Below, piece after piece: positions 1 to 64,000 of a stretch of DNA of 64,000 nt. The notes beneath the pieces were generated by a model. That model saw nothing but the letters and a program-made list of their open reading frames with translations, had not been told where the DNA came from and did not search any database. Every line of letters starts with the position of its first letter. Position 1 is the stretch's first letter. The translations under genes were made by a program, and so were the position numbers. Source of the DNA: Gammaproteobacteria bacterium (GTDB taxonomy: Bacteria > Pseudomonadota > Gammaproteobacteria > CAJXQU01); assembly GCA_965238175.1 (NCBI GenBank), contig CBDEGZ010000003.1, forward strand, positions 2,368,001 to 2,432,000, in the 5' to 3' direction.

Positions 1-1
1 T

Positions 2-901
2 GTGTTTGAAGATTATCCATTAGAAGAGCTTAGAGAATTTATCGACTGGACGCCTTTTTTTATCGCTTGGGAACTGGCAGGTAGATACCCGCGCATCTTG
101 GGCGATAAAATTGTCGGGGAAGAAGCGACCAAATTATTCAATGACGCACAGGCTATGCTGGATAAAATTATTGAGGAAAAATGGTTCACCGCCAACGGCG
201 TGATCGGCCTCTTCCCAGCAAATACGACTGGTGACGATATAGAACTCTATACAGATGACACACGTAAGGGTGAACTCGCGATCATTCATTCGCTAAGACA
301 ACAAACGCAAAAACCACCCGGCCAACCTAACTTTGCTCTGGCAGATTTTGTTGGGCCACACGAAGAGCATGTCAAAGATCACATCGGTGCTTTTGCAGTT
401 GCCGCAGGTTTTGGAATGGAAGCAAAAATCGAAGAATTCGAAAAAGATCATGATGACTACAGCGCGATTATGCTCAAAGCTCTGGCTGATCGATTTGCTG
501 AAGCTTTTGCAGAAAGAATACATCAACGTGTGCGTAAAGAATTCTGGGGATATGTCAGTGACGAAGGACTAGGAAATGACGATTTGATCAATGAAAAATA
601 CCAGGGGATTCGACCTGCTCCTGGTTACCCAGCCTGCCCCGATCACACAGAAAAACCATTGCTTTGGGAACTGTTAGATGTAGAAAAAAATACCGGTATT
701 ACCCTTACCGAACATCATGCAATGGTTCCTACAGCGGCCGTTAGCGGTTGGTACTTTTCACACCCTGATTCCAGATATTTTGGATTAAGTATGATCAATC
801 GTGATCAGGTCGCAGATTATGCTCGCCGTAAAGGATTTGATGTCAAAGCAATGGAACGATGGTTAGCCCCTAATCTTGGATATGACGAGGCAGATGGATA
901 G
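2..901 (+). CDS. metH: Cobalamin-dependent methionine synthase, C-terminal activation domain (5'-truncated by window edge)
   Basis: Motifs [53 protein letters not shown]. Confidence 0.97.
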
Positions 902-963
902 GTTATGTACAAACCAATATTTTCTCATCTGATAAATTCTACTCTACTCATCAAGTCGAACCT

Positions 964-1800
964 CTAGTGTTTTATTTCTGGAGCAAACAATAAAGGATCA
1001 ACCATCGTGTTATTCAAAATCACACTCCAATGTAAATGTGGTCCTGTTACTCGTCCAGTCATACCTACCTTGCCGATAAAATCACCCACCGCTACGATAT
1101 CTCCTACTGCGGAATCAATTTCGCTCAAATGACAGTACATGGTGATCATCCCCCACCCATGATCAATAAATACCGTTTTACCATTGAAGAAGTAATCTCC
1201 CGTATTTATCACCTTTCCCGACGCTGCTGCCGCAATCGGCGTTCCTGTCGGCGATGTTATATCCAAACCACTATGCGGTCGCCGAGCTTGTTCATTAAAA
1301 AAACGTTTCAAACCAAAGGGACTACTAAAACGACCAGTAACAGGAAGTTTTAATTTCAATGAAGGATATCTATCAACACTCCAAAAAGATTTTGCAGATT
1401 TGATCTGTTTAGATTCTTTATTGATTCGGTTTAGATCTTGTTGATTGGGATCCACCTTTCGTTTGTTTTTGATCGTCAAATACTGTGCCTTATATTTTTT
1501 ATCCTTAACTGTGAATTTATGAACAACTTCTTGCTGGTCAATTCTTACTTTCAAACTATGTTCTCCGGGTGAGGCGGATAGCGGGATCCCAATGATAGCG
1601 ATCCAAACTTGATCTTTATGATCAGGAAGAACCATTACTTTTTGATCTTCATACCATGCTTGTGGTTGGGATTTCGATTTAATAGAAATGATTACAACAC
1701 CACCAGGAACACTGCTCGCGGTAAAAGCATGCAAATTACATGATATAAATATTGAGAGTAAAAAAAATCCGAAGGCATTTTTTGATAACAGTTGTTGCAT
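964..1800 (-). CDS. M23 family metallopeptidase, exported
   Basis: Signal-peptide-like N-terminus; HSGLD and TGRVTGPHLHW zinc motifs. Confidence 0.92.
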   Translation of the reverse strand: MQQLLSKNAFGFFLLSIFISCNLHAFTASSVPGGVVIISIKSKSQPQAWYEDQKVMVLPDHKDQVWIAIIGIPLSASPGEHSLKVRIDQQEVVHKFTVKDKKYKAQYLTIKNKRKVDPNQQDLNRINKESKQIKSAKSFWSVDRYPSLKLKLPVTGRFSSPFGLKRFFNEQARRPHSGLDITSPTGTPIAAAASGKVINTGDYFFNGKTVFIDHGWGMITMYCHLSEIDSAVGDIVAVGDFIGKVGMTGRVTGPHLHWSVILNNTMVDPLLFAPEIKH

Positions 1801-1855
1801 AGAACTGAACTTCTCTATCTAAGAAATACGTGCCAATAATACACGATAATAAAGT

Positions 1856-1885
1856 AACCCCACCGACTAAAAGCAGGTGGGGCTT
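1856..1885 (-). terminator. Probable intrinsic terminator of the DUF533-like gene
   Basis: CCCCACC/GGTGGGG stem just downstream of the 1900 stop, followed by a U-rich tract on the - strand. Confidence 0.55.
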
Positions 1886-1899
1886 TTCCAAAACATTAT

Positions 1900-2826
1900 C
1901 TATGAATAAAGAACTGGCGCACCTAGTTTTTGATGAATGCTATTACTTTCTTGCTGTGAAATATTTAAACCTTGTGCAAGTTGATCCAGATAATTTGCTT
2001 CTTTCTGAGAATCAAGATCAATCGCAAGTAAAGACATAAAGTAGGCTTGTTGCTCCATGCCATTTGGAATGCTTCTCACCAGTCCTTTAAGATCGCTCGG
2101 TTCTTGCATAATAGATCTAACAAGATCTAATTCATCCTGTGTTACATCTTCCAAATGTTCGGAAATTTTTTGTTGTTCCTCTGCATCAATATCGCCATCT
2201 GCTTTCGCCGCATTGATCATTGCACGTAACATCACTTCCGCTTGTTGTTCTTGCTCATGTGTTGGTTGAACAGATTGCTTTCCTTGCAGCACATCATTTA
2301 ACAAGCCTCCTAATCCACTCGATGATGCTTTTGATCCACCACCCAATGAATCGAGAATACCCCCAAGACTCCCTCCCTGGCCTTGTCCTTCAGCGCCTCC
2401 TAACATTCCGGCCAGATCACCTAGTCCACCGCCGGATGATCCACCACTCATTGAACCTATAAGATCGCCTAAACCGCCTAATCCGCCTTGTCCTCCTGAG
2501 GATTTTTGGTTCTTCGTTAACCCTTCAATTAAGTCGCCTAAGCCACCACTGGCACTACCGCCCGAACTTTGTCCACCAAGCAACCCGCCAAGTACGTCAC
2601 CTAAACCTCCTCCGCCACTTGATTTTTGACCTCCAAGCAGCCCGCCAAGTAAACCACCCAAATCACCACCTGAATTGCTATTGGATTTTTGACCGCCTAA
2701 AAGACCACCAAGCAAACCACCAAGGCCACTTCCGCCACTTTGACTACCACCACCCGCCATTTTACCAACTGCTTTAGCCACCATCATTCCGACAGCCATT
2801 TTTCCTAATGTTTTGACCAGACTCAT
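1900..2826 (-). CDS. DUF533/TerB-like protein with long Gly-rich N-terminal region
   Basis: C-terminal LRAMINAAKADGDIDAEEQQKI and Y.MSLLAIDLD...E.NYLDQLA; repeated GGLLGGLLGGQ. Confidence 0.85.
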   Translation of the reverse strand: MSLVKTLGKMAVGMMVAKAVGKMAGGGSQSGGSGLGGLLGGLLGGQKSNSNSGGDLGGLLGGLLGGQKSSGGGGLGDVLGGLLGGQSSGGSASGGLGDLIEGLTKNQKSSGGQGGLGGLGDLIGSMSGGSSGGGLGDLAGMLGGAEGQGQGGSLGGILDSLGGGSKASSSGLGGLLNDVLQGKQSVQPTHEQEQQAEVMLRAMINAAKADGDIDAEEQQKISEHLEDVTQDELDLVRSIMQEPSDLKGLVRSIPNGMEQQAYFMSLLAIDLDSQKEANYLDQLAQGLNISQQESNSIHQKLGAPVLYS

Positions 2827-2935
2827 AAAACTACTCCCAACTTAATTTTTATAATTTAAAGATCTTCCAATTTAACTACACTACTAGCATATGCCTTTGT
2901 ATGTTTATTTAGCAAATTATTATGTGTCATTGCCA

Positions 2936-4333
2936 TTATTTTTTATCTTGTACTTCTTCACTTAAACACTCATCAACCGTACATCTGAGATTACCAGAAG
3001 CCAGTTTTGCAATGACTTTTTCTCCAGGATTAATATCACTGGCTGAACGGATAATTGCATTATTGTCAGTTTGAATTATCGAATATCCGCGTTCTAAAGT
3101 TGCTAGTGGACTAACGGTGTTTAATGTTCTTGCCGTTTCTGCCAACGTCGCATTTAGCTTTTCAAGACATCTTTCCATCGCCGATTTCAATCGTACTTTA
3201 TATTGCAGACAACGCTCTTTTTTAATCGCAATCACATTTTCTGGATTCTGTTGTTTTAAATCTGCAATGACATTACTAAGACAAATTCGTTTTTGATCGA
3301 AACTCATTCTAATCGCCGCATTAGCTCTAAACCCAAGATCATCTAACCGTTGTGATAAATCTTCTAATCGACGACCAGGATCAACCAAACGTTTTTCTAG
3401 CCAACAAACATTTTGCCCAAACTGAGCAATTTTGTCGCTAATATGATCATGAAACCAGGCTTGAAAACCTTGAAGATTTTGCCGTAACTTTTCCTGATCC
3501 TGGCTGATCAATTCTGCAGCTGCAGAAGGGGTCGGTGCGCGAACATCTGCAACGAAATCAGCAATGGTAAAATCAACCTCGTGCCCTACGCCAGAAATAA
3601 TCGGGACGTCACAGTCATAGATTGCTCTCGCGACAACTTCTTCATTAAAAGCCCACAGATCTTCTAACGAACCACCTCCACGTGTGACGAGCAACACATC
3701 ACACTCTTGACGTTCAGCCGCAAGATAGATCATTCGGGCAATAGAGTGACCAGCAGAATCTCCCTGAACCTGAGTTGGGTAGATGATCACCTCTAGCGCA
3801 GGGAAGCGTCGTTTTAATACGCTAATAATATCTCTCACCGCAGCGCCAGTCGCGGATGTAATAATACCAACACATTCAGGAAATAAAGGTAATCGCTGTT
3901 TTGAATCCAAATCAAAAAGCCCCTCCTTATCAAGTTTTTCTTTCAACTGATCAAAAGCCAGTTGCAAGGCACCTTCACCGGATGGCTCTAATCGATCTGC
4001 GATCAACTGGAATTCACCACGCCCCTCGTAGAGACTAATACGTGCGTAAATCATTACCTGCATGCCATTTTCCGGCTGAAACTTGAGTAAATTATTACGC
4101 CCGCGAAACATCGCACATCGAACTTGTGATTTTGAATCCTTCAGGGAGAAATAAAGATGACCAGACGCAGGTTGCGCAAGATTCGAAATCTCGCCTTCTA
4201 CCCATGTCATTGGAAAACTCCCTTCAAGAATTGATTTTGCTTCTCGATTGAGTTGTGAGACTGAGTAGATCTCGCCTGTTCCCCTACCAGTACCCATCTC
4301 TGTTCCCACCTTTATCGATATGGTTAATACCAT
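2936..4333 (-). CDS. xseA: Exodeoxyribonuclease VII large subunit (true start may be a few codons downstream)
   Basis: WVEGEISN..SGHLYFSLKD, RGGGSLEDLWAFNEE, SGVGHEVD, SPLATLERGYS; divergent from guaB. Confidence 0.97.
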   Translation of the reverse strand: MVLTISIKVGTEMGTGRGTGEIYSVSQLNREAKSILEGSFPMTWVEGEISNLAQPASGHLYFSLKDSKSQVRCAMFRGRNNLLKFQPENGMQVMIYARISLYEGRGEFQLIADRLEPSGEGALQLAFDQLKEKLDKEGLFDLDSKQRLPLFPECVGIITSATGAAVRDIISVLKRRFPALEVIIYPTQVQGDSAGHSIARMIYLAAERQECDVLLVTRGGGSLEDLWAFNEEVVARAIYDCDVPIISGVGHEVDFTIADFVADVRAPTPSAAAELISQDQEKLRQNLQGFQAWFHDHISDKIAQFGQNVCWLEKRLVDPGRRLEDLSQRLDDLGFRANAAIRMSFDQKRICLSNVIADLKQQNPENVIAIKKERCLQYKVRLKSAMERCLEKLNATLAETARTLNTVSPLATLERGYSIIQTDNNAIIRSASDINPGEKVIAKLASGNLRCTVDECLSEEVQDKK

Positions 4334-4439
4334 TTTCAGAATTCATCAATTAGATGATAAATGCTCTATAGAAGAAGAACAATAAAGCACGTTATAATAA
4401 GCTGCTTTTTACACCAACTTAATACAGAGTTATCTGAAT

Positions 4440-5906
4440 ATGCGAATTAATGGTGAAGCACTAACCTTTGATGATGTTCTGCTGGTTCCAGCCTACTCCA
4501 ATCTCTTACCACGCGATGCTAGCCTGGTCACTAAACTAACACGAGAGATTGATCTAAATATACCGATCATCTCTGCTGCAATGGATACCGTAACGGAACA
4601 CCGTTTGGCCATCTCTCTAGCACAACAAGGTGGCATTGGGATTATCCATAAAAACCTCAATATTTCTCAGCAAGCCAGCGAAGTCAGAAAGGTCAAAAAA
4701 TATGAAAGTGGTGTTGTAGATGATCCTGTTACCGTCACGGCTGATACCACTATTCAAGAAGTACTTGATCTTACTAATCGTTATCATATTTCAGGTATGC
4801 CGGTCGTTGATGGCGAAGATCTAGTCGGTATTGTTACCAGTCGTGATCTTCGTTTTGAAACAGATCTGGGGAAACCCGTTGCCAGTATCATGACTGGAAA
4901 AGACAGACTGGTAACGGTTAAAGAAGGTGCTAGTCAGGCAGAGGCCATCGAAAAACTTCAACAACATCGCATAGAAAAAGTATTAGTCGTTAATGAAGAA
5001 TTTCATCTTCGCGGTTTGATCACGGTTAAAGATCTACGCAAATCAGATAAATATCCAAATGCCTGTAAAGACGATCACGAAAGCTTGCGCGTTGGCGCCG
5101 CTGTCGGAACCGGCGAAGGTACTCATGAAAGAATCGAAGCACTGATTGACGCAGGTGTTGATGTGATTGTAGTGGATACTGCCCACGGTCATTCGCAAGG
5201 TGTTCTGGACATGGTTGCTTGGGCAAAGAAAAACCATGGTCAGGATGTGCAGATTATAGGTGGTAATGTAGCAACTAGCGCAGCAGCAATGGCTCTGGTC
5301 GAAGCGGGTGCCGATGCGGTCAAAGTCGGTATTGGTCCTGGATCAATCTGTACCACCCGAATTGTAACTGGCATAGGCGTACCTCAAATCACAGCAATCA
5401 ATGATGTAGTTCAAGCATTGACTGGTACTGGCATTCCAATGATTGCTGACGGTGGCATCAGATTTTCAGGCGATATTGCCAAGGCAATCGTCGCCGGTGC
5501 TCATAGTATTATGGTCGGCGGTCTCTTTGCTGGAACCGAAGAAGCACCAGGAGAGATTGAACTGTTTCAAGGTCGTTCTTATAAATCATACCGCGGTATG
5601 GGTTCTCTGGGTGCGATGTCGCAAACACATGGCTCATCTGATCGCTACTTCCAGGAGAATGATGAGATAGAAAAATTGGTTCCCGAGGGCATTGAAGGTC
5701 GTGTTCCATACAAAGGCCCACTGTCAGCAGTTGTGCATCAAATGTTAGGTGGTATCCGTGCAGCGATGGGTTATACCGGTTGTTCAAATATGGAAGAAAT
5801 GCGTACCAAGCCCGAGTTTGTCCGCGTCTCACCAGCAGGTATGCGTGAAAGTCATGCACATGACGTGACCATCACAAAAGAACCACCTAATTATCGCCAA
5901 ACTTAA
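4440..5906 (+). CDS. guaB: IMP dehydrogenase
   Basis: [13 protein letters not shown] pair, [20 protein letters not shown]. Confidence 0.99.
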
Positions 5907-5971
5907 CCTGATAAAAACTATCAATCAGGCAATATTCTTAACTAGCCAATGATCTTAAAACAGAGATTATC

Positions 5972-7543
5972 ATGACAGACATACACGCTGATCGAATCCT
6001 TATACTGGATTTCGGATCTCAATATACACAATTAATTGCTCGTCGCGTTCGCGAGGCAGGGGTTTATTGTGAACTGCACCCATATGATCTTTCAGAAGAT
6101 GCGATACGAGAACTGGCACCCAAAGGGATCATTCTTTCAGGTGGACCTGAATCTGTTATTGATGCAGACATAAGCGCACCTCAAGCCGTCTTTGATGCTG
6201 GCATTCCCGTACTCGGAATTTGTTATGGTATGCAAACCATGGCCGCACAACTGGGTGGCAAAGTTGAAAAATCAAATCACCGTGAATTTGGTTATGCCCA
6301 AGTTCGCGCACGCGGTCATTCATCCTTACTAAAAGAAATCGAAGATCACACTACACCTGAAGGTTGGGGCATGCTCGATGTCTGGATGAGCCACGGTGAT
6401 CGGGTCACAACACTCCCTGAAGGTTTCAAAGTAATCGCTTCTACCGATAGCGCACCTATCGCCGGTATGGCCGATGAAGATCGACATTTCTACGCTTTAC
6501 AATTTCATCCTGAGGTCACCCATACCAGGCAAGGCATGAGAATTCTCAGCCGTTTCTTACATGAAATTTGTGGTTGCGAAAGTGTTTGGACCACCGAAAA
6601 TATTATTGAAAATAATATTGATCAAATTCAACAACAAGTTGGAACGGACAAAGTATTACTTGGCCTTTCTGGTGGCGTAGATTCTTCAGTTGTTGCCGCC
6701 CTGCTCCATCGTGCGATCGGTGATCAATTAACCTGTGTGTTTGTTGATAATGGCTTGCTACGTTTGAATGAGGGCGATCAGGTTATGACCACTTTTGCTG
6801 AGCATATGGGTGTAAAAGTGATTCGAGTTGATGCTGAAAATAGATTCCTTGATGGATTGAAGGGTGAATCGGATCCAGAAAAAAAACGCGTCATCATCGG
6901 CAATATTTTCATACAAATATTTGAAGAAGAAGCACGCAAATTAAAAGACGTGAAATGGCTGGCCCAGGGAACCATTTATCCAGATGTGATTGAATCGGCT
7001 GGCTCAAAAACTGGCAAAGCACATGTGATCAAATCACACCATAATGTTGGTGGCTTGCCTGAAGATATGGAACTCGATCTGGTCGAACCATTGCGTGAAT
7101 TATTTAAAGATGAAGTGCGCAAAATGGGTGTTGAACTCGGCCTGCCTTCAGAAATGATCTACCGTCATCCATTCCCAGGCCCAGGCCTTGGTGTGCGTAT
7201 TTTAGGCGAAGTGAAAAAAAACTATGCCGATATTTTACGACAAGCAGATGCAATTTATATGGAAGAACTTTATAAAGCCGATTTGTATGACAAAGTTAGT
7301 CAAGCCTTTGCTGTATTCCTTCCGGTAAAATCTGTTGGCGTAACCGGTGACAGCAGAAACTATAGTTATGTAATTGCATTAAGAGCCGTTGAAACAGTCG
7401 ATTTTATGACCGCGCACTGGGCACATTTACCCTATGATTTACTCGATCTTTTATCTCGACGGATCATTAATGAAATCCCAAATGTGTCACGCGTTGTCTA
7501 TGACATTTCAGGTAAACCACCTGCGACTATTGAGTGGGAATAG
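5972..7543 (+). CDS. guaA: GMP synthase (glutamine-hydrolysing)
   Basis: [41 protein letters not shown]. Confidence 0.99.
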
Positions 7544-7700
7544 TTTTCCAAGACTCAAAAATACTGATTTCATCACTTACAATTACTAAAATATTTCAAA
7601 GTAACCAGAATCCCGTTTGGGTAAATGCTAATTTAAACCAAGCAACTTAAACAAGATAGATTTAATTTACAAAAAACTAGCAAGTACATATTCTCAATAA

Positions 7701-8168
7701 ATGGAAATAACAACAAACCTAGAGACCGATCAAAAATGGATGCAATCCGCTATCGTTCTAGCACAAAAAGCTGAGACATTAGGTGAAGTGCCCGTTGGTG
7801 CAGTTATCGTAAAAGAAAATCGCCTCGTTGGTAGTGGTTGGAATAGTCCAATTGCAAACCACGATCCAAGCGCCCATGCAGAAATTATTGCGTTACGTAG
7901 TGCTGCGCAAAGTCTACAAAATTATCGTCTCCCTAGCACAACTCTCTACGTCACATTAGAACCCTGTAGTATGTGTGCAGGTGCAATTATTCATGCGAGA
8001 GTCGCAAGAGTAGTTTTCGGGGCCTATGATCAAAGATCTGGTGCTGCTGGAAGTGTTTTTGATATTTTAGGTACAGACAAATTAAATTATAAAGTAGATG
8101 TATTAAGTGGCGTCATGCAAGAACAATGTGCAGATATTTTAAAATCATTTTTCAAAAATAAACGGTGA
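7701..8168 (+). CDS. tadA: tRNA adenosine(34) deaminase
   Basis: GEVPVGAV, HAE, TLEPC..CAGA. Confidence 0.96.
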   Translation: MEITTNLETDQKWMQSAIVLAQKAETLGEVPVGAVIVKENRLVGSGWNSPIANHDPSAHAEIIALRSAAQSLQNYRLPSTTLYVTLEPCSMCAGAIIHARVARVVFGAYDQRSGAAGSVFDILGTDKLNYKVDVLSGVMQEQCADILKSFFKNKR

Positions 8169-8437
8169 AAAAATTGACTAATAAGAATATAAAGGGTCTT
8201 AGCCTTTATCAAACAAATATATGCCCTTATTGCATAGCAACTCGCCGAGCAATAGAACGACTAGGTATAAATATTGAGATACGCGATACATTAAGAGTTC
8301 AGAAAAACAAGCATGAATTAATCTCTAAAGGTGGCAAAAGCCAGGTACCTTGTTTAAGAATTGAACAAGATGGCTCGACACGGTGGATGTATGAGTCTGC
8401 AGATATTATTCAATACTTAAACCAGAAGTATGGTTGA
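8165..8437 (+). CDS. Glutaredoxin / GST-N-like protein
   Basis: CPYC, GGK.QVPCLRI, MYES.DII. Confidence 0.88.
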   Translation: MKKLTNKNIKGLSLYQTNICPYCIATRRAIERLGINIEIRDTLRVQKNKHELISKGGKSQVPCLRIEQDGSTRWMYESADIIQYLNQKYG

Positions 8438-8449
8438 TATTTTAATTCC

Positions 8450-8677
8450 ATGTTTGAAAAAGAAAATTTAATAAAACTCGCAAAATTCGAAATGCCTTTC
8501 GGGAAATATAAAGGCAGACGTTTAATCGACTTGCCCGAAAACTATTTACTCTGGTTTTCTGAAAAAGGATTTCCTGAAGGCCAATTAGGAATGTTGATGG
8601 CACTGACACTTGAAATAAAAATTAATGGCCTGGAATATTTGATCGAGCCTTTGAAAAAATCACCAACTATACATTAG
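8450..8677 (+). CDS. DUF3820-family small protein
   Basis: MPFGKYKGRRLIDLPE.YLLWF...GFP.G.LG. Confidence 0.85.
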   Translation: MFEKENLIKLAKFEMPFGKYKGRRLIDLPENYLLWFSEKGFPEGQLGMLMALTLEIKINGLEYLIEPLKKSPTIH

Positions 8678-8684
8678 GAATAAA

Positions 8685-9029
8685 ATGCAAAAAGAACAAT
8701 TAATTAATTTGATCAAAACTGATCCTCAATCAATCGAATTCAATAATGTAATCGAAACCATTAGTCAACATTATCATTACGCACCTACCCGTTTTACCAA
8801 TGGCGAGGTCGTTAACGAAAATGGAACGAATGAAGGCTCATGCAAAATATTTTCTTTTGCGCAGCTAAACAATTTGAATGAACAAGAAACACTTACCTGT
8901 TTTGGAAAGTATTATCGAGAAGATGTTTTAGCCCATCCAGAAAGAACAGATCACACAAACATTCGCACTTTTATGCAATCAGGTTGGGAAGGAATTCGTT
9001 TTGAAACCCAAGTTTTATTAGAAAAATAA
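8685..9029 (+). CDS. HopJ-family protein
   Basis: Y.PT.F.NG...N..G.NEGSCKIF.FA, FG.YYREDVL.HP...H.NIR.F. Confidence 0.88.
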   Translation: MQKEQLINLIKTDPQSIEFNNVIETISQHYHYAPTRFTNGEVVNENGTNEGSCKIFSFAQLNNLNEQETLTCFGKYYREDVLAHPERTDHTNIRTFMQSGWEGIRFETQVLLEK

Positions 9030-9059
9030 TTTCCTACATATACAATTAAAAAAATAGAC

Positions 9060-9770
9060 ATGAACAAAAGTATTGTTACGAATCTTATCGCGCTTTGTAT
9101 CATCATTGCCGGTTTTTATTCACCCATTCATCCTGAAATATTACTTTCCATTGGTTTATTTGCGCTATCAGGTGCTATAACAAATTGGTTAGCAATTCAT
9201 ATGCTATTTGAGAAAGTCCCTTTCTTATATGGATCAGGTGTCATCCCAAATCAGTTCGAAGAATTTAAATCAGGTATTAAAAACCTGATTATGGAACAAT
9301 TCTTCACCCAAGATAATATTCAGCGCTTTATAAAAAATGAGGAAGAATCGGCTGGCACTGTATTGGATTTATCACCCGTTCTGGATGCAGTTGATTACGA
9401 TAAAATTTTTCAATCATTTCTAGAGGCAATCAACAACTCTTCCCTTGGCTCTATGTTAGCCATGATTGGCGGCACAGGAGCACTCGAACCTTTACGCGAA
9501 CCTGTTTCAGAAAAAATGCGATCAGCTTTAAAAGAAATGACTGAAAGCGACGGTTTTCAAAATACATTACATGCCAGTTTTAATACTGATAAATTGGGAG
9601 GTGATATCAGTGGAAAAATAAGTACTGTTGTTGTTTCAAGATTAAACGAACTTACACCGCAATTAGTCAAAGAAATTGTTCAAAAAATGATCAAAAAGCA
9701 TCTTGGCTGGTTGGTTGTTTGGGGTGGTGTGTTTGGTGGCCTGATTGGATTTATAGCCAGTTTCATTTAA
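9060..9770 (+). CDS. DUF445-family membrane protein
   Basis: GAITNWLAIHMLFEKVP; C-terminal HLGWLVVWGGVFGGLIG. Confidence 0.85.
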   Translation: MNKSIVTNLIALCIIIAGFYSPIHPEILLSIGLFALSGAITNWLAIHMLFEKVPFLYGSGVIPNQFEEFKSGIKNLIMEQFFTQDNIQRFIKNEEESAGTVLDLSPVLDAVDYDKIFQSFLEAINNSSLGSMLAMIGGTGALEPLREPVSEKMRSALKEMTESDGFQNTLHASFNTDKLGGDISGKISTVVVSRLNELTPQLVKEIVQKMIKKHLGWLVVWGGVFGGLIGFIASFI

Positions 9771-9788
9771 GCAGGGCACTTACTTCAA

Positions 9789-11186
9789 ATGAAATTTTCT
9801 GAACTCTCTTCTCTACAAAAAAGTGCATTGATAATGGTTTTGATCAACGCATTTGCGACACCGCTAATGCTCTCTTCAGTTAATGTAGCATTACCCTTAA
9901 TTGCAAAAGATCTAAACATGAATGCGGTTCTTCTAAGTTGGGTTCCTATGATCTACTTAATGGCAAGTGCTATGTTTGTATTAATCTTTGGTCGCCTTGC
10001 CGACATGCTCGGTAGAAAAAAAATATTTTTGATCGGAACCATTTCAGCTATCATTACTTCTATTGGCGCAGCGCTTTCACAATCTGGCGAGATATTGCTC
10101 TTGTTTCGCTTCTTACAAGGGCTGAGCGCAGCAATGCTCTATGCTACACAAGTTGCGATTATTTCATCTGTCTTCCCGCCTCAAAAACGTGGAGGAGCAA
10201 TCGGTCTGATGATTTCAATTCTTTATTTTGGTCTGGCTGCTGGTCCATTCTTCGGTGGGCTTTTGGTCGAACAATTTAATTGGCGTGCCTGTTTTATATT
10301 ACATATTCCATTGGCATTAATTGTTACCTACCTTGGCCTTAAGAAAGTATCGGGTGATTGGTCTGATCAAGAATCTACGCAATCTATAAGGGATCTGGAT
10401 TTGCAAGGTACATCTGTTTACGGGCTTGCCATTGTTGCACTTTCCGTTGGTGTTTCTAGCCTTCCCTCCCTGTCCAGTTTTATAATGATTTTACTTGGCG
10501 CACTGGGTCTTTATTTATTTATAAAAATCGAAAAAGTCGTCAAGCACCCACTTTTTAATATCCGTCTTTTTTCAAATAATCGCGTCTTTACCTTATCGTG
10601 TCTCGCTTCATTATTAATGTACACCGCGACTTTTGCGAATGTAGTACTTGTTAGTTTATACCTCCAATATCTGAAAGGTTATTCACCCAGCACAACAGGA
10701 TTAATTATGATCACTCAGCCATTAATGATGGCATTCGTCTCGCCTCTTTCCGGTCGACTTTCTGATCGCATAGAACCACGTGTTATAGCCTCGTATGGAA
10801 TTGCTTTGACAATTATGGGGTTAGTACTACTCGCATCACTTAATTCGGAAAGTTCAGATACAGTTTTGATCTTTGCATTAATGACTACAGGTGCTGGGTT
10901 TGGCTTGTTCTCATCACCAAATGTTAATGCGATTATGGGATCAGTCAATAAATCGCAATACGGGATCGCAGCAGGTATAAATGCAACCATGCGGGTCGTT
11001 GGTCAAATGACAAGCATGATCATGGTGACTTTAGTCATGAGTTTGTTACTTGGCGCTGTTGAGATCACACCTGAAAATTATGATCAGTTAAGTAATGTGA
11101 TCCGCTCCTCTTTTTTGATCGCAGCAGTGATTTGTTTACCCGCAATTTACTTCTCACTGTTTCGAGGTCGAATGCGAGAAGTTTAA
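9789..11186 (+). CDS. MFS transporter (DHA2/EmrB-QacA-like)
   Basis: Many TM segments; GRLAD.LGRKK and GRLSDRI motif-A repeats. Confidence 0.92.
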   Translation: MKFSELSSLQKSALIMVLINAFATPLMLSSVNVALPLIAKDLNMNAVLLSWVPMIYLMASAMFVLIFGRLADMLGRKKIFLIGTISAIITSIGAALSQSGEILLLFRFLQGLSAAMLYATQVAIISSVFPPQKRGGAIGLMISILYFGLAAGPFFGGLLVEQFNWRACFILHIPLALIVTYLGLKKVSGDWSDQESTQSIRDLDLQGTSVYGLAIVALSVGVSSLPSLSSFIMILLGALGLYLFIKIEKVVKHPLFNIRLFSNNRVFTLSCLASLLMYTATFANVVLVSLYLQYLKGYSPSTTGLIMITQPLMMAFVSPLSGRLSDRIEPRVIASYGIALTIMGLVLLASLNSESSDTVLIFALMTTGAGFGLFSSPNVNAIMGSVNKSQYGIAAGINATMRVVGQMTSMIMVTLVMSLLLGAVEITPENYDQLSNVIRSSFLIAAVICLPAIYFSLFRGRMREV

Positions 11187-11245
11187 AACATATGTAGTAT
11201 CGCCCTTTAAGAAACGATAATAATGTTAGCTAGATTAGGATTATA

Positions 11246-12471
11246 TGTAGAAATTCAGATTTGATCTGACAGTTACCCAATTATCAGTAACCGACTGTCA
11301 GGTTAAGTTTAATTCACAAACTTTTCCTTCCAGATAGCTTGTCCGTCGATGAGTGTTTCCATCGGCGTCCTCCCGCAGCACATTTTGCCTTGGTGAGTTC
11401 GTTGAGTATTGTATTTGAGCAACCATTCGTCAAGGTCGAGTTGCAGTTCATCAATCGATTGGTAAATTTTCTTACGCAAAGCGACTTGATAAAACTCATT
11501 GAGGATCGTCTTATGGAATCGCTCACAAATACCATTCGTCTGAGGTGATTTGACCTTGGTTTTGGTGTGTTCGATATTGTTCAACGCCATATAAAGCTGA
11601 TAATCATGCTGGTCAGCTCGCCCACAATACTCCGTCCCTCTATCTGTCAAAATGCGCAACATAGGCAAACGTTGTTCTTCGTAGAATGGGAGGACGCGGT
11701 CATTGAGCATGTCAGCTGCCGTAATCGGTGTTTTAGTCGGGTACAGTTTCGCGTGAGCGACCTTGCTGTAAGTATCAACAAACGTTTGTTGATAAACCCG
11801 ACCAATGCCTTTGAAAGTACCGACATAGTAAGTATCTTGCGAGCCAAGATAACCAGGGTGTGCCGTCTCTATCTCGCCACAAGCCTCATCGTCGTCTTTC
11901 TTGCGTTCCATCGCCGCGACTTGAGACTCAGTGAGGATCAAGCCTTCACCAGCTACCTTATCAGACAATGCCTTCAGGCGATCTTTAAAGCAAGCAAGAC
12001 CATGACGAAGCCAGATACAACGAACGCCACTGGGTGAGACAAATGTTCCCCGTTTGCGCAGCTCGTTACTGGTGCGCGTTTGACCATGTGCGGGCTCTTC
12101 CAGTGCATACTCGAGCACAACGGTTTCAATAGCCGGGTCGATTCTGTTTTTAAGATTTGGGGTACGCCGATTACGATCAAACAAGGCTTCTACACCGCCT
12201 TCATCAGCCGCTTCTTTGTAGCGATAAAATGTATCTCTGGACAAACCCATCATCTTGCAGGCTTTTGAGACATTGCCGAGTTCTTCAGCGAGATTGAGTA
12301 GACCAACTTTATGTTTTATAACTTTGTCATTAGTATGAATCATGAGAGTTACCTCTTTGTGTTTTGATGTTTACGTTGCAGTTACATCAAAGCGGGTAAC
12401 TCTCACTAAATCAAGCGTCGCTACGCTCCGCTTGATTTAGTGATGTGTCAGATTGGGTCTAAACTTCTACA
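11246..12471 (-). mobile_element. IS481-family insertion sequence, copy 1 (1226 bp)
   Basis: TGTAGAA...TTCTACA ends, 26-bp imperfect IRs (20/26), 7-bp duplication GATTATA at 11239-11245 and 12472-12478. Confidence 0.95.
11309..12343 (-). CDS. IS481-family transposase
   Basis: N-terminal HTH (GNVSKACK.MGLSRDTFYRYK); rve/DDE core (QDT, LTDRGTEY, PQTNGICERFHKT). Confidence 0.96.
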   Translation of the reverse strand: MIHTNDKVIKHKVGLLNLAEELGNVSKACKMMGLSRDTFYRYKEAADEGGVEALFDRNRRTPNLKNRIDPAIETVVLEYALEEPAHGQTRTSNELRKRGTFVSPSGVRCIWLRHGLACFKDRLKALSDKVAGEGLILTESQVAAMERKKDDDEACGEIETAHPGYLGSQDTYYVGTFKGIGRVYQQTFVDTYSKVAHAKLYPTKTPITAADMLNDRVLPFYEEQRLPMLRILTDRGTEYCGRADQHDYQLYMALNNIEHTKTKVKSPQTNGICERFHKTILNEFYQVALRKKIYQSIDELQLDLDEWLLKYNTQRTHQGKMCCGRTPMETLIDGQAIWKEKFVN

Positions 12472-12498
12472 GATTATATTTGTCCATTTTTTCATTCG

Positions 12499-12816
12499 TT
12501 AGGAATTATTGTTTTTAGGTAAATAATCCTCAATTTTTTTCATTCCACCTTTATGTATTTTACCGTTATCAAACTCTGCTCGTATTGCATCTATCGGACA
12601 TACATCAAGAGCACCTTGCACTTCATAAATATGGTTATTTAATGTATCAATATCTAGACATTTAAAATTTGGATGCTTGTCATCGTTATCCATTTTCATA
12701 ATTGTAGGTGCTTCAGTTAGACACAATAGATGATCCATGCACTCGCATTTGTCAACCCAACACTTTTTCACTTTTGTAGGCTTTTGTTTGTTAAATAACT
12801 TGAGAATATTGAACAT
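12499..12816 (-). CDS. Single-cluster ferredoxin-like protein
   Basis: CMDHLLC...AP and distal CPIDAI. Confidence 0.65.
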   Translation of the reverse strand: MFNILKLFNKQKPTKVKKCWVDKCECMDHLLCLTEAPTIMKMDNDDKHPNFKCLDIDTLNNHIYEVQGALDVCPIDAIRAEFDNGKIHKGGMKKIEDYLPKNNNS

Positions 12817-12831
12817 TTCAGTTAAGTCAAA

Positions 12832-13314
12832 CTAATGCTCAACGCCACCCACACCATGAACATGCCCATGTTCTAGCTCTTCTTCTGTCGCGTCACGAAC
12901 ATCGATAACTTCCATATCAAACGTTAAAGTTTTTCCAGCTAGAGGATGATTTGGATCAATATCAACATTATAACGACCTACTTTAACCAACGTCGCAGCT
13001 TTCGCGCCATTATTCGTATTGATCTCAACGGCCATTCCTGCAACTAACTTACCTTTAGTAAGCACATATTTTTTTGGAATACGTCGCGACTCATATTCCT
13101 CTCTAAGACCATAAGCTTCTTTGGGTGGCAAAGTAACGGAGGCCTTACCTCCAATTGATTTCCCAGCCAGTGCTTTTTCTATTCCAGGCATCATCGCATT
13201 ATGACCATGCAAAAAAACTGCCGGAACTGTATCGCGTGAATCTTCGATCATGTCCTTATCTAATTCAGTTAATACATAGTGGAAAGTCACAACTTTATCT
13301 TTTTCTATAACCAT
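12832..13314 (-). CDS. slyD: FKBP-type peptidyl-prolyl isomerase SlyD
   Basis: NHPLAGKTLTF, VRDATEEELEHGHVHG. Confidence 0.93.
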   Translation of the reverse strand: MVIEKDKVVTFHYVLTELDKDMIEDSRDTVPAVFLHGHNAMMPGIEKALAGKSIGGKASVTLPPKEAYGLREEYESRRIPKKYVLTKGKLVAGMAVEINTNNGAKAATLVKVGRYNVDIDPNHPLAGKTLTFDMEVIDVRDATEEELEHGHVHGVGGVEH

Positions 13315-13431
13315 TTTTAATTCCTTAACGAAAAGTTCCTTATTTGATTGCTTGTTTGATTACAATATTAGTTCTGTCTAAATCAAGCTTGTGCAATAAT
13401 ATCAAAATTCGTACCTAATAGATCAAAACTC

Positions 13432-13920
13432 ATGGCCTTCGTAGAAAATCTTAAACCTGAAGAATATCAAGCTGTAATCGGCCCTGCTTTACATGCCGCT
13501 GCCGAAGTTGCCGCTGCGCGTGGAGATCCTGATTTATTTAATGATCTACCATCTATGCTTGCGCTAATGACTTTGACACATGATCTTGCTGATCTATATC
13601 AACATCACTGGGGTGCGCTTGGCCAACTTTCGCCACCTGATGTTTTTGAAGCAGCGCCCATTGCCGCCTGTGTGATCGTTTTACAAGAACAAAAACTTGA
13701 GCATGATTCAATCACAACAATGACTGCCTCATTAGAAAAAGCCAATGTCATACTGAGAGAAGAAAGCCTGCTCGGCATGGAACGTGTCGAAGTACAAAAA
13801 GCCTGGGATGCATTTTTAGAAAAAAATACCGAACTTGCCCATACACATATGAAACAGGCGGCAAGAATTGTTGCTAATATCATCGATACCTGGGAAGTCC
13901 ATAAACAAACAAGCCACTAA
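13432..13920 (+). CDS. Hypothetical helical protein
   Basis: 162-aa ORF co-oriented with the two following genes; no motif recognised. Confidence 0.7.
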   Translation: MAFVENLKPEEYQAVIGPALHAAAEVAAARGDPDLFNDLPSMLALMTLTHDLADLYQHHWGALGQLSPPDVFEAAPIAACVIVLQEQKLEHDSITTMTASLEKANVILREESLLGMERVEVQKAWDAFLEKNTELAHTHMKQAARIVANIIDTWEVHKQTSH

Positions 13921-13938
13921 ATAGTTTAATAATTAAAT

Positions 13939-14511
13939 ATGATAAAAATACTCGCATTCTCTGGCAGTAGTCGTAAAGATTCTGTCAATAAAAAGATGGT
14001 GAAAATCGCTGCCCAAGGTGTTGAAAAAGCTGGTACAGAAGTTACTTACATCGATTTAGCTGATTATCCTATGCCAATCTATAATGGTGATTTAGAAGAG
14101 TCAGAAGGTCTTCCAAAACCCGCTCGGGAATTTAAAAAAATATTAACCGAACACAATGGGATTTTGATCTCAACACCCGAATACAACAGCAATTTTCCCG
14201 CACTACTCAAAAATGCGATTGATTGGGCATCACGATCAGAATCTGCTGATGAAACAAGACTGTCTGCCTATCAAAATAAGTTTGCTGCCATTATGTGTGC
14301 CACACCTGGTGGTTCTGGTGGAATGAAAGGTTTGATGATGCTGAGATTACAACTTGAACATATCGGCGTGATTGTTTTACCGAATCAACAATCACTCTCA
14401 CAAGCACATCAAGCCTTCGATGAACAAGGAAATTTAGTTGATAGTAAAAAACAGCGTGCTGTTAAAAAAGTTGGTAGCGACCTTGCCAACATTCTCAATA
14501 GAACTATCTAA
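13939..14511 (+). CDS. NADPH-dependent FMN reductase
   Basis: ILAFSGSSRKDSVN, TPEYN, LKNAIDWASR. Confidence 0.93.
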   Translation: MIKILAFSGSSRKDSVNKKMVKIAAQGVEKAGTEVTYIDLADYPMPIYNGDLEESEGLPKPAREFKKILTEHNGILISTPEYNSNFPALLKNAIDWASRSESADETRLSAYQNKFAAIMCATPGGSGGMKGLMMLRLQLEHIGVIVLPNQQSLSQAHQAFDEQGNLVDSKKQRAVKKVGSDLANILNRTI

Positions 14512-14516
14512 TAATC

Positions 14517-15485
14517 ATGAAAGTTTTATATCCAGAAATTATTGATCCTATCGTCCATGATGTTAATACGGGAGAGATCCATAACATTTACGTTGAGGAA
14601 TGTGGAAACCCATCTGGTATTCCAATTATCTTTTTGCATGGTGGCCCAGGGTCCGGTTGTCAGCCATATCATCGACAATTTTTTAATCCTGATAAATACC
14701 GCATTATTTTATTTGATCAACGAGGTTCAGGACGCTCAACACCGAAAGGTTGTCTTGAGGAAAATACGACGCATGATTTGATCGCAGATATGGAAGCAAT
14801 TCGTAAATCACTGAATATTGATCGGTGGGTTTTGTTTGGCGGTTCATGGGGAGTCACCCTCGCCCTGCTCTATGCTGAAACCTATCCGATCAATGTTTCT
14901 GGACTTATATTACGTGGGAGTTTTCTGGCAACAAAACGTGATCTAAACTGGTTTTTTGGAGATGGTGTTGGTCGAATTTTTCCGGATGAATGGAACAAGT
15001 TTACTTCGTTCCTGGAAGAAGATAGTTCCGGTATGAATACAATTACCGAGTTTCACAAAATGATCAGTTCAAACTCTAGCGAGGAAAGAATCAAAACTGC
15101 AAAGGCGTGGTCTCGTTGGACAGGTAAGGTTGTCACCTGGACCCTGGCACAACAAAAAGAGGTAGAAACTAACGATCAAAGGCCGGATACAAAAGATCCT
15201 CAAGAATTGATCAAAGAAGTACAACTAGAATTGCACTATGCCGTTAACGAGTACTTCCTCAAACCGGATCAATTAATGAAAAATATTGATCAAATTCCTG
15301 ATATACCTGTAACGATTATTCACGGGCGACGCGATATTACCTGCCCGATGGAATCCTCGTGGCAACTGCATAATACAATCTCAAATTCGCAACTCGTCAT
15401 TCTTCATGAGTCTGGTCATCTAGCCAGCGAACCAGCCATGATAGATGCACTGGTTTCGGCGACTGATGATTTAATTATCCGTTAA
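14517..15485 (+). CDS. pip: Prolyl aminopeptidase (proline iminopeptidase)
   Basis: HGGPG, FDQRG.GRSTP, FGGSWG nucleophile elbow, HGR.D..CP, SGH. Confidence 0.93.
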   Translation: MKVLYPEIIDPIVHDVNTGEIHNIYVEECGNPSGIPIIFLHGGPGSGCQPYHRQFFNPDKYRIILFDQRGSGRSTPKGCLEENTTHDLIADMEAIRKSLNIDRWVLFGGSWGVTLALLYAETYPINVSGLILRGSFLATKRDLNWFFGDGVGRIFPDEWNKFTSFLEEDSSGMNTITEFHKMISSNSSEERIKTAKAWSRWTGKVVTWTLAQQKEVETNDQRPDTKDPQELIKEVQLELHYAVNEYFLKPDQLMKNIDQIPDIPVTIIHGRRDITCPMESSWQLHNTISNSQLVILHESGHLASEPAMIDALVSATDDLIIR

Positions 15486-15487
15486 AA

Positions 15488-17002
15488 TTATTCAATAATC
15501 TTCCAGTTAAGATCAGCAACTTGATTCACAGTATTTGTTTCTATGATATTCGTACCATTGATTCGATATAACAAATTATGACCTGTTATCGCATGGCGCC
15601 AGAGGATGTCATCCTTATAATCACCATTAAAATCCTGTGTTACAGCTACTTTCCAATTTAAATCTGGAAGTACATTCAGTTGTTCATTAACGATAATCTG
15701 AGTTCCATTCATTAGATACATCCAGTTAGTACCTGATGTTGAGTTACGCCAAAGAAGGTCATCTTTACCATCACCATTAAAATCGCCTCCTCCCATGATA
15801 TTCCAATCGGCACCGCTATAAGCCACGTGTTGATCTGTACCAATATAAGACCCAACCATTAGATACATCCATACACGTCCATGAGTCTTATTACGCCAGA
15901 CAATGTCTGCACGACCATCACCATCATAATCACCAGTCTCTTTTATTTCCCAATCTAATGCTGTGAAGGCAATGTGTTTACTTCGTGCTATATTGGCTCC
16001 ATCCATTAGATACATCCAAACCCGGCCATTTGTACGATGATGCCAGAGAATGTCATCTTTTCCATTACCATCAAAATCGCCAATACCCACAACTTCCCAA
16101 TCTCTATCAGCAACCCTATTAACATAAGCATTGTATAGCACGGTAGAACCATTCATAAGATCCATCCGGTTTTCACCCGTCACTCTATTACGCCACAAAA
16201 TATCTTTCTCACCATCGCCATTAAAATCACCCGTTCCTGCCACACTCAAGTCAAGACTTGAACTGGTATTCAAGCTACTATCTGATGTAATTACAGGACC
16301 ATTAAGTGAATAGAATCTTGCCTCTCCTGTGCCAGCGTGACGCCACAGTACTTTTGGAGTCACTAATTGGGGAATAGTCGCACTGATAAGTTCGGCAAAT
16401 TCGGGTTCGTCTGAGTCTGTAGCATCATGCTTAACCGGACCAACACCCGGCGCCAACCAAAGATTAACTACGATCGTGTCAGAATCATCACTTGTAGATA
16501 GAGTAATTCTATAGCTTATATGATAGGTATAATCATAATTACCGGCTCTAACTGCAATATTCTCTTGTCTAATAACATCAGCTTTTGCACTGTAACTCAC
16601 ATAAGCTATCCTACGGTCTGGGTATCTAACCGTAGCAATCCCATATGAAACAAAACTACCACCGACAATGACATTCCTCTCGATCAACTGGATAGGGGAG
16701 TTGAAAACGATAGTATTCGTACCCAAATTGCCTGGGCTTGCTAATTTATGCAATCTCAAACCTTTATCATCATTAGTGTAATATTGGAGGTTGCCATTTG
16801 AGTGCGAAATTGCTGTCGTCTGTATACCGTTAACACTATGCTTTTGGTCAAGTACAGATGTAATATAACTCCCTCTTGAATATTGGTATTCCCACTGAAC
16901 GCCTGTATGCATAGGAAATACTTCTTGAGTGGTTATACTTTGGGCGGGAGTAGTTACTAATAAAGTAAGGTAAGCTAGTAACCGTATAATTCCTTTGTCC
17001 AT
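15488..17002 (-). CDS. Secreted protein with C-terminal FG-GAP/VCBS-type repeats
   Basis: Signal peptide; five D(F/Y)xGDGxxDI/LLWRx repeats about 49 aa apart. Confidence 0.85.
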   Translation of the reverse strand: MDKGIIRLLAYLTLLVTTPAQSITTQEVFPMHTGVQWEYQYSRGSYITSVLDQKHSVNGIQTTAISHSNGNLQYYTNDDKGLRLHKLASPGNLGTNTIVFNSPIQLIERNVIVGGSFVSYGIATVRYPDRRIAYVSYSAKADVIRQENIAVRAGNYDYTYHISYRITLSTSDDSDTIVVNLWLAPGVGPVKHDATDSDEPEFAELISATIPQLVTPKVLWRHAGTGEARFYSLNGPVITSDSSLNTSSSLDLSVAGTGDFNGDGEKDILWRNRVTGENRMDLMNGSTVLYNAYVNRVADRDWEVVGIGDFDGNGKDDILWHHRTNGRVWMYLMDGANIARSKHIAFTALDWEIKETGDYDGDGRADIVWRNKTHGRVWMYLMVGSYIGTDQHVAYSGADWNIMGGGDFNGDGKDDLLWRNSTSGTNWMYLMNGTQIIVNEQLNVLPDLNWKVAVTQDFNGDYKDDILWRHAITGHNLLYRINGTNIIETNTVNQVADLNWKIIE

Positions 17003-17262
17003 TATTATTCTCCATCAATCCTTTAATGTTCTTGGTAATCCTATCACGAATCATCTAACCCGCTTTAAACTGCAACTAAAATTTACAATAGACTCAATAT
17101 CTTTAGTTACATTGAATCATTCTATCGATCAGAGAAAACAACGGCAATTAAACGAGAAAGAATTTAATCAAACAACTCTTACACTAAGTCTCCGAAAAAA
17201 CGGGGTAAAACCATGCCTCGATTTAACATAGACATAAATAATATAGAGATACTTAAGCAGAT

Positions 17263-18003
17263 TTACTCAAGCGGTTTACCATTCAATGACCAATCGTACT
17301 TGACATATCTCACTTTCATTTTTTCATCTCTAAGTAAATCTGCTATGGATTTATCTTCAGCATATTTAGCTAAAAACTTCTGTATAGAACCTGAATCTCT
17401 TTTAAAGTCCTTAGTAAACCAATCAAATATTTTTGAAATATTGGCTCGTTTCTTACTTAAATCAAAGTTATTCTTAAAGTCATTATTAATGAATGTCTTT
17501 GTATTCTTATTCAGCTGTTGCTCTAATTTATCCGCGGTATAAGCTTCAGAGATTAACTTTGGGCAAGATGTTGATGCACAAACAATCGCGAAATGAATAC
17601 GTGCCTCATTAAAAGGAATAATAATTTTTTTCTCTAAGTGATCGAGGCTGACTTCATCACCGGCCAGCTCATAAACTGTTGTCTTAAAATATGTAACCTT
17701 AGAAAAAAAACTTTTCGGACTTAAACCATCAATAATGCCCTTAATCGCAAAGGCATTATAAGCGTTAATATAAAAGGCTAACTTTTCCTTATTAGTGGAA
17801 AAACTATCTGGATTAGCCTTGGCCAAATAATCAAGGTAATCATAAATCCGTTTATCTGCCTTAATCGCTGGATAATCTACCACACCGTTATCCACATGAG
17901 CATTTAATACTTGATCAAATAGATCGTGCCCTGTCCCCGCATAGACTTGAGTGACGACTAGTGAAAAACAAAATAATAGTAAAGTATTAGCAACAAATCT
18001 CAC
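17263..18003 (-). CDS. DUF547-domain exported protein
   Basis: GVVDY, EKLAFYINAYNA, RIHFAIVCASTSCP, SKIFDWF..DF, YDWSLN. Confidence 0.9.
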   Translation of the reverse strand: MRFVANTLLLFCFSLVVTQVYAGTGHDLFDQVLNAHVDNGVVDYPAIKADKRIYDYLDYLAKANPDSFSTNKEKLAFYINAYNAFAIKGIIDGLSPKSFFSKVTYFKTTVYELAGDEVSLDHLEKKIIIPFNEARIHFAIVCASTSCPKLISEAYTADKLEQQLNKNTKTFINNDFKNNFDLSKKRANISKIFDWFTKDFKRDSGSIQKFLAKYAEDKSIADLLRDEKMKVRYVKYDWSLNGKPLE

Positions 18004-18214
18004 TATGTAAGGCCTCGCTTTAGTAAATTAATATACGTTATTTATATCCCTATCCCTACATCATCTAAGCCATTGACTTGTAAATTTGAATTTAGTTCAG
18101 CGAATATTTCTCTACAGCTTGTTTTTTAAAAGAGCCTGAGAGGATCAAAAATAATACTCTACATTTCATAGACAGGTTTCTAAACTATAGCGAAGTAAAC
18201 CCATTCTTTTTGTT

Positions 18215-18940
18215 TTATAAAGGAAAATTATTTTTTAAAAAGTGTAAGGTCGCCTGCCAGTATTCCTTACTATCATCTGATATCAAGGCAGAAGAACCAT
18301 GCTTGCCCACACCTTCTGGTATAAAACCAGTTTTAGTGGCAGTGATAGCATTTGCTATTGCTTTCCATTGCCGCGTTTCATTACGTGCAGCAGTAATAAA
18401 AGTAGGTACGCTAATCACCGCAGCTTGCTTTTGTACCGATAAGTCGCCTTTGAAATACTCGCCGGGTGAAAAAGCCAAGACACCATCAACTTTCGGATCC
18501 TGTCGTCCAGCTAAAACCAATGACAAAGAAGCAGAATAAGATGAACCCCAAATAATAATACGGTCGGCACCAAGTTCATTACGAGCATAGACAATTGCAG
18601 CCCGCATGTCCGGTAAGGCCTTAATATAATCTCGGCCAACATTCGTTTGTGCTGCGGTTTTATTGGTAATGCCGTCAAAACTGCCTCCTGAACGCTGGTC
18701 AATCGCCAGGGCATCGTAGCCCAGTTCGGTCAGGCGCGGGGCAATATTCTGATATTCTCCACGAGAACTACCAGCTTGATGAAACAAAACGATAAATGTC
18801 TTTTTACTATCGTTTTTTTTCGCCCGATAAAGATCGGCAGTGATGATCAATCCGTCTTCAGAAGGGAAGTTTAATGTTTGCTGTGCAATAACATTGCATG
18901 ACAATGTCAGCATTATTAATAAAGAAAATAAAACTTTCAT
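18215..18940 (-). CDS. Exported alpha/beta hydrolase
   Basis: Signal peptide; HQAGSSRGEY, IDQRSGG, WGSSYS nucleophile, HGS. Confidence 0.85.
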   Translation of the reverse strand: MKVLFSLLIMLTLSCNVIAQQTLNFPSEDGLIITADLYRAKKNDSKKTFIVLFHQAGSSRGEYQNIAPRLTELGYDALAIDQRSGGSFDGITNKTAAQTNVGRDYIKALPDMRAAIVYARNELGADRIIIWGSSYSASLSLVLAGRQDPKVDGVLAFSPGEYFKGDLSVQKQAAVISVPTFITAARNETRQWKAIANAITATKTGFIPEGVGKHGSSALISDDSKEYWQATLHFLKNNFPL

Positions 18941-19116
18941 TTTTAATTAGACTCCTCAAAATAGATATTGCGGTGGTGGTTTCAGTAACTAAGACCTGTA
19001 AATTGAAAATAAATTCTTAAAGGACAGGTTTTATTTATTAGATCTATTACTCAAGTAAAATCCAACATATATTGTTATTCTCTATCGTGTTATTCATGCT
19101 ACTGATTTCTTATTAA

Positions 19117-19233
19117 AATCACCTTATTACACCCACTTTTGAAGTACACATTGTCGAAGACACCCCAACAAATGAATATGATCAATCAGTCGATAGAATC
19201 ATTACAGAAAAAAGATTATTGATACCTTGTTAA
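19117..19233 (+). pseudogene. Remnant resembling the C-terminus of 5-formyltetrahydrofolate cyclo-ligase
   Basis: Stop-bounded frame NHLITPTFEVHIVEDTPTNEYDQSVDRIITEKRLL resembles the family tail AF..Q.V..P...HD..VD.I.TE; no start codon. Confidence 0.5.
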
Positions 19234-19348
19234 AAAAATCAAAATCATCAAACGTTTATACTAACTGTATTATTCAGAGTCATAATTTACTTTTAGAATA
19301 AAAGCAAATAACAATATCTAAACATGCTGTTCTCATACATAAAAAGAT

Positions 19349-19900
19349 CTATAAACGCCGTGTATATTCATACATGACAATTGATCCAGCGATGCTGACA
19401 TTCAAGCTTTGTACGTTACCATGTTGCGGAATTTTTATCTTTTTAATCTGAGAATATTGTGCAAGATCAAAACTGATCCCACGTTCTTCATTACCGAGTA
19501 TAAATGCACTTTTAGTGGGGAATTCAATTTCACCTAGTGTGTGATCTGTATCCAGATCCAAAGCAAAAATTTGATATTCCCTTTGAATCAAATCTTCAAA
19601 ACAACTATCAAAATTTTCATGAAAAATAGCTGGGACCTTACGGAAAGACCCTTTTGCCGCAGCAGGATCAAAAAAACCAATGTTAATCAAATGAACTTCT
19701 TGTGCACCGAAGGCTTCCGCACTACGAAATAATTTTGGAACGTTGAAACCTGCTTTTAAGCTATCAAGTATCAGAACAAATTGATGCTTGCCGGGTACCG
19801 CCAACTTATTTTTTATACGTTCTTTTTCATAACGTTTGAGTGCTTTATCGCGTAGTTCTTTACGAGAAAATTCCTGATGATTATCGGTGGACTCAGACAA
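19349..19900 (-). CDS. TrmH/SpoU-family RNA methyltransferase
   Basis: NV..LFRSAEAFG, ILGNEERG, IP..G.VQSLNVS.A. Confidence 0.92.
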   Translation of the reverse strand: MSESTDNHQEFSRKELRDKALKRYEKERIKNKLAVPGKHQFVLILDSLKAGFNVPKLFRSAEAFGAQEVHLINIGFFDPAAAKGSFRKVPAIFHENFDSCFEDLIQREYQIFALDLDTDHTLGEIEFPTKSAFILGNEERGISFDLAQYSQIKKIKIPQHGNVQSLNVSIAGSIVMYEYTRRL

Positions 19901-19904
19901 TAGA

Positions 19905-20543
19905 TTAACTTTTATCTGTTTCTATTTTAACAACGCGGACTAATATCCCAAATAAAGGATGATCAAAATAATGTAGTTCTTTCGATTTCAGACGTCGACT
20001 TTGTTCTAGCTTCACTTCACCAAAAAGACTGTTGAAGCTCAGATCGGCGCTAAAATGCAGGAATCGCTGTTTATGAAGATTAATCGTCCCTTCAAGTTCT
20101 GGCAATTCTATCCACACAGCCGTACTTTTATCTTTATCACGAACTGTTTGATGCCATGCTTTATGATAGAGCACTCGATAATCCACAGTGCTGTTTAATC
20201 TTTCTCTGGTATCTGCAAGTGTCAGCGAGGTCGATGGAAGTTCAACTATCACATTCTCACCACCATCATCTAAAGAAACTGTCTCCAGAATTTCTTTTGT
20301 TGGAAAATCTCCATCTCCTCCATCTCCTCCATCTGCTTCTCCTTCATCGACTTCTAACTTTTGCCATTGTTCATTATCGAGGCCTATTTGATGTGACTGT
20401 TCAAAAATAAGTATCTCAATATCATATTGATCAAATTCATCTTGCGAATTTTCAGGTTCAGCTGCAACACTCGTGGTAATGAAAGAAAGTAAGATACAAA
20501 GTAGTTTTGATGCTTTTATTATATTCATATTAATAATTTTCAT
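19905..20543 (-). CDS. CsiV-like peptidoglycan-associated exported protein
   Basis: Y.IEILIF, YRVLYHKAW.Q, EGTI.L...RFLH, QSRRLKS.ELHYFDHPLFGILV; adjacent to mfd. Confidence 0.85.
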   Translation of the reverse strand: MKIINMNIIKASKLLCILLSFITTSVAAEPENSQDEFDQYDIEILIFEQSHQIGLDNEQWQKLEVDEGEADGGDGGDGDFPTKEILETVSLDDGGENVIVELPSTSLTLADTRERLNSTVDYRVLYHKAWHQTVRDKDKSTAVWIELPELEGTINLHKQRFLHFSADLSFNSLFGEVKLEQSRRLKSKELHYFDHPLFGILVRVVKIETDKS

Positions 20544-23500
20544 GCTGCATTTTTTTCAATAAACCGTTCAAGTAGAGAATTAATTTCGTCAAATCTTTTT
20601 GCCGGTTCCGGCATGTCTTTTATTATTCTTAATTTGGTATTTTCCAATTTATAGTTATAGGGTTCGGTCTGTATTAATCGAATAATCAAACTCGGATCAA
20701 TATTTGGTTGTTCGTTAAATATGAAACGCCCACCGCTAGCACCAAAATCTATTTTCTTAATCCCCAGTGGCGTCGCCTTAATTTTAAGCTGCGTCAGTGC
20801 AAACAAGTTCAACGCTTGTTCTGGCATCAAACCAAAACGATCAATTACCTCTTCACGTAACTCATTCAATTCCTGATCATCTTTTGCACTAGCAATGCGT
20901 TTGTACATTATCAACCGTGTATGTACATCCGGCAAGTAGTCTTCAGGTATCAAGGCTGGAGTATGAACGTCAATCTCAGTACCATGATCTAATGGTCGAT
21001 CAAGTTCAGGTTGTCGCCCTTCTTTCATTGCTTTAACCGCGCGTTCCAACATATCTGTGTACATACCAAAACCTATTTCCTGAATATGACCACTTTGATC
21101 ATCACCAAGAATTTCACCCGCACCACGAATTTCCAGATCATGTGTGGCAATGGTAAAACCTACGCCTAAGTCTTCCAAAGATTCAATTGCTTCAAGACGT
21201 TTTCGCGCAACATCCGTCATTCTTTTCACGTCGGGTACAACGAGATACGCATAGGCACGATGATGTGACCGCCCTACTCTTCCACGTAATTGATAGAGCT
21301 GAGCCAGGCCAAATTTATCCGCCCGATTAATAATAATTGTATTCGCACTTGGAATATCAATTCCTGTTTCAATGATCGTACTGCAGACCAGCACATTAAA
21401 ACGACGATGATAAAAATCCTTCATTACCGTTTCTAACTCACGCTCACGCATTTGCCCATGGGCAAAATGAACTCGTGCTTCAGGCACTAGCGCAGCAACT
21501 TCTGTAGCCATTTTTTCGATCGTCTCAACTTTGTTATGTAATAAATAAACCTGACCACCACGACTGATCTCTCGCATGATCGCTTCTTTAATAACATCGT
21601 TTTTCCATTCTCGTACAAAGGTTTTTATCGCCAACCTTCGCGCAGGTGGTGTCGCAATAATAGAAAGTTCTCGGGTACCGGTTAAAGCTAAATTTAAGGA
21701 GCGTGGTATCGGCGTTGCAGTCAATGTCAAAATATCAACTTCTGATCGCATTGATTTCATTCGTTCTTTTTGACGCACTCCGAAACGATGTTCTTCATCG
21801 ATAATCAATAGTCCAAGCTGCTTAAATTTAATATCATTCTGGATCAGTTTATGTGTTCCGATCACTATATCGACATTACCGGAGCCTAACCCGACAATCG
21901 TTTCTTTGGTTAATTTTGAACCACTAAAACGTGAAAGTTGTTCAACTCGAATTGGCCAATCTGCAAATCGATCTTTAAAGTTTTCGAAATGCTGTTGTGC
22001 GAGTAAGGTCGTCGGCACCAAAATCGCAACTTGTTTCCCCGCATTAATCGCGACAAATGCAGCGCGCATCGCAACTTCCGTTTTACCAAAACCCACATCA
22101 CCACAGACGAGACGATCCATCGGACGTTCTCTACGCATATCTTCAAGCACTGCCTCTATAGCCGTTTGTTGATCTGGCGTTTCTTCGAATGGAAATGCTT
22201 GAGAGAAGGTACGATATGCATCTTCATCTATATTAAATGAATACCCTTTGCGTGCTTCTCGACGTGCATAAATTTCAAGCAATTCAGCAGCGACATCATG
22301 CACTCTTTGGGCAGCCTTTGACTTAGCTTTTTGCCACTGACCGCTGCCGAGTTTATGCAACGGTGCATGATCAGGATCAACACCTGAAAAACGGCTGATC
22401 AAATGCAAAGAGGCAACGGGTACAAATAATTTGTCGCCATCGGCATATTCAAGTTCTAAATACTCTTCGGTTATTTCCCCAGTCGTTAACGTAATCAACC
22501 CACGGTAACGTCCTACGCCATGGTCTTCGTGAATGACGGGGGCACCAATGGTGAGTTCCGTGAGGTTTTTTACAATCGCTTCTGGATCGCCACGTCCCGA
22601 ACGACGGCGACGACGTTTTTGTGAAACACGCTCACCAAACATTTGTGGTTCGCTGATTACGGCAATACCTGCAGCATCGATTTGTAAACCTTGTTCAAGC
22701 GAAGTCGCAGTAATACCTACTGTAGCATCACCTTGCAAAAAGTCATGCCAGTCTTCATACACTTCTGGACGAAGATCGTGTCGTCGAAATGTGTCTAACA
22801 AGGTTTCTCTACGACCCGTTGAGTCGGCAGCGATCAGCACTCGTCCATTAAAATTATTCAGATATCGTTTTAATAATCCCAACGGTTCTTCAGCACGTGG
22901 ATCTACCGGGATGTTCATCGGCATACTGGTTGAATAACTAAATCGATTTCCCTTTGAAGCCTGATCCTGATCGGTGTCTAGACCAGCGATCATCACTGAT
23001 GGTTGTTGTTTTATCGATTCGAAGATTTCATTCACGCGTAGCGCGATCATTTCGGGCGGCAGAATTGGTCGAATAGCATCATGTCGAAATTGTTCATATC
23101 GATCAGAAACTTCATCCCAGAAATGTTCAGCCGCTTCTTCCACACGATCATCAAATAAGATCAGTGTCTCTGCAGGAATAAAATCAAATAGAGTACTGGT
23201 CTGATCAAAAAATAGCGGTAGATAATATTCTATCCCCGGCGCAGCCAATCCATCACTGACATCGCGATAGACGGGACAATCTCCAGCCACGCCTTCAAAT
23301 TGATCTCGCCATGCATGTCGAAAATGCGTAATGCCTTCTTCCGTGAGTGGAAATTCGTGACCCGGTAAGATTTCCAATTGTTCTAGTGTTTCTGTCGAAC
23401 GTTGTGTTTCAGGATCAAAATAACGCAGGCTGTCTACCTCATCATCGAATAGATCAATTCTAACTGGCGCGTTACTACCCATTGGAAATACATCAAGTAA

Positions 23501-24025
23501 TGATCCTCGAATAGCAAAATCACCGTGTTCTAAAACTTGTGATACATACCGATAGCCATTAAGTTCGAGTTTTTTTCTGAACGCATCAAGATCAAAGTTA
23601 TCGCCTGTTGCAAGAGAAAAACTATTCGCATGAACATATTCTTTTGGTGGCAAACGGTGCATCAAACTTGAAACAGAGGTAATTAACACTCCTGTTTTGA
23701 TACCCGGTAATTGTGCTAGCGTTGCAAGTCGATCAGAAATTATATCGTGGTAAGGCGAGAATTGATCGTAAGGTAAAGTTTCCCAACTAGGGAATACCTT
23801 TATCGGCAGCCTTATATCCGCCACATAAAATTCAATTTCACTTGCCAGTCTTTCCGCAATTAGATTATCAGCGGTGATAACTAATAACGGTCCATTATGT
23901 TGTTCTAAACTGTTCGCAATAGCCAGCGCTTTACTCGAACCATAAAGATGTGTCCAACGTAGTCGATCACCTTTCTTTCCAGGCAAGGTTGGCCTGAAAG
24001 GAGTTAACAAGTCCTGTTCCGTCAT
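20540..24025 (-). CDS. mfd: Transcription-repair coupling factor
   Basis: WETLPYD.FSP, CarD-like [35 protein letters not shown] domain. Confidence 0.99.
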
Positions 24026-24747
24026 AGCTTTATAGCGTTAGAAATTTTTTCCAAAGCCGCTGCGGGATTTTCGGCTTGCGTGATAGGTCTTCCGATCACT
24101 AAATAATCTGAGCCATTTTTGATCGCATCTTCCGGTGTCATTATTCGAGTTTGATCATCCTGACTACTACCGGCTGGTCTCACTCCTGGTGTAACCAACG
24201 TGAAATCCTGTCCACAAGATCCTCGTAGTAGTGTGGTTTCCAATGGTGAACAAACCACCCCATCCAAACCACAAGATTTGGATAGGTTTGCTAATCTATT
24301 CACAGCCTCTTCTGGTGATCCCTTGATACCTATTTCTTGTAATTCGCTTGCGGAAAGGCTGGTTAGTACCGTCACTCCGATCAATAATGGTCGCTTCTCA
24401 TAAGGCTCTAGAGCTTCATGTGCAGCCGTCATCATACTGCGGCCACCACTCGCGTGAACATTAACCATCCAGACGCCTAATTCTGCTGCAGCTGTACATG
24501 CTTTGGCCACGGTATTCGGAATATCATGAAATTTCAGATCAAGAAAAACATCAAATCCCATACCCACGAATCGTTCCACCAACTTTGGGCCAGCATTGGT
24601 AAACAGTTCTTTACCTACTTTAATACGACATTTTTGTGGATCAAGCTGCAACACAAATGACAAGGCTGTTCCCATATTATTGAAATCGAGAGCTATTATT
24701 ATTTTAGAATGGTTTACTTTAGAATGGTTTATTTCAGAATCACTCAC
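24022..24747 (-). CDS. pyrF: Orotidine-5'-phosphate decarboxylase
   Basis: [32 protein letters not shown]. Confidence 0.98.
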
Positions 24748-25924
24748 TTATTATTCCTTGTATCGGTTTAATCGTATCCCAGTTTTTACACGCAGGACAT
24801 TGCCAGTATATTGAACGCGCACTGTACCCACAGTGGTTACACTTGCACGCGGTTTTTACCTCTACCAGTTTTTCAGTTAATCTTTTAAAGCATTTTAATT
24901 TACTTTTGTCAGCTTGTTCCTCTTCCGGCATAAGTGAAAGATCAACTAATCGATCAAGCATCCTCACCGAGGGTTGCTGATCAATTTTACCCACCAAAAA
25001 ACGAATAGCACTTTCACCACCTTCATTTTCTTCAATAAAATCTGATAATTCTATAATCTGATTTGTTCCAGCTTGTGTGGCAGGCAGCTTACGTAAATAC
25101 TCAAGGAACTCATCACTTTTACCCAATTCACGGTAACAAGTTTTCATATATGTTAGGACTTCACTGACAAATTCAGGCGCTTGTTTTTCTATCCTTCTAA
25201 ACGCTTTGATGGCTGCATTGTAATTGCCTTGTTCCATTTCGAACTGACCTTCAATAATGCTCGCGTGTACAGAACCCGGATCTTCTTTTAGAGATTTTTT
25301 GATCAATTCTCGCACTAGTTTCTCATCTTTGTCCGTTGTAAAAACCTTTTCTGCCTTTTCACAGTAATAATGTGCGATACGTTTATTGAGTTTTTCAGAA
25401 GAATTTTGCTGCCAGATCCTGGCACACTCGATGGTTTTGTCCCAATCATTTTCTTCTTCATAAATTTCTACAAGATAACGAGCTGCTCTTGATTTATACG
25501 GCGTTGCTAATAGACCTTCAAACAGAACTTCAGCTCGATCAAGTAAGCCCGAGCGTAAATAATCAACACCAAGTTCAATTAGCGCTTGAGATCGTTGCTC
25601 GCCACTTAAGGAAGGTCTTGCAATGAGATTTTGATGAATACGGATCGCACGATCCACTTCACCGCGGCGGCGAAATAAATTACCTAGCGCCAGATGAACT
25701 TCGACTGTTTCACTATCAACTTCAAGTAGTTTTAGAAAGACTTCAATCGCCTTATCAGGTTGTTCATTAATGATGTATCGCAGCCCCTTATAATATTCAG
25801 GTGCAACATCATCTACATATGAACCGGATTCTTTCCTATATTTTTTACGCGCTATCCACCAACTTGTTCCAGCAGCAATCGGCAATAACAGGAACAACAG
25901 TCCTGCAAAGAAATTAGTCGGCAT
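24740..25924 (-). CDS. lapB: LPS assembly protein LapB
   Basis: N-terminal TM; [21 protein letters not shown]; C-terminal C..CG...WQCP.C rubredoxin. Confidence 0.96.
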
Positions 25925-26207
25925 CCTTTAAAGGAATTGATCTTAAATTTGATACTTCCTGCTCAGCTGCTTTTACGGCTTTGTTAAGTTTTGATTTTTC
26001 ACGCATCAAAGGAATAATCATGCTCATACTTGCAATCATTCCAAGTACGACGCCAACAATAAGCGAAAAAATGACAACAAGAGATTTAGCTATTTCGATT
26101 TCACCCAGATAATATTTAATAGTAATTAGATCAGGATTTTGCTGGTAGAAAGAAAAACCTATAACGACAATTATAATAATAAAGATGAATTTCAGGAATC
26201 CAATCAT
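25914..26207 (-). CDS. lapA: LapA-family membrane protein
   Basis: Two TM segments plus coiled tail, between ihfB and lapB. Confidence 0.85.
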   Translation of the reverse strand: MIGFLKFIFIIIIVVIGFSFYQQNPDLITIKYYLGEIEIAKSLVVIFSLIVGVVLGMIASMSMIIPLMREKSKLNKAVKAAEQEVSNLRSIPLKDAD

Positions 26208-26332
26208 CAGCTCCCTCCGCTTTGATTTTTTTTAATACGACAACCCGCTAATTTTAAGGCTGTGTCATAGTTAGTGCATGTTTAAGTTTACCAGATAACG
26301 AAGATAACTAGACATCCGTATTTATAGTTAGT

Positions 26333-26626
26333 TTAACTTTTATTGACTGAATCATTTACCCGTTCACGTAACTCTTTACCAGGCTTAAAATGTGGGACAT
26401 GCTTGCCTGGTAGTGATACTTGTTCGCCTGATTTTGGATTACGTCCAACTCGGGGCGGCCGATAATGTAAAGAAAAACTACCAAATCCACGTATTTCGAT
26501 ACGCTCCCCGCTTGCGAGCGTGTTAGCCATATGCTCCAGCATGCTTTTCACTGCAAGTTCAACATCGTTGTATCTTAACTGAGGCTGTTTGCTCACAAGA
26601 ATGTCTATCAATTCTGATTTTGTCAT
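26333..26626 (-). CDS. ihfB: Integration host factor beta
   Basis: [35 protein letters not shown]. Confidence 0.98.
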
Positions 26627-26717
26627 TTCTTATTCTCTAGATTTAATTCTGAACTGTATTTTCCAATATGAAACTGAGTGGATTCAGTCTAATAAATCCA
26701 CCCAGTTTACATATAGT

Positions 26718-28388
26718 TTATTTATTATCCATTTGCTCTTTCAATAAATCACCTATTGTGGTTGCGCCAGCATCTGGGCTGGAGCTGTACTCTTTAATTG
26801 AAGCTTTTTCATCTTTGGAATCTTTCGCACTAATAGAAAGGTTAATAGATCGTTTCTTGCGATCAACGCCAACAAGCATCGCTTCAATCTCATCACCTTC
26901 TTTCATTAGTTTGCGAGCATCATCAACTGGATCAAGCGACATTTCGGAAGCTCTCATATAAGCGATAACACCTTCAGCCAATTCAATTTCAGCACCACGT
27001 GCATCAACTTCAACTACCTTGCCCGTAACAACTTCACCCTTTGGATGTTCATTCATATAATCGCTGATCGGATCACCATCAAGCTGTTTAATACCTAATG
27101 AAATACGCTCTCTTTCAGCATCAATTGCAATAATGACGGTCTCAAGTTCATCACCTTTATTATAATTACGGGCAATATCTTCACCGGAATCATTCCAGGA
27201 AATATCAGAGAGATGAACCAAACCATCGATACCACCTTCAAGACCAATGAATACACCAAAATCTGTAATTGATTTGATCGCACCAACAACTTTATCACCA
27301 CGAACATGGGTTGCAGCAAACTCATCCCAGGGATTTGCTTGACACTGTTTCATACCCAGTGAAATACGTCGTCTTTCTTCATCAATATCCAAAACAGCGA
27401 CTTCAACTTCTTGTCCAAGATGAACCAGTTTTGAAGGATGAACGTTTTTATTGGTCCAATCCATTTCAGAAACGTGAACAAGGCCTTCAACACCTTCTTC
27501 AATTTCAACAAAACAACCATAATCGGCCAAATTGCTAACCTTTCCAGTTAAACGGAAACCTTCTGGATAACGTCTGGAAATGTCGACCCAAGGATCTTCA
27601 CCCAGTTGTTTCAAACCCAGAGATACACGGGTTTTTTCTTTGTCATACTTAAGTACTTTGACTTGAATTTCATCACCCATTGTTACCACTTCACTTGGAT
27701 GACTAACACGTTTCCATGCCATATCTGTAATATGTAACAAGCCGTCTATACCACCTAAATCAACAAATGCACCATAGTCAGTCAAGTTCTTAACAAGACC
27801 TTTAATCGTCATGCCTTCAGTCAAACTATTCAGTAGTTCTTCACGATCGGCGGAGCTTTCACTTTCAACTACTGCACGACGCGAAACAACAACGTTATTA
27901 CGTTTTTGATCAACTTTAACGACTTTGAATTCAAGCGGTTTACCTTCCAGATAACTTGTGTCTCTGACTGGACGTACATCTACCAAAGAACCCGGCAAGA
28001 AAGCGCGGATATTAAGAATGTCAACTGTGAAACCACCTTTGACTTTATCTGTGATAATACCGGTGACGGTTTCATTATCTTCCTGAGCTTTTTCAAGATT
28101 GATCCAAGCCATCGCACGTTTCGCTTTTTCACGCGATAAACGAGTGGCCCCATAACCATCTTCAAATGCTTCCAAAGCAACATCGACTTGATCGCCGACT
28201 TCAACTTCCAGTTCTCCTTGTTCATCATAAAACTGTTCCGTTGGGATCATTCCCTCAGATTTCAGCCCGGCATTGATGACAATGAACTTTGATCCTATTT
28301 CCAACACAGTGCCGGTAACAATAGCACCTGTATTTATTTTTAATTCATTTTGACTTTCTTCGAATAATTCCGCGAAACTTTCAGACAT
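26718..28388 (-). CDS. rpsA: 30S ribosomal protein S1
   Basis: [12 protein letters not shown]; six S1 domains (e.g. [21 protein letters not shown]). Confidence 0.99.
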
Positions 28389-28561
28389 GGTTAGTTAGAC
28401 TCCAGATCTGGCCTGTGATGCCAAATCCCCTTCCGTATAAAACGGTTTGTAGTTAAAAAAATGACTAAACTTCTGTTGTTCAGCCAACCTATTTACATAC
28501 GTAATTTATGTATGCATGATTTAATATTTACTGCTTACTCTTAACCTGAAATACCTTATTG

Positions 28562-30604
28562 CTACATTCCATACTTCGCAATCAATGACATGACTTTAGC
28601 TTCAACGTCATCAATACCCAAATTGCTAGTATCAATTACGATAGCATCGTCCGCTGGTTTTAGCGGTGCTATCTGACGTTGGCTGTCACGTTCATCTCGC
28701 TCAGCTATCTCGGCAAGAAGCTGCGCGACAGTAACATTATTCCCTATGTCTTTCAACTGCTTATATCGTCTTTTGGCCCTTATATCCGGACTTGCAGTTA
28801 GATAGATTTTCAGATCTGCTTGCGGGAAAACAACGGTTCCCATATCACGACCATCTGCAATCAAACCAGGTGCTTTTTGAAATGCTTTTTGGCGTTCATA
28901 TAACGCCGCTCGCACTTCCGGAATGACAGCGATTTTAGAGGCTAAATTACCTGCTGTTTCGGTGCGGATTTGATCAGTTACGTCCTTCCCATTAAGCAAT
29001 ATAGACACCAATTCGCCGGAGTTAATGAAAGAAAGATCCATATTCAACGCTTCTTTAGTTATCCGTTCAAGATCATCTAAGGTAATATTCTTATCAGAAA
29101 TAATTAATCCTAATATACGATAAAGTGAACCACTATCTAGTAAATGCCATCCTAACTGTTCAGCTAAACGTCCGCATAAGGTCCCTTTTCCTGTACCACT
29201 GGGACCATCGACTGCAATGACAGGGAAAGATTTTGTAGCATTTACTGCAGAGATATTTAAACCTGCAGACTTGGCCAGATCAGAAAATTCGGGAAAAGAA
29301 GTTGCCACATTGTCACAATCTTGAATTTTGATCGTCCCCTTTGCACGCAAAGCAGCGACTGCGAATGACATAGCAATTCTGTGATCACCATGACTTTCAA
29401 TAACACCACCTTCAATATCACCTCCTTGAATGATCATCCCGTCAGGCAAAGCCTCAACATCTACCCCTAATCGTAAAAGCCCCTCTTCCATCACCGCAAT
29501 CCGATCACTTTCCTTGATCCGCATCTCTGCCGCACCACGTAAAATGGTTGTTCCTTTTGCACATGCTGCAGCAATAAAAATCGCTGGGAATTCATCAATT
29601 GCTATCGGAACAAATTCAGGAGGAATAGTAATACCCTTTAATTCTGAACTTTTAATCTGTAGATCAGCAACGGGTTCACCACCCGCCTGGTATTCACGTA
29701 AGATCTGAATATCCGCACCCATCAGTTTGAGAATTTTGATCACACCATCACGTGTCGGGTTAATACCCACATTTTCTAAGATCAGATCGGAACCTTGCGC
29801 AATACACGCCCCAATAATAAAAAATGCAGCGGATGAAACATCACCAGGAACAACAATGGATTGTGCAGTCAATTTTCCACCGCCAGATAAACTCGCCGAT
29901 ATTTTTTTATCCGAATTTTCACCATAGGTTATAGGATAGCCAAAACCTTCAAGCATCCTTTCAGTATGATCGCGTAAGATACCTTTCTCATTAATTTTGG
30001 TTTCGCCTTCGGCATACAAGCCGGCCAGCAAAAGCGCAGATTTTACTTGTGCGCTGGCGACCGGTAGATCGTAAATAATCCCTCTTAGTTTTTGATCTTC
30101 GTTGATTTGAACATCATTATTTTGATCATTTTTTTTCTGAATTGATTTGATTCGAACTGGGGGACTTCCATCTGACTCACAACTAATATTGGCCCCCATT
30201 GAATTCAATGGATCGGTCACACGTAGCATCGGTCGTTTGGAAAGAGATCCATCACCGGTGAGTTCAACATCGAAAGATTGACCTGCCAGTAGACCACTTA
30301 GCAGACGCATAGAAGTGCCTGAGTTTCCAATATATAGAGCATTCTCAGGTGCTTTCAATCCATTTAAACCAACACCGTGAATGACCACTTCGCCTTTTGC
30401 AGGTCGCTCTATAACAACTCCCATTGCCTCAAAAGCAGCTAATGTTGCCAGCGTATCTTCTGCTTCTAAGAACCCGCTAATATGTGTTGTTCCTTCCGCA
30501 ACTGCACCCAACATGATCGCGCGATGGGAGATAGATTTATCGCCAGGTATTTGGATCGATCCTTTTAAACTTCCACCGGGATAAACTATTAACTCACTCA
30601 CCAT
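28562..30604 (-). CDS. aroA: Fused EPSP synthase / cytidylate kinase (AroA-Cmk)
   Basis: PGDKSISHR, GNSGT, KESDRI, DHRIAM, then in frame VIAVDGPSGTGKGT, LDSG.LYR, ADGRDMGTVVFP. Confidence 0.95.
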   Translation of the reverse strand: MVSELIVYPGGSLKGSIQIPGDKSISHRAIMLGAVAEGTTHISGFLEAEDTLATLAAFEAMGVVIERPAKGEVVIHGVGLNGLKAPENALYIGNSGTSMRLLSGLLAGQSFDVELTGDGSLSKRPMLRVTDPLNSMGANISCESDGSPPVRIKSIQKKNDQNNDVQINEDQKLRGIIYDLPVASAQVKSALLLAGLYAEGETKINEKGILRDHTERMLEGFGYPITYGENSDKKISASLSGGGKLTAQSIVVPGDVSSAAFFIIGACIAQGSDLILENVGINPTRDGVIKILKLMGADIQILREYQAGGEPVADLQIKSSELKGITIPPEFVPIAIDEFPAIFIAAACAKGTTILRGAAEMRIKESDRIAVMEEGLLRLGVDVEALPDGMIIQGGDIEGGVIESHGDHRIAMSFAVAALRAKGTIKIQDCDNVATSFPEFSDLAKSAGLNISAVNATKSFPVIAVDGPSGTGKGTLCGRLAEQLGWHLLDSGSLYRILGLIISDKNITLDDLERITKEALNMDLSFINSGELVSILLNGKDVTDQIRTETAGNLASKIAVIPEVRAALYERQKAFQKAPGLIADGRDMGTVVFPQADLKIYLTASPDIRAKRRYKQLKDIGNNVTVAQLLAEIAERDERDSQRQIAPLKPADDAIVIDTSNLGIDDVEAKVMSLIAKYGM

Positions 30605-30609
30605 CTTGC

Positions 30610-31530
30610 TTATTCTTCGCCTTGTTCCATATCAGGTTTATCTTGATCTTTCTGGTGTCGCATCTGACGATTATCGGCAAATTCGTCGCGTGCCTTTTTA
30701 GCCTCAGTCATCATTTTCATCACAAATTCGTTGTCATTATTTCGCAATGCTTCCTTCAATTCATCAATACTATTTTCATAGCGTTCTAGTAACTGTAATA
30801 CTGCATCACGATTGGTAAAAACAATGTCATGCCACATTTGTGGGCTACTTGAGGCGATCCGGGTGAAATCAGCAAAACCACCTGCAGCAAAGCGAAATAC
30901 ATCACCCGATTCTTCCATTTTCGACAAGGTATTAACAAGTGAATAGGCCATCACATGGGGAAGGTGGCTGGTCGCAGCCAACACTTCGTCATGACGATTT
31001 ACGTCCATAAAGTCAACAGCCGCACCGGCCAGTTCCCAAATTCGGTGAACTTTATCGAGTGCTTCTGGTGATGTTTCTTTCACAGGCGTAAGGATCACAC
31101 GGTGGTTGTCATATAGTTCAGCAAAACTGGCATCGACACCACTTTTCTCTGTTCCAGCAATCGGGTGACCTGGAACAAATTGTGGAAATTTATCGCCCAA
31201 ATGTTGGCGAGCAGAATCAACAACGCTGCCTTTCACACTTCCTGCATCAGTAACAATCGTATCCGATCCTAAACTGGGTTTTATTTGTGCAAAGATTTGA
31301 TCACAAGCACCAAGAGGAATAGAAATTAAAACCAGATCTGCACCTCTAACGGCCTCAGAAGGATCTGTTGAAAAATCATGGATCACACCCAGCTTAACAG
31401 CTTTTTCCAGCTCAAAAATTGATCGTGCACAACCGGTTACACGTTCGCAAACGCCCGCTCTTTGTAGCGCCCTCGAAAACGAACCTCCAATCAGACCAAT
31501 GCCGATAATCGTCAGGTGTTTAATTTTCAT
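30610..31530 (-). CDS. tyrA: Prephenate/arogenate dehydrogenase
   Basis: GIGLIGGS, DAGSVK, GHPIAGTEKSG, SHLPH, FTRIASS. Confidence 0.93.
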   Translation of the reverse strand: MKIKHLTIIGIGLIGGSFSRALQRAGVCERVTGCARSIFELEKAVKLGVIHDFSTDPSEAVRGADLVLISIPLGACDQIFAQIKPSLGSDTIVTDAGSVKGSVVDSARQHLGDKFPQFVPGHPIAGTEKSGVDASFAELYDNHRVILTPVKETSPEALDKVHRIWELAGAAVDFMDVNRHDEVLAATSHLPHVMAYSLVNTLSKMEESGDVFRFAAGGFADFTRIASSSPQMWHDIVFTNRDAVLQLLERYENSIDELKEALRNNDNEFVMKMMTEAKKARDEFADNRQMRHQKDQDKPDMEQGEE

Positions 31531-31577
31531 ACTGATAGTTAATACTTATAATTATTGCTTATGGTTGTTTGAGAACA

Positions 31578-32678
31578 TCAGCCAAGGACATCACTTAAGG
31601 CTTGAATAAAACGGCTATTTTCTTTTTCTATTCCAATCGTAACTCGCAAATAATTCGGCATTCCATAAACATCTACCGGCCTGACGATAACCCCTTTATG
31701 CAACAAGGCTTGATAAATTTCCATGCCCGATTGATCAAATTCGACACAAATAAAATTCCCAACTGAAGGAATATAATTCAAGCCCATTTTTTCAAACGCT
31801 GTGGCTAGTTGCACCATGCCTGAGGCATTAGTTTCGAGACTTTCATTTATATGAGAATAATCCTGCAATGCCGCTTCTGCAGCTGCAAGTGCCAGTGAAT
31901 TTGAGTTAAAAGGCTGACGAACACGATTCAACAATTCAGCGACTTGTGGATGGGAAATGCCGTAACCTATTCTCAATCCCGCCAAACCGTGAATTTTGGA
32001 AAATGTGCGTGTGACGATCAAATTCTGGTAGTGATCTAACCATTTTATGGAATCTGGATAATTATCCTCATTAACATATTCAAAATAGGCTTCATCAATC
32101 AACACCAGCACATGAGAAGGAATGGATGAAACAAAATCGTGTAAGGATCCAGATTCCAACCAAGTACCAGTAGGATTGTTCGGATTCGCAACAAAGATTA
32201 AACGTGTTTTATCTGTCACTGCATCTCGCATTGCATTGAGATCGTGGCCCCACTTTTTAGCCTGCGTCACAACAGCTTTTGCACCAACAGCTTGAGTCAA
32301 TATTGGATAAACAGCGAACGCATGTTCTGAAAAAATAATTTCATTGTCTGGCGTTACAAAAGTCCTCGCAACCAGTTCAAGTATCTCACTCGATCCATTA
32401 CCTAATGTAATGCTTTCACTTTTGATCTCTAGTTGTTTTGCGATAAGTTGTTTTAATTTATAGCCGCTTCCATCTGGGTAACGTGCAGCTTCTTGATCGC
32501 AAGAATGTATAACTTCGATTGCTAACTTTCCGGGACCTAGTGGGTTTTCATTAGAAGCTAGTTTTACAACATCCGTAACGCCATATTCCCTTTCGAGTTC
32601 TTCTATCGGTTTTCCAGCCTGATAAGGATGTAGTCCTGCAACGCCCGGCGCAGTAAGTGAAAGAAAATCCATCGCCAT
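31578..32678 (-). CDS. hisC: Histidinol-phosphate/aromatic aminotransferase
   Basis: KLASNENP, NPNNPTG, DEAY, RTFSK..GLAGLR. Confidence 0.95.
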   Translation of the reverse strand: MAMDFLSLTAPGVAGLHPYQAGKPIEELEREYGVTDVVKLASNENPLGPGKLAIEVIHSCDQEAARYPDGSGYKLKQLIAKQLEIKSESITLGNGSSEILELVARTFVTPDNEIIFSEHAFAVYPILTQAVGAKAVVTQAKKWGHDLNAMRDAVTDKTRLIFVANPNNPTGTWLESGSLHDFVSSIPSHVLVLIDEAYFEYVNEDNYPDSIKWLDHYQNLIVTRTFSKIHGLAGLRIGYGISHPQVAELLNRVRQPFNSNSLALAAAEAALQDYSHINESLETNASGMVQLATAFEKMGLNYIPSVGNFICVEFDQSGMEIYQALLHKGVIVRPVDVYGMPNYLRVTIGIEKENSRFIQALSDVLG

Positions 32679-32694
32679 AACTAGACTCTAAACC

Positions 32695-33792
32695 TCACAA
32701 AACTGCTTTGGGGTACGAACCTAATACCTTCAACATAGAAGTGTGCGCTTTTAGATCATCCAATGCTTTAGAAATTTGCTCATTTTCAATATGGCCGACA
32801 ATATCAACAAAAAACAGGTACTCCCACATTTCTTGACGTGAAGGACGAGACTCAATTTTCGCTAGGCTAATTTGATACTTATCAAATACAGCTAAGGTAT
32901 GGAAAAGTGCACCCGGTTTATTTTGGGTTGAAAATAATAAAGAGGTTTTATCCTCACTGGTTGAGGGTACTCCTTTCGCACCAACGATCAAAAATCGGGT
33001 CGTATTCGTTGATTCATCTTCGATATTAGTAACTAGCTTTTCCAACCCATATAGATCAGCTGCAGATTCACCAGCGATGGCAGCCATACTTGATTGCCCA
33101 ACTTCTGGGTTTGCAACTTGCCTTGCTGCCTCAGCATTACTACTCACCGAAATTCTTTCCGTATTGGGTAGATTATGATTAAGCCACTGACGACATTGAG
33201 CTAATGCTTGTTGATGTGCGATCACTGTTTTTATGTTTTGCAGATCCGTTTCATTAGTCAACAAATGATGATGGATCCTCAAAGCAACCTCACCACAAAT
33301 TTTTAGCGACGAACCAATAAAACTATCTAGCGTGTGATTGATTACACCCTCAATGGAGTTTTCAACTGGCACGACACCGTAATCACAACTTCCAGCTTCA
33401 ACTTCTCGAAAGACCTCATCTATGACATCAAAAGGCTCTGTTTGTATTGAATGCCCAAAGTGCTTTAGCGCAGCGCCTTGTGTAAATGTTCCAGCGGGTC
33501 CTAAATAAGCAATCTTGAGTGGTTTTTCAAGTGCTAGACAAGCAGAAATGATCTCACGGAATAATCTCGCCATTTCTTCATCAGCAAGCGGCCCGGCGTT
33601 TTTATCCAGAATGCGACGGAGAATTGAGGCTTCACGATCGGGTCGATAATACCCACCTTGTTTTGGTGGTTCGCCTTTGGCCTTCGCAACTTCTTCGGCT
33701 AAACGTGCACGTTCACTGATTAATTCCAGCAGACTATTATCAATCTCATCTATTTTAATGCGGAGTTGATTTAGGCGTTCTTCGTCTGTCAT
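32695..33792 (-). CDS. pheA: Chorismate mutase / prephenate dehydratase (P-protein)
   Basis: N-terminal CM, YLGPAGTF, VPVENS.EG, NTTRF, ACT domain with IESRP. Confidence 0.97.
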   Translation of the reverse strand: MTDEERLNQLRIKIDEIDNSLLELISERARLAEEVAKAKGEPPKQGGYYRPDREASILRRILDKNAGPLADEEMARLFREIISACLALEKPLKIAYLGPAGTFTQGAALKHFGHSIQTEPFDVIDEVFREVEAGSCDYGVVPVENSIEGVINHTLDSFIGSSLKICGEVALRIHHHLLTNETDLQNIKTVIAHQQALAQCRQWLNHNLPNTERISVSSNAEAARQVANPEVGQSSMAAIAGESAADLYGLEKLVTNIEDESTNTTRFLIVGAKGVPSTSEDKTSLLFSTQNKPGALFHTLAVFDKYQISLAKIESRPSRQEMWEYLFFVDIVGHIENEQISKALDDLKAHTSMLKVLGSYPKAVL

Positions 33793-33816
33793 TTTGATTA
33801 TTATTCAGTCTAAATA

Positions 33817-36465
33817 TCACTCAGAATCAGAGGTGGGTTCACTATCATCAGAGTTTCCACCTTCTTCATTTTCTTCCGTATCAACAGCTGAATCATTCTC
33901 GCCTTCGTCATCACCAACATCCATGATCCTTTCTAAACCAACCAGGGCTTCATCTTTACTCAACGTGATCAAATTCACGCCTTGCGTGTTTCGCCCAACG
34001 ACTGAGACATCTTTTACAGGTGTCCGTACCAATGTGCCTTTATTACTGATCAACATGATTTCATCATCATCATGAACCAGCACCGCACCAATGGCATCAC
34101 CATTTCGTTCAGAGGTTTGAATCGCGATCAAACCTTGGCCGCCGCGCCCCTGTATGGAATATTCAGCGATATTGGTTCGCTTACCAAAACCATGTTCGGT
34201 TGCCGTAAGAATTTTACCTTCATCTTCAATAGCTTCTGTTCCTATAATGATCAGCGAGATGACTTTCTGATTTCCACTCAATCGAATACCACGCACACCC
34301 CGAGCAGTGCGTCCCATAGGACGAACATCATTTTCATCGAAACAGATCGCTTTGCCATTCGTGTTGAACAGCATGACTTTATCACTACCACTGGTTAGCG
34401 CCACCCCCACCAATTGATCATCTTCATTCAAGTCAACCGCTATGATTCCGTTTGCTCGTGGTCTGGCGAAATTCATCAAAGAGGTCTTTTTAACCGTACC
34501 ACTGGCTGTCGCCATAAAGACATACTGATCTTCGGTGAACTCTTTGACAGGCAGAACCGAGGTGATCTTTTCATCCTCACCAAGCGGTAATAGATTTACG
34601 ATTGGCTTGCCACGCGCATTACGGCCAGCTTGTGGTAATTCGTAGACCTTCTTCCAATAAAGTTTCCCTTGTGAAGAAAAACATAAAATCGTGTCGTGCG
34701 TATTGGCAATAAACAGTTGGTCGACAAAATCTTCTTCTTTCATTTGCGTGGCCGATTTACCTTTACCACCCCGTCTTTGCGATCGATACAGTTCTAACGA
34801 TTGTGCTTTCGCATAACCTGCATGCGATAACGTAACTACCATATCCTCTTCGGTGATCAAATCTTCCAGGCTCAAGTCAAGATGAGTATCAAGAATTTCT
34901 GTACGTCGCTCATCTCCAAACTGTTCATTAATCGAGACAAGCTCGTCACGAATGACACTCATCAAACGTTCTGGACGTGAAAGAATATCGAGAAGATCAT
35001 CAATAATTTCGATCAGCTCTTTGTAATCCTTAACAATTTTTTCTTGCTCAAGACCGGTCAAACGATGTAATCGTAATTCAAGAATTGCCTGCGCCTGCGC
35101 TTCTGAAAGTTGATATCCTTTGTCAGTCAAACCAAACTCAGATCCAAGTCCATCGGGTCGTGATGCATCTGAACCTGCACGATCCAGTAAATCTGTGACA
35201 ATACCAGGCGCCCATATTTCTGCTAAAAGCTTGGTTTTTGCTTCTGCTGGATTTGCGGATTCTTTGATCAATTTTATAACGGGATCAATATTCGCTAATG
35301 CAACAGCCAATCCTTCGAGAAGATGGGCTTTTTCCCGCGCTTTACGTAGATCAAAAATCGTTCTGCGAGTAACCACTTCTCGGCGATGCCGAATAAACGC
35401 ATCAATGAGTTGCTGAAGATTCAATAAACGCGGTTGATTATCGACTAACGCAACGCAGTTAATGCCGAACACTACTTGCATTTGTGTTTGTTTATAGAGA
35501 TTATTTAACAGAACTTCAGGCGACTCACCTTTTTTCAGTTCGATAACCAAACGCATGCCATCTTTATCGGACTCATCACGCAGACCATCCGGACGAATAC
35601 CTTCGATCTTTTTCTCTTTAACCAGCTCGGCAATCTTTTCGATCAAGCGCGCTTTATTCACCTGATAAGGAAGCTCTCTAACAACTATTGCTAAACGCTT
35701 GTCATCATCGCCTTCACCTTCAATTTCTATTCGTGATCGAATATGCACACGACCACGACCGGTATGATATGCCTCACGGATCCCTTTCGCGCCATTGATT
35801 ATTCCTGCCGTTGGGAAATCCGGCCCTGGCAAATATTCCATCAACCCGTCAATATCAATTTTGGGATTATCGATCATCGCAACACAAGCATTGATCACTT
35901 CTGTCAGGTTATGTGGTGGTATATTCGTTGCCATACCAACCGCAATACCACTGGAACCATTGATCAGAAGGTTAGGTATTCTGGTTGGAAAAACGGTCGG
36001 CTCGTGCTCAGACTCATCGTAGTTCGGTGAGAAATCGACAGTTTCTTTATCGATATCTGCCAACAATTCGTGCGCAATTTTTGCCATACGTACTTCGGTG
36101 TAACGCATCGCCGCTGGTGAATCACCATCAACCGAACCAAAATTACCCTGACCATCAACCAACATGTAGCGCAACGAAAATGGCTGCGCCATTCGTACAA
36201 TCGTATCGTAGATAGCGCTATCACCATGTGGATGGTATTTACCCATCACATCACCAACGATACGAGCGGATTTTTTATAGGGTTTATTCCAGTCGTTGTT
36301 CTGCTCATGCATAGCAAAAAGTGAACGTCGATGAACCGGTTTAAGCCCATCTCGGGCATCTGGTAAGGCGCGTCCTACGATTACGCTCATAGCGTAAGCG
36401 AGGTACGACTCCTTCATTTCATCTTCAATATTTATCTGCGAGAGATTCTTGGCGAAATCGACCAT
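33817..36465 (-). CDS. gyrA: DNA gyrase subunit A
   Basis: [32 protein letters not shown], GyrA box QRRGGKG. Confidence 0.99.
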
Positions 36466-36512
36466 ATATGCTTGGATTCAGTGATTTTTATTGTTGGGAG
36501 TTTAAGCGCGGA

Positions 36513-36521
36513 ATTGTAACA
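36513..36521 (-). promoter_or_regulatory. Candidate extended -10 promoter of gyrA
   Basis: TGTTACAAT (TGn-TACAAT) about 50 bp upstream of the ATG. Confidence 0.45.
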
Positions 36522-36731
36522 TATATTGTGTGTTAGCGACACAATGGACAAGCCTTAACTAATACAGCTCAATGTCAATTATTAAGCACTTTCTCTATGA
36601 TTGGCTTTAGCTTTGACAAAGCCTTAAGAAAAGTGTCGATGTAGAACTACTGATAACTAATACTAAAGAACAAACTCTACATCCATCGTTGTCCATCCAA
36701 TTGATACTTTAATTAGTTCTATAACCTTAAT

Positions 36732-37957
36732 TGTAGAAATTCAGACTTGATCTGACAGTTACCCCTTTTTCTGTAACTGACTGTCAGGTTAAGTTTAGTT
36801 CAAAAACTTTTCCTTCCAGATAGCTTGTCCGTCGATGAGTGTTTCCATCGGCGTCCTCCCGCAGCACATTTTGCCTTGGTGAGTTCGTTGAGTATTGTAT
36901 TTGAGCAACCATTCGTCAAGGTCGAGTTGCAGTTCATCAATCGATTGGTAAATTTTCTTACGCAAAGCGACTTGATAAAACTCATTGAGGATCGTCTTAT
37001 GGAATCGCTCACAAATACCATTCGTCTGAGGTGATTTGACCTTGGTTTTGGTGTGTTCGATATTGTTCAACGCCATATAAAGCTGATAATCATGCTGGTC
37101 AGCTCGCCCACAATACTCCGTCCCTCTATCTGTCAAAATGCGCAACATAGGCAAACGTTGTTCTTCGTAGAATGGGAGGACGCGGTCATTGAGCATGTCA
37201 GCTGCCGTAATCGGTGTTTTAGTCGGGTACAGTTTCGCGTGAGCGACCTTGCTGTAAGTATCAACAAACGTTTGTTGATAAACCCGACCAATGCCTTTGA
37301 AAGTACCGACATAGTAAGTATCTTGCGAGCCAAGATAACCAGGGTGTGCCGTCTCTATCTCGCCACAAGCCTCATCGTCGTCTTTCTTGCGTTCCATCGC
37401 CGCGACTTGAGACTCAGTGAGGATCAAGCCTTCACCAGCTACCTTATCAGACAATGCCTTCAGGCGATCTTTAAAGCAAGCAAGACCATGACGAAGCCAG
37501 ATACAACGAACGCCACTGGGTGAGACAAATGTTCCCCGTTTGCGCAGCTCGTTACTGGTGCGCGTTTGACCATGTGCGGGCTCTTCCAGTGCATACTCGA
37601 GCACAACGGTTTCAATAGCCGGGTCGATTCTGTTTTTAAGATTTGGGGTACGCCGATTACGATCAAACAAGGCTTCTACACCGCCTTCATCAGCCGCTTC
37701 TTTGTAGCGATAAAATGTATCTCTGGACAAACCCATCATCTTGCAGGCTTTTGAGACATTGCCGAGTTCTTCAGCGAGATTGAGTAGACCAACTTTATGT
37801 TTTATAACTTTGTCATTAGTATGAATCATGAGAGTTACCTCTTTGTGTTTTGATGTTTACGTTGCAGTTACATCAAAGCGGGTAACTCTCACTAAATCAA
37901 GCGTCGCTACGCTCCGCTTGATTTAGTGATGTGTCAGATTGGGTCTAAACTTCTACA
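36732..37957 (-). mobile_element. IS481-family insertion sequence, copy 2 (1226 bp)
   Basis: Same ends as copy 1; 7-bp duplication CCTTAAT at 36725-36731 and 37958-37964. Confidence 0.95.
36795..37829 (-). CDS. IS481-family transposase
   Basis: Identical to 11309..12343 except the penultimate residue (L vs V). Confidence 0.96.
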   Translation of the reverse strand: MIHTNDKVIKHKVGLLNLAEELGNVSKACKMMGLSRDTFYRYKEAADEGGVEALFDRNRRTPNLKNRIDPAIETVVLEYALEEPAHGQTRTSNELRKRGTFVSPSGVRCIWLRHGLACFKDRLKALSDKVAGEGLILTESQVAAMERKKDDDEACGEIETAHPGYLGSQDTYYVGTFKGIGRVYQQTFVDTYSKVAHAKLYPTKTPITAADMLNDRVLPFYEEQRLPMLRILTDRGTEYCGRADQHDYQLYMALNNIEHTKTKVKSPQTNGICERFHKTILNEFYQVALRKKIYQSIDELQLDLDEWLLKYNTQRTHQGKMCCGRTPMETLIDGQAIWKEKFLN

Positions 37958-37985
37958 CCTTAATAATTACCACACGTAACTAAAA

Positions 37986-38411
37986 TCACTTCCGTTGTGA
38001 CAACTCATCTATTTCGAATTGCTCCTTTTGATCCATCGTCTTTTGTTCATCACTTGCATAACGCTCTTTTACATTACTAAGTGCACGGGTTTTATTATGC
38101 AGTTGTAACCATTGATCTTGATGTCTTTCATTGGTTGCCTTTCTCTCGAGAATTTGTAGTTCCAGTTGTTGGATGGCGACATCAAGTTGTTGAATAAAAA
38201 TTCTGATGCCTTTTAATTCTGATGCGGTTCTTATATGAGAAGGGCCTGTGCCTAATTGATCAGAATATTCCTGGCGGCAACGTTGCATGTCTGTAAGTTG
38301 AGTCTCACTTTGTTCAAGTAATTGCTGACTTTGGGCAAATTGTTTTGCCGCAGCATCTTTCTGGTTTTTGCTTAAACCGACTATTGTACTCATACGGTTC
38401 GAGCGCCTCAT
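37986..38411 (-). CDS. fliJ: Flagellar export protein FliJ
   Basis: Coiled coil, FIQQLD.AI.Q, EQ..IDE; overlaps the fliI stop. Confidence 0.88.
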   Translation of the reverse strand: MRRSNRMSTIVGLSKNQKDAAAKQFAQSQQLLEQSETQLTDMQRCRQEYSDQLGTGPSHIRTASELKGIRIFIQQLDVAIQQLELQILERKATNERHQDQWLQLHNKTRALSNVKERYASDEQKTMDQKEQFEIDELSQRK

Positions 38412-39799
38412 TCAGTTACCTCCATCTGTGCTTGAACTTGCTGTGACTGGATAACCATCGATAGCTGGTTAAGACTTTCTTGTAGCGACACTTTTTCATT
38501 CATGCCCTGACGCAGGAAGGCCTGTAAATACGGTTGTAACTCAATGGCTCGATCAAGATCAGGATTTGATCCCGGTTGATAAGCGCCCACATTAAGCAGA
38601 TCTTTATTTTGCTCGTACAAAGAAAAATAGTGTCTAAAATCTCTCGCCGTTTTTTGATGATCAGTTGAAGTAACTTGATTCATCGCACGGCTGATCGACG
38701 CTTCTATATCAATCGCTGGAAAGTGGCCAGATTCTGCAAGGCTACGTGATAAAACAATATGTCCATCTAGAATCGCACGCGCTGATTCAGCAATCGGATC
38801 ACTATTTCCATCGCCTTCCATCAATACGGTATAAAAAGCCGTAATCGAACCACCACCTTGATCTCCATTTCCTGCACGTTCAACCAGATGTGGTAATTGG
38901 GCAAAAACAGAAGGTGGAAATCCTTTCGTTGCCGGTGGTTCACCAATAGCCAATGCAATTTCACGATGCGCTTGCGCATAACGCGTTAGCGAATCCATTA
39001 ATAATAAGACATGCTTACCTTGATCGCGGAAGTATTCTGCAATGCTAGTTGCCGTTGCTGCACCGTGCATACGCATTAGTGGCGGCATATCAGCCGGTGT
39101 GGCGACGACAACTGATCGTTCCCGTGCATCATCATCAAGAATATGATCAATAAATTCTTTTACCTCACGGCCCCGCTCACCAATCAAACCTACGACAATC
39201 ACATCAGCACTGGTAAAACGCGTCATCATTCCTAACAACACACTTTTACCAACACCACTTGGTGCAAATAACCCCAGACGCTGGCCACCACCAACAGAAA
39301 GCAAGGTATTAATCGCACGGACGCCAACATCAAGTGGTGCATTGATGGGATGTCGTTTTAATGGATTGATATGGCGGCCTTGAAGCGGGAAATTCTCATC
39401 AGTTTGTAGTGAACCCTTACCGTCGAGAGGCCTACCCGTTCCATCAATAACCCTTCCTAAAAGCCCATAGCCGACAGGTACATCGCCCGCACTACCGATA
39501 GGAATGACGCGCGATCCTGGTGCGAGACCGCTAATCGAACCGATTGGCATCAGGAATAATTTTTCACCGGAGAAACCCACGACTTCAGCTTCGATTGAGG
39601 GCCCTCTATTTGTTTTGATCAAACATCGATCACCCACTGCAGCTTCGCAGCCTTCGGCTTCCAGGGTCAAACCTGCCATACGGGTAAGTTTACCTTCGAC
39701 AATCACGGGGGAAACGTTTTGCAAACGTTCTTTATAAGGAATTAAGCGTTGTTGCCAGATTTGATTACGATTTGTTTGTGTCATCGTCAAAACCCGCAA
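38408..39799 (-). CDS. fliI: Flagellar export ATPase FliI (start may be the ATG at 39784)
   Basis: SGVGKS, GLIGERGREV, MDSLTRYA, LDGHIVLSR. Confidence 0.97.
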   Translation of the reverse strand: MRVLTMTQTNRNQIWQQRLIPYKERLQNVSPVIVEGKLTRMAGLTLEAEGCEAAVGDRCLIKTNRGPSIEAEVVGFSGEKLFLMPIGSISGLAPGSRVIPIGSAGDVPVGYGLLGRVIDGTGRPLDGKGSLQTDENFPLQGRHINPLKRHPINAPLDVGVRAINTLLSVGGGQRLGLFAPSGVGKSVLLGMMTRFTSADVIVVGLIGERGREVKEFIDHILDDDARERSVVVATPADMPPLMRMHGAATATSIAEYFRDQGKHVLLLMDSLTRYAQAHREIALAIGEPPATKGFPPSVFAQLPHLVERAGNGDQGGGSITAFYTVLMEGDGNSDPIAESARAILDGHIVLSRSLAESGHFPAIDIEASISRAMNQVTSTDHQKTARDFRHYFSLYEQNKDLLNVGAYQPGSNPDLDRAIELQPYLQAFLRQGMNEKVSLQESLNQLSMVIQSQQVQAQMEVTE

Positions 39800-40474
39800 T
39801 CAATTTTGATCATCATTATGATCACTTTGTCGCTCATCGCCGAGCATTTGAGATATTTGTGCAGCTAATCTTGCTTCTATCGTCGCATCAATAAATGATG
39901 ATTGAGATTCCACTAAACAACCACCACGACTCACTAGTGGATCAGGCTCTAACTTCCATGATTCTTCTTCATCACCGATTACAAGTGCATTTTTAACTAT
40001 TACCAGGTCTTCAGGGTTAAGGTGAACTCTAGGGTGCCGTACTGAAATGGGGAGATGTCCCATCACTTGACGAACAATTCCAATAATTTCGCCTTCATTG
40101 GTTTTTAACTCACGACGAACGAGATGCTTAGCAAGTAGTGCTACCATATCAGAGATGGTTTTTTCAACTTCATCATCTAGCTGACTTAACGGATCTGCCA
40201 TAAGATTCAAAATACTTCTTAGCGTCTCCGTACGTTCTCTATGTTCATTTTCAACCTTTTGTTGACTTTCTTTATAACCCTTTGCTCGTCCTTCTTTACG
40301 ACCAAGGTTAAAACCTTCTTCATAAGCTTGTTTATGAATGTTCTCAATTTCTTCGGCAGTAGGTAGCCGTGGATTAATCGCAGAATCCATCGGCGGCATA
40401 ATGTCACCCTCAACAGAAGGTAAGTGCCAACGCTTTAATTCGTCATCTTTCTGATCTTTGATAAGCGTGGTCAT
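39800..40474 (-). CDS. fliH: Flagellar assembly protein FliH
   Basis: W.LP, PTAEEIE, AYEEG...G...G repeats, LNPED, RGGCLVE. Confidence 0.93.
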   Translation of the reverse strand: MTTLIKDQKDDELKRWHLPSVEGDIMPPMDSAINPRLPTAEEIENIHKQAYEEGFNLGRKEGRAKGYKESQQKVENEHRERTETLRSILNLMADPLSQLDDEVEKTISDMVALLAKHLVRRELKTNEGEIIGIVRQVMGHLPISVRHPRVHLNPEDLVIVKNALVIGDEEESWKLEPDPLVSRGGCLVESQSSFIDATIEARLAAQISQMLGDERQSDHNDDQN

Positions 40475-41478
40475 TAGCCAACCATCTCTTCACCACCACC
40501 ACTGGCACCTAGAGAAATCTGACCCTCATCTGCTAAGCGTCGGGCCACCACTAATACTTTTTTCTGTGCTTCTTCGACTTCGCTTAGTTTAACTGGACCT
40601 TTAGTTTCAAGATCATCCCGTAACATATCAGCAGCTCTTGAAGACATATTAGCAAAGACTTTCTCTTGTAGTTCACTCTCGGCCCCCTTAAGCGCAAGCA
40701 CTAATTCATCCGTTTGAACATCACGCAGGATAGTTTGTATGCCACGATCATCAACCTCGATCAGGTCAGCGAAAACAAACATAAGATCTTCAATCTCAGT
40801 ACAGAGATCTTCATCCGCTTCTCTGACCATTTCCATGATCGTTGAGCTGGCTGAACCCTCGATAAAGTTGAGAATATTGGCCGCAGCTTTAACGCCGCCC
40901 ATACCTGAAGATTTCACGTTTGATCCACCTTTTAGCTGAGCTTCAAGAATGTCATTCAATTCCTTCACTGCAATTGGTAAGACGCCATCAACCCCGGCAA
41001 CTCGCATTAGGACATCTGTTCTCACTCTGTCGTCGAACTCAGACAATATTGAAGCGGATTGATCGCTATCCAGATAAGACAAGACTACGGCAATAATCTG
41101 TGGGTGCTCATTTCTGATCAAATCAGCTACCGCTTTAGCCTCCATCCATTTAAGTGACTCTAATCCTTTTGTGTTACCACCGAGCAAGATCCTATCCAGC
41201 ATGCCTCCGGCTTTTTCCTCACCCAGCGCATTGACCAAAACATTTCTTACGTATTCATCGGAGCCCATGCCTAGCCCCGTCTCTTTCTGAATTTCCTGTA
41301 TAAATTTATTCAAGGTGTCGGCAACAAATTCTTTAGGTACGCTGTCCAGTTCAGACATTGCAACACCCACAGCTTGAACCGCTTTTGGCCCCATATGAGA
41401 GAGTATCTCTGCAGCGATTTTCTCACCCAAGGCCATCAGTAGGACAGCGACTTTTTTAGTACCGTCTTCCTCAGCCAT
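40474..41478 (-). CDS. fliG: Flagellar motor switch protein FliG
   Basis: EHPQIIA, GGVKAAANILN, MFVF, NMSSRAA, VEEAQ. Confidence 0.98.
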   Translation of the reverse strand: MAEEDGTKKVAVLLMALGEKIAAEILSHMGPKAVQAVGVAMSELDSVPKEFVADTLNKFIQEIQKETGLGMGSDEYVRNVLVNALGEEKAGGMLDRILLGGNTKGLESLKWMEAKAVADLIRNEHPQIIAVVLSYLDSDQSASILSEFDDRVRTDVLMRVAGVDGVLPIAVKELNDILEAQLKGGSNVKSSGMGGVKAAANILNFIEGSASSTIMEMVREADEDLCTEIEDLMFVFADLIEVDDRGIQTILRDVQTDELVLALKGAESELQEKVFANMSSRAADMLRDDLETKGPVKLSEVEEAQKKVLVVARRLADEGQISLGASGGGEEMVG

Positions 41479-41505
41479 ATGTACTTTCCTTAGTAAGCAT
41501 TACCC

Positions 41506-43224
41506 TCACTCACCAACCCAATTTTTAACCACTTGAGCTGCCATTTTTGGTTCGTCTTTTACATAATCTCGCACTGATGCGAGACTGGTTTCATAACTGG
41601 ATCCCTTTCCTAGCTCAGATATAGGAACACTAACTGCGGTATCTGCCACAGTATTATCTTGCACTTGTCGCATTGGCTGCCCGTTTTCATCAAGTAATGG
41701 CTTTCCATCTGGACCTAGCATTACGTAATTCTTATCATAATCAAGTGCGGCAGCGGCAGCGGCTTCCGATTTAGTCATTATGCTTTTGATTGTTGGACGC
41801 AAAACACCAAATAATAAATAGAGCACGAACAAACCTCCTAATACCTGTTTGCCTACATCCCAAACCCAGGCTTGCTCCCAGATCGCCTGTTCTGGTAGTG
41901 GTTCAACTGCTGGCGCAACAAAGAAGTTCTTTGCAATGACGCTCACGGTATCACCCCGGGCGACATTAAAACCTACCGCATCCTTAATCAATTTTGTAAA
42001 ACCTTCGATCTCTTCGGCAGAGTATGGCGTTTGTGTTGCTTTACCAGCCTCGTCAATTAGAGAAGGATTGTTCAATACAACTGCGACAGATAATTTTTCA
42101 AGTGTACCAACCGCTTTTTGTGTATGACTGATGGTTTTATCAAGTTCATAATTTCGTGTTTCTTTCTTACGTAACTGTTGTTGTTCTGAGGCGGGGGCTT
42201 CAGCACCTTCACCTTCAACAGTCGCAACTTCTGGCACCTCTCCAGTACCTGGGGGTTGATTGGTTAATGCACCGGGAACACCCGCAGCAAGACCGCCACC
42301 GGTTCGTTGTTCTTCTGTCATCTGCTCACTACGAATGGCAGGTAGATCAGGATTGAACGTTTCGCTGGTTTGTTCTGTAGAAGTGAAATCAAGATCAGCT
42401 GTTACTTGCGCCCTAACATCATCAAGTCCAACAATAGGTTGTAAAATTGTTTCAATCCGTTTGACATAGGTATCTTCAACACGTCTTGTGTAATCAAACC
42501 GTTCTGCACTGACTGCCATTTCGCTTGCACCAGCACGGGTCAATAATCGTCCAGATTGATCAACAACCGTGACACCAGAAGCATTTAGGCTAGGAACACT
42601 GGCAGAAACCATGTGCGCAATAGCCGCTATTTGGCCATCTTCTAATCGTCTACCCGCATAGAGATCAAGAACCACTGACGCGCTGGTTGCCTTTTTGTCT
42701 CGTGTGAAAACTGAATCTTTAGGAATGGCTAAATGAACTCTCGCACCTCGTACGTTAGTGATATTAGAAATTGATCGGGATAGTTCAGCTTCTAAGGCAC
42801 GTTGATAACGTGCTCTTTCAATAAATTGGCTAGTTCCAAAACCCTGTTCATCTTGCAGCATTTCAAAACCCATACTGCTACTTTTGGGTAATCCTTGCGC
42901 TGCCAGTTTCAATCGAGTTTCATGCAACTTGGCTGTTGGGATCAAAATACCTCCAGATGCACTATCAACTTTGTACTCGATTCCGGAGCCCTGTAATGCA
43001 TCTATTGCTGCACTCGCGTCCCGATCAGATAAGTTGCCAAACAAAAGACTATAGTTTGGCGTTTGAGACCACATCACAACGGCAACACCAAGTGCGACAC
43101 TCGCTGCAATACCGATCAATAATCCTGCTTGTCTTAAAACATGACCCGTTGTATCTGGTGGTGGTTGCACCAACATCGGCTGTGCAAAATTTTGATTTGG
43201 ATTTGCTACTTCATTCTCTGCCAT
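41506..43224 (-). CDS. fliF: Flagellar MS-ring protein FliF
   Basis: FGTSQF.E..RYQRALE.EL, ARVHLAIP, GVPGALTNQPP, RNYELD. Confidence 0.98.
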   Translation of the reverse strand: MAENEVANPNQNFAQPMLVQPPPDTTGHVLRQAGLLIGIAASVALGVAVVMWSQTPNYSLLFGNLSDRDASAAIDALQGSGIEYKVDSASGGILIPTAKLHETRLKLAAQGLPKSSSMGFEMLQDEQGFGTSQFIERARYQRALEAELSRSISNITNVRGARVHLAIPKDSVFTRDKKATSASVVLDLYAGRRLEDGQIAAIAHMVSASVPSLNASGVTVVDQSGRLLTRAGASEMAVSAERFDYTRRVEDTYVKRIETILQPIVGLDDVRAQVTADLDFTSTEQTSETFNPDLPAIRSEQMTEEQRTGGGLAAGVPGALTNQPPGTGEVPEVATVEGEGAEAPASEQQQLRKKETRNYELDKTISHTQKAVGTLEKLSVAVVLNNPSLIDEAGKATQTPYSAEEIEGFTKLIKDAVGFNVARGDTVSVIAKNFFVAPAVEPLPEQAIWEQAWVWDVGKQVLGGLFVLYLLFGVLRPTIKSIMTKSEAAAAAALDYDKNYVMLGPDGKPLLDENGQPMRQVQDNTVADTAVSVPISELGKGSSYETSLASVRDYVKDEPKMAAQVVKNWVGE

Positions 43225-43289
43225 GTGATTTCTCTTACTTCCTTAATTTACTAGCCCTTTAGTATTAAATAACTAATAGTATTGGATAA

Positions 43290-43604
43290 CTAAATAGGCA
43301 TGTTCATAATTTGTTGATAGGCTTCGACCATCTTATTTCTTACTTGAACAGTCGCTTGAAATTCAATACCCGCTTTTTGTAATGACACCATTACATCAGC
43401 AATTTCCACATCTTTGCCAGACTCATAAGCTTTAACTTTTTCACCTGCAGCTTTTTGTGTTTCATTCACATGATCAACGGCTGATTTCATTACCGTTGTA
43501 AAATTATTCGATGGCGCTTGAACTGCATTTGGCTGAATACCTTCTGCACGTGACTGCATCGCTCGCATTTGCGCGAGTACCGATTGGATTGCCATATCTG
43601 CCAT
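43290..43604 (-). CDS. fliE: Flagellar hook-basal body protein FliE
   Basis: VMVSLQKA...FQ..VQVRNK..EAYQ.IMNMP. Confidence 0.96.
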   Translation of the reverse strand: MADMAIQSVLAQMRAMQSRAEGIQPNAVQAPSNNFTTVMKSAVDHVNETQKAAGEKVKAYESGKDVEIADVMVSLQKAGIEFQATVQVRNKMVEAYQQIMNMPI

Positions 43605-43615
43605 ATTTTCTCTCC

Positions 43616-44989
43616 CTAAGCCGGTACGGCTATTCCTTGATCACGCATTTTTGCTAATTTATAACGCAATGTTCTTGGGCTAATCCCAAGCTTTTCTGAA
43701 GCGTCTTTTCGACTACCTCCACACTCTTCCAACGCCTCAATAATTAATTGATATTCTTGATCTCTAAGATTGTTACCCAAATCACTAGAATTGGTATTAA
43801 TTTCATTTTGACTATGATTATTTTGAGGTTCATGTTCTCTTGTATCATCTAAAGGATGAACATCGCCCAAGTCTTCAAAGATCAAGTCTTCGGCATTTAT
43901 TTCGTCACCCGTCTGTAAAATCAAAGCACGTTGCATAACGTTATCCAATTCACGTACATTCCCAGGCCAGGCGTGTGTCATTAGCTTTTCTGCCGCATAC
44001 TCCGTCACTTCAGGAATATAACCACCTTGGGATTTTGCGGTTCTGTATAAGAGAAATTCGGCTAAGGGAACGATGTCTTCAGGACGATTTCTGAGCGCTG
44101 GCATTTTGATCGGAAAAACATTAAGTCGATAAAAAAGATCTTCTCTAAAACATCCTTCTTTGACTTCCGTTTTCAGATCTCTATTTGTCGTTGCAACAAT
44201 GCGCACATCTAGATCAATAACTTTATTTCCGCCGAGCCTTTCAACTTGTTTTTCTTGCAAGACTCTTAAAATTTTTGCTTGCAACCCCAAATCCATTTCT
44301 GATATTTCATCCAGTAATAAAGTACTTCCTTGCGCTTGTTCAAATTTACCCGCACTCGCTTTATACGCGCCAGTAAATGCGCCTTTTTCGTAGCCAAATA
44401 AAACCGCTTCAAGCATATTGTCAGGAATCGCCGCACAATTGATCGCAACCGGATCTTTGTTTGATCGTTCCGAACGATTATGGATATAACGAAACAGTAC
44501 TTCTTTACCTGTACCACTTTCACCACTTACCATCACCGTTGCATCACTCATTGCAACTCGCCGCGCGACATCCAATACGTCTTTCATACGTTGATCTTCA
44601 GCAATGACACCATCTTCCATCGCTAAAACCAAGGGCATAATCTGAGCGACTTTGCTAACTAATACCGTCGATTCAAAAGGTTTAACCAGATAATCAACCG
44701 CACCATCCTGAATAGCTTTAATTGCATTTTGGATTGTGCCGTATGCTGTCATTAACAGGACTGGCAAATCAGTTCGACGGGTTTTAATATTTTTCAATAA
44801 AGTGTGGCCATCCATTTGATCCATTTGTACATCGCTGATCACCAGATCAACGTGTTCATCATCAATGATCAATAATGCTTTCTGCCCATTCTCAGCTGAA
44901 AGAGTGTCATAACCACCTAATTGCAAGGTGTCACAGATTGCTTCTCTGAGATTGAGATCATCTTCAACAACAAGTACAACTGGCTTCAT
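43616..44989 (-). CDS. fleR: Sigma54-dependent response regulator FleR/FlrC
   Basis: Receiver domain, GESGTGKE, GAFTGA, Fis HTH LGISPRTLRYKL; position before fliE. Confidence 0.92.
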   Translation of the reverse strand: MKPVVLVVEDDLNLREAICDTLQLGGYDTLSAENGQKALLIIDDEHVDLVISDVQMDQMDGHTLLKNIKTRRTDLPVLLMTAYGTIQNAIKAIQDGAVDYLVKPFESTVLVSKVAQIMPLVLAMEDGVIAEDQRMKDVLDVARRVAMSDATVMVSGESGTGKEVLFRYIHNRSERSNKDPVAINCAAIPDNMLEAVLFGYEKGAFTGAYKASAGKFEQAQGSTLLLDEISEMDLGLQAKILRVLQEKQVERLGGNKVIDLDVRIVATTNRDLKTEVKEGCFREDLFYRLNVFPIKMPALRNRPEDIVPLAEFLLYRTAKSQGGYIPEVTEYAAEKLMTHAWPGNVRELDNVMQRALILQTGDEINAEDLIFEDLGDVHPLDDTREHEPQNNHSQNEINTNSSDLGNNLRDQEYQLIIEALEECGGSRKDASEKLGISPRTLRYKLAKMRDQGIAVPA

Positions 44990-46146
44990 GCTTTCTCCTC
45001 AGTAATCGGCAAGGTAATATCAAATATAGTTCCGTGCGGTGCTACATCTCGAACGACAATTCCGCCACCATGTGATCGAACAACGGCCTGAGCTATAGAG
45101 AGTCCTAAACCCGTTCCGTTAGCTCGCGTAGTCACAAAAGGTTCAAACAATGTTTCCCGGATATTTTCTGGAATACCCGTTCCATTATCTGCAAGCGAAA
45201 TTCGTACCATTTTTTCGTTATTTATCATCACATTTTTTGTAGTAATTATTATTGAACCACCGGATCCAGTTGCTTGTACTGCATTGTCGATCAGATTTTC
45301 TAGAATACTGTTCATCGCTTCTGGATTGATCTGTATTAAACAATCTGAAATATCAGGATCAATAATCAGATTAAGATCATTGGATTGAATATTTACCTCA
45401 ACCTGGAGTGTTAAATTTTCGATCAATTTCAGTAATGAAAATTGTTGTAGTTCAAAATTTTCACCACGCGCAAATAGCAACATATCTTCAATCAGTTTTT
45501 CCAGATAATTAAGACGCTGCAATGATTTTTGGGTGAATTTTTCTCTATCCTTTAGACCAAGATTAGAATGTGAAAGGTTTGATAGATACAGGATTGCAGA
45601 GGCTAAAGGTGTACGGATCTGATGCGCTAGCGCTGCGGCCATCTCACCTTTTGCAGAAAGACGTTTTGCACGATTTAGCTGTTCTTGTAATTGATGGGTT
45701 TCAGTCACATCTTTGATCAATAAAATTTGACCAGGCTCATCAATCATAGGTTGGGTTGAAATATTCACAACCCGGCCATTGACTAAGGAAATATCGTGGC
45801 CATCATCCCAACGCGGAGAAAAAGCGCGTTCGACGACATCACGCCAGAGTTCATTTTCCAAAGGTTGATCAAACAGATCATTCGCCGCAGGATTACATTG
45901 AACAACACGACCCTCCCCATTGAGCATCACAACCGCGCCAGGCAATGCTTGAAAAAGATTGCTCATGCGCCGAATTAAGATTTCGGTTTCAAGTGGACTA
46001 GTTTGGTTGTTGTTAGATCTTTTCTGGGACGATTGATCAGTTGTTGATCGATCTATTGTTGTAACAACGTTTAGGTTGTCTTTGGAGGAATTCTGATCGG
46101 CAGGTGTTTCTATATCGATCACATCTATTTGCTCACTCTGGTACAT
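44986..46146 (-). CDS. fleS: PAS sensor histidine kinase FleS/FlrB
   Basis: PAS with PR.DDGH.ISL..GR, H-box LAHQIRTPL, G boxes. Confidence 0.92.
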   Translation of the reverse strand: MYQSEQIDVIDIETPADQNSSKDNLNVVTTIDRSTTDQSSQKRSNNNQTSPLETEILIRRMSNLFQALPGAVVMLNGEGRVVQCNPAANDLFDQPLENELWRDVVERAFSPRWDDGHDISLVNGRVVNISTQPMIDEPGQILLIKDVTETHQLQEQLNRAKRLSAKGEMAAALAHQIRTPLASAILYLSNLSHSNLGLKDREKFTQKSLQRLNYLEKLIEDMLLFARGENFELQQFSLLKLIENLTLQVEVNIQSNDLNLIIDPDISDCLIQINPEAMNSILENLIDNAVQATGSGGSIIITTKNVMINNEKMVRISLADNGTGIPENIRETLFEPFVTTRANGTGLGLSIAQAVVRSHGGGIVVRDVAPHGTIFDITLPITEEKA

Positions 46147-46158
46147 ACACCAGAATGA

Positions 46159-46173
46159 GCAAGTAGTATGCCA
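46159..46173 (-). promoter_or_regulatory. Sigma54 -24/-12 promoter of fleSR
   Basis: TGGCATACTACTTGC, GG-N10-GC. Confidence 0.85.
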
Positions 46174-46235
46174 AAAATAATAGTGTTTAGCTTACAATGG
46201 CTTAATGATTTTTCTGTTTTCTTTAAGCCTAATTA

Positions 46236-46251
46236 TGTCAAGCGGATGACA
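46236..46251. promoter_or_regulatory. Candidate FleQ-binding enhancer
   Basis: Palindrome TGTCA-AGCGGA-TGACA (GTCA-N6-TGAC) about 63 bp upstream of the fleS -24 box, overlapping the fleQ stop. Confidence 0.55.
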
Positions 46252-47662
46252 CTTCGTCCCGGCGTTGCATATTGTATTTCCGCATCTTCTCAACCAACGT
46301 TGTACGCCCCAATTGCAAACGTTTTGCCGCATGCGCAACTACCCAGTTTGACTCATCCAACGCCTGTTTTATCATGCTAAATTCAAGGTTGGTCAAATGC
46401 TCTTTGAGATCAATCCCACCATGTGGCAGCCTTGGCATAATGCCATTGTCTTCCATCGCGTCTTCGTCGACTTCATCCAAATCACTGTCCTCAAGCACTT
46501 CTTGAGATTGGTATTTTTCAGGAAGATCTGTCACACCAACAGTTCCATTTGGATATAAGATTGATAGTCGTTCTATTAGATTTGCCAACTCACGAACATT
46601 TCCAGGCCAGCCATACTTACTTAGGGACTGAATAGTCGTCGGTGACAAGCTGATACTACCATTACCTTCATGCTCAAGACGTTCTGTTAAATCATTGATC
46701 AACAAAGGAAGATCTTCAATTCTATCTCTGAGTGGCGGCGTTTCGATCGGGAATACATTTAAACGATAAAACAGATCTTCTCTGAAATTACCTTCTTCAA
46801 TCGCTTCTTCTAAATTCACATGAGTGGCTGCGATAATACGGACATCCGCCTTGATCGCCTTATTACTACCTACTCTTTCAAAAATACGTTCTTGCAAAAC
46901 ACGCAATAACTTGACTTGCATTGATTGGCTCATATCCCCGATTTCATCGAGAAATAATGTTCCACCTTCTGCAATTTCAAATCGCCCCTGACGAGTCGTT
47001 ATCGCACCTGTAAATGCTCCTTTTTCATGACCGAATAATTCACTCTCTAAAAGATCGGGGGGAATAGCACCACAATTGATAGGAACGAAAGGTTTATTTT
47101 TTCGTGGTGAATGATAATGAACATGTCTGGCAATTACTTCTTTACCCGAACCAGATTCTCCAGTGATCAAAACATTAGCATCTGAAGTTGCCACCATTTC
47201 AATCATTCGACGGACTCGTTGTATCCCTTTACTACTCCCGACTAAGGAACGGAATAATTCTAACGATCTCGGAGCGCCATCTTCATGTCTATTCTCACGA
47301 TATGTATCCACTTTTTCCAGAACTACCGAAAGTTGTTTTTGTCTCAACGGTACGTTTGCTTTAGCAAGGATCCCCGTTTCCAATTCAAAGTTCGCTTTGT
47401 TTTTATCATTATCAATAAGCAATACAACCGGAAGATATGGATCAGCTTTTTTGATCTGTCTGAAAACGTCCATTAATATTTTCGTTTCAGTACAACCACC
47501 TAGCAGTAAAATTTGTGCACTATCTTTCCCACCAAGATGTTGTTCCCAACTTTCATGATCGACTGCATAAACGGGTGAATATTCCAAAAATTCTAAAATT
47601 GATTTGATGTGTTCTCGTTGTTCTTTATCGTCTTCTACGATAAGTACACTACCATTGGCCAT
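46238..47662 (-). CDS. fleQ: Flagellar master regulator FleQ/FlrA
   Basis: Degenerate REC, LFRSLVG.S, GESGSGKE, GAFTGA, RTTLVEKMRKY. Confidence 0.96.
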   Translation of the reverse strand: MANGSVLIVEDDKEQREHIKSILEFLEYSPVYAVDHESWEQHLGGKDSAQILLLGGCTETKILMDVFRQIKKADPYLPVVLLIDNDKNKANFELETGILAKANVPLRQKQLSVVLEKVDTYRENRHEDGAPRSLELFRSLVGSSKGIQRVRRMIEMVATSDANVLITGESGSGKEVIARHVHYHSPRKNKPFVPINCGAIPPDLLESELFGHEKGAFTGAITTRQGRFEIAEGGTLFLDEIGDMSQSMQVKLLRVLQERIFERVGSNKAIKADVRIIAATHVNLEEAIEEGNFREDLFYRLNVFPIETPPLRDRIEDLPLLINDLTERLEHEGNGSISLSPTTIQSLSKYGWPGNVRELANLIERLSILYPNGTVGVTDLPEKYQSQEVLEDSDLDEVDEDAMEDNGIMPRLPHGGIDLKEHLTNLEFSMIKQALDESNWVVAHAAKRLQLGRTTLVEKMRKYNMQRRDEVSSA

Positions 47663-47866
47663 CTTTGATTAATCCTTATATGAGTTAGTTTATTAAAATA
47701 GAGCGTGCAGAGGTGCTTGTTATAACTTCTAACTTATAACTACAAGTTTCAAAAACAATTTTTCCGTATCTAGTGATATAGAGTACGACACTCCCCCTCC
47801 CAGGTAACAGTAAGTAAAGCACTTAAACTGTTACTGGTCAAAATTCTGTCGTAGAGTTAATGATTG

Positions 47867-48430
47867 TTAACTTTGTGTTCTATTGCGTGCGATCTGTTTA
47901 CGATGATAGAGAAAGATCATACGGGTTAAATCATCCATTACGTTATCACCTGTCAGTAAAATTTGTGCCTCAATCTCAGGTGTTAATGTACTGTCTAAAT
48001 TACTGTTCGTGACAACAACTGGAAGCTCAAGTGCTGTCGGATATTTTTGACTCAGATATATTGATACGATACAAAACTCTTCCTTGTTTAAGGAAATATC
48101 TGGTTGCCAACAAAGATGTTGCGCACTCATTTTCAAGCTTTTTATTTCGGGCCGATTCTGTTGATCAAGAAGCACTCTTGCGAGTAATTCAGTAACAAAA
48201 TCAATCTTTTGTTCTAATCTGTGTAATTCAGCTGAGTTACTGTTTTTTAAATCAGGATTTATTTGTTCATGCCCTAACTGTTCTAGGGTAATGATCGCAT
48301 TTAATACCTCTTGAGCAGAGTTATTAAGATCATGAATTTTATCGTACGAGAAAGACGATTCTATACGTTTTTCACTGATCGAGAACCTATCTTCGAAAGC
48401 GAGGACATTTGAGAAATTATTCTCACTCAT
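47867..48430 (-). CDS. Atypical (tPilZ-like) PilZ-domain protein
   Basis: EL.RLEQKIDF..ELL, SA..LCW, L.LP..V, L.R.IF..HRKQIAR. Confidence 0.6.
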   Translation of the reverse strand: MSENNFSNVLAFEDRFSISEKRIESSFSYDKIHDLNNSAQEVLNAIITLEQLGHEQINPDLKNSNSAELHRLEQKIDFVTELLARVLLDQQNRPEIKSLKMSAQHLCWQPDISLNKEEFCIVSIYLSQKYPTALELPVVVTNSNLDSTLTPEIEAQILLTGDNVMDDLTRMIFLYHRKQIARNRTQS

Positions 48431-48598
48431 AATATTACTAAAACGCTTGTTTTTGTAGAAACAATTTAAAGAACCTTGTTACTTCCAAATCACATTATGG
48501 GTACATATCACCACATTCGCTGACTAAACTCCAGCAAATTTAAAAAATGATAATTTCAATGTCCTATTGTAAATTCTCAAAATTACTTTTAAAAACAC

Positions 48599-49003
48599 TT
48601 AAGCTGTCTCTAAATCAGGCTGAGCATTTGCTGGAACTGTACTCAGTCCTGCAGCAATATTCTGATTTATATTAATTAATACAGATATTTTTTCACGTTC
48701 AGGCTTTACCATAAGATCAAATGTTCTTTTATCAACAAACAAACTTATTGAAAGGATATCTTCACGCAATTTTTTAGGTAATTGGTTTTCATCGGAAGCA
48801 AGATCGACTTGAAAGACACTCCATAATTTCTGATTATATTTTAGCGCCTCATCCAGTTTTTGCTCCCTATCCGTTGCATCCCATCTATCTTGTACTGCCT
48901 GCAACATGGCTGCAGCCCGGTTAAGAATAGAAGCTTCCAACTGGCGTGGTGACATCGTAGCTTTATTTACTTTGTGATACGCATTAACTGCTGATTTCTG
49001 CAT
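48599..49003 (-). CDS. flaF: Flagellar biosynthesis regulator FlaF
   Basis: AY......SPRQLEA, AL.YNQKLWS.FQ.DL....NQLP..LR..I.SISLFV, LININ.NIAAGL. Confidence 0.93.
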   Translation of the reverse strand: MQKSAVNAYHKVNKATMSPRQLEASILNRAAAMLQAVQDRWDATDREQKLDEALKYNQKLWSVFQVDLASDENQLPKKLREDILSISLFVDKRTFDLMVKPEREKISVLININQNIAAGLSTVPANAQPDLETA

Positions 49004-49385
49004 GTCCTATAGTCTCCGTTTCCTTGTTTATTAATTTTCTGGCAAGTTTCAATGCCTTGTAATAATTATCTACTAATATTAAATCACTGATCTCGCTAAT
49101 CAGTGGCTCAAAACTTGGTGCGGCCTCTATAACATCTTTTACCAGCGACCAATAACTCTTATGGTTTTTACTCAAATTCTCGAAGCCTTCCATATACATA
49201 AGTTGTATCGATAAATAAATGCATCTGCACGGCGACGTTGCAGTCTCTTCGGTTAAAATATCTTTTTCACGAAGAATGGTCACCGAATTTAATACCGTAA
49301 ATTCAGCAGAACTGTCACCATTCATCACTACAGCCCCACCAATAAAGAGTTTTTCTCTTGGTTTCAACGCTATTTTTAACGGCAT
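48984..49385 (-). CDS. flbT: Flagellin translational regulator FlbT
   Basis: MPLKI.LKP.EK.FIGGAV..NGD, ILREKDIL.EE.ATSP...IY..IQLMY, YYKALK.ARKLI. Confidence 0.94.
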   Translation of the reverse strand: MPLKIALKPREKLFIGGAVVMNGDSSAEFTVLNSVTILREKDILTEETATSPCRCIYLSIQLMYMEGFENLSKNHKSYWSLVKDVIEAAPSFEPLISEISDLILVDNYYKALKLARKLINKETETIGHAEISS

Positions 49386-50180
49386 TTATACTAATGACTC
49401 CAAAACGTTATTACTCTCTGATCCAACAAAACTTTCAACAGGCACTGAGGATAAAATCTGTCTTATCTTTTCACTTGTCTGTGCCACTTGTTGATCACTT
49501 TCAAGTATCTTTCTTCCGATACTTTTATCCTCTAATACAATTTTATTTGACACTTGATCAACAGTCTCTTTCAGCTCTTGTTGTCGACTGTCCAATAATT
49601 TCTGACCTACTGAAGTCAGATCACGACCGATCTGTATCACTTCCACATCGGGTGTATTGGAATTGATAGAAGCAATCTTCAGGCCAATTTTATCTTGTTG
49701 ACCGGCATCCTTATTTTCAGAGGTTGAATCATTTACTCCTGGGATAAGTTCTTTGTAATCCTTCACTAAAGTCAGCTTATCGACTTGATTTTTAAGTGAT
49801 TTTATTGAATTTATGAATTCCACTCGCTCCGAACTTTGATTTCTGAAAGGCGGATATTGCTTTTCATACTGTTGGATTCCTGCACGTTTTTCATTAATTT
49901 GATTACCGACAGCGGCTAAAAACTTGTCAGCGTCTCGGAAAGTAGTTGCCACTTCATTGAATTTTTCATTACGGATTTGTTGAGTGATAAATCGATCATC
50001 TCCAGATGACAATTTAACATCGTCTTGCAAGATTGTTGATGGTGCTCTCGATACTTGATTTAATTCACTAACTTTTAAAGCTTTATTTTTTCCAACCCCC
50101 TCTAACTGAGGGAGTGACGGAAGATTAACTTTTGCTGCGACGGAAGAAACCGCCACCGATCCTTCACTTAATTGATCCAT
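49386..50180 (-). CDS. Hypothetical protein with flagellin-D1-like helices, translationally coupled to flbT
   Basis: Strong RBS AAGGAGGAG; TAA abuts the flbT ATG; helical similarity to flagellin; K.YPPF motif. Confidence 0.75.
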   Translation of the reverse strand: MDQLSEGSVAVSSVAAKVNLPSLPQLEGVGKNKALKVSELNQVSRAPSTILQDDVKLSSGDDRFITQQIRNEKFNEVATTFRDADKFLAAVGNQINEKRAGIQQYEKQYPPFRNQSSERVEFINSIKSLKNQVDKLTLVKDYKELIPGVNDSTSENKDAGQQDKIGLKIASINSNTPDVEVIQIGRDLTSVGQKLLDSRQQELKETVDQVSNKIVLEDKSIGRKILESDQQVAQTSEKIRQILSSVPVESFVGSESNNVLESLV

Positions 50181-50208
50181 AGTGTTTCTCCTCCTTGAGA
50201 ACGAACAA

Positions 50209-50232
50209 GGGCCGATACCTGAGTATCAGCCC
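50209..50232 (-). terminator. Hairpin downstream of flagellin 1 (terminator or attenuator)
   Basis: GGGCUGAUAC-UCAG-GUAUCGGCCC followed by a weak U tract UUGUUCGUU. Confidence 0.6.
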
Positions 50233-50302
50233 CCATCCCTCACTATTTAGATTACTAAAACCCGATCTAAAATCGGTAGTTAATCGTCATAAAAGTTACT
50301 AC

Positions 50303-51145
50303 TTAGAACAATCTTAATACCGACTGTGCTGATTGATTAGCCAGACTCAATGAAATAATACTTAACTGCTGACGAGTTTGCAGCGCCAATAGATTGGCAC
50401 CTTCCTCGTTGGTGTCGGCCAATGTCAAATCATCCGCACCTGATCTTAGCGTATTAATTGTGTTTTGAGTAAACTCTTGACGCGCATTAACAATACCCAA
50501 ATTACCGGACAAAGATGTGCTCTGTGACTGTAATGTCAGTTTCGCTGCGTCTAACTGGGCTATAGCAGTATCAATATTTGTTGCAGTTTGGAGATCCGTT
50601 CCAGTTCCAACGCTTGTATCAGCAGCATTTAAACTTAGACCGGTAGACGATGCATCAAAACCCTGAATAACAGTATTACTTGAACCATCTTCGTTAAAAT
50701 TAACCGTCAAACTGTCTGACCCTAACAAATTAGTACCCTGGTATCCAGAATCATCTACAATTTGATTAATCTGTGCAACGATCTCATTAAACTGACTGGC
50801 AAGTTGAGCATCATCAGCCGTTTGGGCAGCAGTTGTGCCCGCAGTACCTGCCGCTGTTGCAAGTACACCTTGAGCTTGATCAATCAAAGAACGGATCGCC
50901 GTAATACCATTATCGGCAGCTTCCACAACTCTGATAGCTTGTGTCAAACCATCGCTCCTTGCTGCAAGTGCGTCTGCACGGTTAGTATTTGCACTTGCGG
51001 CAAAAAATGACTGTGCATTATCCAAAGCACTGTTTACCCGTTTACCCGTAGCTAAACGTTCTTGTGTCCGTGCTGTTAATTTATCTGTTTGTTGAAGTGT
51101 TAATAAATTTGAGCGTAAGCCCGCGCTGAGAGATATCTCACTCAT
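50303..51145 (-). CDS. Flagellin 1, short alphaproteobacterial-type (280 aa)
   Basis: MSEISLSAGLRSNLL.LQQT...TQERLATGKRVNSALDN; LADTNEEGANLLALQTRQQL...SLSLANQS.QSVLRLF; ATG at 51145 follows an AGGAG RBS. Confidence 0.95.
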   Translation of the reverse strand: MSEISLSAGLRSNLLTLQQTDKLTARTQERLATGKRVNSALDNAQSFFAASANTNRADALAARSDGLTQAIRVVEAADNGITAIRSLIDQAQGVLATAAGTAGTTAAQTADDAQLASQFNEIVAQINQIVDDSGYQGTNLLGSDSLTVNFNEDGSSNTVIQGFDASSTGLSLNAADTSVGTGTDLQTATNIDTAIAQLDAAKLTLQSQSTSLSGNLGIVNARQEFTQNTINTLRSGADDLTLADTNEEGANLLALQTRQQLSIISLSLANQSAQSVLRLF

Positions 51146-51173
51146 AGTCCTTTCTCCTTTTCTAGGTTTCAAA

Positions 51174-51196
51174 CATCAGAAAATTCTTAGCTGATG
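51174..51196 (-). promoter_or_regulatory. 5'UTR hairpin with AAGAAUU loop (flagellin 1)
   Basis: CAUCAG-CUAAGAAUUUU-CUGAUG at -51..-29 from the ATG. Confidence 0.65.
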
Positions 51197-51216
51197 ATTT
51201 GTACTACTCCTTTAAC

Positions 51217-51235
51217 ACACCTCATCCTGAGGTGT
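51217..51235 (-). promoter_or_regulatory. Candidate CsrA/RsmA site in the flagellin 1 leader
   Basis: ACACCUC-AGGAU-GAGGUGU, GGA in a pentaloop. Confidence 0.55.
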
Positions 51236-51267
51236 CCCATGCTTAAAAATTAAACATGTCAGATACT

Positions 51268-51294
51268 GTATCGTAGTCAGGAAAAATAACTTTA
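51268..51294 (-). promoter_or_regulatory. Sigma28 (FliA)-like promoter of flagellin 1
   Basis: TAAA-N15-TACGATAC vs consensus TAAA-N15-GCCGATAA. Confidence 0.7.
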
Positions 51295-51404
51295 GGATTC
51301 TATGTAAGGTAAAGCCAGCTATTAGTGAGAACCAGGTCATGTATTAATACCAACTTGTCGTTGGTAGCACTTAACCTTCATTTCCAAATATCACGGGTAT
51401 AAAC

Positions 51405-51437
51405 AAAAAATGGGACGGTTAATCGTCCCATTTTTTT
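51405..51437. terminator. Intrinsic terminator after flagellin 2 (bidirectional form)
   Basis: A6-TGGGACG-GTTAAT-CGTCCCA-T7. Confidence 0.85.
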
Positions 51438-51463
51438 CCATTTTGGATCTGGTCTATTTAATA

Positions 51464-52306
51464 TTAGAACAAGCTCAATACAGACTGTGCTGATTGATTA
51501 GCCAGACTCAATGAGATAATACTTAACTGCTGACGAGTTTGCAGCGCCAATAGATTAGTACCCTCTTCGTTGGTATCGGCCAATGTCAAATCATCCGCAC
51601 CTGATCTTAGCGTATTAATTGTGCTTTGAGTAAACTCTTGACGCGCATTGACAATACCCAAATTACCGGACAAAGATGTGCTCTGTGCCTGTAATGTCAA
51701 TCTCGCCGCGTCTAACTGGGCTGTAGCAGTATCAATATTTGCTGCAACTTGGAGATCCGTTCCTGTTCCAACGCTTGTATCAGCAGCATTTAGACTTAGA
51801 CCGGTTGATGAAGCATCAAAACCTAGAATAACGGTATTACTTGAACCATTTTCATTAAAGTTAACCGTCAAATTGTCTGACTCTAACAAATTGGTACCCC
51901 GATATCCGGAATCTAGTACAATGTTATTAATCTGTGCAACGATCTCATTAAACTGAATCGCAAGTTGAGCATCGTCCGCCGTTTGTGTAGCAGTCGTGCC
52001 CGTAGTACCTGCCGCTGTTGCAAGTACACCTTGAGCCTGATCAAGTAAAGAACGGATCGCAGTAATACCGTTATTGGCCTCTTCCACAACTCTGATAGCT
52101 TGCGTCAAACCATCACTCCTTGCTGCAAGTGCGTCTGCACGGTTAGTATTTGCACTTGCGGCAAAAAATGACTGTGCATTATCCAAAGCACTGTTTACCC
52201 GTTTACCCGTAGCTAAACGCTCTTGTGTCCGTGCTGTTAGTCTATCTGTTTGTTGAAGTGTTAATAAGTTTGAGCGTAAGCCCGCGCTGAGAGATATGTC
52301 ACTCAT
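51464..52306 (-). CDS. Flagellin 2, short alphaproteobacterial-type (280 aa)
   Basis: About 23 of 280 residues differ from flagellin 1 (manual count); same terminal motifs. Confidence 0.95.
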   Translation of the reverse strand: MSDISLSAGLRSNLLTLQQTDRLTARTQERLATGKRVNSALDNAQSFFAASANTNRADALAARSDGLTQAIRVVEEANNGITAIRSLLDQAQGVLATAAGTTGTTATQTADDAQLAIQFNEIVAQINNIVLDSGYRGTNLLESDNLTVNFNENGSSNTVILGFDASSTGLSLNAADTSVGTGTDLQVAANIDTATAQLDAARLTLQAQSTSLSGNLGIVNARQEFTQSTINTLRSGADDLTLADTNEEGTNLLALQTRQQLSIISLSLANQSAQSVLSLF

Positions 52307-52334
52307 AATCCTTTCTCCTGTTCTAGGTTGAATC

Positions 52335-52357
52335 TACCGGACAATTCTTTTCCGATA
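52335..52357 (-). promoter_or_regulatory. 5'UTR hairpin with AAGAAUU loop (flagellin 2)
   Basis: UAUCGG-AAAAGAAUUGU-CCGGUA at -51..-29 from the ATG. Confidence 0.65.
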
Positions 52358-52407
52358 TTATTTAAAAATAAACATCCCGCATCCTTTCTTGGACTGCGTT
52401 GACCACT

Positions 52408-52434
52408 GTATCGGTTATCTCCTAATAACCTTTA
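52408..52434 (-). promoter_or_regulatory. Sigma28 (FliA)-like promoter of flagellin 2
   Basis: TAAA-N15-ACCGATAC. Confidence 0.78.
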
Positions 52435-52492
52435 CATTTATTTTTAATACACATAACAAAACATCCTGATTAAGATTTATAACCTCAAAACA

Positions 52493-52507
52493 TGGCACAC
52501 ATCATGC
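52493..52507 (+). promoter_or_regulatory. Sigma54 promoter of the glycosyltransferase operon
   Basis: TGGCACACATCATGC, GG-N10-GC, 58 bp before the ATG at 52566. Confidence 0.72.
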
Positions 52508-52565
52508 GTAATTTAACCGCTATATGTCATGATATTAAAAGAGTGAACAGTACCAACAGAACACG

Positions 52566-55500
52566 ATGAACTCCGAAATTAAACCATACACAAACAATCT
52601 ATCTCTAGAAGAAGTCATTCACCAACATACTTTAGGAAACCTGGAATCAGCCAGGATTGGTTACCAGTTGTTTATTGATCGTAACCAACAAGGTGCACTA
52701 CCTTATGTGAATCTTGCAGATATTTATATTCTTGAAAACAAAATAGAAGAAGCTTTAACGCTTACTAGAAAAGCGATCGAGATTGATCCGGAATTTCTTG
52801 ATGCCTATATAAAATTAGGCTATATCCTTGAATTATTAAAACAATCACAGATAAAACAACCCTATACTGAAGAAATTATTGATTGTTACAAAAAAACGAT
52901 TGAGCTTGATCCTGAAAATGCATCACCGCACTTTTTTTTAGGAAACATTTATAAAGGTCAAGGTAACATTGAAAAAGCAGAAAAACATTTTCAACAAGCA
53001 ACCAATATTAACCCTGACTTTTCTCACGCTCATTTAAACATAGCTATTCTATTCGTAAACCAACGACGATACGATTTAGCGGTCGACAGCTTCAGGAAAG
53101 CGTTTACTACAGATAAATTACTAAAAAGTGCCGTTTGTGCTTATTGGCATATACGCATGAGAATGTGTGATTGGTCTCAGTATTCAGAAATGTTGGGATC
53201 TATCAATAACGCAGTTGAAGAGGTCCAAAGTTTAAATGAAATACCTGATATTCTAAATACCATAACTCCTTTTACATTTTTAAATTTGTATGACAATCCA
53301 GAACTTCAGTTAAGCACATCCAAGCTCTATATACGTTCTGTTCAAAAAGCTCTTATAAAGGAAAACGAAGTAATAGAAGTTGAACACTCAATAAAACAAA
53401 ACATTATAACTAAGCTTGCATTTCTGTCAGCAGACTACCATAACCACGCAACCGCTTATCTAATAGCGGAACTTTTTGAATTATTTGATAAACAAAAGTT
53501 TGAGATACATGTTATTTCTTTTGATCCTGAGGGGCATGACTCGGCAATGCGTGAACGCATTGAAACAGCCAGCGATCATTTTCACGATGTTTGTTTAAAA
53601 AATGATAAAGAAATTGCACAGCTTATAGTTGATCAAAATATAGGTATCGCAATTGACCTAAAAGGATTTACCCAAAATAGTCGTCCTGCAATTTTAGCCT
53701 ATAAACCAGCACCTATTCAGGTCAACTATCTAGGTTACCCAAGTTCGATGGGAACAGATTTTATAGATTACATGATTGCAGATCCTTATGTGATCCCAGA
53801 ACAAGAACAAGTTTTTTATAGTGAAAAAATCGCGTACCTTCCAGATAGTTACCAGGTAAATGATCGACTTCGCCCAATACAAGCTAAAATTCCTTCACGT
53901 CTTGAATGCGGTTTGCCAGAAGAAGGATTTGTTTTTTGTAGCTTCAATAATAATTACAAAATCACTCCGGAAATATTTGATATTTGGATGGATCTTCTTA
54001 GAGAAATTCCCAATAGCATTTTGTGGTTACTAGAAGATAATGAATGGGCAAAAACTAATCTGCAGGCGGAGGCTAAATCAAGAGGGATTGATTCATCTCG
54101 TATAATATTTTCTAGTTTTCTCAGGTTAGATTATCACTTGGCTCGCGCTCAAAATGCAGACTTATTTTTAGATACTTTTCCCTGTAATGCACACACTACC
54201 GCCAGTGATGCACTATGGATAGGATTACCATTGATCACAAATAGTGGAAGAAGTTTTTCTTCGCGCGTCGCTGGGAGTTTGTTAACTGCTGCGGGCTTAC
54301 CCGAATTGATCACCACCAATCTTAATGATTACAAAACATTAGCATTTGAACTTGCCAACAATCCTGAAAAACTTAGCGAGATCAAATCCAAATTAATAAA
54401 CCAGCGTGAAACTTGTAAATTATTTGATACCGAACATTATAAAGATAACCTGCAAACAGCTTTTGAAGAAATGATCCGCTTGCGACAGAATCATTCAAGT
54501 AACGAGACATTTCATGTCTCTGAACTAGAAAATAAACCTGTACGAAAAATTACTCGATCAAATATAGTTTGTACACCCTACAATCTTGATGACACTTCAT
54601 CTTCACAAGAAATCACACTTCATGATGTGATCGAAAAACACCATAATGGTGATCTGGTTTATGCAAAAAAAGCCTATCAGGCATTTATTGATGCAAACCT
54701 GAATAATGTATTACCTTATTCCAATCTGGCCAGTATTTATTTTCAAGAGGGCAACGTAGAACAAGCCATTACTTTGTTGGAACAAGGATTGAAAATTAAT
54801 CCTATTTTTATTGATGGCTATATGAAGTTAGGTTCTTTACTAGAAATTAAAAAACAAGAAAACTACTTTGAAAGAGCATCCATCTGTTATAAGAAAGTAA
54901 TAGAGCTGGAACCTGACCATGCATTAGCACATTTCTCTCTTGGCAATATTTTAGCTGATAAAAACCAAAATGAAGGTGCAATATCGCATTTACAAAAAAC
55001 GATTGAGATCAACCCGAAATTTTCTCTCGCCAGCTTTAATTTAGGCATTATATATCTAAGTAAACAAGATCTGCTTAAAGCTGAAAAATATTTTATACAG
55101 GCATATCAGGTTGATCCATCAATGAAAAATGCGCTGGGAAAATGGTTTCATACACGCATGCATATGTGTGACTGGTCTGATTATAAGGAGATGTGTTCAT
55201 CCCTACAATTGGATAAAAATGGTTTAGGTAAAAGCATCTCAAATCAATCGTCAAATATTAGTAAAGTGTTTTCGCCTTTCTCATTGATTAATGTTCTTGA
55301 TGATCCACACATGCAATTAGAAATATCAAAAGAATATCTGGATATGAAAATAACAGATGTAGATACTTCAATAATTCTATATAAGGAACAAGAGTCTAAA
55401 AATAGAGGAGAGAATGATCTAATTAAAATTGCTTTTCTTTCATCTGATTTTCATGATCATGCAACCTCTTATTTGATGGTCGAAACTTTTGAATTATTTT

Positions 55501-58500
55501 CCAAAAAACAGTTTGAAACTCACGTCATCTCATTTGGAAAAGAAGATCACTCAAAAGTAAGAAAACGAATCAAATCATCATGCGATTATTTTTATGATGT
55601 CCAACAGAAAACAGATCTTGAAATAGCGAATCTAATAGTTGAAAAAAATATTGATATTGCCATTGATCTTAAAGGCTACACACAAGGTTGTCGCCCAGCA
55701 ATTTTAGCTTATCGTCCAGCACCTCTTCAGATAAATTATCTTGGTTACCCTGGCAGTATGAACGCTGATTTTATTGATTACATTATTGCAGATCCATTTA
55801 TTATTCCTAAGGAATTGCAATCAAACTACTCTGAAAAAATCATGTACATGCCTGATAGCTACCAGGTAAATGATCGTCGTCGTCCAGTACATGAAAAAAG
55901 ACCTTCACGTGAATCTTGTGGATTACCAACGGATGGTTTCGTATTTGCGTGCTTTAACAATAGCTACAAGATCACACCCGATGTTTTTCAGGTCTGGCTT
56001 GAGTTATTAAATGAAACACCTGGCAGCGTTCTATGGCTAATGGAAAGCAATAAGTGGGCAAAACATAATCTACTAAAACAAATAGAATCTCATGGCATCA
56101 ATCCAGCTAGATTGATTTTTGCTGAACAATTACCACTTGATTTTCATTTAGCCAGAATCCAAAACGCGGATCTTTTTCTTGATACTTTCCCATGTAATGC
56201 ACATACCACTGCTAGTGATGCACTTTGGGTAGGACTTCCACTAATAACATGCATTGGCAAAGGATTTGCATCACGAGTTGCAGGTAGTTTATTAAAGGCC
56301 GTAGATATTGAAAAATTAATCACTAGTGATCTTACTAGCTATAAAGCGGTAGCACTCGATCTTGCTCACCATCCTGAGAAACTTTATCAAATAAGATCAA
56401 AATTAATAAACAATAGATACACCTGTGCTTTATTCGATACAAAGCGGTTTCAAAATAATTTTCAGACAGGGCTCACACATATGGTTGATATAAATAAAAG
56501 AAGATCACAAACTGAAACATTTTATGTTTCTGATCTCTCTGACAAGCTAATCGATAACATGTTGACTGATCTTGCTGCTGAGAGTCCTCAAGTAGAAGAA
56601 AATAATACACCACCTATAAATATCGCACTGATTTTTCCCGAAAATTATCCACATTCTGATATTTTCAATGAAGTCGCAGAAACCCTTCTTTATGCATTTG
56701 ATAAAGTTGGTTTTAATACCTCTATCACAAAAAACACCTTCTTTAACGACGGAATAAATATCATTATTGGTGCAAATTTACTAAAAGAATCAGATATACA
56801 TCTGATTCCTGAGACCAGTATTATCTATAATTTTGAACAAATTACTGACAGCTCAGATTGGATGACTCCTACGCTTTATGAACTATTTCAACGTTTTCAA
56901 GTTTGGGATTATAGTCAAAAAAATATCGCCACACTTAAAGAAAAAGGATTTACCCGAGTTGGCCACATGCCTGTTGGATATGCTCCAAGTCTGACTCGTA
57001 TACCCAAAGCCACAGTACAAGATATTGATGTACTCTTTTATGGTTCAACAAATGAAAGACGATTAACCATTTTAAATCAATTAAAAACGGCGGGATTACG
57101 AATAGAAACACTTTATGGTGTTTATGGCTCAGAACGTGATGAATATATTTCACGCTCAAAATTAATTGTAAACATCCACTATTACGATAGTAATATATTT
57201 GAACAAGTACGTATCTCATATCTGTTGGCAAATAAGAAAGCCGTTGTCAGTGAATGCAGTGAAACAACCGATATTGATGATGATCTTAAAGATGCCGTTG
57301 CATTCGTGCCTTACGATAAAATCGTTGAAAAATGTATCGAACTAATCAATTCAGATCAAACTCGACTCGTTTTAGAAGAAAAAGGATTTGAACATTTTAA
57401 ATCCAGAGATCCTATTGAATATCTGCAAAATGCACTCCATGAGTTCAATCAAGAACCGTCCGAGCACGAACTTCTTAAAGAGGATCACTCCGAAATTACT
57501 GAGGATCATTCCGAAATTATTGAGGATCACTCCGAAATTACTGAGGATCATTCCGAAATTATTGAAGAACATTTGGAAAGAACAAACTTACCTTTTATTT
57601 CGATTCTAATCCCTACATACAATCATTCAAAATACATAGAAGCAGCTATCTTAAGTGCTCTGAAGCAGGAATACCCAAACTTTGAAGTAATCGTAGTAGA
57701 TGATGGATCTACAGATAACACTAAAAGTATTGTCGAAAGTATTGATGATGCAAGATTAAGATTGATTGTCAAAGAACATTCAGGAACACCTGCTACAAGA
57801 AATCGTTGTATCAGTGAAGCACAGGGAGATTATTTTCTGTGGCTGGACAGTGTTGATGAATTGATACCGAATGTTTTAATCAACTATGCAAATATACTTC
57901 AGGAAAATCCTGAAATGGATATTGTCTATGGTGATCTTGAAATACTTAATGAATCTGATGGGGAGAGTCAAATTCATTCTTATCCTGATCATCAAAACGA
58001 TCAACACCTTCTGCCCCACTTACTCAATAAATGTAACATGCCTAATAGTGGTTCATTAGTAAAAAGATCCATCCACAATCGCTATGGTGGATACGATGAT
58101 AATTTTCAGAATGCACATAATTATGATTTTTGGTGTCGTGTAGCGAAGCTTTCAAATTTCAAACACAGTGGCATGACTGCATATCGTTCCCAAATAGATG
58201 ACCCAAGCACGTCATCCGTGAAAACAAAACATGACTATTCATTCGAAGCTGCCATTGTCAAAAAGACATGTAACCGTTTAGGTATTCGTGAATTATCTCC
58301 AGAGTTAGATTGGTCAAATGAAAATCAGGCTTATACCAAAGCATGGCTGAAAATTGGAACAATTCTACAACGTCTCCAAGACTACGAAAATGCACTCGTC
58401 GCTTTTGAACAAGCTCTAAAAACCACACACAATAATGAAGAGCTTCGACTCGAAGTGAAAAATGCGGTTCAGAATCTAATTACCGTCGCTAAGAATACTG

Positions 58501-59945
58501 TTACGGATAATAGTCAAAAATCTCAAACAGAAGAATATATTCTCCCACTGGAAATCAATAAAAAAAGTCTTGGAATAGATCCTCTCGTTTCAGTTATTGT
58601 GTATAACATAACTGATAGTGATCGGATCACCAGTGCATTACAGTCACTCATAGAACAAACTTATACCAATTGGCAAGCAATTGTTGTTAACGACAATGAT
58701 GCTGAACAACATTCAACGATGGATCCGTTTGAAAGAATTCTATTTATTGAGACACCAAATGAATTAAATATTGCGGAAACATTAAACACTGCTTTACCTT
58801 TTACCGAAGGTTCTATTATTTGTTATCTTGATGGTGGAAAATTTAAAGCCGAACATTTTGAGACATTAGTTAGTGAACTTAAAAATGGAGATGTAGAATT
58901 TGTATACAGCAAAACAACCTCACCAGATCAAAATAATACTAGTTCCCAGACCTCCGACTGCGATTCTTTATCAAAGATAATTTATTCTAAAGATCTTCTT
59001 GATGTCACTAACTTCATTCCAATAAGTACCTGGGGTCACCGACGTGATCTATTAGAAAAGTCTGGCCTTTTCGATGGTGATCTGAATGCGTTAGAAGATT
59101 GGGAAATGTTATTAAGGTTCTCTCGATTAACCAATATTAAACAACTATCAAAATCTACTGTTGTTGTTATTGATCAAGAATCGGAGACTGAAGAAAATAA
59201 TGACACTAATAGCAATCTATATAAGCAGTTATATAAACGCTACCCTATTGATAATAATGACGTCGAAAATGATAAGACTGAATTATTAGAATCATTGACT
59301 CCTATTAAGACTCCTGAAGTAGTAGAAGCAGAAGTTGAACAACCCGATCCAATCAATATTCCGAATAAAATTAATATCGGTAGTGGTAAAGATTTCAAAC
59401 AAGATTGTTTAAATATAGATATATCTGAAAATAGCAACCCCGACATTGTTGCTGATCTTAGTGATCAAAATCTGATCGGCCGTGTTATAAAAAGCAAACG
59501 CTTTGAAGATATTTCTTTTGATAAAAATAAATTTGATGAGATCATAGCGAATGATGTTTTGGAGCATATACCTGATCTCGTTTCTGCAATGACGAATTGT
59601 TTAGATTTATTGAAAATCGGTGGTCAATTCAATATCAATGTCCCTTACGATCTTTCATATGGTGCATGGCAAGACCCCACCCATGTTCGTGCCTTTAATG
59701 AACGCAGTTGGCTTTACTACACAGACTGGTATTGGTATCTCGGTTGGAAAGAGTCTCGTTTCGATATGACAAAGTTAGATTTCACTCTAAGTCCTACTGG
59801 TATAAAAATGCAACAAGATGGGAAAACAACTGAGCAGATTCTTACTCAGCCTAGAGCGGTAGATAGTATGTCCATCGTACTAACAAAAAGGTTACTTACC
59901 GAGAAAGAAAAAACTAATGGTCAACATAGAATGAAAGGAGTTTGA
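52566..59945 (+). CDS. Giant multidomain protein: TPR-GT41, TPR-GT41, GT-B-like, GT2, TPR, degenerate GT2, SAM methyltransferase; likely flagellin glycosylation
   Basis: Two copies of S.D.H.HAT, APIQ/LQ.NYLGYP, FNN.YKITP, ADLFLDTFPCNAHTTASDALW; DIDVLFYGS..ERR; SILIPTYN..VVDDGSTD; NIGSG, DVLEH, GAWQDPTHVRAF. Confidence 0.9.
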   Translation: MNSEIKPYTNNLSLEEVIHQHTLGNLESARIGYQLFIDRNQQGALPYVNLADIYILENKIEEALTLTRKAIEIDPEFLDAYIKLGYILELLKQSQIKQPYTEEIIDCYKKTIELDPENASPHFFLGNIYKGQGNIEKAEKHFQQATNINPDFSHAHLNIAILFVNQRRYDLAVDSFRKAFTTDKLLKSAVCAYWHIRMRMCDWSQYSEMLGSINNAVEEVQSLNEIPDILNTITPFTFLNLYDNPELQLSTSKLYIRSVQKALIKENEVIEVEHSIKQNIITKLAFLSADYHNHATAYLIAELFELFDKQKFEIHVISFDPEGHDSAMRERIETASDHFHDVCLKNDKEIAQLIVDQNIGIAIDLKGFTQNSRPAILAYKPAPIQVNYLGYPSSMGTDFIDYMIADPYVIPEQEQVFYSEKIAYLPDSYQVNDRLRPIQAKIPSRLECGLPEEGFVFCSFNNNYKITPEIFDIWMDLLREIPNSILWLLEDNEWAKTNLQAEAKSRGIDSSRIIFSSFLRLDYHLARAQNADLFLDTFPCNAHTTASDALWIGLPLITNSGRSFSSRVAGSLLTAAGLPELITTNLNDYKTLAFELANNPEKLSEIKSKLINQRETCKLFDTEHYKDNLQTAFEEMIRLRQNHSSNETFHVSELENKPVRKITRSNIVCTPYNLDDTSSSQEITLHDVIEKHHNGDLVYAKKAYQAFIDANLNNVLPYSNLASIYFQEGNVEQAITLLEQGLKINPIFIDGYMKLGSLLEIKKQENYFERASICYKKVIELEPDHALAHFSLGNILADKNQNEGAISHLQKTIEINPKFSLASFNLGIIYLSKQDLLKAEKYFIQAYQVDPSMKNALGKWFHTRMHMCDWSDYKEMCSSLQLDKNGLGKSISNQSSNISKVFSPFSLINVLDDPHMQLEISKEYLDMKITDVDTSIILYKEQESKNRGENDLIKIAFLSSDFHDHATSYLMVETFELFSKKQFETHVISFGKEDHSKVRKRIKSSCDYFYDVQQKTDLEIANLIVEKNIDIAIDLKGYTQGCRPAILAYRPAPLQINYLGYPGSMNADFIDYIIADPFIIPKELQSNYSEKIMYMPDSYQVNDRRRPVHEKRPSRESCGLPTDGFVFACFNNSYKITPDVFQVWLELLNETPGSVLWLMESNKWAKHNLLKQIESHGINPARLIFAEQLPLDFHLARIQNADLFLDTFPCNAHTTASDALWVGLPLITCIGKGFASRVAGSLLKAVDIEKLITSDLTSYKAVALDLAHHPEKLYQIRSKLINNRYTCALFDTKRFQNNFQTGLTHMVDINKRRSQTETFYVSDLSDKLIDNMLTDLAAESPQVEENNTPPINIALIFPENYPHSDIFNEVAETLLYAFDKVGFNTSITKNTFFNDGINIIIGANLLKESDIHLIPETSIIYNFEQITDSSDWMTPTLYELFQRFQVWDYSQKNIATLKEKGFTRVGHMPVGYAPSLTRIPKATVQDIDVLFYGSTNERRLTILNQLKTAGLRIETLYGVYGSERDEYISRSKLIVNIHYYDSNIFEQVRISYLLANKKAVVSECSETTDIDDDLKDAVAFVPYDKIVEKCIELINSDQTRLVLEEKGFEHFKSRDPIEYLQNALHEFNQEPSEHELLKEDHSEITEDHSEIIEDHSEITEDHSEIIEEHLERTNLPFISILIPTYNHSKYIEAAILSALKQEYPNFEVIVVDDGSTDNTKSIVESIDDARLRLIVKEHSGTPATRNRCISEAQGDYFLWLDSVDELIPNVLINYANILQENPEMDIVYGDLEILNESDGESQIHSYPDHQNDQHLLPHLLNKCNMPNSGSLVKRSIHNRYGGYDDNFQNAHNYDFWCRVAKLSNFKHSGMTAYRSQIDDPSTSSVKTKHDYSFEAAIVKKTCNRLGIRELSPELDWSNENQAYTKAWLKIGTILQRLQDYENALVAFEQALKTTHNNEELRLEVKNAVQNLITVAKNTVTDNSQKSQTEEYILPLEINKKSLGIDPLVSVIVYNITDSDRITSALQSLIEQTYTNWQAIVVNDNDAEQHSTMDPFERILFIETPNELNIAETLNTALPFTEGSIICYLDGGKFKAEHFETLVSELKNGDVEFVYSKTTSPDQNNTSSQTSDCDSLSKIIYSKDLLDVTNFIPISTWGHRRDLLEKSGLFDGDLNALEDWEMLLRFSRLTNIKQLSKSTVVVIDQESETEENNDTNSNLYKQLYKRYPIDNNDVENDKTELLESLTPIKTPEVVEAEVEQPDPINIPNKINIGSGKDFKQDCLNIDISENSNPDIVADLSDQNLIGRVIKSKRFEDISFDKNKFDEIIANDVLEHIPDLVSAMTNCLDLLKIGGQFNINVPYDLSYGAWQDPTHVRAFNERSWLYYTDWYWYLGWKESRFDMTKLDFTLSPTGIKMQQDGKTTEQILTQPRAVDSMSIVLTKRLLTEKEKTNGQHRMKGV
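57480..57563 (+). repeat. In-frame tandem repeat, 4 x 21 bp (= 2 x 42 bp perfect), encoding EDHSEIT/EDHSEII
   Basis: GAGGATCACTCCGAAATTACT and GAGGATCATTCCGAAATTATT alternate ABAB. Confidence 0.95.
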
Positions 59946-59947
59946 TA

Positions 59948-60748
59948 ATGTCTGGTTTAGCTATACAAGAAAATCACGAAACACTTTCAACCATACCAAA
60001 TCAAGAAATGCGAGACCACTATCTGGATCTTATGCACCGCTGTCTTTTGAATATGATTTATGGTGACCCAAGCCAAGACCCTTGGTCAAGTGGAAAATAC
60101 AACGAAGAGTTGAGGATCAGTGGTCGCGATTGGCCCTCAATAGCACATACCATGATTGGGCATTATAGAATGTTAAATATTCGTTTAGTTATGGAACATG
60201 TATTAGAAAACAACATCCCAGGAGATTTTATAGAAACAGGTGTCTGGCGAGGCGGAGCTTGTATTTATGCTCGTGCAATCATAAAAGCTTTTGGAGATAA
60301 AAAACGAAAAGTTTGGGTTGCTGATAGCTTTGAAGGACTACCAAAACCTGATGAAAAAAAATATCCTGCTGACAAAGGTGATGAACATTACACATACGAT
60401 CAACTTAGTATAACAATAGAGGATGTTAAAAATAATTTTTTGGCTTACGATCTTCTAGATAATCAGGTGAAATTTTTAAAAGGATGGTTTAAAGATACTT
60501 TACCAACAGCTCCCATCGATAAAATTGCTGTATTACGGCTTGATGGTGATATGTATGAATCTACTATGGATGGTCTCAACAATCTTTATCACAAAGTATC
60601 CCCTGATGGTTTTGTAATTGTGGATGATTATGGTGCTGTCGCAGCCTGCGCACAAGCAGTAACCGATTTTCGCAACGAGAATGAAGTTATTGATCCAATA
60701 AAGAATATCGACGGTATAGGTGTCTACTGGCAAAAATCACTGAAATGA
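59948..60748 (+). CDS. TylF/MycF/NovP-family sugar O-methyltransferase
   Basis: GRDWPS.AHTMIG..R, GDFIETGVWRGG, ADSFEGLP, KGWFKDTLP, LRLDGDMYEST; ATG at 59948 after AAGGAG. Confidence 0.93.
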   Translation: MSGLAIQENHETLSTIPNQEMRDHYLDLMHRCLLNMIYGDPSQDPWSSGKYNEELRISGRDWPSIAHTMIGHYRMLNIRLVMEHVLENNIPGDFIETGVWRGGACIYARAIIKAFGDKKRKVWVADSFEGLPKPDEKKYPADKGDEHYTYDQLSITIEDVKNNFLAYDLLDNQVKFLKGWFKDTLPTAPIDKIAVLRLDGDMYESTMDGLNNLYHKVSPDGFVIVDDYGAVAACAQAVTDFRNENEVIDPIKNIDGIGVYWQKSLK

Positions 60749-60993
60749 ATGTCCGTAGATAATCTTACAAGTGATATTAAATGCAATTAGTTAAGCATGA
60801 TAATCTTGAGGACAAGCATTCTCATTTTTCGCACGTTTTCTTTTAGATCAATTTTGCCCACAAAAAAGGCTTTCCATATTACTAGAATATTCATTCAAAA
60901 CCGCTTCAAATAATTTTCGTATTAATGCAAGTTTACTTTCTTAAAAAGATATAACGGCTTGCTGAAAATGATATCCATTTGTTAAATTAATTA

Positions 60994-61899
60994 TTAAATA
61001 AAGTTAAATAAACTTAACTCTTGAACCTTAACAAAAGTTTGTTGTGCAGCTTGTAAACTAATTTGTAATTGTTGCAATTTCAGTGCTGTTTCAGTTAAGT
61101 CAACATCATTTATTTCTGATCGTTGATCTTTCAGTAACTTGGTCACTTGTGTATTTATTTCTTGCTCATTTTCGATCAATCCGATCCGACTGACGATACT
61201 ATTTCTAACCGTGGTCAATTTATCCCTGGCAATGGCAAGATCAGTCGTTGCCGTATTAGTCGCAGTCTCAATTACTGCAGATGTTGATAATGGATCTTCT
61301 AACACAGCAACTAAATCTTCGACTATTCTAAATAATGAAAGCCCGCCATTAATGTTTTCAAAGACCTCTTCACCAGAGTTTCCATCAGCGACACGCCGAC
61401 CATCCGCAATTTGAATGCTTCTTTGACCCGCATCACCGTTGTAGACAATATTCGCACCTGAGTCATCAAAAGGTTCGGTATTTACATCATGCCCAGCATA
61501 TAAATAATCACCATTTGCATCTCTTGTATTAGCAAGATCTGTAATTACAGAAAGTTCATTACGTAGTTGCACTGCAAGCTGTGCGCTGCTAGTCGCATCT
61601 TTCGCTAAGGAACCGAATACCAATCCATTTAGTCGTTCAACTGCTGTTGCTACACCATCCAATGCCGTCTCGGATTGCCTAAGGCGGTTTGATGCAAAAT
61701 CACCATTCGTTTTGAACTGATCATTACGATCAATTGCTCGATCAATATTAACCAGACGTGTTGCACCAGCCGGGTTATCTGAAGGTGACAAAATTTTTGA
61801 TCCTGTACCCAATTGCTGCTGTAGTTTGGCTAGATCAGCATTTTGTTTACTAAGACCTGCCAGGTTAGTGGCATAAAGTTGGGAAGTAGAAACTCTCAT
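60994..61899 (-). CDS. flgL: Flagellar hook-associated protein FlgL
   Basis: MRVSTSQ, PSDNP, ANTRDANGDYLYAG, YNGD.GQR, LQAAQQTF.K...LSLFNFI. Confidence 0.96.
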   Translation of the reverse strand: MRVSTSQLYATNLAGLSKQNADLAKLQQQLGTGSKILSPSDNPAGATRLVNIDRAIDRNDQFKTNGDFASNRLRQSETALDGVATAVERLNGLVFGSLAKDATSSAQLAVQLRNELSVITDLANTRDANGDYLYAGHDVNTEPFDDSGANIVYNGDAGQRSIQIADGRRVADGNSGEEVFENINGGLSLFRIVEDLVAVLEDPLSTSAVIETATNTATTDLAIARDKLTTVRNSIVSRIGLIENEQEINTQVTKLLKDQRSEINDVDLTETALKLQQLQISLQAAQQTFVKVQELSLFNFI

Positions 61900-61930
61900 A
61901 ATCTATACTCCTTATAAATTATTTATTCGT

Positions 61931-63568
61931 TTATCGTACGGCCTGTAACAAGGTGCCGAACAGCTCATTACCTACGGATATAACTTGAGCGGCTGCTTGA
62001 TAAGCCTGTTGAAATTTAAGCAGGTCAGCCGCCTCTTCATCGAGGTTAACACCTGAAACATTATCACGCGCTTCGATGGCACTTTGCTCCACAGCCTGCG
62101 TAGCTTCAAGACTAGTCTTTGCTTGACGACTCTTCGTTCCTATATCACTAATCAACAAACTATAAGCATCATTAAAAGTTGAATTGCCACCATCCAAAGT
62201 CTTGTCCAATTGTAAACCTGCCAATGCCAGCGCGTTGGTATTATCGCCAACCCCCGTGAATGGATTAGCTGCTGCTGCGATCTCCTGCGGATCGGTAATC
62301 GATACACCGAACTGACCAGCTATCGCTCGCGTCGGCTGGATCAAAAAACTATCCGTTGCTGCCGCACCAGTGGTGACAGTTATCGACAAACCGTCAACAG
62401 ATAACGTTGGCCCTGCCCCAAGGTTTGTTTGAGTATTATCTGAAAGTCGGGTTGAAAAATAATTTGTACCATCAAATGTAATTCGATAATCAGATGTAGT
62501 TAATTGATCCACTTGCGCAGGGTTAAATGCAACTGTCAACGCACCTGTCACTGTTCCTTCACCCTGTGCGACCGGAGCAGGTGTGATTGAAAATAAATCT
62601 CCACCTACCACACCATTTAAATCTGTTCCTGCTGCCTGTTGAGCATTAAATCTCAATGCAATTCCTGCAGCCAGGCGACCGAGTGAATTACGAGTCTTAT
62701 CTAAAACGTCCGTCCGTACATTTAAAAGACCACCAAGTTCACCCGTTTTAATAGTGTCAGTTATCACAACGTTACTACCACCAACAGCATAAGTGACATC
62801 CAGCTTTGAAGGATTTAAAGGATCTGCTTGAGTGGATAATTGGCTACTATTTGATCCATTTACCAAAACCTGACCACCCTTGGTCGTAATGTTTAGACCG
62901 CCACTCGTTTGCCTGTTGGTGTTGATGCCAATCAAACTCGACAGTTCTGTCACCGCTTTATCTAATTGATCATTTAAACTATTTGATCCACGACTACCAG
63001 AAATGCCATTAACACGCGCAAGACTATTGTTGATCTCCGCAATATTTGAGGTCAATGAATTTATTTGACTAACCTTCGCTTGTAACTCTTGATCAATCCC
63101 TTCATCAAATTGATCGATGATTGCATTTAGAGAATTAAACTTTGCCGATAGAGATTCCGCACTCCCGAGCAGCGCCTGTCGAGTTGGCAGAGAAGATGGA
63201 TCATTAGCAAGCGCATTTACGGAATTAAAAAAATCTTGCAAGGAAGGCGATAAACCCGTAGATTCATTAGCAAGTATCTTATCGACTTGTGAAGAATAGG
63301 TGTTATAACTCGCAACAGTACCAACGTTAGTCGTACTCGTCTGAACATTACTATTCAGAAATTCATTCACTACGCGTGAAACTTGATCTATATTAACACC
63401 TCTACCGAGAGTCAAACCGCCAATCGTTTGATCCTGCCTTGCTGATAGATCAACTCTTTGACGAGAATAACCTGGAGTATTGACGTTGGTTATATTATTC
63501 CCAGTTGTAGACAATGCTTGCTGTGCAGCCCGTAAACCTGACACTCCAATACCTAATATATCACCCAT
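61931..63568 (-). CDS. flgK: Flagellar hook-associated protein FlgK
   Basis: SGL.AAQ..L.TTGNNI.NVNTPGYSRQ; SGVNLDEEAA.L..FQQAYQAAA. Confidence 0.97.
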   Translation of the reverse strand: MGDILGIGVSGLRAAQQALSTTGNNITNVNTPGYSRQRVDLSARQDQTIGGLTLGRGVNIDQVSRVVNEFLNSNVQTSTTNVGTVASYNTYSSQVDKILANESTGLSPSLQDFFNSVNALANDPSSLPTRQALLGSAESLSAKFNSLNAIIDQFDEGIDQELQAKVSQINSLTSNIAEINNSLARVNGISGSRGSNSLNDQLDKAVTELSSLIGINTNRQTSGGLNITTKGGQVLVNGSNSSQLSTQADPLNPSKLDVTYAVGGSNVVITDTIKTGELGGLLNVRTDVLDKTRNSLGRLAAGIALRFNAQQAAGTDLNGVVGGDLFSITPAPVAQGEGTVTGALTVAFNPAQVDQLTTSDYRITFDGTNYFSTRLSDNTQTNLGAGPTLSVDGLSITVTTGAAATDSFLIQPTRAIAGQFGVSITDPQEIAAAANPFTGVGDNTNALALAGLQLDKTLDGGNSTFNDAYSLLISDIGTKSRQAKTSLEATQAVEQSAIEARDNVSGVNLDEEAADLLKFQQAYQAAAQVISVGNELFGTLLQAVR

Positions 63569-63597
63569 TTTAAGCCTCCTGTGCTCTTACTCATCAA

Positions 63598-63999
63598 CTA
63601 ACTTCTCGCTGCTAATTGAAAACTTTCCCGGTTCATTATGCTAATCACTTTTTTCGCATAATGAGGATCTGTTGCGTAACCTGAATTCTGTAATTCACGA
63701 ATATAAGCCTTGCTATTACCAGCTCGATTTACTGCGTTGTCGTAACGTGGTTGGTTCTTAATAAAGTTCACATAATCTTTAAAGCTTTCTCCAAAAGAGT
63801 TATATGTGCGAAAATCTGAAGCTTCTCTTTTTGCGATTCCATCACGATATTCCAACGATTTCACATTGATTGTTCCACCTTGCCAGGAAGAACCTGCCTT
63901 AATACCAAATAAGTTATGGCTGTTAGAACCATCCTTGCTTTTGATCATCTTTTTACCCCAACCAGTCTCTAAAGCGGCTTGGGCAACTAACAGATCTGG
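63598..63999 (-). CDS. flgJ: FlgJ peptidoglycan hydrolase, C-terminal part (5'-truncated by window edge)
   Basis: Frame open to the edge: AQAALETGWG, NLFGIKA, FRTY, GYATDPHYA. Confidence 0.93.
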   Translation of the reverse strand, partial: PDLLVAQAALETGWGKKMIKSKDGSNSHNLFGIKAGSSWQGGTINVKSLEYRDGIAKREASDFRTYNSFGESFKDYVNFIKNQPRYDNAVNRAGNSKAYIRELQNSGYATDPHYAKKVISIMNRESFQLAARS

Positions 64000-64000
64000 A

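Follow-up and report, generated by a model that had tools for sequence, protein, structure and literature searches.

Closest described systems and layout of the locus

In Pseudomonas-type flagellar clusters, the late genes follow the order flgL-fliC-flaG-fliD-fliS-fliT-fleQ. For Caulobacter, in which flagellin is controlled by FlaF, FlbT and FljJ, FlaF is described as a secretion chaperone and FlbT as targeting the leader of the flagellin mRNA (PMC7591256, PMC4347634), and FlaF has been tabulated as an analog of FliS (PMC13277936). The fla1-type cluster of Rhodobacterales is described as fliC-flaF-flbT-CP1 with FliD absent, and its CP1 mutant as secreting flagellin but forming no filament (PMC12363192). 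Our literature search found no account joining FlbT, FlaF and Geobacter.

We analyzed a stretch of 64,000 nucleotides (64 kb; "the window") from a member of an uncultured marine gammaproteobacterial genus. Every gene named in a preliminary description of the window, from flgJ-flgK-flgL to fliEFGHIJ, was confirmed in place by Pfam. On the minus strand, the 3' part of flgJ, with its glucosaminidase domain (63598..64000), continues past the window end, and C3:2431619-2432671 matches a gamma FlgJ full-length over 351 aa. It is followed by gamma-type flgK (hook-associated protein 1; 61931..63568; FlgK_D1 230 bits) and a shortened gamma-type flgL (hook-filament junction protein; 60994..61899; TIGR02550 211 bits). 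At the other end, on the same strand, stand the gamma-type regulator and basal-body/export genes fleQ-fleS-fleR-fliE-fliF-fliG-fliH-fliI-fliJ (37986..47662; Pfam). Between these flanks the minus strand carries fla2 (51464..52306), a 280-aa flagellin of the FlaF-dependent type, and fla1 (50303..51145), also 280 aa, both with Pfam Flagellin_N and Flagellin_C; then orfX (49386..50180), the 264-aa product of which was traced by a genus profile search and which had been listed as orf264; flbT (48984..49385; PF07378, 125.7 bits, cut-off 27), a post-transcriptional flagellin regulator by family; and flaF (48599..49003; PF07309, 124.6 bits, cut-off 23.6; NF009435, 135.3 bits, cut-off 91), the flagellin secretion chaperone and FliS analog. 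An atypical PilZ (tPilZ) gene (47867..48430; PF16823, 33.4 bits) separates flaF from fleQ.

The canonical gamma late region has identical flanks in identical order (flgJKL and fleQ-fleS-fleR-fliE), and FliA, FlgM, FlhF and FleN are common to both. The window differs from it in that the whole filament module is replaced and flaG lies elsewhere. Two gamma relatives (G317 and G157, FleQ 62-66% identical, also listed as 63-65%; 60-66% for other genomes of the class) carry flgJ-flgK-flgL-fliC-flaG-fliD-fliS-small ORF-fleQ-fleS-fleR-fliE in this slot. Of the six gamma loci compared, two hold an annotated FliC; G129 has fliS-ORF-fleQ, and in G294 sugar-modification genes precede fleQ, with no filament gene in the annotated stretch. 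A tblastn search (E 1e-3) of the six loci around the closest gamma FleQ genes gave no match to fla1 or fla2, except a weak partial one to fla2 (28% over 221 aa, 36 bits; L117). The tPilZ gene occupies the position of the small ORF after fliS in the two relatives; its product is 44-78% identical within the genus and had no match in the gamma or outgroup loci.

The flanking proteins are closer to gamma versions than to those of outgroups bearing a similar cassette: FlgK is 37-42% identical to gamma loci versus 27-33%, FlgL 35-37% versus 22-31%, and FleQ/S/R and FliE are likewise closer to the gamma versions. FlgL has 301 aa versus 412-413 aa, with about 110 internal residues absent, and is closer to gamma FlgL in its N-terminal, its middle and its C-terminal part alike.

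Filament genes in the genome and the genus

The preliminary description had reported no fliD, fliS, fliT or flaG in the window. This was correct, and it extends to the whole genome (97.72% complete) for FliD_N, FliD_C and FliS, each with 0 Pfam matches, a result that would not reveal a FliD or FliS analog of strongly diverged sequence. Flagellin_N had three matches genome-wide: fla1, fla2 and flgL. The genome thus holds no canonical fliC-fliD-fliS set elsewhere that could build the filament, and the earlier reading, which such a set would have overturned, therefore stands on this point. The genome has not lost flaG, which persists as an orphan gene (C3:1729018) and is present in 7/7 genomes of the genus. 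In these genomes FlaF was found in 7/7, FliD_C in 0/7 and FliS in 0/7. In a sample of 400 genomes of the class (315 genera), not a census, FlaF scored above the cut-off only in three genomes, all of this genus; two further matches (E 1.6e-4 and 7e-4) fell below it. Because FliD and FliS are absent genus-wide, the slot is canonical in two gamma relatives and no other genome of the class sample has FlaF above the cut-off, the earlier proposal of an in-place swap of the filament module inside a gamma-type FleQ cluster is borne out.

The remaining flagellar genes are spread over at least five places in a genome rich in insertion sequences. They include fliLMNOPQR-flhBA-flhF-fleN-fliA-che-motAB, flgA-flgM-flgN and flgD-I, so that fliA and flgM, which the preliminary description had proposed to look for together with fliD and fliS, are both present. 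Every flagellar gene class looked for was found without stops, and the cassette genes are all open in the window and in five genus loci read, one of these five having only a partial flagellin at a contig end. The flagellum presumably works. We regard it as very improbable that the system is decaying and the cassette a functionless relic. The many insertion sequences, one of them immediately after fliJ (36795-37829), and the scattering of the flagellar genes would fit such decay, but the intact reading frames, together with the conserved promoters, leader and 92%-identical flagellin pair, argue against it.

Origin of the cassette

The closest relatives of the flagellins, FlbT and FlaF were found in Desulfuromonadia and Nitrospirota, at 45-59% identity. 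Over its full length, fla2 is 44-54% identical to outgroup cassette flagellins (n=31); in the comparison that gave almost no flagellin match in the gamma loci, the two flagellins were 46-52% identical to those of the outgroups. FlbT is 45-57% identical to the outgroup cassettes and FlaF 41-57% to 55 Desulfuromonadia. The order flagellin-orfX-flbT-flaF recurs in Desulfuromonadia/Geobacterales and Nitrospirota, and in no other loci were the four genes found in this arrangement; flagellin, flbT and flaF are all on the plus strand in most of the 75 loci outside the genus. These cassettes, among them those of Geotalea sp. SG265 (L033) and Geomonas paludis (L055), share the four genes and their order with the window. 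Their flagellins, about 271 aa in length, can be aligned with fla1 and fla2 from one end to the other, their sigma-28-type promoter and leader hairpin are the same, and giant TPR-glycosyltransferases are adjacent. These cassettes differ from that of the window in sequence (only 45-59% identity) and in their other flagellar genes, which are not gamma-type (FlgL 22-31%). FliD_N and FliS had no matches in five cassette-bearing outgroup genomes (0/5 each). Among the 151 Desulfuromonadia genomes sampled, FlaF occurred in 55 and FliS in 60 (59 above cut-off), both together only in G564; the two are thus almost mutually exclusive in this sample.

The best explanation, which we consider likely, is that an ancestor of the genus obtained by horizontal transfer a cassette of the Desulfuromonadia/Nitrospirota type, which took the place of fliC-flaG-fliD-fliS and the small ORF in the interval from flgL to fleQ. 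The genus would thus represent a natural chimeric flagellum, a gamma-type cluster with a foreign filament cassette. Both the direction of the transfer, by parsimony, and its age are inferred. The cassette has a G+C of 0.36-0.41, resembling its surroundings, and shows no compositional trace.

The preliminary description had called the cassette alpha-type, of the Caulobacter/rhizobia kind. FlaF and FlbT were indeed first studied as families in those organisms and, with the flagellin end motifs, are known from Alphaproteobacteria, but the label does not hold for the closest relatives. FlaF is only 26-43% identical to 59 genomes of other Pseudomonadota and 29-38.5% to 46 alphaproteobacterial plasmid records. 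The flagellins of other Pseudomonadota, where found, match either at their termini alone, in unconnected segments, or along the entire length at about 28-30%. No orfX was found in the 39 stretches of other Pseudomonadota examined, and the order in Cereibacter is flagellin-flaF-flbT-DUF1217. Although the FlaF tree does not separate one clade of other Pseudomonadota from the genus, an alphaproteobacterial origin of the cassette is hardly to be expected. Trees of FlaF and of FlbT+FlaF placed the genus within neither group. The FlaF tree is a three-way split of the genus (support 91), a Desulfuromonadia/Nitrospirota group (83) and a clade of 15 other Pseudomonadota (92), with no order among them; in the FlbT+FlaF tree support was 100 for the genus and 95 for the Desulfuromonadia/Nitrospirota group, and only 57 for the branch separating other Pseudomonadota. 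Since these trees are unrooted, a different rooting could make the genus the sister of other Pseudomonadota. This agrees with a history in the reverse direction, in which the cassette is ancestral, from early Pseudomonadota, and other Gammaproteobacteria later inserted fliC-flaG-fliD-fliS in the same slot. The genus is the sole one in its family, its next relatives being only "same class", and FlaG co-occurs with FlaF not only in the genus but also in Caulobacter (control), as such a history would allow. It is nevertheless improbable: outside the genus no genome of the class sample has FlaF above the cut-off, FlaF and FlbT are closer to Desulfuromonadia/Nitrospirota than to other Pseudomonadota, orfX and the short collinear flagellin are common to the genus, Desulfuromonadia and Nitrospirota, and the Rhodobacterales cassette has an unrelated DUF1217 gene instead of orfX.

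The fourth cassette gene

A profile built from six genus copies of orfX detected a homolog in 62 of the 64 outgroup loci, placed between the flagellin gene and flbT (hhalign 99.3%); among 30 additional Desulfuromonadia loci, 27 had one as well. Judged by this distribution, orfX is a conserved cassette member and no stray ORF. No Pfam or NCBIfam family matched it. The protein is helical, its N-terminus is disordered and it contains a K..YPPF motif; its AF2 model has a pLDDT of 66, and its weak likeness to flagellin suggests that it is possibly a very diverged flagellin-fold protein. CP1 of Rhodobacterales, as far as it is described, is likewise an accessory gene conserved alongside flaF and flbT, about 260 aa in length and with unassigned function; flaF there precedes flbT and in the window follows it. 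The DUF1217 gene of Cereibacter plasmid pA was taken as CP1 because of its position; its product and orfX showed no likeness (hhalign probability 0.07%).

Expression and modification of the flagellins

The two flagellins are 92% identical, and the signature motifs quoted for them earlier are present. The start of fla1 is most likely ATG 51145 rather than TTG 51172, as this gives 280 aa like fla2 and the same ribosome-binding region. A terminator-like hairpin (51405..51436, listed without strand; 14-pair stem, then a T run) separates the two genes. Sigma-28-type promoters, TAAAG-N16-CGATA, precede fla2 (52409..52434, minus strand) and fla1 (51269..51294, minus strand); these are the only two occurrences in 64 kb, with 0.19 expected by chance. 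Both leaders carry a hairpin on the minus strand, with an AGAA-containing loop in fla2 (52338..52354), followed by a CCTAGAA..GGAG ribosome-binding region, and an AAGAAU loop in fla1 (51176..51194). In the consensus of 37 leaders the hairpin covaries: 92.3% of its cells are paired versus 65.5% in shuffles, and 58 are changed on both sides versus 17, slid controls giving 22-40%. The hairpin is a candidate FlbT operator. The layout may be analogous to the leader described for CsrA-FliW of Bacillus and Campylobacter (PMC4894983), where the motif lies in a hairpin loop with a second copy at the ribosome-binding site; the motif there is GGA versus AGAA here, and the proteins are unrelated.

The cassette is self-contained, comprising sigma-28 promoter, leader hairpin, a short and since duplicated flagellin, orfX, flbT and flaF. 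Homology suggests the same FlaF/FlbT logic as in Caulobacter, which has the same FlaF and FlbT families, the same conserved flagellin ends and, in control lines, no Pfam match to FliD or FliS either. The modules differ in that Caulobacter's is under CtrA/FlbD and that of the window under the sigma-54/FleQ and sigma-28 hierarchy, with an extra orfX before flbT and non-alphaproteobacterial nearest relatives. Accepting these parallels, the host FleQ, FleS/FleR and FliA cascade would produce the gamma-type basal body, hook and FlgK/FlgL junction, and FliA would transcribe fla2 and fla1 from their promoters. FlbT, acting on the conserved leader (AGAA-loop hairpin and AGAA..GGAG region), would hold back flagellin synthesis. 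FlaF would replace FliS, binding flagellin and passing it to the gamma-type export gate, and the filament may extend from the gamma-type FlgL uncapped by FliD, like that of other organisms with FlaF and FlbT.

The plus strand between flgL and the flagellins carries genes for a giant 2459-aa protein (52566..59945) with TPR, GT41 (four stretches), GT2 and methyltransferase domains by Pfam and a TylF-family O-methyltransferase (59942..60748; PF05711, E 4.9e-100). The giant protein is kept beside the flagellins in three genus loci (44-76% identity). TPR-glycosyltransferases flank the outgroup cassettes too (24-28% identity to the window protein), and overall its identity to the gamma and outgroup sides is alike, 24-29%. 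By analogy with FlmG of Caulobacter (PMC7591256), a TPR-glycosyltransferase that also adjoins flagellins, it probably glycosylates the flagellins. Two sigma-54-like elements were scored against a hand-entered consensus: TGGCATACTACTTGC upstream of fleS (46159-46173), and a -24/-12 element upstream of the giant glycosyltransferase gene (52493..52507, plus strand; TGGCACACATCATGC) with one mismatch, the reverse complement of which is visible, read by eye, in the leaders of three genus loci.

Gene content and organization of the filament locus

Pfam profiles were run on the 20 large ORFs of window positions 37986-64000 in this genome (3.35 Mb, three contigs, 97.72% complete). On the minus strand they identified flgJ (3' part), flgK and flgL, followed by two flagellins (fla2 and fla1), a 264-aa ORF without a family (orf264, here orfX), FlbT, FlaF and an atypical PilZ protein, and then by FleQ, FleS, FleR, FliE, FliF, FliG, FliH, FliI and FliJ. 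A 2459-aa protein and a TylF methyltransferase are encoded on the plus strand between flgL and the flagellins. FlaF reached 124.6 bits with PF07309 (cut-off 23.6; profile positions 3-113 of 113 covered) and 135.3 bits with NF009435, above the cut-off of 91. FlbT reached 125.7 bits with PF07378 (cut-off 27) and 122 bits with the NCBIfam equivalog NF009432, under the cut-off of 153. Both flagellins exceeded the cut-offs of PF00669 (26.6) and PF00700 (23), with 45.3 and 24.8 bits for fla1 and 41.4 and 26.1 bits for fla2, and they share 92% identity. The start of fla1 is most likely the ATG at 51145; its protein then has 280 aa, like that of fla2, and the ribosome-binding regions of the two genes are the same. 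The genes orfX, flbT and flaF abut or overlap in an operon-like arrangement, with a 20-base overlap of flbT with flaF.

The giant protein (52566-59945, plus strand) combines TPR repeats and four GT41 stretches with one GT2 and one methyltransferase domain. Which parts of it align varies among the other loci of the genus, and its length and domain content may therefore differ among them. Its identity to TPR-glycosyltransferase proteins was 24-29% on both the gammaproteobacterial and the outgroup side (outgroups being cassette carriers outside the genus, of the Desulfuromonadia/Nitrospirota type), and giants of 2400-2800 aa also flank the cassette in Geotalea and in one Nitrospiraceae genome. 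The tPilZ gene (47867-48430, minus strand) lies between flaF and fleQ; in two gammaproteobacterial relatives the corresponding place, after fliS, is taken by a small ORF. The tPilZ gene is 44-78% identical within the genus and had no counterpart in the gammaproteobacterial loci or outgroup cassettes compared. Elsewhere in the window, a single 680-aa ORF at 28562-30604 (minus strand) contains both EPSP synthase (aroA) and cytidylate kinase (cmk).

Probable replacement of the canonical filament module

FlaF was found in all seven genomes of the genus and in none of 34 genomes of other families taken as relatives. In a class-wide sample of 400 genomes from 315 genera, in which G244 was left unscored, only the three genomes of the genus included exceeded the FlaF cut-off. 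The cassette is thus rare in the class, a picture qualified by two further genomes with weak matches below the cut-off (E 1.6e-4 and 7e-4). Five loci of the genus are publicly named, all metagenome-assembled (four as "Gammaproteobacteria bacterium", one as "uncultured proteobacterium"), and they have the common order flagellin(s)-orfX-flbT-flaF-pilZ-fleQ-fleS-fleR-fliE.

The best FleQ matches outside the genus (60-66% identity) belong to the same class; one match row, G299, is unpublished and no claim is based on it. The neighbourhoods of six FleQ-match genomes were taken and four were annotated. Two of these (G317 and G157) have the order flgJ-flgK-flgL-fliC-flaG-fliD-fliS-small ORF-fleQ-fleS-fleR-fliE, and a third (G129) has fliS-ORF-fleQ-fleS. 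In the fourth (G294), sugar-modification genes precede fleQ and no filament gene lies within the annotated part. The full canonical module therefore occupies the exact slot in two of the four relatives, and its end does so in a third.

The affinities of the individual genes were determined by tblastn against gammaproteobacterial loci and against the loci of five cassette-bearing outgroup genomes. FlgK showed 37-42% identity to the gammaproteobacterial loci versus 27-33% to the outgroup loci, and FlgL 35-37% versus 22-31%. FleQ, FleS, FleR and FliE showed 34-64% identity to the gammaproteobacterial loci, whereas the outgroup loci gave nothing except two weak partial matches for FleS and FleR (29-30%) in one locus. 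The cassette proteins behaved in the opposite way. FlbT and FlaF had no match in the gammaproteobacterial loci but were 45-57% and 54-57% identical, respectively, to the outgroup proteins. The flagellins were 46-52% identical to those of the outgroups (over the whole length in four of five loci), and their only gammaproteobacterial match at E 1e-3 was a weak partial one of fla2 in locus L117 (28% over 221 aa).

Pfam profiles for FliD_N, FliD_C and FliS gave no match in the genome, although each family was matched in E. coli, B. subtilis and Thermotoga controls. Genus-wide, the families FliD_C and FliS were searched and each was found in none of the seven genomes. The only Flagellin_N matches in the genome were fla1, fla2 and flgL. 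Genes for FliA, FlgM and FlaG were found elsewhere in it. The core flagellar genes were nearest to those of gammaproteobacterial genomes, and a gamma-type FleQ/FleSR/FliA system is encoded, with a FleQ bearing the N-terminal FleQ domain, FleS/FleR, FliA, FlgM, FlhF and FleN.

The locus as given in the preliminary description is confirmed. That description had proposed that the filament module was swapped in place, so that a filament possibly independent of FliD and FliS would stand on gamma-type machinery. Judged from the genes, this proposal appears right in its core: the canonical module sits in the same slot in G317 and G157, the cassette proteins are without counterparts in the gammaproteobacterial loci compared apart from the weak match in L117, and FlgK, FlgL and FleQ are gamma-like. 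The genome-wide check that it named for fliD, fliS, fliA and flgM agrees, with fliA and flgM present and fliD and fliS not found.

A recombination joint inside flgL was considered and ruled out, since the N-terminal, middle and C-terminal parts of FlgL are all nearer to gammaproteobacterial FlgL. The FlgL protein (60994-61899, minus strand) has 301 aa, compared to 412-413 in two annotated gammaproteobacterial relatives, with about 110 internal residues missing. This shortening may represent a junction adapted to the small foreign flagellin.

FlaG is present in all seven genomes of the genus. In the window genome it is an orphan on the third contig (C3:1728815-1729240; L188:7815-8240) adjoining an IS110-type transposase. 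Its likeness to FlaG of the gammaproteobacterial loci is weak (30-43% over 53-70 aa), and it is possibly the sole survivor of the replaced module.

Affinity and age of the cassette

A word-based protein search with FlaF returned the genus at 67-85% identity and a next tier at about 52-61%, in which the few named organisms were Geotalea, Geobacter, Thermodesulfovibrionales and Desulfobacteraceae. Scanning species genomes gave 532 confirmed stretches, of which the best 80 (five from the genus and 75 others) were examined. Almost all of the 75 were labelled Geobacteraceae, Desulfuromonadales, "Deltaproteobacteria", Thermodesulfovibrionales or Nitrospirota; the exceptions were L062, labelled Hydrogenophilales, and L077, labelled Dongiaceae. 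The genome of the latter (G411) bears the public title of this alphaproteobacterial family, yet it is classed with Geotalea (G407) and Geomonas (G408), and the label is probably wrong. In most non-genus loci among the best 80, flagellin, flbT and flaF share one strand, with some 700 bases separating the flagellin gene from flbT. No FliD_N or FliS was found in the five cassette-bearing outgroup genomes.

The preliminary description had called the module alpha-type, and on the source it is judged wrong. In a phylum sample of 300 other genomes, 59 had a FlaF match, all outside the class, at 26-43% identity. Of the 46 FlaF-matching records of the plasmid collection, the 40 listed bear alphaproteobacterial genus names, with listed identities of 29-38.5%. 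Desulfuromonadia and Nitrospirota reach 41-59% overall (41-57% in the 55 of 151 Desulfuromonadia genomes with FlaF). In the stretches from other Pseudomonadota where a flagellin was found, the match was either confined to its two ends, in separate pieces, or full-length at about 28-30% identity. The order of flbT before flaF was rejected as a marker against Alphaproteobacteria; it is common in other Pseudomonadota too, where 14 of 18 loci holding both genes had it, two had the reverse and two had the genes on opposite strands. An alphaproteobacterial module of the Rhodobacterales type would further carry a DUF1217 accessory gene. Plasmid pA of Cereibacter sphaeroides carries these genes as flagellin-flaF-flbT-DUF1217, in agreement with the 'fliC-flaF-flbT-CP1' cluster of PMC12363192. 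In contrast, orfX is unrelated to the Cereibacter DUF1217 protein (hhalign probability 0.07%) and was rejected as DUF1217/CP1. PF06748 (DUF1217) had no match in the window genome, and the control genomes gave none either. Similarity, the shared orfX and the collinear flagellin instead link the genus cassette to the Desulfuromonadia/Nitrospirota type, as far as sequence comparison can tell.

The trees drew on every genus row, every usable row of other Pseudomonadota and half of the named outgroup loci, with odd-length rows dropped. For FlaF, a quick-method tree of 67 rows and 128 columns had three groups meeting at one unresolved node: the Desulfuromonadia/Nitrospirota group with support 83, the genus with 91 and a clade of 15 other Pseudomonadota with 92. 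Eight further Pseudomonadota rows fell outside them. The combined FlbT and FlaF tree (54 rows, 263 columns) supported the genus at 100 and the Desulfuromonadia/Nitrospirota group at 95, with a split setting the other Pseudomonadota apart at only 57. The trees accordingly set the genus on a separate lineage and point to no donor. Because the branch is deep and the G+C content unremarkable, we would say that the event is old and predates the genus.

A conserved fourth gene in the cassette

Among the best 80 of 532 stretches, 67 non-genus loci had a flbT match, and 64 of these have an ORF of 145-291 aa in the gap between flagellin and flbT. A profile of six genus orf264 copies matched 62 of the 64 gap ORFs at E 4e-6 or better, and alignments of genus and outgroup orfX matched each other with an hhalign probability of 99.3%. 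The gene is also present in 27 of 30 further Desulfuromonadia loci. The genus thus has the order flagellin-orfX-flbT-flaF with an orfX homolog that defines the Desulfuromonadia/Nitrospirota-type cassette. In 29 short and 10 longer stretches from other Pseudomonadota, the profile detected no orfX, only weak matches to flagellins. A word-based homology search found only four proteins (39-100% identity), and the wider family was gathered by position between flagellin and flbT. No Pfam or NCBIfam family was matched.

The AlphaFold model of orfX (35-row alignment, mean pLDDT 66.3) is disordered over residues 1-57 and has three long helices (60-107, 117-138 and 178-245), the first of which is closely followed by the invariant K..PP part of a K..YPPF motif. 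Several weak signs, none of them decisive, point to a flagellin-like fold. Alignments of orfX and cassette flagellins were collinear over 198 columns (hhalign probability 72.9%, E 3.1e-5), and the orfX profile matched true flagellins at E 1.8e-4, 3.4e-4 and 8.6e-6. In a VIA structural search with the model, flagellins and FlgL were frequent at Z 7-8.5, where other helical proteins score alike, and its Atlas look-alikes include Flagellin_N clusters. Foldseek gave no PDB match at E 0.001. Prediction of a flagellin and orfX complex gave scores of 0.06 and 0.00 with a mark of 0.32, which is no answer either way.

In Caulobacter, FlbT pairs specifically with the regulatory flagellin FljJ, and repression is lifted once FljJ is secreted (PMC7591256). 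By analogy, and as our boldest reading, an exported, flagellin-derived orfX could be a FljJ-like partner of FlbT or a substitute for the cap.

Cis elements of the flagellin genes

The pattern TAAAG-N16-CGATA, which we take to be a sigma-28-type promoter, occurs twice in the 64 kb (0.19 expected by chance), 128 and 149 bases upstream of flagellin start codons. Similar CTAAAGTT...CGATA motifs were seen by eye ahead of outgroup flagellins. Ahead of orfX (50215-50245, minus strand), TAAAT-N15-CTGATA was noted by eye, one mismatch from the flagellin promoter pattern and overlapping an imperfect inverted repeat (GCTGATAC..GTATCGGC); it may be a sigma-28-type promoter of an orfX-flbT-flaF operon.

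A set of 37 flagellin leaders from genus and outgroups has in common a 6-pair hairpin with AGAA in the loop, followed by CCYAGAAARGGRG at the ribosome-binding site. Compensatory changes were found at all six pairs. In total, 92.3% of cells were paired, compared to 65.5% in shuffles (none of 500 as high), and changes on both sides occurred in 58 cells versus 17. Sliding the partner by 1-3 columns left 22-40% paired. Rfam had no match up to E 1 within 48000-53000. Binding of FlbT to the 5' leader of flagellin has been reported in Caulobacter (PMC4347634), which makes the hairpin a candidate FlbT operator by analogy. Four loci from other Pseudomonadota with a flagellin beside flbT-flaF (L196, L197, L199 and L203) have, by eye, CAGAA-loop hairpins in their leaders and CCAGAAGG ahead of the start codon. 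The leader element may be common to all FlbT-controlled flagellins.

A sigma-54 pattern search gave 69 matches at up to two mismatches against about 50 expected, and only the one-mismatch sites ahead of fleS and the glycosyltransferase gene are reported. The former lies at 46159-46173. The latter, TGGCACACATCATGC, lies at 52493-52507 (plus strand), 59 bases upstream of the giant glycosyltransferase gene start, and an element of this type is also visible in three other genus loci. The giant glycosyltransferase may thus come under the FleQ/FleR tier, with sigma-28 serving the flagellins.

Alternative filament modules within and between phyla

In the 151 Desulfuromonadia genomes, 60 had a FliS match (59 over the cut-off), and only G564 appeared on both this list and that of the 55 FlaF carriers. 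Both kinds of filament module thus coexist in one class, almost never in one genome, which suggests that the exchange in the genus is one case of a recurrent process. The FlaF and FliS matches of G564 lie at C1:58657-59016 and C13:23996-24334; this genome may have two flagellar systems, be in a transitional state or be a mixed bin. G410 (L062 and L205), labelled Hydrogenophilales, carries the flagellin-orfX-flbT-flaF cassette and had no FliD or FliS match. GyrA of the window genome is 63% identical to that of G410, 70% to that of a gammaproteobacterial genome and 58% to that of Geotalea. G410 may be a second, independent hybrid within Pseudomonadota.

Most descriptions of flagellar gene transfer concern whole systems. 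In this case, one functional layer alone, consisting of filament subunit, chaperone, translational regulator and cis elements, would have been exchanged inside an otherwise native cluster. The foreign flagellin must then polymerise on the native FlgL junction without a FliD cap, and leave via the native gate with a non-FliS chaperone, which provides a natural test of which interfaces of the flagellum can be exchanged. The FlaF/FlbT system is also shown not to be an alphaproteobacterial speciality. FlaF binding to flagellin and its need for flagellin secretion are known for Caulobacter only (PMC7591256), and a 2026 preprint describes FlaF and FlbT as co-present and tabulates FlaF as an analog of FliS, and FlaY as one of FliD (PMC13277936).

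Taken jointly, a wider picture that we hold to be possible but rather doubtful would be as follows. The four-gene unit would be a portable, self-regulating filament module for any sigma-28-bearing flagellar system, and FlaF-type and FliS/FliD-type modules would be mutually exclusive alternatives, repeatedly exchanged even between phyla. In this picture orfX would be derived from flagellin and exported via the finished hook-basal body, either acting with FlbT to repress flagellin translation (the FljJ role) or supplying the polymerisation or cap function that is otherwise missing. FlbT would have its operator in the AGAA-loop hairpin and the AGAA..GGAG ribosome-binding site combined.

Three features appear to be undescribed before: the conserved fourth gene, the covarying flagellin leader hairpin common to several phyla, and the almost complete mutual exclusion between FlaF and FliS in a single class. 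All three lend themselves to direct experiments in cultured Geobacter relatives or laboratory hosts. We found no paper combining FlbT, FlaF and Geobacter, and the supplements of PMC13277936 might tabulate the distribution. Among the literature matches listed for FlbT, FlaF and Gammaproteobacteria, none had the module in a gammaproteobacterium as its subject, judging by titles and abstracts.

Dispersal of flagellar genes and mobile elements

The flagellar genes of the window genome are scattered over at least five separate places, and none was seen broken. Open reading frames for fliLMNOPQR-flhB-flhA-flhF-fleN-fliA-cheYZAB-motAB-cheW lie at ~1.51-1.53 Mb, flgA-flgM-flgN with a YcgR-like gene at ~1.78 Mb, and flgD to flgI at 2280047-2285537, the last with 46-66% identity to a gammaproteobacterial relative. 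Three 344-aa transposase ORFs (window 11309-12343 and 36795-37829; C3:1731026-1732060, or L188:10026-11060) are probably copies of one insertion sequence, as their Pfam scores are identical (HTH_29 plus rve_3). One copy lies directly after fliJ, at the end of the flagellar cluster, and IS110-type transposases, besides adjoining flaG, are also found near flgM.

A HopJ-family protein is encoded in the window (8685-9029, plus strand), and the surroundings of the fliL operon include a 294-aa ORF of the YscJ/FliF family (C3:1504434-1505318) and a 987-aa collagen-repeat protein (C3:1508326-1511289). Together, they hint that a second type III system, not a flagellar one, exists or has left remnants.
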